Part shown: piece by piece, positions 1 through 64,000 of the stretch | Numbering within the stretch: position 1 is the first letter of the stretch | Layout of the letters: every line of letters begins with the position of its first letter | Program-made: the position numbers and the translations under genes | Source: an uncultured Planctomycetota bacterium | GTDB lineage: Bacteria > Planctomycetota > Planctomycetia > Isosphaerales > Isosphaeraceae | Assembly: GCA_963845755.1 (NCBI GenBank) | Contig: CAWJTV010000011.1 | Span: 1,408,001-1,472,000, forward strand | Length of the DNA stretch: 64,000 bases | Reading direction: 5' to 3' | Notes under the pieces: model-generated | Databases searched by the model: none | Told to the model about the DNA's origin: nothing | What the model saw: only the letters and a program-made list of their open reading frames with translations

Positions 1-1793
1 GCATCTCCTCGGCGAATTGCGTCAAGGTCTGGATCTGGTCCTCGATCGTCGCATCGGATCCCGTCGGAGACCTGGGTGGGGTCGAGGAAGAGCGTGAACC
101 CCTCGCAGAGCAGGGCGCGGCGGCGGAATTCGTGCTGGTCGATGTCGAAGTTCCGCATCTCGCCGGAGAAGTCGAAGAGGTTGACCATCGACTTGTTGGG
201 GCCGAGGGGATCGGCGTCGTGGACGTGGAAGGTCAACGGGTAGGGCAGGCCGCAGCACGGTCGGATCGAGGACCTCGGCCTCGTGTGCAGCAGGTCGCTG
301 ACGAGCTCGATCGAACTGGCGCGTCCTCGCGCGAAGGGATCTTGCGGATCGCCGAGGCGACCGGGATGTTGGAGTTCTTGATCATGTCATAGAGCATCAT
401 CATCCAGTGCGTCTTTCCGCTCGACCGAATGCCGACGGTCGGGAAGCAGAGCCGGTTCTGGCGGATGTAGTTCTCGCGGATCTCGTAGTCGCAGACATTG
501 CAGACCTTCTTGCGGAACCTGGCCTGCGGTCCGTCGTCATCGTCGGAGGCCGCGGTGTCGAAGTCCAGCGTGTCCAGGTTGAGGCAGCGCGGGCACTTGC
601 GGCTCTCCTCGTTGAGCTCGCGGCGACGCCGCCGGCGGATGGAGGTCAGCGGGACGATGGCGGCCAGGATGAAGAACCCGCAGGTGACGAGGCGGACGAG
701 GCTGAGGGTCCGCGCGTGGTCGCTACCGCCCACGACGAATCCCTGGAGTTTGATCGTGTCCGTCTTGAGATGAGTTTCGAGCCGCTCGGTATCCTCGACG
801 ACGCGGGAGGCGATCCGGGCCGAGACGCGAAGATTCTGGAACTGCCCCTGAAAGCCCTTCTCGATCGCCTCGACGCGATCGACGAGCTCCTTCTGATCCC
901 GGTTCTCGGGCTTGAGGGCGTTGGCGGCGCGGGCATGCCGGATTTCCTCCAGGTGCTGGTCCAACTGGAGCCTGGCGGCTTCCAGGGCGTCCTGCGTCGC
1001 GTCGCGACGCTTCTGGAGTTCGTCTCGCCGGCGTTCGAGCGCCGCGGAATCACGGCCGGCTTCTCCGGCCGGCTCGGCCGCGGCGGGCGGCTTTTCGGGT
1101 TCCGTCTCATCGCCGGGCGCCGCGCCGCAGGCCACGGCCGCGGCCGCGGCCAATGGCAGGATCAGCGCGAAGGCGGCTGGGCTGGGGCGGCTGCCCAGGG
1201 CCCGGAGCCGCCATCGGAGCCGGTCGCGGACCTCGTGCCCCATGAGCACCACGCCCCCCAGCAGCGCGAGGATGCCCTGGCCGATCAAGCCCCACGACAC
1301 CTCGATGTCCGGTCGTTTCCCCTTCCACGGCCACCCGACCAGGTGCTCGGCCTCGTCGATCTTATCCTGGAACGCCAGGTCCTTCTCCATGGCCTCTTCC
1401 CAGGCGGTGATGGACTCGGCCTCATCCCTCTCGATCGCTTTCTGCAGTTTCTCCAGTTCCGCATGCATGGCCGGCCACTGCGCCTCGGTCCCTTTCTTGA
1501 TCCGCTTGCGGATCGTGTCGTCCCAGACGTTGTCCTTGGCCGACAAGGGCCTCTCCTCGGCCTGTCCGTCCTTCTGGAGCCGCCGCGGACACCAGTCGAT
1601 CTTCCTCCTGAATCTCGGCCGCTTTCGCCTCGACGCGCAACAGCTCCAGTTTTAGAGCGGCGACCTCGCGACGCAAATTCGCCACGGCACCGCCGGGCGT
1701 CGAAGCCGGGGCCTGGGCCTGGGCCGCCGGGACGGTCGTGGCGAACCACGCCACCACGCCGGCGGCCAGCCCGATCCACTGGTATCGCCTCAT
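1..1793 (-). CDS. Membrane-anchored Zn-ribbon P-loop GTPase (DO-GTPase2-like); frameshifted, 3' end outside the window
   Basis: Joined from ORFs 1422..1793 (signal peptide MRRYQWIGLAAGVVAWFATTVPAAQA) and 233..1546 (three hydrophobic segments, coiled coils, CPRC/CNVC, Walker A GIRSSGKT). A further frame below about 250 reads YPLTFHVHD...NLFDFSGEM...FTLFLDP (G3 DxxG). Confidence 0.75.
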
Positions 1794-2267
1794 ATCCGGC
1801 CCCTCGAGCTCATGGTAAGCGTCTCACACCCGGCCCATCACCGACCGCATGCCTTGATCCACGCCAATCCGCCGGGGAATGGCGACTCTGCATTTGAGTT
1901 TCGGGCCATCCTACTGCGACGGCAGAGGACCAACGGACGCGTTGCGGTCGTCGCCGCGGGAGAGGAATTCGGAGGATTTTGTCCCTGGGACACCATCACA
2001 TTACCACCCGCCGTTCCCAGCCTCAAGGCGCTGACTCTCATTCACGACTGCAATCCAGGTTTCATCGTCCCCAGGACAGGGTCACTCGGTTTCCCACAAT
2101 CAAGACGCGGGCCTACCGGCCCGCTTGCGCAAGGCCGCGGCGTTTCCCACCCGCAGCACAATCGAGGCGCCGCCGACTCGGGGGCCCGCGTTCGACGGAT
2201 TGATCGCGCGTTCCCAGGAATCCATCATTGCATGCGAAGCGTGGGATGGCGAGATCCTCCCATTAGC

Positions 2268-2563
2268 GTCTTCTTCCGTAGGCTCGCTGCGCCGTGCGCC
2301 TCTGGGGATTCCGAATTCCGGATTCGAGATTCCCGATTCCGGAATCATTCCCCTTCGGGAATCCGGAATCTCGAATCGGGAATCCCGATGGGGTTGCGGC
2401 TGCAGGCCGCGTCAGAGTCTTCCTCCGTAGGCTCGCTCGCCGTGCGCGCCTCTGGGGATTCCGAATTCCGGATTCGAGATTCCCGATTCCGGAATCATGC
2501 CCCTTCGGGAATCCGGAATCGCGAATCCGGAATCCCGATTGGGTTGCGGCCGCAGGCCGCATT
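2268..2563. repeat. Two ~150-bp tandem units, each an imperfect hairpin built from 7-bp repeats
   Basis: tctggggattccgaattccggattcgagattcccgattccggaatcat occurs at 2301 and 2451. GATTCCG-like heptamers are followed by complementary GGAATCC-like heptamers. Each unit ends in gggttgcggc(t/c)gcaggccgc. Confidence 0.9.
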
Positions 2564-2685
2564 AAGGATTACGAACGGGCTTGTCACGACTCCGTGAAAA
2601 CGAGAGGGACCCGGTTCGGCAGGGGACCCAGATCGGCATAGGCGAATGATGTTCTCGGAGCTCGCCGCGCACGTCGCGTCATAAT

Positions 2686-2740
2686 AACCCGAAGCCCTGG
2701 CGAGGATCCGTAGTGGTCTGCCTCGCTGACGGGTCGAGTT
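2686..2740. repeat. REP-like imperfect palindrome
   Basis: Arms aacccgaagccctggcgagg (2686-2705) and cctcgctgacgggtcgagtt (2721-2740) are imperfect reverse complements, resembling intergenic palindromes I recall from planctomycete genomes. Confidence 0.6.
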
Positions 2741-3164
2741 GGTCGCGTTGCGTCGGCGGAGAAGAGCGTCTTGCATTGCCGAGGAATCGCGCGACTCGAT
2801 GAGCCGAAACCGCGGCGTCGGAGGTTCATGGCTGATCGTACCGGACGGTCGCGAACATGATGGGATGGGCTTCGAAGTCCACCTTCTGCTCGCGGGTGCC
2901 CGAGGTGATTGGCTCGCCGGAGGTAGCCGTTGACACCCCGTTCGACAAATCGAGGCGGTGCGACGGGGTCAGTCTCGGACCCTGCAAGGGCGACGGAACG
3001 GCCACTGGCCCCGGGAATCCGTCAGCCCTTCCCGGGCTGCTACGGGGCGGAGAAGACGCGGTCGGTTTGCCTTACAGGGGTTTCACACCTGGCTAAGGAC
3101 CGCGGCCCCTCCGGGGTCTTCCGGATGCCTCATTCCCATGCTCGACCAACGTGTGAACGGCTAC

Positions 3165-4201
3165 TCACAGAAGGCACAGAGAAAAATTCTTTGATGCTTC
3201 TGCTGATCGCAACCTCTTGTACTTCGAGACGCTATGAAATCGTGTGCGGCGTACAAGATTCTCGAACTTAGTCGTACAGAGCGACGCGGCGATTCGGTCG
3301 TGGAACAGCGTGTTCTCGCCGTTGACCAGCACGACCACGCCGTAGCGTTCGGCGTCGTCGCCCCGCTTGTTCAGCACGAACTCGACCTTCTGACTCTCCT
3401 TGGGCTCGGGCAGTTGCCCTGGTTACCCGCGAATTCCAGCGGGATGCGTGCACCGTCGTACCAGGCTTCGAGCGTCACGGGGGCCGCGGGGCTCTCCAGC
3501 GAATTCTTGGCCTGCGGCTGGAACGCCCGACCGGGCTGCTGCTTGAACTCGTCGTTGTCGAACCCGCCGCGAACCAGCAGGCTTTCCCCGATCTCGATCA
3601 GGGCAGGCGGATCGGTCGACGCGTGGAACTGCGTCACCGGACGGAGGACGTTCTCCGTCGCGTCGAACGCCTGGACCGAGACCGTCATCGTCCGGAGGTC
3701 GCTCGAGACCAGGACGACGCCGGTCAGGATGGCGTCCGGGGAAACCTGGGTGCGGCCCCAGGCGAGCGGATACTTTCCCTTCAGGAGGATCCGGCGTCCC
3801 TCGGCTTTGAGGTGATCCGCGCCCGGCAGCGTGGCCGCGGTGCGGCCAGCGTCGTGGATAATACCGAGTGGATGTCGCCAATCGTTGGCCAGGATCAAGG
3901 CGATTTCCAGCCGGTCGGCGAGGCTCTGGTTGATCAGGCCGACGCGGTCGCTGACACGCCCGTCCCCCTTCTTGACGCGGAACTTGAGCACGCCGACGTT
4001 CTTGTAACCGTGTTGCCGGAGATCGTTGAGGATCGCCGGCGCCTGCCTGGCCAGGGCTCGATCGATCGTTTCGGGTGCAGTTGGCGGTGCGGCTCGTAGC
4101 CGCCCGGTCAGCCCGAGCATGGCCGCGGCTCCGATGAGCCCGACGAGCCAGCGCGCGACCCGCGTGCGGCCGACGTTTTCGGTTCGATGGTTCCCGATCA
4201 T
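3165..4201 (-). pseudogene. Exported planctomycete protein (FlgO/DUF4384-like), frameshifted and probably 3'-truncated near 3270
   Basis: Signal peptide ARWLVGLIGAAAMLGLTGRLRA and GYKNVGVLKFRV motif. Continues in ORF 3165..3377 (YGVVVLVNGENTLF), then passes abruptly into AT-richer, non-coding-looking sequence after SLCT. Confidence 0.5.
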
Positions 4202-4233
4202 CGTGGAATTCCCCTTTTCCGCTCATGGAGCCG

Positions 4234-7200
4234 TCACACCGGGCTTTGTGGACCTTTCAGCCACCACCAACGCGCCGCAAACCAGGAACTGACGACCACG
4301 ATGAGCATCACCCCGCCCTCGACGAAGGGGTTTCCCGAGTCCGGAGAACCCGGCCGGGACGACCCTAACGCGGGCTGTAGCGCGTCGGGAGCCGGCGTAG
4401 GCGTAGCCGATGCAACGGTCGCGGCCGGACTCGACGTCGCGGCGGGTTTGAGACCGCGGGGTGCGTTGAGATCCGGCGTGTTGTCGGCGACCAAGGGCGC
4501 GGGTGCCGAGGCCATTTCGCCCTCGATGCCGACGGGCTCCGACGCCCACGACGCACCCGGCTGGCCCGTCAGCGTGAACGCGGCCCAGAAATGGGGGCGC
4601 GCGGCGCCAAAGTTATGTTGACGCTGCACGTGGAGTTCGTCGAGCTGCGCCCGCCGCAAGGCCGAGGCCGGCCCGAGGCCCGAGCCGAGATGTTCGAACA
4701 GGCCGATCATCACCCGCGCCGTGGCCTTGTCGGGGACATTCCAGAGTGAGGCGACCACGGATTGAGCCCCGGCGATCTGGAATGCCTGGCGGAGCCCGGC
4801 GACGCCCTCTCCGGACTGCAAATCGCCCAGCCCCGTCTCGCAGGCGGAAAGCACGACCAGGCTCGTCCCTTGAAGATCGGTCCCGACCACTTCCAGGCCC
4901 GTGAGCCAGCCGTCGAGGCCGTGATTGTCGGTGGCCACCGCGCCCGGCTCACTCAACTGTTTACACCCCGCCAGGAGGAGTCCGCAGCGGAGCAACGGGT
5001 TCTCGGGCGGACGACCCGAGGACGACGTGGCGGACTGATCCAGAAGAAGCCATGGGTGCTGAGGACGAGCACCCGCGGCCGCCGCAGCCTTCGGAATTGC
5101 GCTTCAGTCGCCTTGGCCTGCCGGTAGTCGGCCGGTTCGGCACCCGCATATCGGGTCAGCGGTGCGCGGATTCCGTCCGCCTCTGCTCGGGTGAACGGGA
5201 GCGGGTCGGCCTTGAACCCCGCCGGGATGGATCGAGCGATCGCACCGATCTCGCCGGGAGTCAGACTGCTCGGAGCGGGGTTCGTCGACGGAATCGGAGT
5301 GTCGGGTGGCCGATCGTGGTCGAAATCGACGTCGGCGAAGATCGCCGGGCGTGCGGTCGAAGGGGCCGCTAGCGGCGAAGCCAGATCCCGGCCACTCACG
5401 ACCAGGTGGATCAAGTGCCGCTCGATCGCGTAGTGGCCGTCACCCAGGGGGAGCGCCTGCCAGGGGACGAGCCAGAGCGACCGAATCGGGGCTCAACACC
5501 CACCGTGCGGCCGGATCAATCCGAGAGCGGAGCGGCCCGAGGAGCCGCTGGGAGAGGGCTTCCAGCGTTTGATCATCATCGGACTCGCCTTCGCCCTTGT
5601 CCTGGTCCTGATCGGGACGCATGGCTCGGCGAACCGCGGCGATGGCCTGGTCGATCGGCTCGGCCTCGCCCAGGTCGATGAGACGGACATCGCCCCGATC
5701 CGCAGGCGGGATCACCCACGCCAGATAGCAAGCCCACCGCTTGTGCTGCCGATTTCCGGTGATATACCGTGCGAACTCGATGAGGACGGCATCGGAGGGA
5801 AGCGCCCCGCGCACACGGTCAAGCTCGGTCCACGGATCGCCGGAATCGGAGCCTTTGAGCGTCAAACTGAGTTCGCGTGAGATCTCGTGCTCCCTGGCGA
5901 CGAGCTGCTCGATTTGTCGCGGGGTCCGGTGCGATCCAATGTCATCTGAAATGCGGGAGAAGCCAGGTTTGCCAGGCGCCCTCGCGTCTCGTTCAACCGC
6001 GCGACAATCTCGGCCACGTGGGGATCGGCGGACGCACGGGCCAGGATGGCCCGCTCGGCCAGCGCCGCGAAGGCGACGGCCTTGTGGTTCAAGATCCACG
6101 AGGCCGAATGGTCCGGCCAACCCGGAGAGTTCCTCAGGCCGGAGGTCATCCCCATCGCGATATCGTAATTCGAGTTGGTCATTCGCAAGAGCGCGAGCTG
6201 GTCGCCTTCCGAAAGCACGGGCAGGGAACGTTCCAGAATTCGACGCAGGGAGCGGCACTCGACATGCAGCAGGTCGAGGGCCTCCGGCGGCATGACGGCA
6301 GCGCCACCAACGACAGGGCGAGGATCCCACGGCATTGAGCCGTATGTGGGTGGTCGGAGCCGAATTTCGCCTCGAGAGTTCGGAGGGCACGCCGTGCGCA
6401 ATCTTCGGCTTCTTGATACCGGCCCAGAAAGGTGTAGGTCGTGCTCAGGCCCACCTGGAGAACGCCCACACCAGGATGGTCGGCACCCAGAACGTCCTCG
6501 AGGGTCGATAACGCTCGTTTCAGGAGTGGCTCGGCCTCCGTGAAACGACCAGCCTCCATGAGTTCGACGGCCCGTTGTGCATCCAATAGCAACGCGGCCT
6601 TGGCACTTCCCTTGGCGAACGTCCGGTCCATCGCTTCCCCGGACGGAGGCGCGGATTTCGGCCCCTTGGTGTTGCCGAGCTTCGCGATCAGGCGCCCGAA
6701 GGCTGATCGTCATGGGATGGTTGGCGCCTCAGCTCCGCTCATAGGTGGCGAGGGTCTTCTGGAGAAGCTCTGTCGCCTCGTCCGTGCGGCCGGTGATCCC
6801 GAGCAGGGCCGCGAGCTGCGAATAGGCTTCGAGCGTGTCATGGTTCGCTGGTCCGAATCGGTCCTCGGTTTTTTTCACGCACTCACGAAGGAGCCGTTCA
6901 GCCTCGGCAAATTCGCCCTTGGCTGCGTGCAGGAGCCCCAGGCTGCCCAGCACCTTCCAGGTCTCGGGAGCGTCTGGCCCCCGCTTTTTCTCGAGGATCG
7001 CTCGTGCTTCCCCGAGGAGTTTCTCGGCGTCCGCGAATCGACCCGTGGTGATCTCCATCCTGGCGACTTCATTGAGCAGCCGGCCGATCTGAACCTCATC
7101 GGAGCCGGCTCGTGCCTTCAGGCCATCCAGGGCTGCTCGGAGATAGGCCTCGGCGTCGGCCAGCCTGTTAGTGCTCGTCATCAGGACCGAAACACGGATT

Positions 7201-7807
7201 TTTGTAGTCACGGCATCGGGGTGGTCGGGCCCATGCTTTGCCTCGAGAATCGCGATTTTCCGGCGGAGGTATGTCTCGGCGTCAACATAACGTCCGGCGC
7301 CTGACATACGCGTCGCTCAACGCGTCCACGACCTCGATGATGATAATGTGATTGGGTGCCAGCGTCGCCTCGAGTCCCTTGAGCGATCGTTTCAGACAGT
7401 TGATCGCATCATCATGGCGTCTGGCCGCCTTATACACCTTGCCGAGGTCACACAGGGTCACGTACGTCTGCGGATGGTTCGGTCCATATTTCGCCTCGGC
7501 GCCGGCGGCGACTTTTTCGCACACCTTCACGCCGTCGTCGGGGCGACCCGCGGCCAGCAGCGCCAGTCCAAGACGGCTCTGAACCTGCAGCGTTCGCTCG
7601 TGATCGACCCCATAGTCCGTCTTTGCCTGCTCGACGGCCTCCTCGTACGTCTTGACCGCCTCGGGGGCTCGTCCCTGTTTCAAGAGCGATTGTCCCTTGC
7701 TTTCCAGGGCGGCGACGCCGGTCGAATCCTGCGCGGCCGCGGGCTGCGCGGCCGCGACGAGCATCAACGCCAGCGTCAACAAGCTGCAGACCCGTGGAGG
7801 TACTCAT
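4234..7807 (-). CDS. Exported TPR-repeat CHAT (caspase-like) protease with C-terminal TM segment; several frame breaks
   Basis: Joined ORFs 7282..7782, 6729..7307, 6179..6631, 5440..6390, 4953..5414 and 4234..4995. Signal peptide [17 protein letters not shown], kinesin-light-chain-type TPRs (GPDHPD, GPNHPQT), catalytic His VLSTHGFF and Cys [13 protein letters not shown] motif, then a Pro/Ala linker and [19 protein letters not shown]. Confidence 0.88.
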
Positions 7808-7830
7808 GAGGAGATTCAAGCCTTCGGCCT

Positions 7831-10370
7831 TCAGGGCGCCGTGTTGGATCGCGTCTCGAGTTCGATCGACGTCTTCAACAGCCCGAACGCGTCCATGATC
7901 TTAAGGCCTCTGAGTCCGTCTCGCCATGGGTCGTGGAGGAATCGGTCGGACGTGTTACGCCCCCGGAGGATATCCCCGGCCGCGAACGACCCCACGCCGG
8001 CGAACGCCGTGATCCGTTCCTTGCCAGTCATATCCATGACGCGGATCGGAGGCTCGCCTTGCGCCGGAAACTGGAAATCCTTCCCCGGGGGGATCAGGAC
8101 CGGCACTTTCGTCAGGACGACCACTCCACCCGAGACCCCGGTCGCGATGAGCTCGACGGTCAGGTCGGAAGGGGAGGTGTTCTTGACCCGGATGATCATG
8201 TCGTCGCCGGGTCGGAAGATGTTGTCCGGCTTGTTCGACGTCAACTCGAGCGTCAGGTGCCGGTCCACCGACCAGGCGACCGGTCGAGAAACCCCTTCCA
8301 GGGGCACGACCGGCAAACCCGCGCCGAGCAGATGGACGGCCACCGGGAAGGCGGCCTCCCATGTGTTGTGCCGGATCGAGCCGCTGTTGGCCAGCGGTGC
8401 CAGGCCGACCTGGACCGATCGCGCATTCGACCAGACCGGTTGCAAGAGCTCGGGACGGTCGACGCCGAGCTCGGCCGCGGCGATCGCGGCGGTGACCGGC
8501 TGGTCACGATACTCCCGCGCGAGCTGGTCGACGAGCTCGCGCCGCGCCGGCACGCCGGGCGCCGGTTTCGTTGCCCTGTCGTTCGGGTCGATCCGGGCTC
8601 CCCGTAGGTCCTCGAACAGGGGCGGCCTCGTGACCGCGGCGATGAACCAGTCGGCCCGGACGAACGCCAACGGCCGCACCTGCGATGCCGGCCCGAGGAA
8701 CTCGTCCGCCAGCCTCGTGAAGACCTCCGAGGACGTGGGGACCACGCCATACGGGTACTCCAGCAGGATCAGGTCAAACCGGTTGATCGCGCTGGGGCCC
8801 GCCACCGTCTTGTCGCGGATGACCTGGTACGGGCTCTCATCCCAGCCCGTCGCGCGGATGTCTGACCCGGAAGAGGGTCTTCTCCGGGTCGATCGGCGTC
8901 GGCACGACCGAGGCCGAGCCCCTCGAGGTCAGGTTGATCGCCTCGATCAGAGCCTGGCGTAGGCGATCCGGTTTCTCTGGAGTGCTCCGGCGGCTGATCC
9001 GGAAATACCGCTGGAACGGCCGATCGCTCGCGGGCTGTGCACGAATATCGTCGAGGATCGACTGGAAGACATCCGGCGCCGGCCTCGCCGACCAGGGGCT
9101 CAGGTACACAAGGAGCAGGATGGCCGACGCCAGGGCGAGGCCGAGCCTGGTCCGGAAAAGTCTCCTTGGTGGTGGACCTGGTGAAGGTGGTTCCGGCCCT
9201 GGCGGAGGTGGTTCCGGCCCTGGCGGGTTCGACAACGACCGTCCTTTGAATCGCGTCGAGGTAAGCGTCCCGGAGCTCCCTGGCCGTTTGCGGACGCAAC
9301 GCCGGGTCTTTCTCGAGGCAGCGAAGCACAAGCGCCTCGACCTCGGCCGGAACCTGGGCCTCGGGGTTGCGAACGGCGAAGGCCGGCGGGAGCTCGACGA
9401 TATGCTTATGGCAAAGCTCGTAGATCGTCCCCTCGAAGGGCCGATATCCCGTCAACATCTCATAGAGGATTACACCCACCGTGTAGAGGTCGCTCCTCGG
9501 ATCTTGAGGCGTCCGATCGCATTGCTCCGGGCTCGCATAGGCCGGGGTCAAGCCAAGATCGATCGACTGGAAGAGACTTCCTCCGGCCGGGATCTCCTTC
9601 GCCAGCCCGAAGTCGAGCACCTTGAGGAATTCGCGCCCGTCTTTCCGCCCCGAGAGGAGCATGAGGTTTGACGGCTTGAGGTCGCGGTGGATGATCGGCG
9701 GGTCTTGCTGGTGCGTGATCTCCAGCACGTCGCAAAGCTGCTCGAGGATGCGGGCCGTCCAGTCCAGCCGCATCGGCACTCCCCCGCGGAGGACTTTGTC
9801 CAGCGATTGCCCTTCGACGAATTCCATCACGATGTAGGGCCGGAGGATATCCTGGAAATCGAAGTGGACCAGGTTGACGATGTTCGGATGGTTCAACCTG
9901 GCCATGACCCGGGCCTCGCGACGAAACCGCTTGAGATTCAGGTCGTTAAACCGCGAACGCAGGATCATCTTCAGCGCCCTCGGCGCGTTGTCGATCCTCT
10001 GGTCGCGAACCAGGTAGACCCGGCCCATCCCGCCGCTGCTCAGTAGTCGGACGATCTCGAAATGACCGAAAACCACCTGACCTTCGACAAACGAAATCCG
10101 GGGATCGGATGGCTCGTCCGGATCGAGCGACGACATGACGGGGTGATCGGGGGCATCGGCCTTCGAGTCGAAGGGTTCGGTACTGAGCGCACCTGCTCCG
10201 CCCGGCGGATCGCCGGCACCCAGTCGCTCGATGTTCGGATCGCCGCCCAGTGCATCGCGGCAGGCCGCACAGACTTCGAGGTGCGCGCGGACCTCGGACG
10301 CGGCCGTCTCGTCAAGCTCACCGCGACGGAAATGGTGCAGGACATCCGGTGATGGGCAGTCGGCTGACAT
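7831..10370 (-). CDS. Transmembrane Ser/Thr kinase: zf-HC2-like N-terminus, kinase, TM, ectodomain ending in a DUF4384-like domain; frameshifted
   Basis: ATG 10370 after GGAGG; HLEVCAAC; GGMGRVY, ALK, HRDLKPSN, DFGLAK, YASPEQ; TM LGLALASAILLLVYL in ORF 8837..9331; ectodomain in ORF 7831..8805 (VRADWF, FRPGDDMIIRV...GKERITAFA). Confidence 0.88.
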
Positions 10371-11015
10371 TCCGTCCTCCCGCCTCGTCGCCACCTGACG
10401 CCAGGATCCACCCGCCCGGCATGCTCCGACCGCTCTCGAGTCGCCGCTTCGCCATTCGAGGGGAAGGATTCGTCCGCCGGGCTGTCGCGGTGTCCGGATG
10501 GGTCGGAACGCCTCGGACTTCGGCAATCCCATTGGATCGTAAGTCACCGCGCTCGGACAAGAGTCTAGCGGTTGGTTCGTGATGCGCCGTCCACGCGGTT
10601 CGCCCTCGGGCGTGAAAATCGAGAAAAAGCAGGTCACTCGGCGCACGCCAGACCCCTCGGCGCCGTCAGGTCTCCAGAACGTGGGCACTGTCGAAGGCTG
10701 AAACCTTCCACCGCGATCGGATGATCGAGCGAGACACGCCCGCGAAGACCGCCAACGCGACGCTCTTCGCGACGTACGGCTCCGCCCGACCGGCGATTCG
10801 GTGACCCAGTTCGGGCCATGGCCGCAACGGTCGTGAGCCCGGCAGGGCGGCGGGCATCGATCCCGCCCTCTCCGACCCGTCCAGGGTCCTTGGCGATCGT
10901 GTGGAGACGAAAAGCCGCGGCTGGCCAGCGGTGGTTGAGCACCGCTGCCCCGAGGCCACAGGCCGCCCTGCGCCCAGAAACCGTCTTGTGGAACCCCATG
11001 CCTTGGAGACTTGCC

Positions 11016-11432
11016 ATGAAGCGTTTCCGCGAAATGATGGGCGGCCTGATGGGTCGAAACGGGTTGAAGTCGATGCGGCGTTCTCCCCGCCGGCGGAGCG
11101 GGTTCGCGCCGCTCGCCGAGTCGCTGGAGAATCGTACTGTACTCAGTCAAGTCACCTTCGGCCCGGCGATCGTGGCGCCGCACCGCGCCGAGGGCGGGCC
11201 GGCGGACATTCTGAAGGTCCAGGTCCCATCGATCGTCGTCTCCGGTCAGACGAACCAGGCGGCGGCTCCGGGCAACAACGCCCGGCCCCGTTTGGTCCAC
11301 CTCGGTGCCTCCGGGTTCGCCGCGGGGACCGGCGGTGCCGGGGTCGGGGCCATGGTCGCTGCCGATGATTCGGGCACGGTCGAATCCACCGGCCAGAGCG
11401 ATACCCAGGCCGATAACGAGACGGGGGGATGA
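11016..11432 (+). CDS. Small protein with planctomycete extracellular (LExRxLL) motif
   Basis: ATG 11016 after GGAG; basic leader RRSPRRRSGFAPLAESLENRTVLS; low-complexity Gly/Ala/acidic tail; about 138 aa. Confidence 0.65.
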   Translation: MKRFREMMGGLMGRNGLKSMRRSPRRRSGFAPLAESLENRTVLSQVTFGPAIVAPHRAEGGPADILKVQVPSIVVSGQTNQAAAPGNNARPRLVHLGASGFAAGTGGAGVGAMVAADDSGTVESTGQSDTQADNETGG

Positions 11433-11714
11433 CTATCCCTCCGCCGGGCCGAGGGTTAGAATCGCTGTCGGTTCGTGGGCCGATCGACGTCGTACGGAAC
11501 GAAGCTTTCCGGACCAGGAAGTCCGGTGAACCGAGGTCGTGGAATGAGCCGTCCGTGGCGACCGGCTTCGACAAACGGGGACCAAGGCGGGGCGCTCCCA
11601 ACCCTCCTTCCGAAGGAGGGGAGAGGGCGTGCCCGTCCTGTCCCGGTTTTCCGGCACCAGGGTCACACGAATATCGCATGAATCGAAAGGAGAGGCCGCG
11701 AGAGGAGCCAGACG

Positions 11715-14462
<2,748 letters not shown>

Positions 14463-14763
14463 GGCCGCCGTGGGTCCGATCCGTCGAGTGCCTGACCGAC
14501 GCGCCGACCGGGCGGGACCGGGCGTCGATGCCTCGATCTTCGGGCTCCCACGGCGTGAATTATTCTCCGACGAGATTCGGAAATGCCGAGGATCAACTTG
14601 CAGGTGAAGGACCTTCTGATACATTAGCGTGGTGTGTCTGTCAGCTTCACATCATGAGCCAACCTGGTAGCATCTTAAGTATCGACGCGGATCCCGTTAC
14701 TCATCGACATCGACGTGACTCCGAATCTCAGGATTGGGCCGAAACGGAGAGGCAGGTGGAGTG

Positions 14764-16745
14764 ATGGCGACAGACCTTGCCTGGTATTACCAGTCGGAAT
14801 CGGGCATTGTTGGCCCGATCTCATCCGCCGAGCTGAGGCGACTGGTCGAGTCGGGCGTGGTTCGATCCACGACACGAATCCGGCGGGGTGAAGACGGTTC
14901 CTGGTTCCCCGCCGAAGGGATTCAGGTCGAGCTCGGACTCGCGGGCGGTGGGGAAGCGAAGGCGGCCCCTGGCCGTGAACCCGCCGAATGGTATTTCGCC
15001 CGACAGGATGGGCGCAAGATGGGACCCGTCACGAGGACCGTGCTCAACACCATGCTGAGCCAGGGCAAGGTCCAGCCGGCCGACCTCGTCTGGAAGGCGG
15101 GGATGGCCGCGTGGGTCCCGGCGTCGGACATTCCCGGTCTCCCGCAGCCGGGCGGGGTTCCACCTCCGGTGCGGGTCGAGAATCCGGGCGTGGTCCCGCC
15201 TCCGGTGCGGGTCGAGAATCCGGGCGGGGTTCCGCCTCCGGTGCGGGTCGAGAATCCCGGTGCGCCGCCACCGCTGGTCAAGACTTCGCCGGAACCCCTG
15301 AGGAACTCGGGTGGTCGCCCGGGCGTTGGGCGGATCATCCTGGGCGGGGCCGTGGCGGGGACCGTCCTCCTCGGCCTGATCGGCGCGCTGGCCTGGAGCT
15401 GGCTTCGGGCGAGATCCGAGCCACTCCGAGGGAGACCGGGGCAGGCCGGGTCCGAGGTCGCCGGCCTCAAGTCTGCGCGTTCCGACCACGTGTCCGGATC
15501 TCAGGGCGCCCCGGCGGCGGACGACGTCGAACCGCTTTACGACGACGCGATTGCCGCCCTGCGCCGTCGACAGTACCGCCTGGCGAGAACGCTGCTCGAT
15601 CGATACGCGGCCCGCCCGGGTGCCCGCGACCCCGAATCGGCTCGTAGCCTGAGCCGTGAGATCGAGCTGGCTTCTTCCCGGGTCAAGGCCAACGAGCTGG
15701 TCGGAGGACTGGACGACGAGGCCCTGAAGAACCATCTGCGCCATGGCCCAGGGCCTCTGGTCGCGTCCGCCATCCAGACGCCGGAACTCAGGCCGTTGTA
15801 CCGCCAAACGTTGCTCGACGCGTTGCGGCAGGAGAGCAACCGGCGCAGGGAGCGGGCGCCCCGCTCGTCCAGACGCCTCCGCCGAACGGCCGCGAGCGAA
15901 CGGCCGCGAAGGCCAAGCGTCCGAGGCCATCAACCCCCGGCCCGGCCAATCGGCTCGCATCGAAGGCGCCCCCCAAGGGCTCGCCGGCGAAGACGCCGAA
16001 GAAAGGGGAAGGCCAGAGGCACCCGGACAGCCCCTCCGCGACGCGTACGGCCACGCTCGACATGGTCCTGGACGCGCCCGCAGAATTCGAGGGGAAGACC
16101 CTCTGTGTGGACGGGCTCTACAAGATCGGCACCCGCTTCTCCAAGGTCAAGGGCCCCGATGGAAACCCCGTCGGCTGGTCGCTGCCCGTCGAGACGAACG
16201 ACGGCGTCGCGATCTGCAATGGAGAGACCAAGGTCAGGGGCCGCGATACCTATCTCCTCCTGGATGAAGAGTTCGCCCGGTTCCTCGACCGCGTCTTCCA
16301 ACGACTGAGGATCCATACGTCGCTGAAACCCATCCACAAGTGCATCATCACGGTGGATGTCCGGTCTCTGATGATCGATCGCAACAATGCCCCGGTCGCC
16401 CACATCGTGGGCCTGGAAATCCTGGGGGCTTACAATCCCTTGAAAGTTATACAGAATCGATATAACGACGCTTTTATGGTTGCTCGGATCACTCCGGGCA
16501 ACGCGGACATCAGCCACGGCGATGGGGCACTCTGGGTCGAGCGGCTGGGTGGCGAGGAGAAGTTCGTCCTGCCGGCGAGGCGGAAGTACCGGGAACTGGT
16601 CCGCAAGGTCGCCGCCGAGCGAGATCAGGCCATCGTCGCCCGATACCTCCAGGGTCAGCTCAGCAGCGTCATGACCATGGCGGCCGCGGCCCAGCAACGA
16701 CAGTCGCAGGCGTTCGCGGCCATGATCGGCCAGGTCTTGCGCTGA
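14764..16745 (+). CDS. Double GYF_2 (DUF4339) domain membrane protein with Pro-rich repeats and large C-terminal domain; frameshifted near 15860
   Basis: WYYQSESGIVGPIS...LRRLVESGVV and WYFARQDGRKMGPVT...DLVWKAGMAAWVPA; TM IILGGAVAGTVLLGLIGALAWSWL; continues into ORF 16062..16745. Confidence 0.78.
15148..15255 (+). repeat. Three in-frame 36-bp tandem repeats encoding PG(G/V)VPPPVRVEN
   Basis: ccgggcg(g/t)ggt(t/c)cc(a/g)cctccggtgcgggtcgagaat at 15148, 15184 and 15220. Confidence 0.92.
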
Positions 16746-16809
16746 CGGATCCGTCGTGGACGGAATGGTCCCCGGTTCGCGGGGTTGCGGTTGGACCGCA
16801 CCCGGACGG

Positions 16810-17594
16810 CTACTGGTTCCATTGCGGCCTCTGGATCGCGCCGAGGATGATCCCCAGGGCACCCAGCGCGATGAGGCACAATCCGACGGTGCCCAGGATG
16901 AAGCCCGCGAGTGCCAGGCCCCGGCCGCTGATCGTCCCGTTGGAGCGAGAGATCTGGTTCAGCGCGACGCCGCCGAAGATCGTGGCCAGCAGGCTGCCGA
17001 TGCCGCAGAGCCAGAGCAGACCCAGTACCAGGCTGGCCACGGCCAGGCCGCTGGTGCGCGAGATCGGATAGGGCTGGGATGGGGAGGGGGCGGCCCGACT
17101 CGTGTTGGTCGAACCGCCGGCGGAGGGCGCGCCGAACCAGAGTCCGGCGACCTGACCGGCGGGCGTCCAGCTCGCCATGCCGTTGGTCCAGACGAGGGAA
17201 CTCGATACGAGCTCTCCCTGGTCGATCATCCGTTGCAGCTCCGCGAGGCTCAGCGGCCCGTGATGCGATTCTCCCCGGGCGACGAACCAGGAAGCCGGCG
17301 CGGCCGCGGCCGCGGCCGCCGCCTGGGCGCCGGACTGCCGCCGGCATCGTCCGTCAGGGTGTAGGCCGGCCACTCGACATTGGCGTTCGTCAACGGCTGA
17401 CTCGGACCGGCGACGGCCGGGGCGTACAAGCCGGACAGCTCGGTGGCCTTGATCCAGGACCGGCGATCCTGGGAAACCTCGTGGGCTTGTGAGAGTTGGC
17501 CCCGCTCGCGCATCGACTCGAGCTGCGACCAGTTGAACGGACCGAGGACGCGCCCTCGCGCCCGAACGTACCAGCCGCCGGATCCCACTGACAT
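16810..17594 (-). CDS. Double GYF_2 + DUF4190 membrane protein; frameshifted
   Basis: MSVGSGGWYVRARGRVLGPF (ORF 17250..17630) joined to WFVARGESHHGPLSLAEL...LVWTNGMASWTPA and TSGLAVASLVLGLL...GRGLALAGFILG (ORF 16810..17373). Confidence 0.82.
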
Positions 17595-17626
17595 GATTGG
17601 TCGGTTCCTCAAGGGAGTTGCGGTTA

Positions 17627-20552
17627 TCACCGGGTACTCATCATCACGAAGACCGGGCGGCCCACAACCAGGGCTTTGTCGTCGCGCGTGTCGATCTTCG
17701 GCTTGCCACCGTCAATCTCCCCCACTTTCTTCCACGCACAGCTCGAGTCCGTCGAGGGCGCGATGACCAAGAGGTCTCGATCGGGGGGCAAGACCGTCCC
17801 GCGACAGACCTGGTAGCCGTTGCCGTCCCGTGCGAGCCAGCCCACCGTTTGGTAGGTCCGCGACGCCCGTTCCTCAATCTGGTCGCGCACGTCGAGCACG
17901 GCCTTGAGCGAGGGGACCTTGGGGCGAAGCCCCAGGATGAGCCGGCGCGCCTCCTCTTGGGCCTCAAGGAGCCCGGGCGTTTCCGGATTGATCCAGGCGA
18001 TGCTCCAGTTGACTTTCGCCTGGAGGAGCTGGTTCTTCAGGGGCTCCAGCGCGACGCGAAGCGGCTCGCTCCCCTCCGTGGCTGCCTGGATCACGATGCG
18101 GATCAGGTCGGCCTGGAGGATCGGATCAATTTCGGGTTGGTGGAAGATCGCATTGAGCAGGTCGATCATGACGGCCTCCCACTGGCTCAACCTCGTCTCG
18201 TTCGCCAGGATCGGCTTGAACTCGTTGGCGATCTTCGTCTGGGGGGACCAGTCCCGCGAGGCAATCCGCGTGATCGGGAGCTCACGGAACTTCTTTCCTT
18301 TCTCGAAGTCGAGTGCGTAGCTGAACTGCAACAAGTCGTTCTTTTCTTCGGGCTTCTCCCGAGTATAGCAGCGTTCATCGGAACTGTTCCCATACTTGAC
18401 GACGACCATCCAGGTGTGAGCGATGATCGGCTCAGAGAACACGCGCCGGAGCTTGGCGGCCGGGCTGTCGGCACCGGCGTCGCGGCGAGCGATCGCCTCG
18501 ACGTAACCGAGATACGCCGTGATCTCGGCCTTGCCGGGGAAATCGGAGTGCTGGGCCAGGAACTGGCTGCACGAGCCGGCGCGACGCCTGGCTTCCCGGG
18601 GAGTCAAGGCGTCGCGGCGGGTCTTCCAATCGGCTACGAGATGGTTCCAGTCTTCGACGCTATCCCAGAGCGGCCGCTCTTTCAGGACCTTCTGGAATGA
18701 CTGCACGTCCGCCGCGTCGGGGTACGCCTTCAGATAACCCTGGATCTGACCGACAAAGCGATGGAAGAGGTCCGGCCTGTCGGCCGTCGAGTACGCGATG
18801 GCCTCGGTGATCTCTTCCCGGCGCGTTGACTGTCGGTGCAGGCCTTCATATCGGTCGGAAGCCTCCTCGAGCTGCTGCTCGAGCATGCGAGCGGTTCCCT
18901 GCAAGTCCTCGCTCGCCCGGGCAACCTCGGGCGCCAGCTTGTGTAGTGCGACGCTTGAACGGTCGATCGCATCCCGGATCGGAGCGTAGTCGGAGGGGTT
19001 CGCGTCCAGGCTTCGACCAATCTGATGGATCTCGCCGCCGATCCGATCGAGGCTGGGGCGGAGGATCGCCTCCCGCTTGGCGTTGGCCTCCTTGAGAGCG
19101 GCCTGCCGGCGCTGGGCGATCTGTTCGACGGCCTGCTTCTCGGATTCCAGCCGGGCCAGCGTGCGGGCCTTCGCCAGGGCCTCGGGTTCTTCTGGCGTGA
19201 GGGGGGCGTGTTCCGCCTCGTCGATCGCCTCCTTAAAGTCCTGGATGCGCCGCGTCTCCCGCTTGCGGGCCTCATCGTAGCGCTTGCGTACCCCGACGAG
19301 GGCGTCGTGCCTTAGCAGGTCCGGATCGACCTGCTCCAGGTTGTCGAGATAGCTCGCGGCGTCATCCAGCTCATAGCCTCGGAGCATCTCGTCGATGGTC
19401 GTGGCGGCCTGCGCGGCGTCACGATCACGGAACTGGCTGCGGACCGCGTAGAACACCAGGACACCGCCGATGAGCAACGCCACGGCCGCCGCCCCGCCGA
19501 TCATCCGGACACGCCGGGTCCGCACCGCCGTCGCGGCCCGGAGGCGCGACGTATAACGTCGTTGGAGCTTATCCGGCATCCCGCCGCGTGTTTCAAGACC
19601 TCCTGTCCCAGGCGTTCCAGCTCCGCGGCGGGGACGGGTTCGGGTTCGTCGAGGGCCTGGGTCAAAGCGGCCAGCGCTTCGTCGTAGGCCAGCGCGGCGG
19701 CGGCGCGGCGATCTTCGTCCTCCAGCCACTTCAGCACCGGCCCGATGCGCTCCCAGACCGGGTCGGAGGGTTCGAGCGGTCCGGAGGCCGTCAGCGCGAT
19801 CCACTCCTGACGAGCCGCGCGGCCGAGGACCGGGTCCTGGGCCGTCAGCGCCCGGCCAGACGGGCCTCGATCGCGGCCAGCGCCGCCTGGGATTGCTCGT
19901 TGCGGAGCTGCACATGGGCCTTGCTCAGGCCCTGGACCAGGCCCTTCGCGGGCGGTTCGATCCAGGGCGATTCCTGGACTTCCGCCAGCAGCCTCTTGAT
20001 GTGCGGACCGTCGTGCAGCCGGACCGCCTCCGCGGCCTCCACCTGGATCTGCCGGAACCGGGCCTTTTCGATCGCCCGCAGGTCCTCGCCCCAGATCGGA
20101 TTGGTCGGGTCCAGGGCCGCGAGCTTCCGCATGACCCCGATCCGCGTCCGGAGCGGGGCGCGCTGCGTCGCCAGCTTCCGGTGATTATTCAGCAAGTCCT
20201 GAAGCGGTTCCTCCTGGCCGTACGCCTCGTTGAGCAGGCCCGCGGCATCGACTTGAACCTTGGGTGCCGGCGCCAGCTCGTAGATCCCGACCAGGTCATC
20301 CCACTCGGCACGCTCGGAGAAATCGAGCGCCGTGATCGCATCGAGCAACTTCGGTTCCGCTTCGGCGAGCTGGAGCGCCTCGGAGCGCAGCCCCTGCTGC
20401 AACAACCGCTGACACCGCGCCAGCCGCTGATTCACTTCGATGCAAGCCTCGGCATAGGCCGACGCCAGCACCTCCAGGCGCACGGTCCGTGTCTGGTCGC
20501 TCGCCTGGAGGAACCCGCGGATCTCGTCAACGGTTTGGTGGTAATCGGCCAT
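17627..20552 (-). CDS. Large alpha-helical single-pass membrane protein of the GTPase/GAP1 operon; frameshifted
   Basis: MADYHQTVDEIRGFLQ (ORF 19845..20552), bridged by ORF 19501..19737, into ORF 17627..19915 with TM MIGGAAAVALLIGGVLVFYAV and long coiled-coil-like segments. Starts 14 bp after the upstream stop. Confidence 0.75.
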
Positions 20553-20566
20553 GCGCGCATCGTCCT

Positions 20567-23033
20567 CTACCAGGTACCCGGGTCGGCAACTCGTCCGGGC
20601 GTCAACCCTTCCGATCGAGCGATCTCGAATCGCTTCCCGTCAACTTGCCACACAATCGATAAATTAATGAGTGAAGAATGTATATTTTCTAAATATCTTA
20701 GTCTTTCGAGTTCTGTTCTTTCTCTATCGGTGCCTCTTGGGGAAACCGCGCCGCCGGCGCCGCCTGGTGGCAGTGTGGGCGATTGATCCGTGTTCGCTAT
20801 CCGATTCTCCAGTTCTTGAATGCTCTTCTGAAGGGCTTTCTTGCGTTGATCATACTGCAACTCGGCCAAGAGTTTCGCATTCTCAAATTTGATGGTTACC
20901 ATGTCCCGTTTGTCGTGCCAGGAACCATCATTGCGCCGCGTGAGGGAGACAACTTCTTCCTTGTTGCCATTCAAGAGCCTACAAACATCGACGCTCAAAG
21001 GTCTCTCCGTCTTCTGGAAGTCCGTTTTCCCGTACCAGGGGATCTCGTAGACGGTCTTATTGGAGGATGACCTCGGATCACTCATCTTGACGCCATCTTT
21101 GGGTAGTCGTGGCTCACCTCGCAGGATGTAGAATCGTTCCTCGGGGATTTGCTTGGATCGGACGACCAGAACGCAGTCGCGAAGTTGTTCTCGAGCTTTG
21201 GGATCGGTGTTGTTCCTCCATCGAAAATTGATGGTTCCTTTCGGGATCGAGACTTCGAATGTCGCCAGTTCAACCCGGTCGTTACTCGCTCCGAGAAGGG
21301 AATCTTTGCGGGTGATCACCGAAACGACGACCTTGCGGACTCCATCCACGCCCCCTTCGTCAACCTTGTCGTTCAAACCAGAAGAAGCGGCCCCAATCAG
21401 TTGGATCTCGGCATCGTTCGGTTTGAAGTTGTCGAGACTCTGGGGCTTCTGTGGTGCTTTACCGGGTTCTTCGAGCCGGAAGAAATAGGCTTTGAGGTTT
21501 TGCTCGGGCTTCGTCGCGGCCCCCGGATGATCAACCTTCCGAGCCAGGGCCCTTCTCTTGAGCTTTGGGCTGATCTTTCGGGCTTCCCGAAGGGGGGGCC
21601 TTGACCAACTCTTCGCCCCCGCTCATTTTACCGTCATCTTTCGCGGACTCAGCGGTCTTCCTGTCGGGCTTGCTCGTGGCAGCCACTTCCTTCGGTGCTT
21701 CCGGGACTGGTCCGGGCACCCTATCCCCCGTCACCTGTTTGGGGGGAGCGTTCTTGGATATTCCTGCCGAATCAGGATTTAGTTTCTCTGTCGTGGTCAC
21801 TGTGTTGACATCCTTGATATCCGGCACGGTGGCATCGCCTTTGGCCGGCTCCGGGGATCTCGCGATCGCCGTGGGCTCGACCCGCTCCGGATTCGCCGAG
21901 GCGACGGGCGGGGCTTTTTGATCGGTATCAGGAGTCTTGGAGTTCGGATTTCGCATAACCTGTAACAGGATGAAGACGGACGCAGCCATCCCGATCAGGC
22001 CGACTGCGACGATCCCCGCGACCATGGCCCAGGTTCGTCCGGGCTGATGGCTGGCCCCGCCGCGTTTCGGTGGCCGTCCGGCCAACCCTCGGAAGGGTTC
22101 ATAATCGATGGTCGGGCCGGGCGGTGGGGCCTTGGGTGGCACTCCGGCGGTCGGGATTGGGCGTCCGGAGGCCGAGGCCGGGCCTTTGCTCCGAGGTTGG
22201 TGCGCGGAGGCGGTGTCTTCGCCGCCGGCAGGTTGAAAACGCTCGCCCCGCGCCTGGTGCACCAGCGCGCGACCCTCGGCTCGTCCGAGAGACCCGCACA
22301 AGTTGATGGTCAGGGCGTTGGGCAGTCGCAGGGCGTTCTGCGCCTCGGGCGAGCCTTCGACCACGCCGCGCCACGGGCAGTTCACCCCGCGTGGGAGACT
22401 CGTAAAATAGGTGCTGAACTCGACGTCCCAGCGCCTCGGCGGCGGCAGGAGGGCGATGGCCTCGACGAACAGCGGCAGCAGGTCCATCCCCGGGCGGAAG
22501 ATCAGGAACACGGGGCGCCGCGGGTCCGCGAGGAACGACTCGGCGAGGACGCCGGCCCAGCCGGCATCGACGCCGAGGGCCTTCCAGGCGCCCGCAACGC
22601 CGGGAGGTCGGTCGCCTCGGGGGGGCGTCTGGCCTGCCGGCAGGAGCCGCGGCTCTCCGTCCCAGGCCTCTTGAAGGAAGCCCGGATGGCCCACTAACCA
22701 CGCCGGGCCGCCCTCGGGCCGTTCGTTCGGCTCGAGCACGACGTGATGCGCATACTTGTTGGACCGACCCGAGTAGTCGAGGTTCGCCGGCCCGACGCGC
22801 GACAGCACGCTCACGGCCATGCCCCCCACCGTCAACCTGAGGTGGGAGAAGTTGATCGGGTTCTGAGCCGCGGCCGGGTCGTGGACCGGATAGACGGGCC
22901 GATACCCGCTGAGGCTCTCCAGGAGCTCGAATAAGGGGGCGGACATCTGGGCCGTGCAGGCGACCGTGCAGAAGCCGCGGCTACCCGGCTTGAGCCCGCG
23001 TGGGACCGATGTATAGTGCAGTTCCTGGCTCAT
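20567..23033 (-). CDS. GAP1-N2 domain protein with TM and low-GC C-terminal domain; frameshift near 21545
   Basis: MSQELHYTSVPRGLKPGSRGFCTVA...LDYSGRSNKYAHHVVL matches the GAP1-N2 pattern; WDVEFSTYF middle motif; TM WAMVAGIVAVGLIGMAASVFILL. The frame of ORF 20567..21376 is open back to about 21540. Confidence 0.82.
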
Positions 23034-23121
23034 CGACCCATCCTTCGATGTCAGGCGAGTCCCATCCGCCAGCGGCCGGCTCGGTAAGGACGACGCGGTG
23101 GAACTCGGGCGGATCGGCGAA

Positions 23122-24428
23122 TTATCTCGGCTTCCCACGACGGATGAGCCGCGGGACCAGCGCCGGCAAGACCCGCGACAGCGAATACAGCAGAGGCACG
23201 GTCACCCAGTGCGGCCGGATGTTCCTGGGCCGGATTCCGGGCCCTCCCGAACTCGAATCCCACTCCACCTGGCTGCCCAGCGAGCTAACAGCGATATACG
23301 TCGTTTCCTTGGCGAACGACTCCGCCGCGGCCACGGTCTCCGGACAATACTTGATCAGGATCTCGCGGAGGCGCCGGAGAGTCGCTCGACCTTCTCGACG
23401 TTGACACCGGTCATGTTCCCCTGGCTTCGCCAGGGATCCGCGGCGTCGTCCGGTCCCAGCAGGTGGGTCCATTCATCGAATTTGGCGAGGACGATCACCA
23501 GGGGACGATCGTATTTGCTGCCCTGCGCAAGCCCCGAATGCCGCCGGATTCGCGCGGCTGCCTCGGTGAGGATCGTCTCCTGCCGGCTCAACGTGGCCGC
23601 CCCCGGTGCAACGCCGCCTCGACAGACGGTGCGGAACCGGGGGTCCTGGGTCGGGTCGAACAAGAAGAGGGCCGCCCGAGAATGAGCCAGGTGCCGCGTC
23701 ACCGGGCTCGAAGCCCGATCCTCTCCGGGCCGGAAATCCTCGCCAGAGTTATCATAGAGGCAGAGTATCCTCGCCAGTCGCGTCGGGTCGCCGCCGGGAT
23801 GCCCGTCCTGCGGCTGGATGGTGAACAAAAACGGACGGGGGTACGCGACCGTTCGTTGGCCGTAAGCGACGGTGTCGAACGAGTCCCCCATACCCTTACT
23901 CTCAGTCTTGCCGATCAGACCGGCCAGGGGGACGACCTCCGACTCGACGGGATTGAGGAACAGCGACTCTTCATACTGGTTGAGCGTCCGGTTTGATTCT
24001 GTGTCGGCGTCGGTGAAGGCTAGCTTGAAACTGTGGGGCAGGATCTGGCGCAACTGCCAGGTCATCGCGGTCAGGAAGTAGGACTTGCCGCTACCGATTG
24101 CCCCCAGGATGGAGATGAACAGCGGCTCCATCTCCAGCATGGCCCGGGGGATCGGGAGATGACACCGCGGGCACGCCAGGCTCCGGCAGGTCATCCCCTT
24201 GGCGTCGATCGCATCTCCCTGGAGGGTATACCGGCTGGGCAAGAACCGTTGCTGACGCTCGGAGCCCAGCAGCGGATCACCGAGCAGGTCGAAATGCTCC
24301 GATATCCACAAGACCTCATGGGGCGAGAACCGCTCCCAGCAGTGCGGGCACGTGACCTGCGGAAGGAGCTTCAGCGCCGTGCAATCTCCGGCGGAGAGGT
24401 TGTCGTAATAGGCGGTTGTGTTCGTCAT
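23122..24428 (-). CDS. Zn-ribbon P-loop GTPase (DO-GTPase2-like); frameshift near 23390
   Basis: CPHC and CPRC; Walker A GAIGSGKS; G3 LYDNSGE; LFLFDP; G4-like LAKFD; VSSLG and IRPHWVTVPLL in ORF 23122..23472. Confidence 0.85.
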
Positions 24429-25669
24429 CGCATCACCGCGCAAAAACGGTCGGACCAAACTCGTGCGCACCACATTCCCACGACGAGGAGCCATCCCGCC
24501 GAGAGAGCGCCCGCGGCCGGTTCGATGCTTCGTTGCACCCCTCCATCGGCACTATCCGAAGAGTATACCCATGGCCATAATAGGACACAAGGTTCTCCTT
24601 GTCTCGATGACAGCATTGGCTTTACGACGATTCTCGAGGCGGTTTTCCCTTTCGAAACCGCCGGGTTACGACCTCCGCCGGATGCGGCGTGAGCCCACCC
24701 CAGCCCTCTCATCAGACGATGGAGGCCGGCCTGTCTTGCGCTTCACACCATTTTCCGTCGTCTTTCCCATCGACGGGCGAAGTCCGCCCGGTCGGCATCA
24801 AGCCCGGAGGAGGGAGTGAGAGGCCAACACGCTCCTGGGAATTCCCCGGACCGCCCATGAAGCGCGCGGCGGATAAGCGCTTTGTCAGGGCCGATGGTTT
24901 CCGTTATTGAGCGACCCGGCCACGGTCGTGATACAAAGCGGCCTCATGCTGGCCACGAAGACTGCGTCTTCAGGTGCCTGCACACCATGCGACACCGCAG
25001 GACTTTCGGGCCAATGTCGATTGGGAAGGCCCCCGCTCGACAGGGCCGATGCGGTCGCCGGCGTTCGTCCCCAGAGCCGATCGCAGCCCTCCGGTCAGAG
25101 ACACCGAGCTGTTGTCGATGTTGATTCTGTCTGCTCGATTCCGGTCCTGGAAGGCTTTTCAAGGGAATGCCCCAGGAAAACCCCGGCCGATCATTCGTCG
25201 GCACGCCATTCGCTCTTCCAGATAAACCCCTGGACACGGACAGACCTCTGGACGCGTCTCAGGGTGGCGCAAACCTGGCCAGCCCGCCGGACATGCGACG
25301 GGACGCCGAGAAGGTGCGGGAAGCATCCAGGTCGCCACCGATCGGTCCCATCATCTCACCGGGGCAGTGAAATTCGGACCTCCTGATGGATCGGGCGAGT
25401 TTCTCCAACTGGTGCCGATGCTGGGCTCTGCTCGCGCGTTCCGCCCGCGCCGTGGATGTGTCAGACCTCGATCGGCTCGAGGAGATGCGAGCCTCGAGCC
25501 CGACTTCCCGGCGGCCTCGAGACATCATCGGCGAGAGTCCCGCCGAAGCGGGCTCCGCGAGCACTGCCCGGCTAAACCTGTGATGGCGATCTGACGCCTG
25601 ACATCGTTGATCGCACCGACACGGCGTAGGAGAGATGGAACAACTAACAAAGCGGTGAGGAGACGCCCG

Positions 25670-26995
25670 ATGTTTGGAAGAAGACGCGACGCGGGTTCGT
25701 TCGGTGTGGCGGTTGTGTGCCTTGTTATGGTCATTCTGCCGGAAATGTCGGGGACGGTCCTCGGTCAGCCGGGGACGACCTCAAAAAAGACGCAGGGAAG
25801 ACGGACAAAGGGGAAACAATCTGTCGCCAGATCCAGACAGCGACCCAAGGTCGCGGCTGAGGAAAAGGGCGTGGCCGACCGGATCGTGCTGCGAGATGGC
25901 AAGGAACTGTTCGGGCAAGTCGACGAATCCGCTTCGGGCTCGGCCCTGACGATCCTGGCCCGTCGAGAAGCGATTCGGACGACGCTTCCCGACTGGTCGA
26001 AGAAATGGGAGGACGCCGAGCGCGGAACGACGGCCGTCGCGTTGCATCAGCGTCGGGAACGTCTGGCCGCGTGGCGTCGAGAACGCCCGGCGGAATCCGC
26101 GTCGGGAGATCGGATCAGCGCCTGGCTCGATCGTGAGCTGTCGGAGTCGACCGGGCCGGCCGCCCCATCGCCCCTCATCGCGATTCGGCTTGGACGCAAC
26201 GACGTCTCGGCCGTGGAACGGCGAAGCGATTCGGCGGCGCGGGCCCTGAGGTGTGCCTGGCTGCTCGGACTGGCCAACCCAGAGACGACCCCTCTTGCCA
26301 CGCTGAAAGACGCCATCGCGGGCCGGGGCATGAACCTTGAAGGCGACGAGCCGATCGCGATCGACCGGCTGCTGCCGCCGGCCGCCGAGCCCATAGACCG
26401 CTGGTTCCTGCGCCGGGCCGCGACCGAGGTCCTTCATGACGAGGGCCTGCGATTCATCCAGTTCGGCACTTCGATCCTGCCCGAGCCGGTCCCGGGACAG
26501 CCCCTCGATCCGGCGATGGGGGCGACGCTCGTGGAAGGCACGATCCGGGACGTGCTAGGCGTCGGGCGGGGCGACCCGCTGCCGGCGAGGCTCCACGCCG
26601 TCGCCGCTCGCGGTCGAGTCGGCGTCGTGATCACGAGGATCGAAATCGCGCCCGACCTCGGAGGTGTGGCCGCCGAGTTGACCCTCTACTATCGCAAGGG
26701 GAGCGACTGGGACCGGGCCCTCTGGAGGTCGCAGAATCTCCCGGTTGGTGCCGTGCCCCCGGTCGTCGTCTCGATCGTCGCCCAGGACCCGCAAGTCAAG
26801 GCGGTGATCAATCTGATCGACACGATCGGAGCGGGATTCGTCTCGCCCGCGATGAAGGAACGGGGTCTGGTCGTGGCCGCGACCGTCGGCGGAGCTGTCG
26901 TCCTGGCGCGAACTTCCCTGGTTCGATCCCTCGCAGGGCTCGCCTTCGATGTCGAGGGTAAGGGCCAGGCCCGTGGCTCGCGGCCAAACCCCTGA
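25670..26995 (+). CDS. Hypothetical exported protein
   Basis: Uninterrupted 441-codon ORF; ATG after GAGGAG; hydrophobic leader FGVAVVCLVMVIL; DRIVLRDGKELFG motif of the kind seen in planctomycete exported proteins. Confidence 0.7.
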   Translation: MFGRRRDAGSFGVAVVCLVMVILPEMSGTVLGQPGTTSKKTQGRRTKGKQSVARSRQRPKVAAEEKGVADRIVLRDGKELFGQVDESASGSALTILARREAIRTTLPDWSKKWEDAERGTTAVALHQRRERLAAWRRERPAESASGDRISAWLDRELSESTGPAAPSPLIAIRLGRNDVSAVERRSDSAARALRCAWLLGLANPETTPLATLKDAIAGRGMNLEGDEPIAIDRLLPPAAEPIDRWFLRRAATEVLHDEGLRFIQFGTSILPEPVPGQPLDPAMGATLVEGTIRDVLGVGRGDPLPARLHAVAARGRVGVVITRIEIAPDLGGVAAELTLYYRKGSDWDRALWRSQNLPVGAVPPVVVSIVAQDPQVKAVINLIDTIGAGFVSPAMKERGLVVAATVGGAVVLARTSLVRSLAGLAFDVEGKGQARGSRPNP

Positions 26996-27592
26996 GAGGA
27001 CTCGGCCCCGCCCTTTGAGGCGGGCCATGACGACGGATGTACTCGACGGGCCGGTCCCGCAGGGGTCGTTTACAAGAACCGACACTCGAGCTTCGGCCAG
27101 ATGACCCTCACCGCAATGGTCCCGATCGTCAACATCGCGTTGCCTGGCGACAACAGACATGTCCCAGGGTCTGCCCCATCGCCCTATCGTCTATGAAAAG
27201 CGGGCGGGACTGGCTCGTGATGAGGCGGGAGTGTCCGGCCAGCCCAACGACATCGATCGCTCTTGGGTGTAAAGAGCAATTCGGTGAAACCCCGTCAGCC
27301 GTGGCGATCGTGTGCCTCCACGATCGGCCACGGCATGATCCTCTACAGATCCCCCCGAGCCCCACGATTGCCCTGGTGCCATTCTGGCTGATCCGCGCGC
27401 GACGAGCATGGTCCATCGAGGCGGCCTTTCCTGTTGCGGGGACAGGGCCTGTCAGACACTGTTCCTTCACAGGAAAGGCCCCTCAACACTCAGGCCATCC
27501 TCTTGTCGAGGCGGCCGACTCGAGCTCACTCCTGAGCGAGAACTTTGGGAAAAGGGCTGAAACTCGTGGCATCGTCGCGATTGCACACCTTC

Positions 27593-29368
<1,776 letters not shown>

Positions 29369-29483
29369 GTCCATCATTCTCCTCAAGGTGTTAGAAAGAC
29401 GTAAGGATTTTGCCGCTTCTGTCCGCCGCAGACCCGGATGGGTGGCTCTGCTCAAACCTTCCGCCAGGGCAGGAGGTCGCTCA

Positions 29484-29903
29484 TCATCTCACGAACAGCT
29501 CCCAGAGTCCCAGGAGGCCGATGACCGCGATCAGCATGGCCACCGTGACGCTCAATGGCCACGGACTCAAGACCGGTGATTCCCCACGCCGGAGCCTTCG
29601 TAGCGTGAGCCAATGAGACAAACCCGCGAGCAACGCCCCGACAATCCCCAGGAGGAGCAGCGCCGTGCCCATGCGAATCGCACCGCGATGCAACCGAAAG
29701 CTCTCGGAACTCGGCGACTTTTCCTCGATCGAGCGGAAGAACGCGACCATGCCGAAGCCAAAGCTTGCCATGGCCAGGGTCGTCCTGACCCAGGCGAGTG
29801 TCGTCCGGTCCAGGGCTAGCTGGGTCCGGTAACTCGCCATGCTGGTCCGCTGTCGCGCCAGATTTATGCGGGGATCGTCGGAATTCGGCGTTGACTCGCT
29901 CAT
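29484..29903 (-). CDS. DUF202 (YidH-like) membrane protein
   Basis: LALDRTTLAWVRTTLAMASFGF and three TM segments. Confidence 0.88.
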   Translation of the reverse strand: MSESTPNSDDPRINLARQRTSMASYRTQLALDRTTLAWVRTTLAMASFGFGMVAFFRSIEEKSPSSESFRLHRGAIRMGTALLLLGIVGALLAGLSHWLTLRRLRRGESPVLSPWPLSVTVAMLIAVIGLLGLWELFVR

Positions 29904-30196
29904 GGGTGGTCCGTTTCGTGCGGGGCCTGGCCCTTCTTGCTCTTGTGTTCCAGGTATTTCCGACTCGCCTCCAACCCCTCGATGACGTGCGGCAGGGCTT
30001 CGAGGATGCTGAAGATCCCGATGATGAGGATGCCGTGACCGACGCGAAGATGCCCATGTGCGATGTCTTCTCGAAACGTGCGCGCGGCCTCGGTCAGGCC
30101 GATCAAGACCAGCGCGATCCCCTTCACCAGGTTGGTGACGGGATTCTCGACGAACGAAGTGATGGCACGTGCGATCTGATTCCAGCGGTCGTTCAT
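29900..30196 (-). CDS. Small two-TM hypothetical protein
   Basis: MNDRWNQIARAITSFVENPVTNLVKGIALVLIGL...GHGILIIGIFSIL; ATGA overlap with the DUF202 gene. Confidence 0.7.
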   Translation of the reverse strand: MNDRWNQIARAITSFVENPVTNLVKGIALVLIGLTEAARTFREDIAHGHLRVGHGILIIGIFSILEALPHVIEGLEASRKYLEHKSKKGQAPHETDHP

Positions 30197-30284
30197 CAGA
30201 CTATCCCGTCGTTCCTTTCTGGCCTGGCCCGCGCCGAGGGCCTGGGTCGAAGTACCCAAGGTCCAGCACGAGATCGAACCAACG

Positions 30285-31335
30285 TCACTGTGTGCCCAGG
30301 CGCGCCTTTCGGCTCGCCAACTCCGCTTGCCACCGTGCCGCGATTGATGACTCCGACGGGCGTGCTGTCCGGCGTCGAGTTCTCGGTCACGTCGATGTAC
30401 ATGGCCGCGGACGCATCGGCCGAGAGCTGCGATCTGGGGAGGAGCGTGAGCCGTCCGACGGTGTGAAATGGAGCTTGCGTTTCCTTCCACTCGACGCTCG
30501 CGTTCTCGATCCAGAAGTCGGGGTCCCGACGTTTGCCCCAGTAGGTCATCTTCTCCGTATCGAGGAATTGAAGCCCGATGTCGAAGGAACTCATCGTGAT
30601 GTCTTCGTTCAGGTGCCGAACCAGTTCGTCTTGCAGGGCGTTCGGATTGTTCGCCTGCAGGGGCCGTGCGGGATTACCTGCGCACGGCGAGGCCGAATAC
30701 TTCACGACGTCCGCCGCTCCGTGGCGGAACGGCACGTTGCTCCAATCGCGCAGTTGCTGATAGGGCCGAACCGGTTGCCGTGTCTGCAACCTGGCCTTCA
30801 TAATGGTTCGCGCGAATACGAGCTTGTCTCGAAATGGCAATGACCAGAGGACTCGGGCCGGACTCGACGCCGTGAGCATCTTCACCAAGACGACGAACGC
30901 GTGTAGGTCATTGATAGGGAGCGTGGTCGCGCTTTGCAGTGAAAGGTCCTGCCGTACGGTGTTCCCGCCGGGCGCCGCCAGGCCATCCGGCGCGAGATCG
31001 ACGGCGAATGACAACGCACGTACGTCGGTTTGATAATCGGATTTCACCTTCGGGTCCGAGTTGGAGAACCTCACCGTGGCGGGGTAGATACCGGGCGTGG
31101 CGTAGATGCCCTTGGCGAGCCTCGCCGCCAGCGCGGGATTGCGCCCCGCGGTGACGTCAAAGACCTCGAATTGAGCTCTCACACACACGCCTTTCGCGTG
31201 GCTCGCACGGCGGCGCGGTCCGTCTGGTCCCGCCGCGCGTGCCTGGAGCGCGAGAAACCCCTGAACGATCTCCGCGATCTGGGCCTCTTCGGTGGCCGGC
31301 TGGCGTTCCTGCGAGTGTCCGGTCAGGACGGACAT
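30285..31335 (-). CDS. Short catalase-like protein; probable frame break near 30340
   Basis: RRASHAKG (distal His), VRFSN, WSNVPFRHG, IENASVEW, VGRLTL. A +1 shift gives INRARWQAELASRKARLGTQ-stop at 30285; unshifted the ORF runs to 30196. ATG after GAGGAGG. Confidence 0.82.
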
Positions 31336-31358
31336 GAGTGGGTCCTCCTCAGCCCTCG

Positions 31359-32915
31359 TCATTTCAGGTTGGCGATGAACTTCGTTGCGGTGATGCTGGG
31401 CAAGAAGCAGTAGGCCACCGCACGCGTCGTGGTAAAGCTCGAAAAGCCCGCAATCTTGATCGGAGGGGCGCCACTCGCTTGCGGAATCACAAAAATGCTT
31501 TCCGCCGGGTCCTGAGTCCCGATGAGCGGGTCTTTCGCCTTGGGATTCAGCCGGACGGCTCCGGCGAATTCGCTGTCATTCACCCACTGGCTCAGCACGA
31601 ATTCATACTGGTTCTCGATATTCGAGTTGATGAAGTAGCCGAAGAGCCCGCGTTCGATTCCGTCGTACGGTTGCGTCGGATCGTAGGATGGGCCGTACGG
31701 GAGGCCGCGACGAATGAGCCGATGAGTGTTATTGCTGCCGCCGGTCTGTCCCTGGCCGCTGATGGGCTGTCCCCGCGGATTGATGCGGCGGATGTGCGCA
31801 CCGACCGGACAGCGCAGCCCTTTCGGATCTCCCGACCCGTCGGGGTTCACGTACTCAAAATTGTTCAGTTGGTCCGGCGAGATTCCAGCCGGTGGGCTAT
31901 CCGTGTCCAGGGAGAGCGCCAGAGGAACGCCGTTGCGCCATCGTCCGCACATCTTGGCGGCGAGCAGCTCCGGATCGATGCGGTCCTGATTCGACTGCAA
32001 GAAATTCTCGAAGCCGACCACATCGGTCCGGATCATCTTGAAGACGGCAAAACTGCCATTCCGCCCGAGCTCCGGGGGCTCTGGCACGAAGTAATTTTCG
32101 GCCTCGTCCAGCAAGACGAACAACCAGGGCTCACACGGCTGCTGGTGGTCGGGCTTGTATCGCTCCGGCCCCCCACGAATCGTCGTCATGCTGATGCCAT
32201 CGACGTAGCCGAAGTGAACCTTGGAAACGGGCACCGGCTGACCATCCTGCATCTCCATCAGCGCCATGCCGTCGCCGCGCCAGAGTTCCTGGAAAGCTTG
32301 ACCTTCAACGATCATCGCCGACAAGCGATCACTGTAGGTCTTCAGGGCTTCCGGAGTTGCGGCATGCAGAGTCAGCATGACGTGATCGTTTCCCGTCCCG
32401 AAACCGCCGATCCAGTTTTCCGGTCCATTCACTCCGGTGTCGCCGACCCGTTCCGCCCGCGCGGCGGCTCCGGCGACGAACGCGTTGAACGATCTGAAGG
32501 AGAGGTTGGGAGCACGATCCTTGACCTCCAATGCCAGCAATCCGGCCCACGTGATGCCCAGGTTCAGGCAATAGTCGGGCTTACAGCGCGGGGGGTCCGC
32601 CGGATTGTCTCCGGGGCCCGGCTCAAATCCGACCTGCCAGTCCCTGGCCGTCCTGATCTGGGGCGCATCGGTTTCGTCGCCGTTGACGAACCGGCCAAGA
32701 AGCTGGCGTGCTGCCGAGGGGACAGTGACCTTCAGCAGGAAATGCCGCACGATCGGCATCCGGTAGCCGCGGAGGATGAAGCCCTGAATGTCTTCAAGAT
32801 CCAGTGGTTTGGAGACGGGCGATGATTTCTGGCCCTCGCCTCGGCCGAACAACCGATGAAAGAACCCGACGTTTTCTTTCTTCGTTGGCGAGTTCGTCTC
32901 AGGTTCCTGGCTCAT
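31359..32915 (-). CDS. Dyp-type (dye-decolorising) peroxidase
   Basis: LEDIQG, HFGYVDGIS (GxxDG), KMCGRW, CPVGAHIRRINPR (proximal His), LIRRGLPYG, NIENQYEFV. Confidence 0.93.
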   Translation of the reverse strand: MSQEPETNSPTKKENVGFFHRLFGRGEGQKSSPVSKPLDLEDIQGFILRGYRMPIVRHFLLKVTVPSAARQLLGRFVNGDETDAPQIRTARDWQVGFEPGPGDNPADPPRCKPDYCLNLGITWAGLLALEVKDRAPNLSFRSFNAFVAGAAARAERVGDTGVNGPENWIGGFGTGNDHVMLTLHAATPEALKTYSDRLSAMIVEGQAFQELWRGDGMALMEMQDGQPVPVSKVHFGYVDGISMTTIRGGPERYKPDHQQPCEPWLFVLLDEAENYFVPEPPELGRNGSFAVFKMIRTDVVGFENFLQSNQDRIDPELLAAKMCGRWRNGVPLALSLDTDSPPAGISPDQLNNFEYVNPDGSGDPKGLRCPVGAHIRRINPRGQPISGQGQTGGSNNTHRLIRRGLPYGPSYDPTQPYDGIERGLFGYFINSNIENQYEFVLSQWVNDSEFAGAVRLNPKAKDPLIGTQDPAESIFVIPQASGAPPIKIAGFSSFTTTRAVAYCFLPSITATKFIANLK

Positions 32916-32986
32916 CGCGCATCACCTTTCCGACTCAGGATCCTGGTTCTCTAGCACGGCGCCATGGGATCTCAGCCGGGCGACAA

Positions 32987-33853
32987 TCAACCCGACACCG
33001 CTTCGGACCCGCTGTCGATGAGCAGGGCCTTGATGTCCTGAACGGTCAGGCCCGGATAGGCCTGGTAGAAGCCGATGGGGGTCCGGTTGGCGGCCGTCGC
33101 AAAATCGATGAACTCCTGGACGTGCTTCCTGCACGGCGACGGCGGCGCGCCCTCGGTGAACTTGAACAAGACATCAAAGACTTCCCCGATGTTCCGGGTG
33201 AAGTCATCGATGTACTTGTCGAACGACCCGTCGTAGACGGTGAAGAAGCCCAGTTGCCTGTCCTCGACGGGCACGAATTGTGCAAAGTGCGGCGTGCCGA
33301 CCTTGTCCAGGTCTCGACGAACTTTGCCCGCCATCCCCATCGTGCGCACGATCATCTGCATCTCCGCGAACGCGAGGCGCGATTTTGAAGGCAAGATCAC
33401 GAGGAATAGATTTGGCTGGCTGGCGCCCTTGACGTCCGCGGCGGCGGCCAGGGCCTTGATCTGCTTGGCGGTGGCACCGGTGTAGGCGGTGTAGACAAAG
33501 GCTGGGTGCAGGAGGTGTCCCGCCGCCCATTCGGCAAAGGCTTCCGCGTGATCGGCGACCGGTGTGGCTGGCGGATTGTCCACATGCGCGAAGAGAGTGT
33601 CGAACACCGGTCCTGCATGCCTGGCCAGATCCCGCATGAGTTGCCCGAATTCGCCGTCGAAGTCGGCGAGGAAGAGCAGCGTCTTCTCGCTCAGCACCGT
33701 GAAGCGGGAGTAATGCACCGTGCCGATGGCATCTTCCGCTCGGAACAGGTCGGGCATCAACGGGGTCAGATTCTGCGCCAGCTCTTTGGCAGCCGCGGGG
33801 GATCGGAACGGAAAGGCAAGGGTGAAATGGCTCTGGCTTACGGGGCTACTCAT
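32987..33853 (-). CDS. Internally duplicated DyP-associated hypothetical protein (ferredoxin-like/dimeric alpha-beta barrel-like)
   Basis: Two similar halves: IGTVHYSRFTVL..LLFLADFDGEF..FDTLFAHVDNPPATPV..Y.AY.G.T.KQI and VGTPHFAQFVPV..LGFFTVYDGSF..FDVLFKFTEGAPPSPC..YQAYPGLTVQDI. Confidence 0.75.
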   Translation of the reverse strand: MSSPVSQSHFTLAFPFRSPAAAKELAQNLTPLMPDLFRAEDAIGTVHYSRFTVLSEKTLLFLADFDGEFGQLMRDLARHAGPVFDTLFAHVDNPPATPVADHAEAFAEWAAGHLLHPAFVYTAYTGATAKQIKALAAAADVKGASQPNLFLVILPSKSRLAFAEMQMIVRTMGMAGKVRRDLDKVGTPHFAQFVPVEDRQLGFFTVYDGSFDKYIDDFTRNIGEVFDVLFKFTEGAPPSPCRKHVQEFIDFATAANRTPIGFYQAYPGLTVQDIKALLIDSGSEAVSG

Positions 33854-33950
33854 GGACGGGTTTTCCTTGCTCCTTATGTGTGCGACCACGGATCGTCGCG
33901 AACCGGTCAACCCCGTGCGACATGTGTCGGGGTCGACCGGCCGTTCCGAG

Positions 33951-35433
33951 CTAACGGGCGAACTTCAACCCTGGGTCATTCGGCGGGCCGCCGACCAGTC
34001 GGAAGCTGAAATTGTCGGCGTCTTGCCAGGCGACCTGACCGACCAGGGCCCCGTTCTGGCCTCCCTCAGCGGCCAGGGTCAAGACGCCGTCGGCGAAGGT
34101 TGATTTGCCGGCGATGTTCATCGGCGGCTTTCCCGTGCTGGTGGCGGTCCAGGTGAACGCGCCGCCGTCCTGGATCGCCAGGGCAATCTTTGCGTCCTTG
34201 GCCGGCGTGGCCGACCAGTTCCCGGCCAGCTTCCCCTCGACGGCCGGCGCCGCGGCCGGGGCCGCCCCGGCGGGCGGCGGTGGGTTACCGCCGGAGGGTT
34301 GGAACTGGGCGATAATCTCGCCGAGAGTGTGTCGCCAGGCTGGAGCCTCGCGACCTCTTTAAGCTGGGAGATGGCCTCCGGGTCATGCCCCTGGCTCAGG
34401 TACTGGTAGGCCAGCACGAAGCGAGCCTGGGCCGAATCGGGGTTGGCCTTGACGTAGGCCTCCAGCGCTCGGACCTGGCGGGTGTAGGTCGCGACGTCGG
34501 CGTACATTCCGCTCAAGGTCGTCCAGTCCCAGCCGGGTCGAACGGAGAGGACGGCGTAGAGCGGAGCCGCGGCCTGCTCGTACTTGCCCTTGGCGAAGTA
34601 GGCCAGGGACAGGAACTCGTGCATCGTCGTGTCATTGGGCGTCTGAGCGAGGGCCTGCTGATCGAGCTGAATGGCCTGAGAGTAGTCGCCTGCCTTGAAT
34701 GCCTCGCGGGCCTGGTCGTACGCCGAACTCGCCCGGCCGGTGACGGCCTGATCGGGCGCCGCGGCGGTCGTGTTGATCGGCTGGGAATAGTCGGAGCCCG
34801 GCGCCGCGGTCGTCTGCTGCGCAGTTCCGGGCTGCTGCACGAACGCGGTCTGCGGAACGCCGCCCGACCCGGAATAGCCGCCGGAGTAGGGATTGCTATA
34901 GCCCGAATAGCCCCAGCCGTACATCGGCGAGCCGGCGCCCCAGGCCCCGACCCCACTCGGGTAACCCATGCCCATTCCCGTCGCTCCCCAGCCCGCATAA
35001 TTATTGCCGTTCCAGGTGCCGTTATGGTTGTTGGCATAGCCTCCGCCGGCGGCGGCGCCCGCGGCACCCGCGTGGGGATACTGCGAGCTCTGGTTGCGGT
35101 TGGCATAGCCTGCGCCGGCGGCGGCGCCCGCGGCACCCGCGTGGGGATACTGCGAGCTCTGGTTGCGGTTGGCGTATCCCGCGCCCGCGGCGGCGGGGGC
35201 CGCGTTGGGGTGCGCCCGGACTGATTGCCGTATTGCGATCGGTTGCCGTAGGAACCCGACGACGGATTCGTCAACGAGTGAGGCTGGCTGAATGACGGAG
35301 AGTGCCCCATCTGGCCGCCCCCGTAGCCGCCGCCGCCGCGGTAACCGCCGCCGCGACCCGCAAGGACATCCGATGGGCAGGACAGGAGCGCCAGTGTGAT
35401 GCCGAGGGCCGGCTTCGAAAGCGCGCGATTCAT
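33951..35433 (-). CDS. Exported Gly/Tyr-rich TPR protein; frameshifted
   Basis: Signal peptide ending VLAGRGGG; 69-bp internal repeats (35033, 35102); AREAFKAGDY, AAAPLYAVL..GWDW, RFVLAYQY; final frame ends FRLVGGPPNDPGLKFAR-stop at 33951. Confidence 0.78.
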
Positions 35434-35482
35434 GATGAAGATCCTCGTTGAAAGGAGATTGTCTTGGGTACGTCTGGTGGGC

Positions 35483-36464
35483 TTACTTGCCGACTTCGGG
35501 TGGCTTACGCACGATCGTGAACTCGTCGATCCCGGGGACGGCGGAGCCTCCCACGGTCCTTTCCGTTCAACTGCCAGCTCATGCGGTCCTGGCCCAGGCG
35601 CGTGATGATGTTCGTGGCCGACGCGGGTTGCCCGTCCTGGCCGACGCCTTCGACCTTGACCACCCACTGGTTGCCGGTGCGCGTAAAGTAGCCTTCGCCG
35701 TGGCCGCCCTCGGAGTCGAAGATCCAGGTCTTGAACTGCCGCTTGAGTGGGTCCCAGCCGATCCGCTGGGTGCCCGAGAGTACGGGCCGTCCCTGGGTCT
35801 TCATGGTGAACTCACGATCGAGGAAGTTGCCGCCTTTGGCCCACGTGCAGGAGGTGGAGACGACCGCAGCCTGGCTTTCGTTGACCCAGTCGCCCACGAG
35901 CCACTCCAGTTCCTTGAGGCGGTCGTGGGGGGCGAGGTCGTGCGCGAGCTCGTCGCGGACGGCGGCCTGCCGCCACTGTCCGCCTTGCTTGACGTAGACG
36001 GCGGTGAAGCGGGTGATCTCCGGTGCGCCGGCACCCGCGGCCGGTGTGATCGTCGTGCGGCCCTCCTCGAGGGCCGTCTCCGGGCCGAGGAAACGGAGCG
36101 AGTCGACCTGGATGGCGATCGTGCTCCCGGGATTGCCGGCGAACGATGCGGCGTACTGGTCGCGGACGGCGGCGCGTCCCTCGACTCGCTCGCCGCGCTC
36201 ATCGACGACGACCGCCGTCTCCGTGTACGTGGCGGCGGTGGCCTCGACGTTGCGAGCGTTGAAGGCCGTGATGAACGTATCGAGGAGCGCCTTGATCGCC
36301 GTCTCGTCGTCGCCCCGACCGACCGGAGATGTCACGGCCGCCTGTTCGGCTGGGGTTTGCGCGGCCGCCGGATCTGCCGGCGCTCGCTTCGTCAACTCCC
36401 GGGCGTTCAGGCCCGAGCCGATCGCGCCGATCGCGACCATGAGGATCAGAAAGACTTTCTTCAT
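35483..36464 (-). CDS. SnoaL/NTF2-like (SgcJ/EcaC, YybH-type) exported protein; frame break near the 3' end
   Basis: MKKVFLILMVAIG leader; AFNARNVEATAATYTE, SLRFLGPETALEEG, LKELEWLVGDW, QRIGWDP, WIFDSEGGHGEG. The shifted frame ends VRKPPEVGK-stop. Confidence 0.85.
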
Positions 36465-36536
36465 CAGCGTTTTCCCTTCTGCAAGAATGAGTTCTTCGCC
36501 CTGCGGCGGCTCGGCTCGCAACGGGCGGGTCACTGT

Positions 36537-36938
36537 CTATCCCGACTCCGACACCGCCGGCGAGACGAACGAACCACCCGCGAGGACGGCCTCGACCGCC
36601 GGGATCAAGTCGATGGCCGCGGTTCGCTTGAGCACGAATCCTGCAACGCCCGCGTTGCGCATCTGCGTGGCTACGGTGGGCTCGTCGTGAACGCTGAGGG
36701 CGATCAAACATAATCGGGGGAAGCGGCCCATCAACTGCCGTACGATGTTGGTCCCTTCCTTCACCGGCATTGAGAGGTCGACGACGACGAGGTCCGGGTC
36801 GAGCCGCTCGATCGTTTCGAACAATGACCCTTCATCGGCAACCATCACGACCGCCGCGAAGAGGGATTCCAGCAGACTGCGGACGCCCTGCAACATGGGA
36901 AGGTGGCTATCGGCCAGGAGGACACGGCCTTGCCTCAT
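36537..36938 (-). CDS. Stand-alone response regulator receiver protein
   Basis: RVLLADSH, PDLVVVDLSMP, IALSVH, GFVLK; no output domain. Confidence 0.88.
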   Translation of the reverse strand: MRQGRVLLADSHLPMLQGVRSLLESLFAAVVMVADEGSLFETIERLDPDLVVVDLSMPVKEGTNIVRQLMGRFPRLCLIALSVHDEPTVATQMRNAGVAGFVLKRTAAIDLIPAVEAVLAGGSFVSPAVSESG

Positions 36939-37275
36939 GGTGCCACCTGTCTTGTCTCGTTGCGCCGACCGCCTTCCGGTCTCCTCCCGGCGCCCGCCCC
37001 CTCCCCGCATGAGGCGATCGACACTCGAGGCCTTGCTCGTTGAACGCTCATAGCCGATCCCATTTTCTGCGAAGGGGCCAATGACAGAGATGCCGTAGGT
37101 ATCGAGGTGCCGACCCTCTGCATCGTCGCGTGGAGACACGAGTTCACAGCCGTGCGGCACCTGGAACCACGCCGGGTGTTCGGGCTCTCGCGGATCATCT
37201 TGCGACGTGCCGAGAGGCGACGCTACTCGCAAAGCTACCGGACCCGGCTTGCGCTTCGCGAGCGCGGACGACCCG

Positions 37276-37917
37276 TCAGACGGAGATGATGCCGTTCCGG
37301 ATCGCGTATTGGACCAGCTCCGCCGTGGTCCGGACCTCGAGCACTTTCATGACGCGAGCTCGATGGAATTCCGCGGTCCGCGTTGAGATGTGCAGGAGGC
37401 TCGCGACCTCCTTGGCCGACCGGCCCTCGGCGGAGAGCTGCAAGACTTCGCGCTGGCGAGGTGTCAACCGCCGGGCTGCGTCCGGCGGTTGCGGGCCCTC
37501 TTCTCGATACGAGCGGAGCAGTTCCCCGGCGATCAGCGGGGTCACATAGGTCTGACCGCGGAGTGCTTCCCGTATCGCCTTGACCAGTTCGTCGTGGGCG
37601 GAATGTTTCAGGACGTAACCCGATGCCCCGGCTTCCATGGCCCTCCGTGCGTACGAGACATCGCGTTGCATGGTCAGGAAGACCACCCTGCACGAAACCC
37701 CCGCCTGGCGGACTTGTGCGACGGCGTCGATGCCGTTGAGCGAGGGCATGCTGATATCGGCGACGACCACATCGGGCCGGAGTTTGATGGCGGCCTCGAC
37801 CAACTCCCTGCCGTCGGACACGATCCCCACCAGCTCGAATTCTGGCTCCAGCAGGCCCCGCACCCCCTCGGCAAGGATCCGGTGGTCGTCGGCGAGCAAG
37901 ATCCGTGGCTTCTTCAT
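37276..37917 (-). CDS. NarL/FixJ family response regulator (REC + LuxR HTH)
   Basis: RILLADDH, VVADISMP, GYVLK, LTPRQREVLQL..GRSAKEVA..IS.RTAEFHR. Confidence 0.93.
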   Translation of the reverse strand: MKKPRILLADDHRILAEGVRGLLEPEFELVGIVSDGRELVEAAIKLRPDVVVADISMPSLNGIDAVAQVRQAGVSCRVVFLTMQRDVSYARRAMEAGASGYVLKHSAHDELVKAIREALRGQTYVTPLIAGELLRSYREEGPQPPDAARRLTPRQREVLQLSAEGRSAKEVASLLHISTRTAEFHRARVMKVLEVRTTAELVQYAIRNGIISV

Positions 37918-39234
37918 GGCTCGCTCCCGACCGCGGGGACGCGGACCGTGACCGTCGTGCCTTGCCCCGGCTTGGAGTTCGACGGAAAGTTCCCCTCGAA
38001 CCAGGCGGACCCGCTCCCCCATGCTGGAGAGCCCGAGGCCCGCCCGCGAGCGCGCACGTCCGCCGCGTCGAAGCCGACACCCCGATCCTGGACGGTCAGG
38101 ATGAGTCGCCGGCCCGACCTGATGAGCGTGACGCGGGCTTCCGCGGTCCCGGCATGCTTGACGACATTCCGCAGGGCTTCCTGGGCAACCCGGTAGACGC
38201 AGAGGGCCACGTCCTTCGGCAAGGAGTCGGTGACGTCGTCCGAGCGATAGGCGACCGCGACACCCTCCCGTCGCGTAACGCTGGCACACTCGGAGCGCAG
38301 GGCGTTGACGAGCCCCAGGTCGTCGAGGATCGAGGGGTGTAGTTGGCGGGAGAGGGCGTGGACATCCTCCGAGAGGCGCACCAGTTCCCCGCTCATCTCC
38401 TGAAGTTGGCGATGTGCGTTCGACGACGGGTCAAGCTGTGTCTCGAGCCTCGCGGCATCAATGGCCAGGACCGCCAGCCGCTGGGTCCAGTCGTCGTGCA
38501 TCTCCCGGGCGATCCGGCGGCGCTCATCCTCTTGCGCCTGGAGGAGTCTTCCGGCCAGCAACCGGAGTTCGTCCTGGGTCTTTCGAAGCGACTCCTCTCG
38601 GGCGTGAAGGTCCTGATCCGCCCGCTTTCGTGCCAGGGCATTGGCGAAGATCTCGCCGACGGTCCGGAGGCGTTGGACGAGCTCATCCGGCCAGGCCCGG
38701 TACTCACGAAACGCCCCGAAACTGAGCACGCCGAGGACGATGCCCCCGGCCTTCAGGGGGATCGTCAGGTTGGATTTCATCCCCGTCTTGATGACGTACG
38801 CGCGGCTCATTGACAGCCTCCGCAGGGGCATCTTCCGGCAGTCGATCAAATCGCATCAGCTCTCCCCGCTGGACTTGCGCCGCATACCAGGGAAGATCTT
38901 CTTGGAGGATCAATGGGGGGAGCGGTGGATACCCGGGAACGACGAAGGAATGCGTGGCCAAGATACCCTTGTTGTCCTCGGAGAGTTGACCGAAGCCGCC
39001 CCGCTCGACGCCCAAGAAGGCGACGAGCCGCTCCAAAGCCCGCTCGATCTGTGCATCGACCAGGTCGGCGGCCACGTTGACGAAAGTGGCGGACAGGTCC
39101 GTGAGGAGCCGCTCGAACCGGAGGCGCTCCTCGGGTTGCTCGCGCAGGTCGAGATCGACCGGGAGCTGCCCTTGGCGTTCTTCGCAGCCGGGTGGTCGGA
39201 CCTTGGCGTACAGAGGTGCAACTGCTGGTCTCAT
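37914..39234 (-). CDS. GAF-domain HisKA_3 sensor histidine kinase; frameshifted
   Basis: GAF (ERLRFERLLTDLSATFVN...LTIPLKAGG), ERRRIAREMHD, EALRNVVKHA, DRGVGFD, GLSSMGERVRLV. ATGA overlap with the response regulator. Confidence 0.9.
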
Positions 39235-39240
39235 TGATCG

Positions 39241-39635
39241 CTACCCAGAGGTGTCCAGGCCAGGGGCCGCGGTCCGCAAACGGCGGTGGAGAAATGCCGC
39301 CGCCAGGAGGAGCGGTGCCTGGCTCAGGAAGTAGGCCGACGCGAACACGGCGAACTCGAGGCGCCCGAGGACCGTGACCGCAACGGCGGTCGAGCCGGCC
39401 GTGCAGGCGACGACGAGAAGCATCCCCTTCTCGACGGGGGACTCAGGCCAAGGGATCGAACGAGGACGAGGGCGATTCGCGGCAAGAAGACCATCTGGCC
39501 CGCGGTCGCTGCCACCAGAAGTCCGGGCGTTCTGACCACCCGACGGAAATCGCCTACGGTCAGGCCCAAGCCGACCGCGAACATGGACAGGATGACCAGG
39601 ACGGGTACCCCAATGTCGATGATCGGTTTGAGCAT
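39241..39635 (-). pseudogene. Bile acid:sodium symporter remnant with an internal deletion
   Basis: MFAVGLGLTVGDFRRV..QMVFLP..GMLLVVAC jumps straight to a C-terminal-like TAVAVTVLGRLEFAVF. About 130 codons against roughly 300 expected. Confidence 0.7.
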
Positions 39636-40357
39636 TCGGATACCGGTTGAGTGAAGAATCTGCCTCGATCGGGCCTTCCTCCGTCCGGCACCTGCCCGAA
39701 ATCGCCGTGCGTGCATCTCCGCCGGCGCCGACCCGCAGGATCTTCACCCCCGGCGTCGTGAAGCCGCTCATCCTCACGGGCCACACTTCGTCTGAACCCC
39801 CGCGACGTTGGGGGGGACCGGTCTCGCACTCGGAGAGCTACCCATTCATCAACTCTGCCAATATGACCAATCAGTCCTCATCCTGCAAGGTTCTCCGCGA
39901 CTTCCGCCAACTTTCTCACCAGGCACGAAGCGCCTGAGATTGCGTGGGCGCCATCCTGGGAGCGATCGCCTCTCCACTCGCCGTACGCCGCGTCGGTTCG
40001 ATGACATCATGCACATCGCAGTGAGAGCCGCGAATCGATCGCCGACGACCCACGCGGGCCGGGGGGATAGTGCTTCCCGGCCGCCCCGAGGTGACCGAGG
40101 TCGCCGTGGAAGTCTGACTGCCGCCCGCCCCGCGCCGATCGCCAGGACGCCGGGAAGAGCTCACCAGCCCACCGCGGGCTCGTGCGCACTCGCGGCATCA
40201 TCTCGATGTCGATCGCATCGACTTGGGGACAGACGGGCCCGGTGCCCCGATGACTCCGCTCCCGTCGGCTGCTACAATGTCAGCAACGGGCCTATCACCC
40301 GACGCCGCGGATCGGGGGACGGCCTCATCACCGCCACAGAGCAGAAATGGGGAGACC

Positions 40358-40603
40358 TTGGGAACGTACTACGCCAACGTCGGACCTGTCCGCGGATCCG
40401 CAATGTACCGCGATACTCCACCCGCCGCGGGAGTGCTGGAGTCGCCCGATAACGCGACGCTGATCGGCCAGGCAGCCGAGGCCGGATGGACGGAGAACGG
40501 CGTGGCGCTCTGGCGACTGATGGTCCGGGGGGTCGCCGTACCGGGCCGATGGTCGATCATCGACCGGCAGTTCATCCCCCAGTTCAAATCGAGTACGGAC
40601 TAG
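40358..40603 (+). CDS. Small hypothetical protein
   Basis: TTG after GGAG; protein-like sequence GVALWRLMVRGVAVPGRWSIIDRQF. No family recognised. Confidence 0.35.
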   Translation: MGTYYANVGPVRGSAMYRDTPPAAGVLESPDNATLIGQAAEAGWTENGVALWRLMVRGVAVPGRWSIIDRQFIPQFKSSTD

Positions 40604-41121
40604 AATCGAGAGTGAGAGACCCGTCCGGGTACCGTTCAAGAACCCTTCGCCGTTGACGTCGCCGAGGGTCAATCTTCCAGGATCCGCTCCGCGATCCGTG
40701 CGGCGCACACCCCGACGTCTCCCGGGCGGTCCACGTACCGCGCCCGCCGCAGGATAACGCTCCGAGATCGGTTGGGGTCGCGCAAGGCCCATCGGTCAAT
40801 CTTCGCCCGCAAGACGCCGCGGGTGTCGGCGACGGCAAGCCGGACAGCATCGCAGAAATCAGGCCCGCCGGTCGAACCGGGGATCTTGGATGAGACTAAT
40901 GATCCGCGACTTCGCAATAGACATCTCACCACGGTAGTATTTGCCGGCAAACTCTCTCGCGAAGGTCAAGACGTCGCCCAATTCAGACCTGGCGACAATC
41001 TCGTCGAATGACTCGAGGGAGTCCTTGGGGATCGGTTCCCCAATGCGTTCCGGCTCATCCGATCGTCTTTCCGTTGCACTCATCTTAATCCTCGGTGATT
41101 GGTCGCGAAACGAAGTGTTGG

Positions 41122-41337
41122 CTAGTGGGACCAGGGCCACGGCTCATCCTCAACCCGCCCGTCCGGATGCCGGATCATCCTGCCCTCACGACCGGCTGGT
41201 ATGCCCAGCCGGAAACGGCTCCGACCGGGTCTCGTCCACATCGTACCGTCTCGGCGGCTCATCCCGGACGATCCCCGGATGCCCTCGAGGGTATCGGCGT
41301 CGTCGATGCCTCGGCCCTTCTGGCTGACTCGGAACAT
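41122..41337 (-). CDS. Small hypothetical protein; frameshifted
   Basis: MFRVSQKGRGIDDADTLEG..RYDVD..PFPAGHTSR..GRMIRHPDGRVEDEPWPW read across frames; ATG after GGAG. Confidence 0.45.
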   Translation of the reverse strand: MFRVSQKGRGIDDADTLEGIRGSSGMSRRDGTMWTRPGRSRFRLGIPAGREGRMIRHPDGRVEDEPWPWSH

Positions 41338-42198
41338 GGCGGCTCCGCCTGGTCGATAGATCAATAGCCAGCAGTAGTTAACCCAGATCGCTGTTTCCAG
41401 TCCAGAATGCCAAGATCCCGCGCCCTTCCTTATACCTCACTCGAGGCGCCTCTGGGCATCCTGTAGCAATCCTTTGTCTCGGAACCCATGTCTTCTTTGA
41501 GGTTTTGGGGCCTGGCGTCCCGAAAACGAAACCGGCCGGACCCTCGAGGAGACCGCACCCCGGGACAAGGACCTCCAACGAGGACACGCTGATCAGGCGT
41601 ACGGAGGCTCAACCAGAGGGGTGGGCGCGAGGATGGCCGCTTGCTAGAATCTGCCACCAATGCGATGTCCATCGGCCTGAGTGGCAACGGGGCCTCGGCA
41701 GGGATGCCGCAAACCGCGATGGGTCATCAACTGAAGGCCGGCCCAGGCCAGCAGCACGAGAGCGGTCCCCGATCCCTGTGTTCAAGACCGAGACCGAACT
41801 CGGGTAGAGGGCAAGGGCTGTCATTCAGTCCGAAAGCAACAGTCTTCCCCAGTGCCTGCGAATCACGGCGTGATCCCGCCAGAGGCCAAGGGTCGCCATC
41901 GAGCACCTTGTCCTCGTTGCGCCATCCGTTGCATCGGACGGATGGCTCCGAGGTGCACCTGATGTCAACGCCGAGGCTACCAATGGTAAACCATTTAATC
42001 TGGAGAAACGGCATCGACACAGCCCTGTCAACAGGTTGTCAAAAAGGACTCACCCACGTCCGGTCCAGCGCCGGTCATGCACTCCTCTGTCCTCGCCATG
42101 GACAACAACGTGACGATGAGACCCACTTTGTTAGGCAGCTATTTCTCTTAAATGCGTGCTCAATTTCCCCAAATTGACCCAAAAAAAACTCGAACGCC

Positions 42199-42226
42199 TT
42201 GCAAAGCAGATTTCGCACGCTATAAT
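42199..42226 (+). promoter_or_regulatory. Candidate sigma-70 promoter
   Basis: TTGCAA-N16-TATAAT, preceded by an A-tract at 42181-42188, upstream of the hybrid kinase. Confidence 0.55.
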
Positions 42227-42450
42227 CTACACCGGACAGCAACTATAGGATGTCTCGAGTGAACGCGAGGATGCGTGAGATGAGCGCTGCTGTGCCGGCA
42301 GCGTGGGCGATGATGCGAAGGATGCAAGGCGAACTCAACCGAGGTCGATGAGGTCAGGCGACCGTTCCTGATCCGCATCTCCGGCCCACCTCTTGCCTTG
42401 AGGCCGGCCCCTCCCGTGTGTTCGCCGCCGCATCCGCGGAGCTTTGCACC

Positions 42451-42735
42451 ATGGTCGCGACCGCGACGCGCGAAGGACCCCGATCTCACACGACGCCCAC
42501 TCCCGCGCCCTGCGCCCCTGGGCGGCCGGGGCGCTTCCGCGACGAGGAGGTTGAACTGGTCGCGCGGGGCACCCGGCGCGACCAGGAGGCCCGCGCCTGC
42601 CTGGTCCGGGCCAAACTCGGGCTGGTCCACATCATCGCCCGGGCCTTCCGGGATCGGGAGCCGGAGATGGACGAACTGATCGGCGAGGGGAACCCGGGTC
42701 TGATCCGGGCTGCCAAGGAGTTCGATGCGCCGACG
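42451..42735 (+). pseudogene. RpoD/RpoS-type sigma-70 region 1.2-2 remnant, in frame with the downstream kinase
   Basis: EEVELVAR..DQEARACLVRAKLGLVHIIARAF..MDELIGEGNPGLIRAAKEFD resembles ANLRLVV.IA..DLI.EGN.GLIRA..FD, but the G.RFSTYA motif and regions 3-4 are absent. Confidence 0.7.
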
Positions 42736-42777
42736 ATTCTCCGAGAACACTCTTTGCGGCGAGGGAGCCACGCGGAA

Positions 42778-44634
42778 ATGGATGCCCATCGATCACCGCG
42801 GAAGTGGCACGATGCCTCCGCTGTAACCGTCGGCGTGGCCCTGCTTTTCAGCCTGGGCCTGGGCGGGCCGATCGGCCCGCTGTACTTCGTTCCGTTCCTC
42901 CTCGCCGTCCTGGTCAGTGCGTTGGTCGGTGGAACGCAGCCGGGCCTGACCGCCGCCGGGCTCTCGCTGGTGACCCGCTGCCTCCTCGCCGCATTAATGG
43001 ACCGGTCCCTCGGTCTGCTGGCCATCGGCATGTGGCAGGTCAGCTTCTCCGGGGTCGAGGTCCTGTACGTCTACTTGATCGCGGCACGGCGACGCGATGA
43101 GGCGGCCCTCTGCCGTAGCGAGCGGCGGCTCCGTCTGCTGACGGAGGCCCTGCCCCAACTGGTCTGGGCCGCGCCGACCGATGGCGGAGCCACCTACTTC
43201 AACCGGCGGTGGTACGAGGTCACTGGCCTAACGCCGGCGACGAGCGGCGGCGATGTTTGGTCGCGTATCATCCATCCGGAGGATCGTCGCCGTCTCTTCG
43301 ACGCATGGAATCAAGCGGCCCGCTCCGGGACAGCCTACGAGGTCGAGTGTCGCCATCACTGTGCCGACGGGACCTATCGCTGGTTCCTGGTCCAGGGCGT
43401 GCCCTCGACGGATGCCGCGGGCCGCGGCGTCGAGTGGTTCGGCACCTGCACCGACATCGATGAGCAGAAGCGAGCAGCGGCCGCCCTCGCGGAGGCGACC
43501 CGGGCGAAGGACGAGTTCCTGGCCGTCCTGTCCCACGAACTCCGCACGCCGCTCACGCCCGTGCTGATGGCGGTGACCGCCCTGCTGGACGACCGGCAGT
43601 CCTACCCCTCGCTCCGTCCCACGCTGAAGATGATCCGCGACAATGTACGGCTGGAAGCCCGGCTGATCGATGACCTGCTGGATATCTCGCGGATCGCACG
43701 CCGCCAGATGGAGTATCGGCTCGAAGTCGTCGACGTCCATACTCTGATCGAGCGGGCCGTAGGAATTTGCCAGGGCCAGATCGAGAGCAAGGGCCACCAC
43801 CTGACGATCGACCTGGCGGCCGTCGAGCATCACGTGCGCGGCGACCCGGCCCGATTGCAGCAGGTGCTCTGGAACCTGATCACCAACGCAGCGAAGTACA
43901 CCCCGGAGGGCGGACGGATCGCCATCCGCACGCTCTCATACGGCCCGGGGCTTCTGGCCGTCGAGGTCGCTGACAATGGCATCGGCATCCACTCCGAGCT
44001 CCTCCCGCGCCTGTTCAACGCCTTCGAGCGGGGCCAAGGGGCGGCAGCCTTCCATGCGAGCGGATTGGGATTGGGCCTGACGATCAGCCGCTCGATCGTG
44101 GAGGCTCACGGCGGGACCTTGCAGGCGGCCAGCGACGGCCGGGATCAGGGGGCAACGTTCCGGCTGGAGCTGGCAACGGCCACCTCTCCGGGCGAATCCG
44201 GGGAGCTGCTCGCACGACCGCCGATCGCGGCGGGCCGACGCTTGCGGGTGCTGCTCGCCGAGGACGACGCCGCGACGGTGGAGACCGCGGCGAAGGTGCT
44301 GCGACAGCAGGGGCACGTGGTCACGATAGCCACCAGCCTGAGCCAAGCCCTGGCGGTCGTCTCCGACGAATTCGATGTGGTGGTCAGCGATATCGAGTTG
44401 GGTGACGGCAGCGGGCTGGAGTTGATGCGGCGCGTCCGCTCTCAGGGCGACACGCCGGGGATCGCCGTAAGCGGCTACGCCTCGGAGGACGACGTACAGC
44501 AGAGCCGGGAGGCGGGCTTCGCGGTTCATCTGTCCAAGCCGATCACCTTCGAAATGCTGGAGTCGGCCATCCACCAGGTCACCGCCGGCCGATTCTCCTG
44601 CCTCTCGTCGTGGGTTGACGATGTCCTCATGTAA
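42778..44634 (+). CDS. Membrane hybrid sensor kinase (DUF4118-like TMs, PAS, HisKA, HATPase, REC)
   Basis: Hydrophobic N-terminal segments; PAS YFNRRW..IIHPEDR..DGTYRWFL; LSHELRTPL; NLITNAAKYT; DNGIG; GLGLGL; VVSDIEL..HLSKP. The frame is open from 42418. Confidence 0.92.
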   Translation: MDAHRSPRKWHDASAVTVGVALLFSLGLGGPIGPLYFVPFLLAVLVSALVGGTQPGLTAAGLSLVTRCLLAALMDRSLGLLAIGMWQVSFSGVEVLYVYLIAARRRDEAALCRSERRLRLLTEALPQLVWAAPTDGGATYFNRRWYEVTGLTPATSGGDVWSRIIHPEDRRRLFDAWNQAARSGTAYEVECRHHCADGTYRWFLVQGVPSTDAAGRGVEWFGTCTDIDEQKRAAAALAEATRAKDEFLAVLSHELRTPLTPVLMAVTALLDDRQSYPSLRPTLKMIRDNVRLEARLIDDLLDISRIARRQMEYRLEVVDVHTLIERAVGICQGQIESKGHHLTIDLAAVEHHVRGDPARLQQVLWNLITNAAKYTPEGGRIAIRTLSYGPGLLAVEVADNGIGIHSELLPRLFNAFERGQGAAAFHASGLGLGLTISRSIVEAHGGTLQAASDGRDQGATFRLELATATSPGESGELLARPPIAAGRRLRVLLAEDDAATVETAAKVLRQQGHVVTIATSLSQALAVVSDEFDVVVSDIELGDGSGLELMRRVRSQGDTPGIAVSGYASEDDVQQSREAGFAVHLSKPITFEMLESAIHQVTAGRFSCLSSWVDDVLM

Positions 44635-45027
44635 GCCCGAAGCGGTGCGTTACGGCGCCCCGTGGACCGGGCAGTCGGTGCGAGCCGGACCCGTTCGCGG
44701 CTCATGCCGGCTCAACGATGAAGTCTCGGTTTCCAAGCATAGAAGGATGCGGGCCCTCAACGGCTTCGCCCCGGGCGCTGAAGTTAGTGGCGTTGCCTTT
44801 CAACGGTGGCGGGGATGTCCCGCCAGGACGATCGGTATTCCCTCGTGATCCGCGCCTCGCAGAATCGGGGCTTGGTTCCGGTTGATCAGACGTTCGTGAC
44901 GTTCCAACCGAACTTCGCCCTTCGGGGCAGGCCCAGGCGGGTCGGATCAGCCGACCGCTCGACTGGCGGTCGAGATGGATGAGTCCGAGGTGGCCATGCA
45001 TCGCTCTCATCGGGGAGGCGGACTTCC

Positions 45028-46584
45028 ATGAACTATCCCAAGACACTGCTCGTCAGCCAGGACCCGTCGTTGATGGAGGCCGTCCGCGGGGCCTTCTCAT
45101 CGACGCGCGGGTTCCAACTCGAGGTCGTCGCGGAGATCGAGACGGCCTGCAAGAGAATTCTAGAACACGATCAGGTCGTTGTCACCCTGATCCACCTCGA
45201 TGGGCGGACAAATGTCGCCGGATTGACGCAAATCCTCCAAGTGGCGGCCCAGGCGGCCCGGCCAGTGGTGACGATCGTCATCTGCGAGCACGAGTACCCC
45301 GAGCAGAGCCTGGCCCTGGCGCGGCTCGGCGTGGCGGACTGCCTGGGCCGGCCGCTGAACCTCGGCCGCCTGGCGTACCTGATCGATTCTCTGACGCTCA
45401 AGGCCCGGCATGAATCCCGCCGGGCTCCGGCACCGGAGCCGGCCCCGAGCGAGGTCCTATCGCTGGGGGATGAGTCGCCGTTCCTGTTCGCGTCCAACAC
45501 GCGGATGGGTCGGATGGCCGAGCAGATCAAGCGGATCGCCCCGCTGGACACGACGGTGATGATCGGGGGTGAGACGGGGACGGGTAAGACGCAGCTCGCC
45601 GGGGTGGTCCATCGACTCTCGTCGCGGCGGGACGAGCCGTTCCTGACGATCAACTGCGGGGCGCTGGCGGCCAACCTGATCGAAAGCGAGATGTTCGGGC
45701 ACGTGAAGGGGGCCTTCACCGGGGCCGACTCCGAGCGCATCGGCAAGTTCGCCGCCGTCGGCCGTGGCACGCTGTTCCTGGACGAGATCGACTCGCTGCC
45801 GACGGAGCTCCAGGCCAAGCTGCTGCGGGTCGTCGAGGAGCGGGTCTTCGAGCCGGTCGGGTCGAACAAGACGATGAAGCTGCGGGCCCGCCTGATCGTG
45901 GCCAGCAACAGGCCACTCGAACGAGAGGTCGCCGCCGGCCGGTTCCGGGCCGACCTGTTCTACCGATTCAACGTAGTCGCCTTCGAGCTGCCCCCCCTGC
46001 GGGACCGCGTGAACCTGATCCCGTCCCTGGCCCGCTCGCTGTTGGCCGAGTACGCCGCCCGCGATGGCCGCCGGATCGTGGGCATCGCGCCCGCGGCCAT
46101 GCAGGCCCTGGCCGCCTACACCTGGCCGGGCAACATCCGTGAGCTCCGCAACGTGATGGAACGCGCCGTCGCCCTCTGCCCCGGAGAGGTCGTCGAGCTG
46201 GATGACCTGCCCGACGTCTTCCACGGGATCGCACCGACCACAGCCCCTGGACGAGAATCGCCGTCGTCTGCGGCCGGATCACCGGACGCGCCGGGTGGCG
46301 GCCCTAATGCGCCGATCACGGCCTTCGAAGTTGCTGTCGGTCCGCTCCCCCGGGCCCCCGCGACCCTCCCCTTCGCCGCGCCGGCCGCAAACCTGTGGGC
46401 CGCCGATGGATCGCCCTCGGGCCGCTCTGCCCTGGCGACGTCCAAGGATCGGGCCGAGCTCTCGACCATCACCCAAGCGCTGGAGCGCCACGGCCACAAC
46501 CGCCTCCGCGCCGCCGCCGAGCTGGGCATCAGCCGAATGACCCTTTACAAGAAGCTCCACAAGTACGGGCTGATGGAGGCCTGA
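45028..46584 (+). CDS. Sigma-54 enhancer-binding protein (atypical receiver, AAA+, Fis HTH)
   Basis: GETGTGKT, ESEMFGHVKGAFTGA, LFLDEI, WPGNIRELRN, AAAELGISRMTLYKKL. Confidence 0.95.
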   Translation: MNYPKTLLVSQDPSLMEAVRGAFSSTRGFQLEVVAEIETACKRILEHDQVVVTLIHLDGRTNVAGLTQILQVAAQAARPVVTIVICEHEYPEQSLALARLGVADCLGRPLNLGRLAYLIDSLTLKARHESRRAPAPEPAPSEVLSLGDESPFLFASNTRMGRMAEQIKRIAPLDTTVMIGGETGTGKTQLAGVVHRLSSRRDEPFLTINCGALAANLIESEMFGHVKGAFTGADSERIGKFAAVGRGTLFLDEIDSLPTELQAKLLRVVEERVFEPVGSNKTMKLRARLIVASNRPLEREVAAGRFRADLFYRFNVVAFELPPLRDRVNLIPSLARSLLAEYAARDGRRIVGIAPAAMQALAAYTWPGNIRELRNVMERAVALCPGEVVELDDLPDVFHGIAPTTAPGRESPSSAAGSPDAPGGGPNAPITAFEVAVGPLPRAPATLPFAAPAANLWAADGSPSGRSALATSKDRAELSTITQALERHGHNRLRAAAELGISRMTLYKKLHKYGLMEA

Positions 46585-46808
46585 CGAATCCCGGTCGGAT
46601 GGATCCTGGCCCGCTCACCCGTCCCTCCTTCTCGGGCTTGGAGTCGTCTCGCCCGTATCGCAGAAAATGCCGTCGCGACGCCGCCCTGCAATCCGGAGGC
46701 TACACTTTGGGATTGGCAGCGATCGAGGGGCGAGGTGACCCTTGCCCCGGTCCGTCGCTCCCGAGCACCCCGTAAGTGACAAGGCCGCCGAAAGAAAGGA
46801 GCAAGTCG

Positions 46809-47142
46809 ATGGGTCGTTCTCGTCTCGGGGACTTCGCGCGTATCGCGGTCCTCCTGGTCGCCGCGCTCACGCCGGTGCCGGCCCGAGCCGGTGGGCACAA
46901 GGATCGCCACTGCGCGAACGCCCCCGGCCACGTCGATCCGGCCGCGATCCCAAGGGCCTATCCCCCCCCCGGGTTCGATCACTTCCGCGCCCGGAAATCC
47001 CTGGTGTTACGCCATCCCGATCCAGGCGGTCTACCAGTTTCCCGCCGTGATGGCGAATCAACCGGGGGCCGAAGTCGGGTGGCTCCGGGTGCATCCGGAA
47101 TACGGCCTCCTCGGTGGCCAACCCCACCTCTACCACCCCTGA
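46809..47142 (+). CDS. Small exported Pro-rich hypothetical protein; probable frameshift near 46921
   Basis: ATG after AAGGAG; signal peptide IAVLLVAALTPVPARA; plausible continuation in ORF 46891..47142 after a C homopolymer. Confidence 0.5.
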
Positions 47143-47472
47143 GGCTCGGGGGCGAGTGCGAGTGCGGCACCGATCGGGACGCTGGCCCGGCGCGCCCGCC
47201 ATCCGGATGGGCCGACAATTCCGCTCCGGGGGCCGCGCCACTCGCCCAAGGCACTCCCGGGGCGGAACCCTCACCGCCCGGGTATTGCGGCGCGCAGGAC
47301 GTGTTGGCCAATCGTCCCTCCCCACAGCCGTTGTTTTCAACCGTCCCAGCATGGGAAAGCATCCAACACCTGATGCTCCTCTTAATAAGCTTGCTCAAGT
47401 CGTGCTTTCCGCCGCTCCGATATCATCTTTGATGATTTTTCTGGTCTTAATAACCAGACGGGGTCGAAAAAC

Positions 47473-49517
47473 ATGGCGATTCTCCGTGGTCACAGGGTCG
47501 CCGTTGATGCGCGTCTCCTCTCATCACCGAGGCGTCTCCTCGCTCTCGTGGCTCTGACGGCGGTGCTGAGCCATGCGGCGCAGTGCAGGCGCCGTTCCCT
47601 CCGGCATCGCCACCGCCGTGGATTCCATCCGCGGCCAAACCGCTCGAGGCGTTGCCGGCAGGTAGCCCGGCGTCCGGGTGGCCCCACGATTCTCCGAGGA
47701 GAGCGAGATCCCGGCGAGCTTGCCCCGGGTCCCGTTGTCGGAGCCCCGACCGGCGCAAGGTCCTCGCTCCGCGGCCTCGTTCGTCGAGAGCCTCAAGGGC
47801 AACGACGCTACCTTCGATGTCCTGGTGAACCAGGCACGGATCCTCACGCTCAAGCAGGATCTCATCGCCGGGCCAGCCCGGCCGCTGATCGCCGTCGGCG
47901 ATCCGACGATCCTGGACTTCACCATCGTCAGCCCTCGCCAGCTCCGGATCAGCGGCCGGGCGATCGGCGTGACCGACTTGTCGATCACGAATGCGCAGAA
48001 CGAGACCGTCGCCTTCGAGGTCCGGGTCCTCGCCGACCTGACGCTGATCCAGGGCACGTTGCGGACGATCTTCCCGGACGCGAGCATCCACCTCAGCCAG
48101 GTCCGGGACCATATCGTGATCGAGGGCGAGGCGCGGGATCCGGCGCAGATCGCTCGGATCATTCAGACGCTTTCCGCCTACCTCGCCTCGGTCTTCGTCC
48201 AGCAAGGGCGGACGGTCGCCGTCGGGCAGACCGGGCAGATCATGCAGGCGATGCAAGCCACGGGGCCCCAGGCACCAGGCGCGGCGGCCGGCGGCATGGC
48301 GGCCGGGGCCGGGGGCATGGCGCCCGAGGCTGGCGGCCAACGCTCCGGCGCCGGGGGCGTGCCGGGACAACCGACGATCGCCGGCATGCCGGGGCCAGTC
48401 GGCCCCGGAGGTCCCGGGACCGCGTTCAACCCGCTGGCCGCGTACGCGACCTCGGCGGAGCTTTCGGGTAACAGCCTTATCGCCAACCGCGGCGTCGCAC
48501 CCCAGATCATCAACTTGATGCGAGTCGCCGGCTCGCAGCAGGTGTTGCTCAAGGTCCGCATCGCCGAGCTCAACCGGACCGCCCTGCGACGGATCGGCGC
48601 CAACTTCCTGGGCGTGGATCCCCGGACGGGGGGCATCGTCGGCTCGATCATCGGCGGGCCGACCAACTTCCAGGGGACAATCGGCCAGCCGGGCCAACTG
48701 GTCCGGGGCAAACAACTCTTCGGCTCCGCGAGCATGCTCCAGAATGGGTTGGACACGACTGTCTTCGGCATCTTCCAGGACGCCAACTTCGAGTTCGCAC
48801 TCGGCGCCCTGCGGCAGAACGGGCTGCTCAAGATCCTCGCCGAGCCCAACCTCGTGGCGCTCAACGGTCAGACCGCCAGCTTCCTGGCCGGCGGCGAGTT
48901 CCCGGTGCCCGTCCCCCAGGTCAGCGCCTCAGGCGTCGCCCCGACGATCACCGTCCGGTTCCGCGAGTTCGGCGTCCGCGTCGGCTTCGTCCCTTATATC
49001 CTCGACGGCGACGTCATCCGGCTCACGGTCGCCCCCGAGGTCAGCAACATCGACAACACGATCGCCGTCACCCTGGTCGCGGGCGGCACGCCGGTCCCCG
49101 GCCTCGATACCCGCAAGGCGCAGACGACCGTCGAACTCCGCGAGGGGCAGACCCTGGCCATCGCCGGCCTGCTGCAATTGTCGCTCAACGGCAATACCGC
49201 GCATCCCCGTCCTGGGCGACTTGCCGATCATCGGGCCGTTCTTCAGCAACACCTCCAGCCAGCGGACCGAGAAGGAGCTCGTCGTGCTGGTGACGCCGTA
49301 CCTGATCGAGCCGATGAGTCCCGGCCAGGTCCCGCCGACGCCCGGCGACGAGGTCAAGGAGCCCAACGACCTGGAGCTCTTCTTCCTCAACCGGATCGAG
49401 GCCCGCACCGGCAAGGACTTCCGCTCCACGACCGAGTGGGACGACCGCTTCGGCCTCCGCCGCCACCTGAAGCTGGAAAAGAAGTATGTCAATGGCCCGG
49501 TCGGATTCTCGGAGTGA
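47473..49517 (+). CDS. cpaC: Tad/Flp pilus secretin CpaC/RcpA; frameshifted
   Basis: Signal peptide; N-domain IAVGDPTILD..GRAIGVTDL; QQVLLKVRIAELNR; ILAEPNLVALNGQTASFLAGGEFPVP; IPVLGDLPIIGPFF..EKELVVLVTPYLI. Confidence 0.92.
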
Positions 49518-49621
49518 CGGAGATCCGTCCGGCCGCCTGTCCCGCATCGGTCTTCGATCGCCGTCACGGAGCATCGGGCGATCGTCCCGAGATCGACGAC
49601 TGACCAATGGAGGGTAAGCGA

Positions 49622-50401
49622 ATGCCTCGTGCACTCCGACGGAACCTGCTGCTCTTCGCCGGGCTGATGCTCGCCGGCGCTCAGGGTCCCGCCGCGTCGG
49701 CCCAGGAGGGCCCGACGCCTGCGGCCCCGCTGTCGGCTGCGAGCCTACCCGGCTTGGTGGCCGCGCCCGCGGCGGCTCCCCTGGTCGCGCCGGCCGCGAC
49801 GGCGTCCGGGGGATGCACCTGCGGCAATCGCCGCGGCCTGAGCCGCTGGCGGCATCACCGCGCCCACTGCAAGCGGCACCTCCAGGACCGCTTCCTGGGC
49901 TTCGCCGAGGAATTCAACGAATGGCCGCTGGGCGAGTCGGCCTACGCCCATGCCCGGAGTCAGGTGGCCAACGGCCAGGCCGCCCGGATGGTCTTCTACC
50001 ATTACGACTTCGTCGATGACACGCCGCAGCTCAATACCCGGGGCCGCGACAAGCTGGCCGCGGTCGCCGCGGCGCTCCCGACCAACTTCTTACCGATCGT
50101 GGTCGAGCGCACGCCCAGGGAGCCCGGCCTCGATGATTCCAGGAAGTCGGTCCTCCTCGCCGAATTGGGCCGCGGAGCATTCCCAGTCCCCGCCGAGCGG
50201 ATCCTCATCGGCCCCGGCATCGCCCATGGCATGACCGGGTTCGAGGCCTACTACGCCATCTATCCCGGCCAGATCTCGAACCTGTCCTCGGGCGGGGCGA
50301 TCGGGGGCGCCGGTGCCACCGGCTTCGTCGGCGGCGGCCTGGACTTCAATGCGGGGGGACTCTCCGGTGGTGCCGTCGGCGGCGGCGCCGCGGGCCGGTG
50401 A
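49622..50401 (+). CDS. Exported hypothetical protein following the secretin
   Basis: Signal peptide NLLLFAGLMLAGAQGPAASA; QVANGQAARMVFYHYDF..LNTRGRDKL; Gly-rich tail. Confidence 0.72.
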   Translation: MPRALRRNLLLFAGLMLAGAQGPAASAQEGPTPAAPLSAASLPGLVAAPAAAPLVAPAATASGGCTCGNRRGLSRWRHHRAHCKRHLQDRFLGFAEEFNEWPLGESAYAHARSQVANGQAARMVFYHYDFVDDTPQLNTRGRDKLAAVAAALPTNFLPIVVERTPREPGLDDSRKSVLLAELGRGAFPVPAERILIGPGIAHGMTGFEAYYAIYPGQISNLSSGGAIGGAGATGFVGGGLDFNAGGLSGGAVGGGAAGR

Positions 50402-50523
50402 GCCCCGATCGTTCCGCCTCCGTCGTCGTTATGTCCATCCGAGAGGTGGCCCGCAGGAGGAAGTCCACCCAGCCCATTCCGGCGGACCACACCGCAGTCA
50501 TAGCCCATGAAGGGTTTCAAGCC

Positions 50524-51435
50524 ATGACGGCCACGCGTCGAACGCAATGCCTGGGGAGAGCGCTAGCGGCTGGGGCCTTGCTCGGTCTGGTCGGTTGCCA
50601 TCAGTTCCCGTCCCCTCTCGGCAATCGAGCCGACCGGGGCCGCAATCAGGAGCCGAACGGCAGTTCGATCACGCCGGCCCAGGAGGCCGACGTGCAGATC
50701 AGCCTGGGCCGGGTGGCCGAGAAGCAGGGAGAACTGGAGCAGGCGATGGCCGCCTACCGCGCCGCCCTGGCTCGCGACGGCCGCCGCGCCGACGCCTACC
50801 TACGGATGGCGGTCCTCCACGATAAGCAAGGGAAGTTCCGGGAGTCCGCCGAGCTCTATCGCAAGGCCCTCGCCTTACGACCCGGCGACCCCGAGATCTT
50901 CTGCGACATGGGTTATAGCTTCTACCTCCAGCGCCGCTGGACGGAGTCGGAGCAGAATCTGCGCCAGGCGATCGCGGTCGATCGGGACCACCGCCGCGCC
51001 CACAACAACCTGGCCCTGCTCCTGGTCCGCAACAACCGTCTGGAGGACGCCCTGGCGGAGTTCCGCGATGGCGGCAGCGAGCCCGCCCAGGCGCACCTGA
51101 ACCTGGCCTTCGCCCTGACCATGGAGCGACGCTGGGAATCCGCCCGGGAGCACTACCAGCGCTCCCTGGCCCTCGATCCCGCCTCACAACTCGCGAAGGA
51201 CCGCCTGGGCCAGTTGAATGCCCTGGCCGCGAAGTTGGAGAATCGCCGGGACGGCACTCCACAGGACCCGCACGTGCTCGTCACCTCGGCCGACCACCCG
51301 CCGCCAGGGCGTGACGCCATGGTGAAACCGTGGGCGACCGTCGACTCGCCCGCCGGTACCACCCCACGGCTCCGGCCCGGCCCTTCGGTCGAGGCGGCGG
51401 TGGCCCCGCTCAACAGGCGAGATCCCGGGCCGTAA
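50524..51435 (+). CDS. TPR lipoprotein, TadD-like
   Basis: Lipobox GALLGLVG-C; tandem TPRs (DMGYSFYLQRRW, AHNNLALLL, AHLNLAFAL); Tad locus context. Confidence 0.82.
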   Translation: MTATRRTQCLGRALAAGALLGLVGCHQFPSPLGNRADRGRNQEPNGSSITPAQEADVQISLGRVAEKQGELEQAMAAYRAALARDGRRADAYLRMAVLHDKQGKFRESAELYRKALALRPGDPEIFCDMGYSFYLQRRWTESEQNLRQAIAVDRDHRRAHNNLALLLVRNNRLEDALAEFRDGGSEPAQAHLNLAFALTMERRWESAREHYQRSLALDPASQLAKDRLGQLNALAAKLENRRDGTPQDPHVLVTSADHPPPGRDAMVKPWATVDSPAGTTPRLRPGPSVEAAVAPLNRRDPGP

Positions 51436-51471
51436 CTCCGGGTGTCAATCAGCGGCGATGGCGAGCGTAAA

Positions 51472-51502
51472 CGTTGACATCGTCTGTCAACGAAGGTTGA
51501 CA
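51472..51502. promoter_or_regulatory. Overlapping TTGACA/TGTCAA palindromes upstream of the glycosyltransferase block
   Basis: cgttgaca-tcgtc-tgtcaacg overlaps tgtcaac-gaag-gttgaca. Confidence 0.45.
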
Positions 51503-51826
51503 GGCCAACCGGGTCGGCGAAGCGGGGAACGCGATGGACCGCCGAGCGTGCGGTGTGCGGCGATCCTCCGCAAAGCCTTGTTGAGTCATCAGTTGGGGGT
51601 GTCATCGTGCAAGAGTCGGTGCCGCGGGGGATTTCCGGCGCCGAGTTGACGCCGATTGGCACGACAAATGGTAAGAGATGAGCTCGACGCTGTCACTGCG
51701 TCGGGCTCCCGGGCGGATCCCCATACTCAAAGGCCAGACGGCGATCGTCGTCCTCTCGTCGAGGAGGGCTCCCATGAACCGGAGAGATTGATGCTGTCGC
51801 CATTCCTGGGTTCTGGATCGACCTCC

Positions 51827-52624
51827 ATGATCAACGGCAAGACGGTGATCGTCGTCCTCCCGGCCTATAACGCCGCGAAGACGCTGGAGAGGACCATCTC
51901 GGATGTCCCGCCCGGGATCGTGGACGAGTTCCTGCTCGTCGACGACGCCTCGCGCGACGATACGGTCGAGCGGGCGCGCCGGCTCGGCATCCCCTCCATC
52001 GTCCACTCGCAGAACCAGGGCTACGGGGGCAACCAGAAGACCTGCTACACCGAGGCGCTGCGCCGGGGTGCCGACGTCGTGGTAATGCTCCATCCGGACT
52101 ATCAGTACAGCCCCAAGCTGATCGGGTCGATGGCCTGGCAGGTCGCCTCGGGCGAATATGATGTCGTGCTCGGCTCGCGTGTCCTCGGCGCCGGGGCCCT
52201 CAAGGGCGGGATGCCGCTGTACAAGTACGTGGCGAACCGTTTCCTGACCGCGGTCGAGAATATCCTGCTGGGCATCAAGCTCTCGGAGTTCCACACCGGC
52301 TACCGGGCCTTCAGCCGCCGAGTGCTGGAAACCCTCCCCCTGCACGAGAACTCCGACGACTTCGTCTTCGACAACCAGATACTCGCCCAGGCGGTCGCCT
52401 TCGGCTTCGCGATCGGCGAGATTTCCTGCCCGACCAGGTATTTCCCAGAGGCCTCCTCGATCAACTTCCGCCGCTCCGTGACCTATGGCCTCGGCGTGCT
52501 CGGGACGGCGTTCCGGTTCCGGCTCCATCGCTGGAGGCTCCTCCGATGTGCGCTCTTTGAACAGGAGGGCCGACGCCTCGGAAACTCCCTGCCTGCCCAT
52601 GCACCGGTCGCAGGTCGGGCCTAG
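51827..52624 (+). CDS. GT2 glycosyltransferase, DPM1/polyprenyl-phosphate-sugar-synthase-like
   Basis: [64 protein letters not shown]. Confidence 0.92.
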
Positions 52625-52696
52625 GGGCTGATCCTCGAGCGACGTACCGGTAGACGTTCCAGGCTCCCCACCCGTACATGGCGTGAAAAGCCGTCG

Positions 52697-54304
52697 ATGG
52701 AAAAGCGAATCCGAACCCGGGTACTCCGAGGGTTGAGTGGTTCTTCAATGCGAGCGACTCTGGTTGACATCCCGATGCGGGCGACGGATGCAAGGGCTTC
52801 CCGCGAGGAAGACCCGCGCTCCCTCTCGACGTCAAGCCGCTTCTCGGACACAGCCCTCCGGCTCGTCATCCTGATCGCGCTTTATGCGATCCCGGCAATC
52901 ATGGTCATGAAGCCGGTCCAGGACCTCGATATCTGGTGGCACCTCCGCACGGGTCAATGGATCGTCGAGCACGCCATGGTCCCGGCGACCGATCCCTTCT
53001 CGACCTTCGGCCAGGACAGGCCCTGGGTTGCCTATAGCTGGCTCTTCGAGGTCCTGGTCTACGGCCTGTACGAGCGGCTCGACCTCAGCGGCATCATCCT
53101 CTATCGTGCCGCCCTGGGATTCGCCGTCGCCGTCGCCGTGCACCGTTTCATCGCCCGGCGCGAGCCGAGGTTCGTCGTCGCATCCGGCCTGACCGGTCTG
53201 GCTTTCATGACGTGCGCCTGCCTGATGAACGAGCGGCCCTGGCTTTTCACGATCCTCTTCTTCACGCTGACGCTCGACTCGGTGCTCGACCTCCGGGCGG
53301 GTCGGAGCGGGCCCTCGATCTGGCTCTTGCCGATCTCATATGCGCTCTGGGCAAACCTGCATATCCAGTTCATCTACGGGCTGTTCATCTTGGGGCTGGC
53401 CTGTGCCGCCCCCTGCATCGATCGGCTCCTTGGCCGCGGCCGGCCGGGGGCGCACGCCGATACGATCGGCTCGCGCGACTGGTGGCAACTCGTGGCCCTC
53501 ACGGTCGCCTGCCTTGCGGCGACACTTCTGAATCCCTATCACGTCCGGCTATATGCCGTCGTCGTCGAGTACGCGATCCAACCCGCCGCCTTTCGCCTGG
53601 TCAGCGAGCACCGGGCCATGGACTTCCGCGGACCGGCGGATTGGGCCGTGCTGGCGATGGCCGGCTGGGCTACCTTCGCCCTGGGTTGGCGACGTCGGCT
53701 GCCGGCGTTCGAGTTCCTCCTGCTCGCCTCATCCGCTTACTTCTCCTTTCACACCAAGCGCGATCTCTGGTTCGTCGTGCTGGCGTCGCTGGCGATCGTA
53801 ACGGGCGAGGGCTGCCGGCCCGGCTGGGTGATGGGCAGTTTCGCGCCGACTCGTCGGCGATCGCTGGCCGTCGCCGTCGGGGTTGTTCTCGTGCTCGCCG
53901 CGATCGGTTGGGGGCGCGGGCTCTCTCCAAGTCGCCTCGCGCAGGCGGTCGAGGAGAAGTTTCCGGCCAGTGCCGCTTCGTTCGTCGCGGAGCAGCACCT
54001 TAAAGGGCCTCTGTACAACCATTTCGACTGGGGCGGCTATCTGATCTGGCGACTTCCCCAGCTCCCGGTCGCGATGGATGGGCGCACGAATCTGCACGGA
54101 GACGAGCGACTCCTGCGGTCCTGCAAGACCTGGGCGGGCGAGCGAGGCTGGGACTCCGATCCCGAGCTCCGGGCCGCCGGCGTCGTGATCGCGAGCACCG
54201 AGTCGCCGTTGTGTTCCCTCCTGCGGCTCGCCGGCCGCTTCCGGGTGGCCTACGAGGACCCGCATGCCGTGGTCTTCATCCGGCGTCAACCGGCCGGGAT
54301 CTAA
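52697..54304 (+). CDS. Multi-TM GT-C-type membrane protein; start uncertain
   Basis: DLDIWWHLRTGQWI..DPFS..W..YSWLFE, ERP, LWANLH, LLNPY, then a soluble C-terminal domain LYNHFDWGGYLIW..MDGR. Confidence 0.75.
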   Translation: MEKRIRTRVLRGLSGSSMRATLVDIPMRATDARASREEDPRSLSTSSRFSDTALRLVILIALYAIPAIMVMKPVQDLDIWWHLRTGQWIVEHAMVPATDPFSTFGQDRPWVAYSWLFEVLVYGLYERLDLSGIILYRAALGFAVAVAVHRFIARREPRFVVASGLTGLAFMTCACLMNERPWLFTILFFTLTLDSVLDLRAGRSGPSIWLLPISYALWANLHIQFIYGLFILGLACAAPCIDRLLGRGRPGAHADTIGSRDWWQLVALTVACLAATLLNPYHVRLYAVVVEYAIQPAAFRLVSEHRAMDFRGPADWAVLAMAGWATFALGWRRRLPAFEFLLLASSAYFSFHTKRDLWFVVLASLAIVTGEGCRPGWVMGSFAPTRRRSLAVAVGVVLVLAAIGWGRGLSPSRLAQAVEEKFPASAASFVAEQHLKGPLYNHFDWGGYLIWRLPQLPVAMDGRTNLHGDERLLRSCKTWAGERGWDSDPELRAAGVVIASTESPLCSLLRLAGRFRVAYEDPHAVVFIRRQPAGI

Positions 54305-54308
54305 TACA

Positions 54309-55643
54309 ATGATTACATTAATAATTTTAGTATCTAAATATATATCAATGTCTATTGGATTGGCGGTCCTGCTGCGCGCCAGGATCAAGCCGTTCCACCT
54401 CTGGTCGGTGATCGTCGCAACCCTCGCGATCTTCCTGATCCACCTATATGCCATGTTCCCCTTGGAGTATTTCGGGTTCGACTGCTCGATCTTCTGGAGG
54501 GCCGGTCGTGACGTCTGGGCCGGGCTGGACCCCTACGCCGCGGGTCGCTTCGGCCAGCATCCTCTCCTCAATCCACCGAGCGCCCTCCCCCTGTTCGCCC
54601 TGTTCGCCCTCCCGCCCTACCGCGTCTGCCTCGCCCTGTGGACCGTGGCGAACATCCTGGCGAGCCTGACGCTGGTGGTCCTGGCACAATATACGCTGAA
54701 GCTCCAGGCGCGCATCGATGGTCGTACCGACCCGACGGGCGCGGAGGCGTGGAGCCTCCCGCCCGCGACCCTCGCGGGATTGTCGATCTGCTTGACCTTC
54801 TCCGATTCTTCGCTGATGGGCTTCTATCTGGGCCAACTCAGCGTCTTCGTGGCCGTGATGCTGTTCGCGGCGCTGGTGGCCCAGGGAAAGGGAAGGCCCG
54901 TCTGGGCCGGTGTCTGCCTCTCTCTAGCCACGGTCAAGGTCGGGACGATGCTCCCCTTCCTGCTGCTCTTTCTCCGCAAGGCCGATCGCTGGACCTGGGT
55001 CACTTTGACTGTGCTCATCCTCGGGTTTTGTTCTCTCACCGGTCGAACGAACGAACTGCCGGGGCGGATCGCAACAATCGTGGATCGCATTGGGGAGTTC
55101 TCGTCGCCGGGGCAAGTCAACGACTACTCCTTTGAGGGCCCCCGGAACGAGAGCATCATCGGTCTCGAGCCGCTGTTCTATCGATTGGGACTCCGGGGCC
55201 GCGCGAGCATCAGGAATGCCCAATACATCGCGCTGCTGATGCTCGGGGCGTGGGTCGCTTGCTCCGTCGTCCGGGGCGACACGTCCCGGCCGGCCGCATG
55301 CGCTCTGATCGCCCTCTACTCGATCCTTTTCCTTTACCACAGGGACTACGATTCGGTAATCCTGGCGATGCCCCTGGTCTACGGGGCCTGCCGGGTGCGG
55401 GTGGCTCCCGACCACGGGCATCGGCCTTCCATCACGATCGGCCTGCTGGTGATCGCGGTCCTCTATCTGAATGCGTTCCTGCTCAGGCCCTTGGCGAATT
55501 GGACCTTGGAGTGGGGAGGCTGGGGCCGATTCGTGCAGGCGACGGTGCTGCCCTATGCCACCTGGATGATTCTCACTGCCATGCTCGTCCTGGCCCTCGG
55601 GACGACGCGCGGCCGGCGGGATATCTCGCCCCAATCGCCGTAA
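54309..55643 (+). CDS. GT87/DUF2029 glycosyltransferase
   Basis: DCSIFWRAG..GLDPY..LLNPP, LGQLS, LATVK, NESI, YHRDYD; many TM segments. Confidence 0.85.
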   Translation: MITLIILVSKYISMSIGLAVLLRARIKPFHLWSVIVATLAIFLIHLYAMFPLEYFGFDCSIFWRAGRDVWAGLDPYAAGRFGQHPLLNPPSALPLFALFALPPYRVCLALWTVANILASLTLVVLAQYTLKLQARIDGRTDPTGAEAWSLPPATLAGLSICLTFSDSSLMGFYLGQLSVFVAVMLFAALVAQGKGRPVWAGVCLSLATVKVGTMLPFLLLFLRKADRWTWVTLTVLILGFCSLTGRTNELPGRIATIVDRIGEFSSPGQVNDYSFEGPRNESIIGLEPLFYRLGLRGRASIRNAQYIALLMLGAWVACSVVRGDTSRPAACALIALYSILFLYHRDYDSVILAMPLVYGACRVRVAPDHGHRPSITIGLLVIAVLYLNAFLLRPLANWTLEWGGWGRFVQATVLPYATWMILTAMLVLALGTTRGRRDISPQSP

Positions 55644-55705
55644 GGGTGGGGCCGCCATCCTGAGTCCTGGCTCCCCCGAGCGGACTGAGGCCGCGATTCT
55701 TCCCG

Positions 55706-57150
55706 ATGTACTGGCTCGATCAGGAGTGGATTGGAACCGTGGACCAGTGTCAGCCCGAGGAAATAAATCATCATTTTGACCCCGAGGCCGGTCGCCCGCC
55801 CGGGCCGGGCCCGACGCGCGCCGCCCCGCACCAGGGGCCCAGGGCTGCGCGTTGCTCGAGGATGGACTGGCTCGGGCCGGGCCTCGCCCTGATCGCGGCC
55901 TCCATCATGGGCCCCCTCTATCTTACATCCCTGAGGCCACCGACCGGCCGCATCGTCAACTTCTACCAGGAGTGGGCCTCGGCGCCAATCACCTTCAGGG
56001 CGTGCCCGTCTACGCCAATCACCGGGTGACGATTCCCCGCTATCTGGGCCTCGAGATCTCGAGACCGCAAGACCTGACGGTCGAGGTGAACGCGCACCCG
56101 CCGACCTCCGTCCTGCTGGCGCTCCCTTTCGCCGCATTCCGCTACCAGGATGCCGTCCTGGCCTGGAACCTCACTTCGTTCGGCATGCTCGGGGCGAGCC
56201 TGTACCTGATCTGGCGCGGCCTGCGGATTCCGTTTTCAGCCCGGCGGTTATTCCTTTTGATCGCATCGCTGTTGGTGTGCTCGCCCCTGATCCTGCAATT
56301 CTTCTTCGCGCAACTGAACCTGGTTATCCTCCTGCTCTTGACGGGCACCTGGGCCGCGGACCGGTCGGGGAGGCCGATGCTCGCAGGGGCCTTGCTGGGG
56401 ACCGCCGCAGCCATCAAGATCTTCCCGGGATTCGTTTTCATTTACTTCCTCCTGAGGGGAGAATGGAAGGCCCTGATCGCGGGGGCGCTGGCCGTGACCA
56501 TGCTCACCGGCCTCACCGCGGCCGTCCTTGGCTTCGAGTCGTATCGTTGTTACTTCGATGACGTCCTCCGGCGCGTGGCGGGATTCCGCGGCGGATGGCC
56601 CAATGCCTCCCTCGTGGGATTCTGGGTCAAGATGTTCGACCCCCCGTTGAGCGAGCTGCAAGTTGAGCCGCTCTGGCGCAGCCCGGCGATCGCGCGGATC
56701 GGGATCGTGGCGTCCTGCGCGCCGGTCCTGATCGCACTGGCATCGATCGTGCGCCGGGCGGCGACGCGGGATCACCTGGACCTCGCGTTCGGATCGACAT
56801 TGACGGCCATGCTCCTGGTCTCGCCGATCACCTGGGACCATTATCTGCTCCTGCTGCCACTTCCCATCGCCGCGACCTGGATTCATCTCCCTCGGTCCAC
56901 CTCCGCGCGAGCCCTTTTCGCGGTCATCCTCGTCGCTTTCTGGTCCTCGCCGTCGATCATCCAGCATCTCTTGATCCCCGGGGGTAAATCGCACGGCATC
57001 GCTCATCCTCTGCAGACGGTCACCCTGCTCTCGTATCAATGTTATGCACTGATTGCGCTGTTCGGCCTTGGCGTAGCGGTCATGTTCGGGGGGGATTCGG
57101 TCGGACGGCGGATCGCGGGGAGTGTATCGAGTGCGACAACAGTGGATTGA
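55706..57150 (+). CDS. GT87/DUF2029 glycosyltransferase; frameshift near 55990
   Basis: NFYQEWASA..GVPVY..NAHPPTSVLL, AQLN, AIKIFP, NASL, SPITWDHY. Confidence 0.85.
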
Positions 57151-57161
57151 AGAATGTGTTC

Positions 57162-58503
57162 ATGGGTACGGGATATCGCCCTGGGCGGATCGGGTTCGAT
57201 CCTTCGCCGATCGTCGCCTGGAGCGCGACAAGGTGCGTTTCGTCTGTTTGGCTGTGCTGGCGATGAGCCTCGTGCTCGCCGCCGTTTCCTTCCTCACCCC
57301 CGACGGGACTCACACGATCTTCGGTCCTGCTCGGGGATTCGACTTTGCGGGTTTCTACATCGCGGGCCGGATCCTCAACGCAGGGCCGTCGCCGCGCCTC
57401 TATGACCTCGACCTCCAGGATCGAGTCTTCCATGAGCTCCTGCCCGGCTTGCCGCCGGAGACGAAGCTGCCCTATGTCTATCCGCCCTTCTTCTCCCTGC
57501 TGTTGCGCATCCCTGCGCTGATGCCGTATGCATGGGCCTGCCTGACCTGGATGCTGCTTTCGGCCGGCCTCTACCTGAGGGGGCTGGCCTTGACCTGGCG
57601 CGGGGTCGAGGCCATTCCCACGCGAGAGCGATCGACCGCGCTACTCCTGGCCCTCTCGTTCCAGCCGTTCGTGGAGTGCTGGCTTTCCGGACAGGCGTCA
57701 ACGGTCGGCTTCGTCGCGATGGCCCTGGCGCTGCACTGCGAAGCGCACGGGAGGCCGTTCGGCGCCGGGCTCTGCCTGGCACTCTGCCTGTACAAGCCGC
57801 CGCTCCTCGTCCTGGTCATTCCCATGCTGGTCGTCGCCCGGAGGTCGCGTGTCCTGGGTGGATTCGCCGCGGGGGGCATGGCTCTGGCGGTGGTCTCCGT
57901 GCTCGCGGTTGGCTCGCGTGGCTGCGTGGCCTACGTCCATCACATTACGGCGTTCTCGCGGCTCATGAGGAGCCCGACCACGGAGTTCCCCAACTGGAAA
58001 TTCATCGATCTCTACCATTTCCTCGGATCGATGTTCGGTGGCCATGGTCTCCTTGGATTATCCGCGTTGGTCATGGCGGCCCTCACGGTCTTGCCATTCT
58101 TGATTTGCTCGTGGTGGTGCTCGACCGGTACGGTCCCGACCGACGACTGTTGACCTGGTCCGCGACACTGACCTGGACGTTGGTCTTGAATGTCTATATC
58201 GGCGTCTACGACGCCATCCTCATCGTCCCTGGGCTGGTGATCACCACGGACGCACACTGGCGGCGCGACCGGACGACCGCGATGACTTCAGTCCACGCCT
58301 TCAGATTCCTCCTGGCGCTGCTCTTCGTGGTGCCTTGGATCTCGCAACACCTCGCACGCTCGCTGGGATTCCAGCCCTTTACGCTGGTGCTGATGGGATT
58401 GGGGGCCTACCAGCTCGTTCTCGCCGGGCGCGACGTCGCCGGAGAGGAGATGGATAGCCGGCGACGTTTCCGCGATGCGACAGCGTTGGGTGTGATTCCA
58501 TGA
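57162..58503 (+). CDS. GT87/DUF2029 glycosyltransferase; frame breaks near 57170 and 58120
   Basis: GFDFAGFYIAG..LYD..PYVYPPFF, SGQ, LYKP, YIGVYD (ORFs 57122..58153 and 57532..58503). Confidence 0.85.
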
Positions 58504-58594
58504 CTCGAGACCAAGGAATCTGGGGTTGGTCCCTGCAGACGACGAACGAATCGAGGCTTTCTGGGTCGAACTCGAGAGAGGATTAACGACGGTG

Positions 58595-59854
58595 ATGAGA
58601 CGAGATGGCAGTGCGAACCTCCGTCCCTGGATCTGCCTGGTGGGCATTACGCTCCTGACGACGTTATGCGTCCAGGGCCTCCTCGCGATCGCGCCCTGGG
58701 AGAAGCTGGTCCCCGACTTCATCTGCTACTGGGCGGCCGGGAAGCTCGTCGCCTCGGGTCAGAGCCCCTACGATGAGGCGCTTCAGGCCCGGATCCAGCA
58801 CGAGTGCGGCTGGGACAAGGCAACGGATGGGCTGGGCCGGTTCGATTTCCTCCCTTACTATTACCCCCCGTGGTTCGCGGCATTCTGTGCGCTGCTGATC
58901 CCGCTCGGCTACCAGGGCGCGAAGATCGCGTGGTTCGCCCTGAACCTGGAGCTGCTGCTAACATCGGGCTATCTGCTCCGGGACGCGGTCCCCGGCCTGC
59001 CACGGTCGGTGCCGCTGGTCGCGGTCCCGGTGTTCATCCTGTCGGTGATCTCGCTGTTCGTCGGCCAGACCTCGATCCCGATCCTCTTCTTCGCCGCGCT
59101 GGGGTGGCGGCTGCTGGAGGGGGGGAACGACCGACCGGCGGGGGCCGCGCTAGCCTGCCTGACGACCAAGCCGCAGTTGACCGTCTTCCTCGTCCTGGCG
59201 CTGCTGCTCTGGGCCGCGAGGCGGCGGCGTTGGGGGGTCGTGCAGGGGTTCGCGCTGACCCTGGCCGTGCTGGGCCTGGCCGGTGCCCTGATCGTGCCGG
59301 CCTGGCCGATCGAGATGCTGCGGGCCGGCGCGCATACGCCCCCGCCGACGGTCTACTTCCCGTGGATCGGCACCACCTGGTACTTGATCCTCAGGACGCT
59401 CGGCCTCCGGTCATGGAGCCTGTGGCTGCCATACCTGGTCGTGGCAGTCCCGTTCCTGGTGGTGGTGGTCCGGGCGTCGCTCGACCGGTCAAGGCCGCTG
59501 GAAGACATCATGGCCCTGGGGTTACTTGCGCCGTCCCTCATCGCGCCCTACGGCCGCCACTACGACTTCTCCGTCCTGCTGATTCCGCTATTCGTCATGA
59601 TGGGCCGGCGGCTCTCGGAGGTCGCCGGGACCGCCCTCCTCGTCACCCTCGTGGTCCTGCCCTACCTCCATTTTGGGGCCCTCATGAAGTTCAGGCAGAG
59701 GTATCCGAGCACCGTGCGCCTCTTCCCGGAGTTCACTTTCTTCTGGATTCCCTTGCTCTTGACGCTGATCTGGCTTGCGACGGAGGTCTGGTCCGGACGC
59801 AGCCGCCGGGCGGCGCTCGCGGCGACAGGGGTCGTCGGAGCCGCCGACGCTTGA
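58595..59854 (+). CDS. GT87/DUF2029 glycosyltransferase
   Basis: PDFICYWAAG..GQSPY..PYYYPPWF, VGQTS, TTKPQ, PYGRHYD. Confidence 0.87.
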   Translation: MRRDGSANLRPWICLVGITLLTTLCVQGLLAIAPWEKLVPDFICYWAAGKLVASGQSPYDEALQARIQHECGWDKATDGLGRFDFLPYYYPPWFAAFCALLIPLGYQGAKIAWFALNLELLLTSGYLLRDAVPGLPRSVPLVAVPVFILSVISLFVGQTSIPILFFAALGWRLLEGGNDRPAGAALACLTTKPQLTVFLVLALLLWAARRRRWGVVQGFALTLAVLGLAGALIVPAWPIEMLRAGAHTPPPTVYFPWIGTTWYLILRTLGLRSWSLWLPYLVVAVPFLVVVVRASLDRSRPLEDIMALGLLAPSLIAPYGRHYDFSVLLIPLFVMMGRRLSEVAGTALLVTLVVLPYLHFGALMKFRQRYPSTVRLFPEFTFFWIPLLLTLIWLATEVWSGRSRRAALAATGVVGAADA

Positions 59855-59904
59855 ACTGTCCCCGGCCTTGCCCTGACCGAAACCTGACCGCGGAGTCGGC
59901 CGCC

Positions 59905-61110
59905 ATGACCCGGAATCACTTTCTCCTGTCGCTGACGTTCCTCACGACCGCCGTCCATGCTCAGATCTTCCTGGCGACCGCGCAGTACCTGATCTTCTTC
60001 GGGAGGAATGACATCGCGGCCGTCTCGTGGTCGCTCAGCTTCTATTACGACAACGCCTCGAAGGCCATGGCGGGCATGATCCCGTACCGGGATTTCCCCT
60101 TCGAATACCCGGTCCTCTCATTCCCGCTCTTCCTGCTCCCCCGTCTCCTGGTATCGGACCTGGACGGTTACAAAGCCGCCTTCGTGGTGGAGATGCTGCT
60201 CTTCGACGCCGCAGCGATCTACCTGATCGCGCGCCAGGTGAGCGAGAGCGAGGGGATGGAGCAGGTCCCGTGGCGCCTCGGCTGGTACACGCTGTATTGT
60301 GCCATCCTCAGCCCGCTGGTGATCGGCCGGTTCGAGCTGGCCCCGATGGTGCTGGCCTTCGCGGCCGCGCGGTGGTGGTACGCGGGCCGGAGTCCCCTCG
60401 GCGGGATGACCGCCGGCCTGGGGGCGCTCACGAAAGTCTTCCCCGGGGTGGTCGCCGCTCCGGCGCTGGTCTGGGAGCTATCGCGGCTGCGGACGTCTTG
60501 GCCGCGCGGCATGGAGGCTTTCTTCGCGACCATGGCCGTCGGGCTGGCCGCCTGGTTCGCCCTGAGCGGCCGCGGCGTGCTCGATTCGCTGGGATACCAC
60601 GCCCGGCGCGGCCTGGAAGTGGAATCGCTCTACGGGGGCGCACTCTTCCTCTGGGGGACCGCAACGGGGACCGTGGTCCCCTGGGTCTTCGACTACAAGG
60701 CGTATCACGTCGGGCCGGCATGGGGGGCGTGGCTGGCCCCGATGGCCTTCCCCATCCAGGTCGCAACACTGCTCCTGGTCATGGTGCAGTTCCGGCGGTC
60801 GGGCATGACCGAAGGGATGCGCTATTCGGCGGCCGCCGTGCTCGCCTTCATCATCACCGGCAAGGTGTTATCGCCCCAGTACCTGATCTGGCTCTTCCCG
60901 TTCCTGGTGGTCCTCGATGGCCGGATTGGCCGCCTCGCCCGCCAGATATTCCTGCTCGCCTGCATCACGACGGCGATGCTCTATCCGGGGCCCGGGTTCG
61001 TCATGGTGCTCGACCACCAGGCTGGCGCCATCCTGCTCTTGAATCTCCGGAATGGGCTCCTGATCTGGTTGCTAGGAGTGCTTTCTGTCGGCTTGACGGC
61101 GAAACAGTAA
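59905..61110 (+). CDS. GT87-related GT-C glycosyltransferase
   Basis: YYDNA..GMIPYRDFPFEYP, GRFELAP, TKVFP, RGLEVES, KVLSPQYLIWL. Confidence 0.83.
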   Translation: MTRNHFLLSLTFLTTAVHAQIFLATAQYLIFFGRNDIAAVSWSLSFYYDNASKAMAGMIPYRDFPFEYPVLSFPLFLLPRLLVSDLDGYKAAFVVEMLLFDAAAIYLIARQVSESEGMEQVPWRLGWYTLYCAILSPLVIGRFELAPMVLAFAAARWWYAGRSPLGGMTAGLGALTKVFPGVVAAPALVWELSRLRTSWPRGMEAFFATMAVGLAAWFALSGRGVLDSLGYHARRGLEVESLYGGALFLWGTATGTVVPWVFDYKAYHVGPAWGAWLAPMAFPIQVATLLLVMVQFRRSGMTEGMRYSAAAVLAFIITGKVLSPQYLIWLFPFLVVLDGRIGRLARQIFLLACITTAMLYPGPGFVMVLDHQAGAILLLNLRNGLLIWLLGVLSVGLTAKQ

Positions 61111-61706
61111 TGAATTTTGAATTATTTTATATATTTTCAATTTAGCCATCGCCACTGATCCATTGCCGCCTGCCATAGAGGCTCATGGGGCCGCTCCCCG
61201 ATCGTCGTCGACCGCCACCGTGGATGGCTACAGGGCTGACGATCCAGCGGACAGCCTACCGACACGCTGTTCCTACGAGGGCTCCGAGTAGATCCTGTCC
61301 GCCGTTTCATGCGGCCGGCCGAAGTCGGCTCATCGGGATCCTCGCGGACGTCCCGGCTCCGACGCCGGCGGGTCGGGACCTGCGCCCGGAGGCCGGTAGG
61401 CTACCGGATATGCCTTCGCGTCTCAATCTCGCGGGGTCGCGGTGTTGGTCACAGACTGCAGTGGTCCCGCTCGGCCCTCGATGGGCTTACACCTGATTGA
61501 CGAGATTCTGAGAGCTTACACTCAGGCGCCACGATAGGTTTACACTCGGACCGTGTCCTGTGCCGTCCGAGGCGGTAAGGGTGAGCTATTCGAAACTGTG
61601 CCCCCAAAGGGCTCGCGTCCTAACTAATGCTCTTGAAACAAGTTGCGCTTCGATGCCCTGGCCAGGAGCGTTCTTCATGGATTACCGAGGTGGCGCAACG
61701 AAGAGT

Positions 61707-61724
61707 TCGGCACAGCTCGTGCTT
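61707..61724 (+). promoter_or_regulatory. Sigma-54 (-24/-12) promoter upstream of the flp pilins
   Basis: tcGGCACagctcgtGCtt gives GG-N10-GC (GG 61709-61710, GC 61721-61722) about 125 bp before flp1. A sigma-54 activator is encoded in the same locus. Confidence 0.65.
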
Positions 61725-61847
61725 AATCATCATCACGTATAAGACATGCGGTCTAGAATCCGACGGAAGCGACCGGTCGAGGGCGACCGGGACCCGTTCG
61801 CATCGGAGGGCCGCAATTCTTTTTCTACCTCTACGAGAGGAATCTCC

Positions 61848-62018
61848 ATGACGAAGCTCTGCACCGCCGCCCGGAAGTTCGTCCGCGATGAGGAGGGCGC
61901 CTCGCTGGCCGAGTACGGCCTGCTCCTGGCCCTGATCGCCGTCGTCTGCCTCGCCGGCATGACAACTCTCGGAACGAAGATCAACGCGATGTTCAACCAG
62001 GTGGCCTCCACCATCTGA
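61848..62018 (+). CDS. flp: Flp family type IVb/c pilin 1
   Basis: MTKLCTAARKFVRDEEG/ASLAEYGLLLALIAVV; 56 aa; RBS GAGG. Confidence 0.95.
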   Translation: MTKLCTAARKFVRDEEGASLAEYGLLLALIAVVCLAGMTTLGTKINAMFNQVASTI

Positions 62019-62131
62019 CCCCAGCGCGGGTCTCACCGGGGTCCTCGCCCCCTCCCCTGTGAAAGTCCCACCCTGCCGAACCGGGGGCTTCGACACACAC
62101 GACTCCATCTTTCACCCAGAGAGGAAGACCC

Positions 62132-62302
62132 ATGACGAAACTCTACGCCGCCGCCCGGAAGTTCGTCCGCGATGAGGAGGGCGCCTCGCTGGCCGAGTAC
62201 GGCCTGCTCCTGGCCCTGATCGCCGTCGTCTGCCTCGCCGGCATGACCGCCCTCGGCACGCAGATCAACGCCATGTTCAACCAGGTGTCCAGCACAATCT
62301 GA
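62132..62302 (+). CDS. flp: Flp family pilin 2 (not in the ORF track)
   Basis: MTKLYAAARKFVRDEEG/ASLAEYGLLLALIAVVCLAGMTALGTQINAMFNQVSSTI; 56 aa; RBS GAGGA. Confidence 0.95.
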   Translation: MTKLYAAARKFVRDEEGASLAEYGLLLALIAVVCLAGMTALGTQINAMFNQVSSTI

Positions 62303-62454
62303 CTGCTGGCGAGTGGCCTGGGCCGCAATCACGCTTTGCGAGTTCGGCAAGGGAGACGACGAGTTCCCTGGGCCGGCAGAACGAAAATCAATGACCCGAC
62401 GCCAGGTGGTTTCGTTCGAGCCGTTCATACCCTTTTCGACAACGAGGAACGGCC

Positions 62455-62625
62455 GTGAATCGGCTCATCGAGGCCGCCAGGCATTTCGGTCGGGACGAGG
62501 GAGGTGTTTCGATCGTTGAATACGCCCTCATGTTCGCCTTGATCACGATCGTCTGCATCGTGGTGATTGGCGCGTTGGGGGCGAAGGTCAACGAGTTCTT
62601 CAGTTCATTCTCCGCGACCATCTGA
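62455..62625 (+). CDS. flp: Flp family pilin 3, divergent (not in the ORF track)
   Basis: GTG start; MNRLIEAARHFGRDEGG/VSIVEYALMFALITIVCIVVIGALGAKVNEFFSSFSATI; RBS GAGGA. Confidence 0.9.
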   Translation: MNRLIEAARHFGRDEGGVSIVEYALMFALITIVCIVVIGALGAKVNEFFSSFSATI

Positions 62626-62933
62626 TTCACGGCCGTCGCGGCCGGGCCCGTGTGGCATGGGCGGCGATCGCGAGAGTCGGGGGACAGGCGGATTCTTACC
62701 CTGCCGGCAGGGAAAGGCCCGTTCAGCCCGGTCTCCCTTAGATCTGGTGGTCGATTCGATGAGGGAGGCGCGAGCCTTCCCGGAACGCCGGCGTCGCCGC
62801 CTGGGATGGTCAACGTAGCCCTCGCTCGCGGCGCGTGCAGCCTTTGATTGGTGGAGTTCCCTCGCGGATATCCCCTTTCCTCCGTGCGCCGAGCGCGACG
62901 AGGACAAGATCCCCATAGCTAAGGAGACCGACG

Positions 62934-63485
62934 GTGCCTGGTCCCGCGGACGTCCCGATAGCCATCGCACTGACCGCCACGCTGATCGCGGCCATCACCG
63001 ATGTCTGGAAGTTCAAGGTCTACAACCTCCTGACCCTGCCGCTGCTCGCGGTCGGTCTCGTCTATCACGCGATGCGGGCAGACCTCGCCAGCAGCCTCGT
63101 CGGCGTCCTGTTCGGGTTCGGTGCCCTAATCGCCCTCCACGTGATCGGCGGAATGGGGGCCGGCGACGTCAAGCTGATGGCCGCGCTGGGAGCCTGGTTG
63201 GGGATGCCGTTGACCTTCCACGTGTTCATCGCCAGCTCGCTGGCTGCGGGCGCCTATGCCGTGGTCCTGATGGTGGTGACCGGGAAAGTGGGCGAGACGT
63301 TCCTGAACCTGCAGGTTCTCTGGATGCGCCTGGTTTGCATCGGCCGCTACTTGGGGGCCGACGACCGGGTCGAGAAGGAGGTGCGCCGGGCCGACCGCCG
63401 CCGGCGGATCATCCCTTTCGCCGCCATGGTGCTGGTCGGGATCGTGAGTACGCTGCTGTGGTCCGGCAGCAACCCGATGCCCTGA
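62934..63485 (+). CDS. cpaA: Prepilin peptidase CpaA/TadV (A24)
   Basis: AAITDVWKFKVYNLLT, GGMGAGDVKL, IPFA; RBS AAGGAG. Confidence 0.92.
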   Translation: MPGPADVPIAIALTATLIAAITDVWKFKVYNLLTLPLLAVGLVYHAMRADLASSLVGVLFGFGALIALHVIGGMGAGDVKLMAALGAWLGMPLTFHVFIASSLAAGAYAVVLMVVTGKVGETFLNLQVLWMRLVCIGRYLGADDRVEKEVRRADRRRRIIPFAAMVLVGIVSTLLWSGSNPMP

Positions 63486-63584
63486 CCGCGAGCCGCGCGG
63501 TCGCCCGCCGGGGAAAGCCCGGGCCCGGTCAGACTGATCTCGACGTTGTCCTCCTCAGCTATCCATCCCATCGGGAGTAGACTT

Positions 63585-64000
63585 ATGAGTCCGCGTACGC
63601 TGATCGTGGCAATGCTGGCGCTATTCTTCGGCGGAACGGCCGCTGTCGGGGTCAATTCGCTGATCAAGTCCCCGCCGAAAGGGGATATGGTCCCGGTCGT
63701 GGTGGCTGCCGCGGACATCGCACGCGGAGGTACGATTACCAGCGAGCTGCTCAAGACGCGGGACTTCCCCAGGGAGCTAGTGTCCCCAGGGGCGATCATG
63801 AAGATCGAGGACGCGATCGACCGGACAGTCGCGATCCCGCTGATGCGGGACGACGCGATCCTGGAGAACAAGCTGGCCACCAAGGGGGCCGGGCGCGGGA
63901 TGGCCGCGCTGATCCCGAAGGGGATGCGGGCCTTCACGATCACGACCACGCTGGCGTCGGGCGTGGCTGGCTTCATCCTGCCCGGCAACAGGGTGGACGT
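63585..64000 (+). CDS. cpaB: Flp pilus assembly protein CpaB/RcpC; runs off the window
   Basis: MSPRTLIVAMLALFFGG, SAF domain VVVAAADIARG, IPKGMRAFTI..SGVAGFILPGNRVD. Confidence 0.93.
   Translation, partial: MSPRTLIVAMLALFFGGTAAVGVNSLIKSPPKGDMVPVVVAAADIARGGTITSELLKTRDFPRELVSPGAIMKIEDAIDRTVAIPLMRDDAILENKLATKGAGRGMAALIPKGMRAFTITTTLASGVAGFILPGNRVD

Follow-up and report, generated by a model that had tools for sequence, protein, structure and literature searches.

What could a block of seven sugar-transferase genes be doing inside a Tad/Flp pilus locus? The question is raised by a 64,000-nucleotide stretch of an uncultured Planctomycetota genome (hereafter the window), in which a GT2 gene, a gene for a 535-aa GT-C protein and five GT87 genes lie between a TPR gene and the flp pilin genes. 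An earlier note on this sequence had proposed an assembly line that glycosylates the pilus or the cell surface. Here we consider periplasmic glycosylation of the pilin from lipid-phosphate sugars to be the leading explanation, with a probability somewhat short of even; no published description of such a Tad-linked pathway was found in print.

Layout of the Tad/Flp locus

Pfam family assignments confirmed that the GT2 and GT-C block lies within a Tad/Flp locus with every gene on the + strand, and the interval proposed earlier is exact, as 51827 is the ATG of the GT2 gene and 62625 the stop of flp3. The locus is complete and co-oriented: a sigma-54 activator, cpaC and a tadD-like TPR gene precede the array, three flp genes, cpaA and cpaB follow it, and tadZ-cpaF-tadB-tadC-tadE-tadG(-like) lie downstream of the window. 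The features are as follows.

45028..46584, +, sigma-54-dependent activator (bEBP; PF00158 2.6e-61, HTH_8)
47678..49603, +, CpaC/RcpA secretin (PF00263 4.9e-26, PF13629 5.5e-12)
49607..50401, +, 264-aa protein with a signal-peptide-like N-terminus (no match in Pfam or NCBIfam)
50398..51435, +, TPR protein, TadD-like by position (TPR_1 7.7e-26 and related families)
51827..52624 (alternative TTG start 51656), +, GT2, DPM1/PpgS/AglJ-like, candidate polyprenyl-phosphate sugar synthase (PF00535 8.6e-18)
52697..54304, +, orphan GT-C, 535 aa, STT3/AglB/PglB-like by predicted fold (no match in Pfam or NCBIfam)
54264..55643 (start perhaps ~54306), +, GT87 no. 1 (PF09594 2.3e-18)
55862..57150, +, GT87 no. 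2, frameshifted (PF09594 1.9e-30, in ORF 55852-57150)
57122..58503, +, GT87 no. 3, frameshifted (PF09594 1.2e-22, in ORF 57122-58153)
58526..59854, +, GT87 no. 4 (PF09594 1.7e-9)
59905..61110, +, GT87 no. 5, marginal Pfam score (PF09594 1.6e-5)
61708..61723, +, sigma-54-type -24/-12-like element, GG-N10-GC, 125 nt upstream of flp1
61848..62018, +, flp1 pilin
62132..62302, +, flp2 pilin
62455..62625, +, flp3 pilin, GTG start
62934..63485, +, CpaA/TadV prepilin peptidase (PF01478 4.7e-18)
63546..64000, +, cpaB/rcpC, 5' part in the window (328 aa in the genome)

Fold and family of the transferases

The earlier description of the GT2 protein as DPM1-like holds, given that it is closest to polyprenyl-phosphate sugar synthases in both NCBIfam and the PDB. 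Its NCBIfam matches, all far below the equivalog cut-offs, are PpgS (3.2e-17), AglJ (7.6e-17) and Dol-P-hexose transferase (8.3e-13), and its best PDB match is the Dol-P-Man synthase of P. furiosus (5mlz, 8.2e-8). Two features count against pilin glycosylation: soluble GpgS enzymes come second among the PDB matches, and no TM segment is predicted in GT2. Among the 24 long GT2 homologues chosen from 150 matches listed, two (P0389 and P0393) are GT87+GT2 fusions, and GT2 homologues adjoin homologues of the orphan GT-C in L095, L097, L102-L104 and L121. In the same genome, a 56% GT2 paralogue stands divergently beside a PMT_2 GT-C gene.

The 535-aa protein, the 'WWH/GGY' GT-C of the earlier note, keeps that assignment by its predicted fold; neither Pfam nor NCBIfam yielded a family match. 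The structure model (pLDDT 88.1, pTM 0.85) comprises about 11 TM helices and a periplasmic C-terminal domain. Its best fold matches are all GT-C enzymes, among which protein glycosyltransferases rank first: yeast STT3 (Foldseek 9e-9; Z 20.2 over 421 aligned residues, rmsd 4.7 Å), human STT3A (Z 20.1), AglB (16.1) and PglB (15.2), followed by DPY19 (15.1), Pmt4 (13.8) and ArnT (13.7). When 48,161 chains were searched independently of Foldseek, the matches were STT3B (Z 18.6), AglB (15.5), DPY19 (14.9) and PglB (14.6); used by itself, the segment 417-531 matched the isolated C-terminal domains of AglB (Z 8.9) and PglB (Z 8.2). The predicted fold is most like that of the STT3/AglB/PglB oligosaccharyltransferases (Z 15-20), and the resemblance includes their C-terminal domain. 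In an alignment of 33 homologues, the D76-x-D78 pair after TM1 is invariant, as are 46 further columns. The oligosaccharyltransferase motif is WWDYG; it is not present as such in the orphan GT-C, which instead has D-W-G-G-Y within the motif F-D-W-G-G-Y-L-I-W at residues 443-451.

PF09594 has ten matches in the genome, five of them in the array. The GT87 genes are mutually divergent, as had been claimed: BLASTP left most pairs undetected, and the closest ones show 24-42% identity along part of their length. The Pfam match of no. 5 is marginal, at 25.2 bits where the cut-off is 25; precomputed PF09594 assignments are found on most of its best 120 homologues. These homologues share eight contigs with orphan GT-C homologues and nine with CpaF orthologues, as judged by equal contig size as a proxy, one value of which, 32767, may be a ceiling. 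The conserved loop-1 Asp is present in nos. 1 and 4 in the alignment, not evident in no. 5, and replaced by Asn in no. 2, the last point weighing against pilin glycosylation.

GT87 nos. 2 and 3 may be broken, and their frameshifts count against pilin glycosylation. Reading frames and tblastn with a paralogue place a frameshift in no. 2 near 55984, TM1 and loop 1 being read as in ORF 55706-56029 and the remainder as in 55852-57150; no. 3 is split over two frames, the shift falling between 58114 and 58150. The same assembly has further split genes (CpaF and TadC on contig C35, DUF1559 on contig C22), which suggests indel errors rather than decay. The Acidobacteria contig L021, which reads tadC, GT87, GT87, orphan GT-C, has as the second of these GT87 genes an intact counterpart of no. 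3 (44% identical).

Linkage to pilin genes

Of 80 genome loci with an orphan GT-C homologue, 9 have clear tad genes next to it (5 Nitrospirota, 4 Acidobacteriota). Tad linkage is also seen in 16 of 80 metagenome loci (about 13 distinct), the others being 14 assessable ones without tad genes and 50 too short. The usual place of the orphan GT-C, in three phyla, is immediately upstream of and co-oriented with flp, its commonest neighbour. On a 76-row tree the tad label changes six times, a value as low being reached in 0 of 500 shuffles; linkage occurs in at least six separate lineages, at least four of them forced by well-supported branches, and in 6 of the 7 assessable loci of the window's own clade (SH-aLRT 98). 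Most family members are not tad-linked, which counts against pilin glycosylation: 46 of 74 near-full-length genome loci have no tad gene despite flanks of 5 kb or more on each side, and none of the 31 assessable loci in an Acidobacteriaceae clade (35 rows) is linked.

Among relatives the locus is patchily distributed, its CpaF orthologue (77-79% identity) being found in only 3 of 40 (G015, G022 and G024). In G024 the order is activator, orphan GT-C (56% identity), then three flp genes, then cpaA and the genes that follow; in G022 two flp genes are immediately preceded by a GT87 gene and an orphan-family member; the G015 contig breaks off 1.5 kb before flp. All three assessable relatives with this Tad type have a tad-linked orphan GT-C, whereas the same-genus genome G001 lacks it. 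A search of 400 genomes of the window's phylum gave only one further orthologue (E <= 1e-60), on a short contig where no tad genes were seen; this and the absence from G001 count against pilin glycosylation. Parts of the seven-gene layout, and nowhere the whole, were found in the relatives searched, and in none did the array occur away from tad genes, the pattern that the earlier note had named as contrary evidence. That the orphan GT-C family is kept next to flp in several phyla lends genuine comparative support to a role linked with the pilus. Its predicted STT3-like fold, which relates it to protein-glycosylating enzymes of archaea and eukaryotes, together with this position, makes it a concrete candidate for the enzyme that would glycosylate these pili.

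As to the acceptor, the Ser/Thr-rich Flp C-termini previously suggested as glycan sites are not specific, since Flp from the Tad locus of G001, which has no GT-C, also ends Ser/Thr-rich. Flp has no consistent N-x-S/T sequon, a further point against pilin glycosylation. Complex prediction gives weak support to a pairing of the orphan GT-C with Flp: the median score was 0.52 (runs 0.01, 0.52 and 0.57; best of three controls 0.00), with partner pLDDT of at least 52 and an agreement between runs of 70% of contacts or more. Of 157 solved complexes, 116 attain the mark applied, as do 2 of 215 mismatches; scores of 0.60 or below comprise only 18 of the 157 together with both mismatches that passed. 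Two precedents exist: Flp1 of A. actinomycetemcomitans is reported as glycosylated (PMC6182317), and one type IVa pilin is glycosylated by the GT-C TfpW (bioRxiv 10.1101/2020.04.19.049825). Against pilin glycosylation, cryo-EM of the C. crescentus Tad pilus shows no extra density for a glycan (PMC10710030).

Putative glycosylation pathway and alternatives

We propose a putative model in which this accessory Tad/Flp locus carries a built-in periplasmic glycosylation module. Initially, the cytoplasmic DPM1/PpgS-like GT2 would put a monosaccharide on polyprenyl phosphate, and a putative flippase encoded outside the locus would move the lipid-linked sugar to the periplasmic face. Afterwards, the orphan GT-C, with its STT3/AglB/PglB-like architecture, periplasmic-face D-x-D after TM1 and periplasmic C-terminal domain, might transfer the sugar to Flp or another prepilin-like Tad protein still anchored in the inner membrane. 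Finally, the GT87 enzymes could extend or branch the glycan. What the analysis shows directly is which genes are present and in what order, their families, a predicted fold and synteny across phyla; we infer the donor, the acceptor, the O-linkage, the 'prime then extend' order and the activities. The locus contains no flippase gene, and the single GtrA-type match in the genome lies 213 kb from it, which speaks against pilin glycosylation.

GT87 enzymes in known cases use polyprenyl-phosphate sugars, and their known acceptors are glycolipids, which also counts against a pilin acceptor. The module might build or decorate a non-pilin envelope glycoconjugate (a glycolipid, lipoglycan, LPS or adhesive polysaccharide) that is co-regulated with or needed for Tad function in adhesion, envelope passage or phage evasion, the pilin itself being unglycosylated. 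PimE, a characterised GT87, and ArnT act on lipids, and both are among the fold matches of the orphan GT-C (PimE at Z 10.5). A second, paralogous GT2 + PMT_2 + GT87 module stands on contig C22 without Tad genes, and the array of the window lies behind cpaC and the TPR gene, 730 nt from flp1; both points count against pilin glycosylation and, like the mostly unlinked orphan family, fit this alternative. We nevertheless regard it as unlikely, given that protein oligosaccharyltransferases head the fold matches, that the orphan GT-C usually directly precedes flp, and that the window yielded no genes for polysaccharide export, for a polymerase or for sugar nucleotides.

The oligosaccharyltransferase-like fold admits another order of steps, in which the GT87s extend a periplasmic lipid-linked oligosaccharide, drawing sugars from the polyprenyl-phosphate donor that the GT2 makes, and the STT3-like GT-C moves the finished glycan to a non-sequon pilin site. 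This would resemble the luminal half of eukaryotic N-glycosylation, where ALG3, ALG9 and ALG12 extend a lipid-linked oligosaccharide using Dol-P-Man. Besides the STT3, AglB and PglB matches, the GT-C core matches ALG3, ALG12 and ALG9 (Z 9.6-12), and a DPM1-like GT2, several mannosyltransferase-type GT-Cs and an OST-like enzyme make up the gene content. However, such en-bloc transfer appears improbable: the locus has no initiating phosphoglycosyltransferase or flippase, the STT3 Pfam model matches nothing in the genome, D-W-G-G-Y replaces WWDYG, the orphan GT-C stands without extension enzymes nearby in G024 and the Nitrospirota loci, and a monosaccharide donor fits the GT2 pairing at least equally well.

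It is quite improbable that the acceptor is instead another Tad component, such as a TadE/TadF/TadG pseudopilin, CpaB, or the secretin or its lipoprotein partners. The orphan GT-C of L044 does lie between flp and tadE/tadG, in the window the genes just before the array are cpaC, that of the 264-aa protein and the TPR gene, and the Flp tails are not distinctive; yet flp itself is the commonest neighbour, and the complex prediction, run with Flp as single partner, lends it weak support. A mobile, partly decaying GT-C island with no functional link to its accessory Tad locus would suit the two frameshifts, the layout unique among the relatives searched and the patchy distribution, but is very improbable in view of the repeated tad linkage across lineages, metagenome loci and relatives and of the split genes elsewhere in the assembly.

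A separate flp promoter likely lies in the 730-nt gap between the array and flp1, which counts against pilin glycosylation. The activator recurs beside orphan GT-C homologues in L009-L011, L013, L028, L034 and G024, and also in L092, L093, L113, L139 and L140. The -24/-12-like element upstream of flp1 is not above chance on its own, but a comparable one stands at 129 nt in G024, and in other phyla nine loci show better matches at 150-187 nt before flp.

The Tad locus and its glycosyltransferase array

The source genome (14.27 Mb in 49 contigs, about 65% G+C) carries in the window (G000:C11:1408001-1472000) a Tad/Flp locus with a GT2 gene and six GT-C genes. Everything relevant from 42.4 kb onward lies on the + strand, in the following order.

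Genes of the locus (window coordinates)
42418-44634, + strand: hybrid histidine kinase with response regulator, at the head of the locus
45028-46584, + strand: sigma-54 activator
46776-47432, + strand: 218-aa ORF without family match
47678-49603, + strand: CpaC secretin
49607-50401, + strand: 264-aa ORF without family match
50398-51435, + strand: TPR gene (TadD-like)
51827-52624, + strand: GT2
52697-54304, + strand: 535-aa ORF without family match, termed the orphan GT-C
54264-61110, + strand: five PF09594 (GT87) genes, nos. 1-5
61848-62625, + strand: flp1, flp2 and flp3
62934-63485, + strand: cpaA
from 63546, + strand: cpaB

Beyond the window follow, in order, tadZ, cpaF, tadB, tadC, tadE, a tadG-like gene, a 270-aa ORF and a Ser/Thr kinase gene. 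Judged by Flp with the G/A-x-x-x-E-Y processing motif, CpaA/TadV, CpaB/RcpC, CpaC/RcpA, TadZ, CpaF/TadA, TadB, TadC and pseudopilins, all components of a Tad/Flp (type IVc) system are encoded in one co-oriented locus, from 47678 of the window to C11:1479913 on the contig. The intergenic gaps within the array are small (about 72, 1, 218, -29, 22 and 50 nt); the GT2 ATG is preceded by about 390 nt, and 730 nt separate the last GT87 gene from flp1. Gene calls, Pfam matches and gap sizes thus agree with the gene description and coordinates of an earlier sequence-only note, which had placed a GT2 and six GT-C genes inside a Tad/Flp locus. At the start of the 730-nt gap, directly 3' of the stop of GT87 no. 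5, lies a short, very A+T-rich stretch (61100-61150) in surroundings of 65% G+C.

A genome-wide profile search for a dedicated flippase found a single PF04138 (GtrA-type) match, as far as 213 kb from the locus, and no glycan-related genes were found in window 1-42 kb. This upstream part encodes a CHAT-domain fragment (4237-4995, covering only the C-terminal 120 profile positions), an 843-aa Ser/Thr kinase (8772-11300), a GAP1 (GTPase-associated protein 1) N2/M-domain protein (21534-23138) and many further ORFs without family match.

Genome comparison revealed a CpaF orthologue (77-79% identity) in only 3 of 40 relatives, G015, G022 and G024. Thus, the Tad locus of the window is of an accessory type. 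The remaining relatives, including G001 of the same genus, have only a 60%-identical CpaF, which is the type of the second Tad locus of the source genome, on contig C35 (about 33000-40300). That second locus, of the type common in the family, has its cpaF in three frames and its tadC in two, which points to either erosion or assembly indels; there is no GT-C gene in its vicinity.

The sigma-54 pattern matched 50 times in the window against 49 expected and is not informative alone. Positional comparison across loci revealed a sigma-54-type -24/-12 element whose spacing from the flp gene 3' of it is fixed. In seven loci from other phyla it reads TGGCC-N-C-N-GCTTTGCA, lies 162-187 nt upstream of flp and matches 9 of 11 consensus positions. 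Two further loci, L010 and L113, have weaker elements (8 of 11 positions, 150-174 nt upstream), and the window and G024 have weaker GG-N10-GC elements 125 and 129 nt upstream, respectively. Among 139 control tiles of the window, a score of 9 was reached in 4 and one of at least 8 in 24. These elements fit the sigma-54 activator encoded beside the loci. Scans for sigma-70 promoters and terminators gave nothing above shuffles. Counterparts of the histidine kinase/response regulator (42418-44634) lie near orphan GT-C or Tad genes in G024 and in three loci around homologues (L013, L028 and L116).

Sites of sigma-54-type elements upstream of flp (L-numbers, loci around homologues)
window: 61708-61723
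L006: 1571-1586
L009: 11810
L012: 2428
L066: 971
L140: 11976
L153: 2048
L167: 1906
L171: 3394

Fold and genomic setting of the orphan GT-C

The orphan GT-C matches no Pfam model at E <= 10 and no NCBIfam model at E <= 0.1, and its profile found no solved structure in the PDB by sequence, nor any oligosaccharyltransferase (OST) chain. Its homologues at E <= 1e-5 number over 2,000; no precomputed Pfam domain is assigned to any of the best 120, and nearly all are annotated as hypothetical. OSTs are marked by a D-x-D motif in the first external loop and a WWDYG motif in the C-terminal domain. In an alignment of 33 orphan GT-C homologues, the 48 invariant columns include D76-x-D78 right after TM1 and D-W-G-G/S-Y about 37 residues after the last TM helix. 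D76 and D78 are the predicted catalytic residues.

The AlphaFold2 model computed from this alignment (pLDDT 88.1, pTM 0.85) comprises about eleven TM helices and an alpha/beta C-terminal domain. Foldseek returned 29 matches at E <= 0.001, all of them GT-C enzymes, with yeast STT3 at the top (9e-9). Superposition with VIA-align ranked STT3 first (Z 20.2 over 421 residues, rmsd 4.7 A), followed by AglB (16.1), PglB (15.2), DPY19 (15.1), Pmt4 (13.8) and ArnT (13.7). A Foldseek-independent search of 48,161 chains gave the same order (STT3B 18.6, AglB 15.5, DPY19 14.9, PglB 14.6), and the STT3 matches at Z 20.2 and 18.6 span residues 44-533. When residues 417-531 alone were compared with isolated C-terminal domains, AglB (AglB-S2) scored Z 8.9 (rmsd 3.0 A), PglB 8.2, and two further OST fragments 5.6 and 5.3. 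The GT87 structure PimE aligned with the membrane part only (Z 10.5). In an Atlas search the nearest clusters were unnamed; the nearest named ones, PMT_2, Dpy19 and STT3 at a score of 0.92, serve as leads only.

The predicted model thus combines the GT-C membrane fold with the characteristic C-terminal periplasmic domain of OSTs. The STT3 model (PF02516) matches neither the orphan GT-C nor, at E <= 0.01, anything else in the genome, which places the protein outside the OST sequence family. On its predicted structure, the orphan GT-C is therefore a GT-C enzyme with an architecture closest to the OSTs, and not a sequence member of their family. The earlier note had counted this gene as a sixth GT-C; the assignment holds for the predicted STT3/AglB/PglB-like fold and finds no counterpart among the Pfam and NCBIfam models.

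In G024, the activator is followed by the orphan GT-C (56% identity), three flp genes and then cpaA, cpaB, tadZ, cpaF and further genes; GT2, GT87 and cpaC are missing there. In G022, two flp genes are immediately preceded by a GT87 gene and a less closely related orphan-family gene, the G015 contig stops 1.5 kb before flp, and the Tad locus of G001 has no gene of the orphan GT-C type within 40 kb. A scan of genome contigs, taking one genome per species, yielded 80 loci, 9 of which have clear tad genes beside the orphan GT-C homologue (five Nitrospirota, four Acidobacteriota). Among 80 metagenome loci, 16 are tad-linked (about 13 distinct after apparent duplicates), 14 are assessable and without tad genes, and 50 are too short. 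The commonest order is activator, opposite-strand TPR gene, orphan GT-C, a gap of 450-600 nt, flp, cpaA, cpaB and cpaC. A GT-C gene adjoining the major pilin gene, the arrangement of TfpW-type enzymes, thus recurs in G024, G022 and both sets of loci. We estimate the chance of a random gene lying within 10 kb of a Tad locus at about 1%, given two such loci, each about 13 kb long, in a genome of 14 Mb.

A 76-sequence tree (from a quick LG+G4 search, with SH-aLRT as the sole support measure) placed the window in a 10-row clade of Planctomycetota and Nitrospirota (support 98), where 6 of 7 assessable loci are tad-linked. In a 35-row Acidobacteriaceae clade, none of the 31 assessable loci is. The tad label requires six changes on the tree, of which four or more are forced; 500 shuffles gave no value as low. 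Among 400 further genomes surveyed in the phylum, one has an orphan GT-C orthologue, on a contig of 8 kb whose flank is too short to judge. The orphan family is generally not tad-linked, and it is rare in the phylum of the window. By attached name, among the matches listed, the nearest database proteins of CpaF and of GT87 no. 5 belong to Isosphaeraceae and those of the orphan GT-C to Gemmataceae.

The GT2 and GT87 enzymes

The GT2 matches PF00535 (8.6e-18) and has no predicted TM segment. In NCBIfam it scores best with the models for PpgS, AglJ and Dol-P-hexose transferase, all three well below their equivalog cut-offs (62.7 against 370 bits for PpgS, 61.6 against 325 for AglJ), and its best PDB match is an archaeal Dol-P-Man synthase (DPMS 5mlz, 8.2e-8), with soluble GpgS enzymes next. 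Its closest similarity is to polyprenyl-phosphate sugar synthases of the DPM1, PpgS, AglJ and GtrB type. By these scores it is a relative of the named synthases and not an equivalog.

GT2 genes adjoin orphan GT-C homologues in six further loci. In L095, cpaB, cpaA and a GT2 diverge from the orphan GT-C; in L097, the orphan GT-C stands with a GT2 of 40% identity to that of the window and a gene like GT87 no. 3; in L102-L104 the orphan GT-C and GT2 are followed by cpaF, tadB and tadC; the sixth is L121. From the 150 best of 22,749 matches to the GT2, we chose 24 long homologues (at least 392 aa). Two are fusions of GT87 and GT2 (P0389 and P0393), 12 join the GT2 to a methyltransferase, three have another added domain, and seven consist of the GT2 domain only.

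A separate module on contig C22 (L172, G000:C22:124000-143999) encodes a GT2 (1404-2240, - strand), a PMT_2 GT-C (4463-6175, - strand) and, divergent from the latter, a 56%-identical paralogue of the window GT2 (6501-7364, + strand); a 43% paralogue of GT87 no. 2 lies about 6.5 kb beyond the GT2 paralogue. A DUF1559 gene there is split into ORFs 7550-8143 and 8158-8706. Judged by the fusions, the adjacency to orphan GT-C homologues and the paralogue beside PMT_2, this GT2 type is tied to GT-C enzymes. Since no Tad genes occur at the C22 module, it also shows that GT2/GT-C modules work outside pilus loci.

PF09594 scores above its gathering threshold in all five array genes, marginally so in no. 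5 (25.2 against 25 bits), whose homologues carry PF09594 among the matches listed. The genome holds ten PF09594 matches, five of them in the array. Most GT87 pairs are invisible to BLASTP, and the best reach 24-42% identity over partial stretches. On this divergence the five genes are old, dissimilar paralogues, and recent tandem duplication as their source was rejected. Like PimE and other actinobacterial GT87 enzymes, the five products match PF09594, are multi-TM, and appear to keep a loop-1 Asp in nos. 1, 3 and 4; unlike them, they are encoded in a planctomycete pilus locus, and nos. 2 and 5 appear to be without the Asp (Asn in no. 2, no evident equivalent in no. 5). The alignment behind these assignments is uncertain among such divergent paralogues. 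In PimE, the acidic residue conserved in the first periplasmic loop is the catalytic Asp. A further, below-cut-off match of GT87 no. 2 is to the NCBIfam equivalog model PRK13375 ('mannosyltransferase', 3e-9), the model for PimE; against PDB sequences it gave nothing useful.

Two GT87 genes are split in this assembly. In no. 2, the frame of ORF 55706-56029 encodes TM1 and loop 1, that of 55852-57150 encodes the remainder, and the switch is near 55984; in no. 3, the switch falls between 58114 and 58150, as judged against its intact counterpart in the Acidobacteria contig L021. Given that other genes of the assembly are also split (CpaF and TadC on C35, the DUF1559 gene on C22), assembly indels are at least as likely as decay. 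In public peat, soil and wetland metagenome contigs (word shares 0.05-0.14; four aligned), the bin 57907-58277 was almost uncovered and neither frameshift site was bridged. No RNA datasets were found among the public sets sharing sequence words with the window.

The order in L021 is tadC, GT87, a second GT87 in one intact frame, and orphan GT-C. This second GT87 (8781-10118) is 44% identical to GT87 no. 3 (window 57122-58503, E 3e-69), again adjoins an orphan GT-C, and is nearer to no. 3 than any GT87 paralogue compared from the source genome itself. This closeness suggests that the pair of GT87 and orphan GT-C moves between phyla. Homologues of GT87 no. 5 share eight contigs with orphan GT-C homologues and nine with CpaF orthologues, two contigs being in all three lists; sharing is taken here from equal contig size, a proxy that does not give gene order and in which one value, 32767, is possibly an upper bound.

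Candidate acceptors and possible roles

Taken together, these data enable us to propose a putative route by which the pilin, or else a different prepilin-like Tad protein, would be glycosylated in the periplasm; we hold it tentatively as our leading reading. The GT2 would make a polyprenyl-phosphate sugar, the orphan GT-C would transfer the sugar to the protein in the periplasm, and the GT87 enzymes would elaborate the glycan. The earlier note had read the layout as a candidate line for pilus or surface glycosylation. The layout is confirmed, and the reading is supported in part, by the recurring tad linkage, the OST-like fold and the GT2 type.

The nearest working analogue is TfpW of P. aeruginosa group IV strains, and the nearest structural relatives are STT3, AglB and PglB. 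As described in bioRxiv 10.1101/2020.04.19.049825, TfpW is a GT-C pilin D-arabinofuranosyltransferase, encoded next to the type IVa pilin gene pilA, that O-glycosylates the pilin from a lipid-phosphate-linked monosaccharide made by dedicated cytoplasmic enzymes. By analogy, the orphan GT-C would resemble it as a GT-C membrane enzyme beside the major pilin gene, with a periplasmic loop 1 and a large periplasmic C-terminus. Unlike the present system, TfpW serves a type IVa pilus rather than Tad/Flp, and one enzyme reportedly both polymerises and transfers, whereas here an OST-like GT-C stands with five GT87 enzymes. A three-component extracytoplasmic system of GtrA flippase, GtrB-type GT2 and type-specific GT-C, as outlined in PMC11127046, likewise pairs a GT2 polyprenyl-phosphate sugar synthase with a periplasmic GT-C. 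The window locus differs from it in having no GtrA-type gene, a GT2 without C-terminal TM helices, six GT-C enzymes rather than one, and a protein as the likely acceptor.

The leading reading has to be weighed against others. GT87 enzymes are known to act on phosphatidylinositol mannosides and lipoglycans rather than on proteins. This would agree with a glycoconjugate other than the pilin, with a role linked to Tad function. The pilin-adjacent position of the orphan GT-C and its OST-like C-terminal domain point to a protein, and we regard the glycoconjugate alternative as somewhat unlikely. Should the pilin prove not to be the acceptor, such a Tad-related glycoconjugate is what the module would indicate.

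The OST relationship allows a bolder view. The membrane part and C-terminal domain of the orphan GT-C find their best structural matches in AglB, STT3 and PglB (GT66), and a D-x-D follows its TM1. Unlike these enzymes, it has no sequence match to the STT3 Pfam model or to PDB OST chains, is 535 aa long with about 11 TM helices rather than 13, and has D-W-G-G-Y in place of the OST motif WWDYG; the Flp pilins are without a consistent N-x-S/T sequon, and the neighboring GT2 points to a monophosphate-linked monosaccharide donor. Eukaryotic luminal N-glycosylation (DPM1, ALG3/9/12, STT3) offers an analogy only: the same three enzyme kinds are encoded together in the window, and the orphan GT-C core also matches ALG3, ALG9 and ALG12 in fold, but the cytoplasmic assembly steps and a flippase were not found in our searches, and the GT87 enzymes are not ALG orthologues. 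According to passages of PMC3875500, archaeal Epd pilins are N-glycosylated via AglB, and in PMC6668835 Tad systems are inferred to have arisen from an archaeal Epd-like system. Given these reports, an OST-like enzyme at Tad loci would be suggestive, by analogy. That the orphan family is a compact bacterial OST-like enzyme for Tad pilins, the counterpart of AglB on Epd-derived pili, and forms with the GT2 and five GT87 enzymes an analogue of luminal N-glycosylation acting at a non-sequon site, is nonetheless rather unlikely in our estimate. En-bloc, OST-like transfer following periplasmic extension of a lipid-linked glycan, which would accord with the fold, seems quite unlikely; the GT2 suits a monosaccharide donor no less well.

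The 12 Flp pilins of GT-C-linked loci have the usual leader, a hydrophobic helix and short Ser/Thr/Ala/Pro-rich tails, and only one of them, in G022, contains the N-x-S/T sequon of OST substrates. The earlier note had named the Ser/Thr-rich Flp C-termini, besides a co-regulated glycolipid, as possible acceptors. Since the Flp of the GT-C-less G001 locus ends alike, neither Ser/Thr-rich nor C-terminal-Ser tails distinguish GT-C-linked loci. When the orphan GT-C (residues 44-535) was modelled in complex with Flp, the median score was 0.52 (runs 0.01, 0.52 and 0.57) against 0.00 for the best of three controls, with partner pLDDT of at least 52 and runs agreeing in at least 70% of contacts. Of 157 solved pairs, 116 pass the mark reached, as do 2 of 215 mismatches; scores of 0.60 or below comprise 18 of the 157 solved pairs and both passing mismatches, and a pass of this kind is wrong more often than it is right, except where the pairing was already probable. 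The prediction thus lends weak support to a contact between the orphan GT-C and Flp. In passages of PMC6182317, Flp1 of A. actinomycetemcomitans is reported to be glycosylated, and in those of PMC10710030 the C. crescentus Tad pilus has no extra density. An acceptor among the other Tad proteins would fit the non-discriminating tails; set beside the position of the orphan GT-C next to flp, it is improbable. Finally, a lack of any functional link between array and Tad, compatible with the two frameshifted GT87 genes and the patchy distribution of the locus, is highly improbable beside the clade in which 6 of 7 assessable loci are tad-linked.

Tad/Flp pili drive adhesion and biofilm formation in many bacteria. 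Among the full texts searched, with subscription journals largely outside this coverage, neither an enzyme for Flp glycosylation nor a GT-C embedded in a Tad locus was found described. The orphan GT-C is now a named candidate for the Flp-glycosylating enzyme, with predicted catalytic residues, a high-confidence model, a position adjacent to flp in three phyla and a plausible donor-making partner; accordingly, the question is directly testable by pilin mass spectrometry and reconstitution. Pilin glycosylation by a pilin-adjacent GT-C is known; what is new here is its center, a large GT-C family with an OST-like fold and without Pfam or NCBIfam match. With OSTs nearest in structure, this family bears on the diversification of protein glycosylation machineries. 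If it is a dedicated OST-like enzyme of Tad pilins, it would add a third type of machinery for glycosylating pilins to PglL/TfpO and TfpW, and would also constitute a new GT-C family that acts on proteins.

As to the sugar itself, the methyltransferases fused to GT2 homologues are of class I (P0367, P0377, P0392, P0396, P0402, P0403, P0443, P0464, P0469, P0463, P0446 and P0428). Two Nitrospirota Tad loci have methyltransferase genes immediately 5' of the orphan GT-C (L009 7914-9903; L010 7353-9900, plus a GT2 in L010). These fusions and neighbors hint at a sugar that may be methylated.
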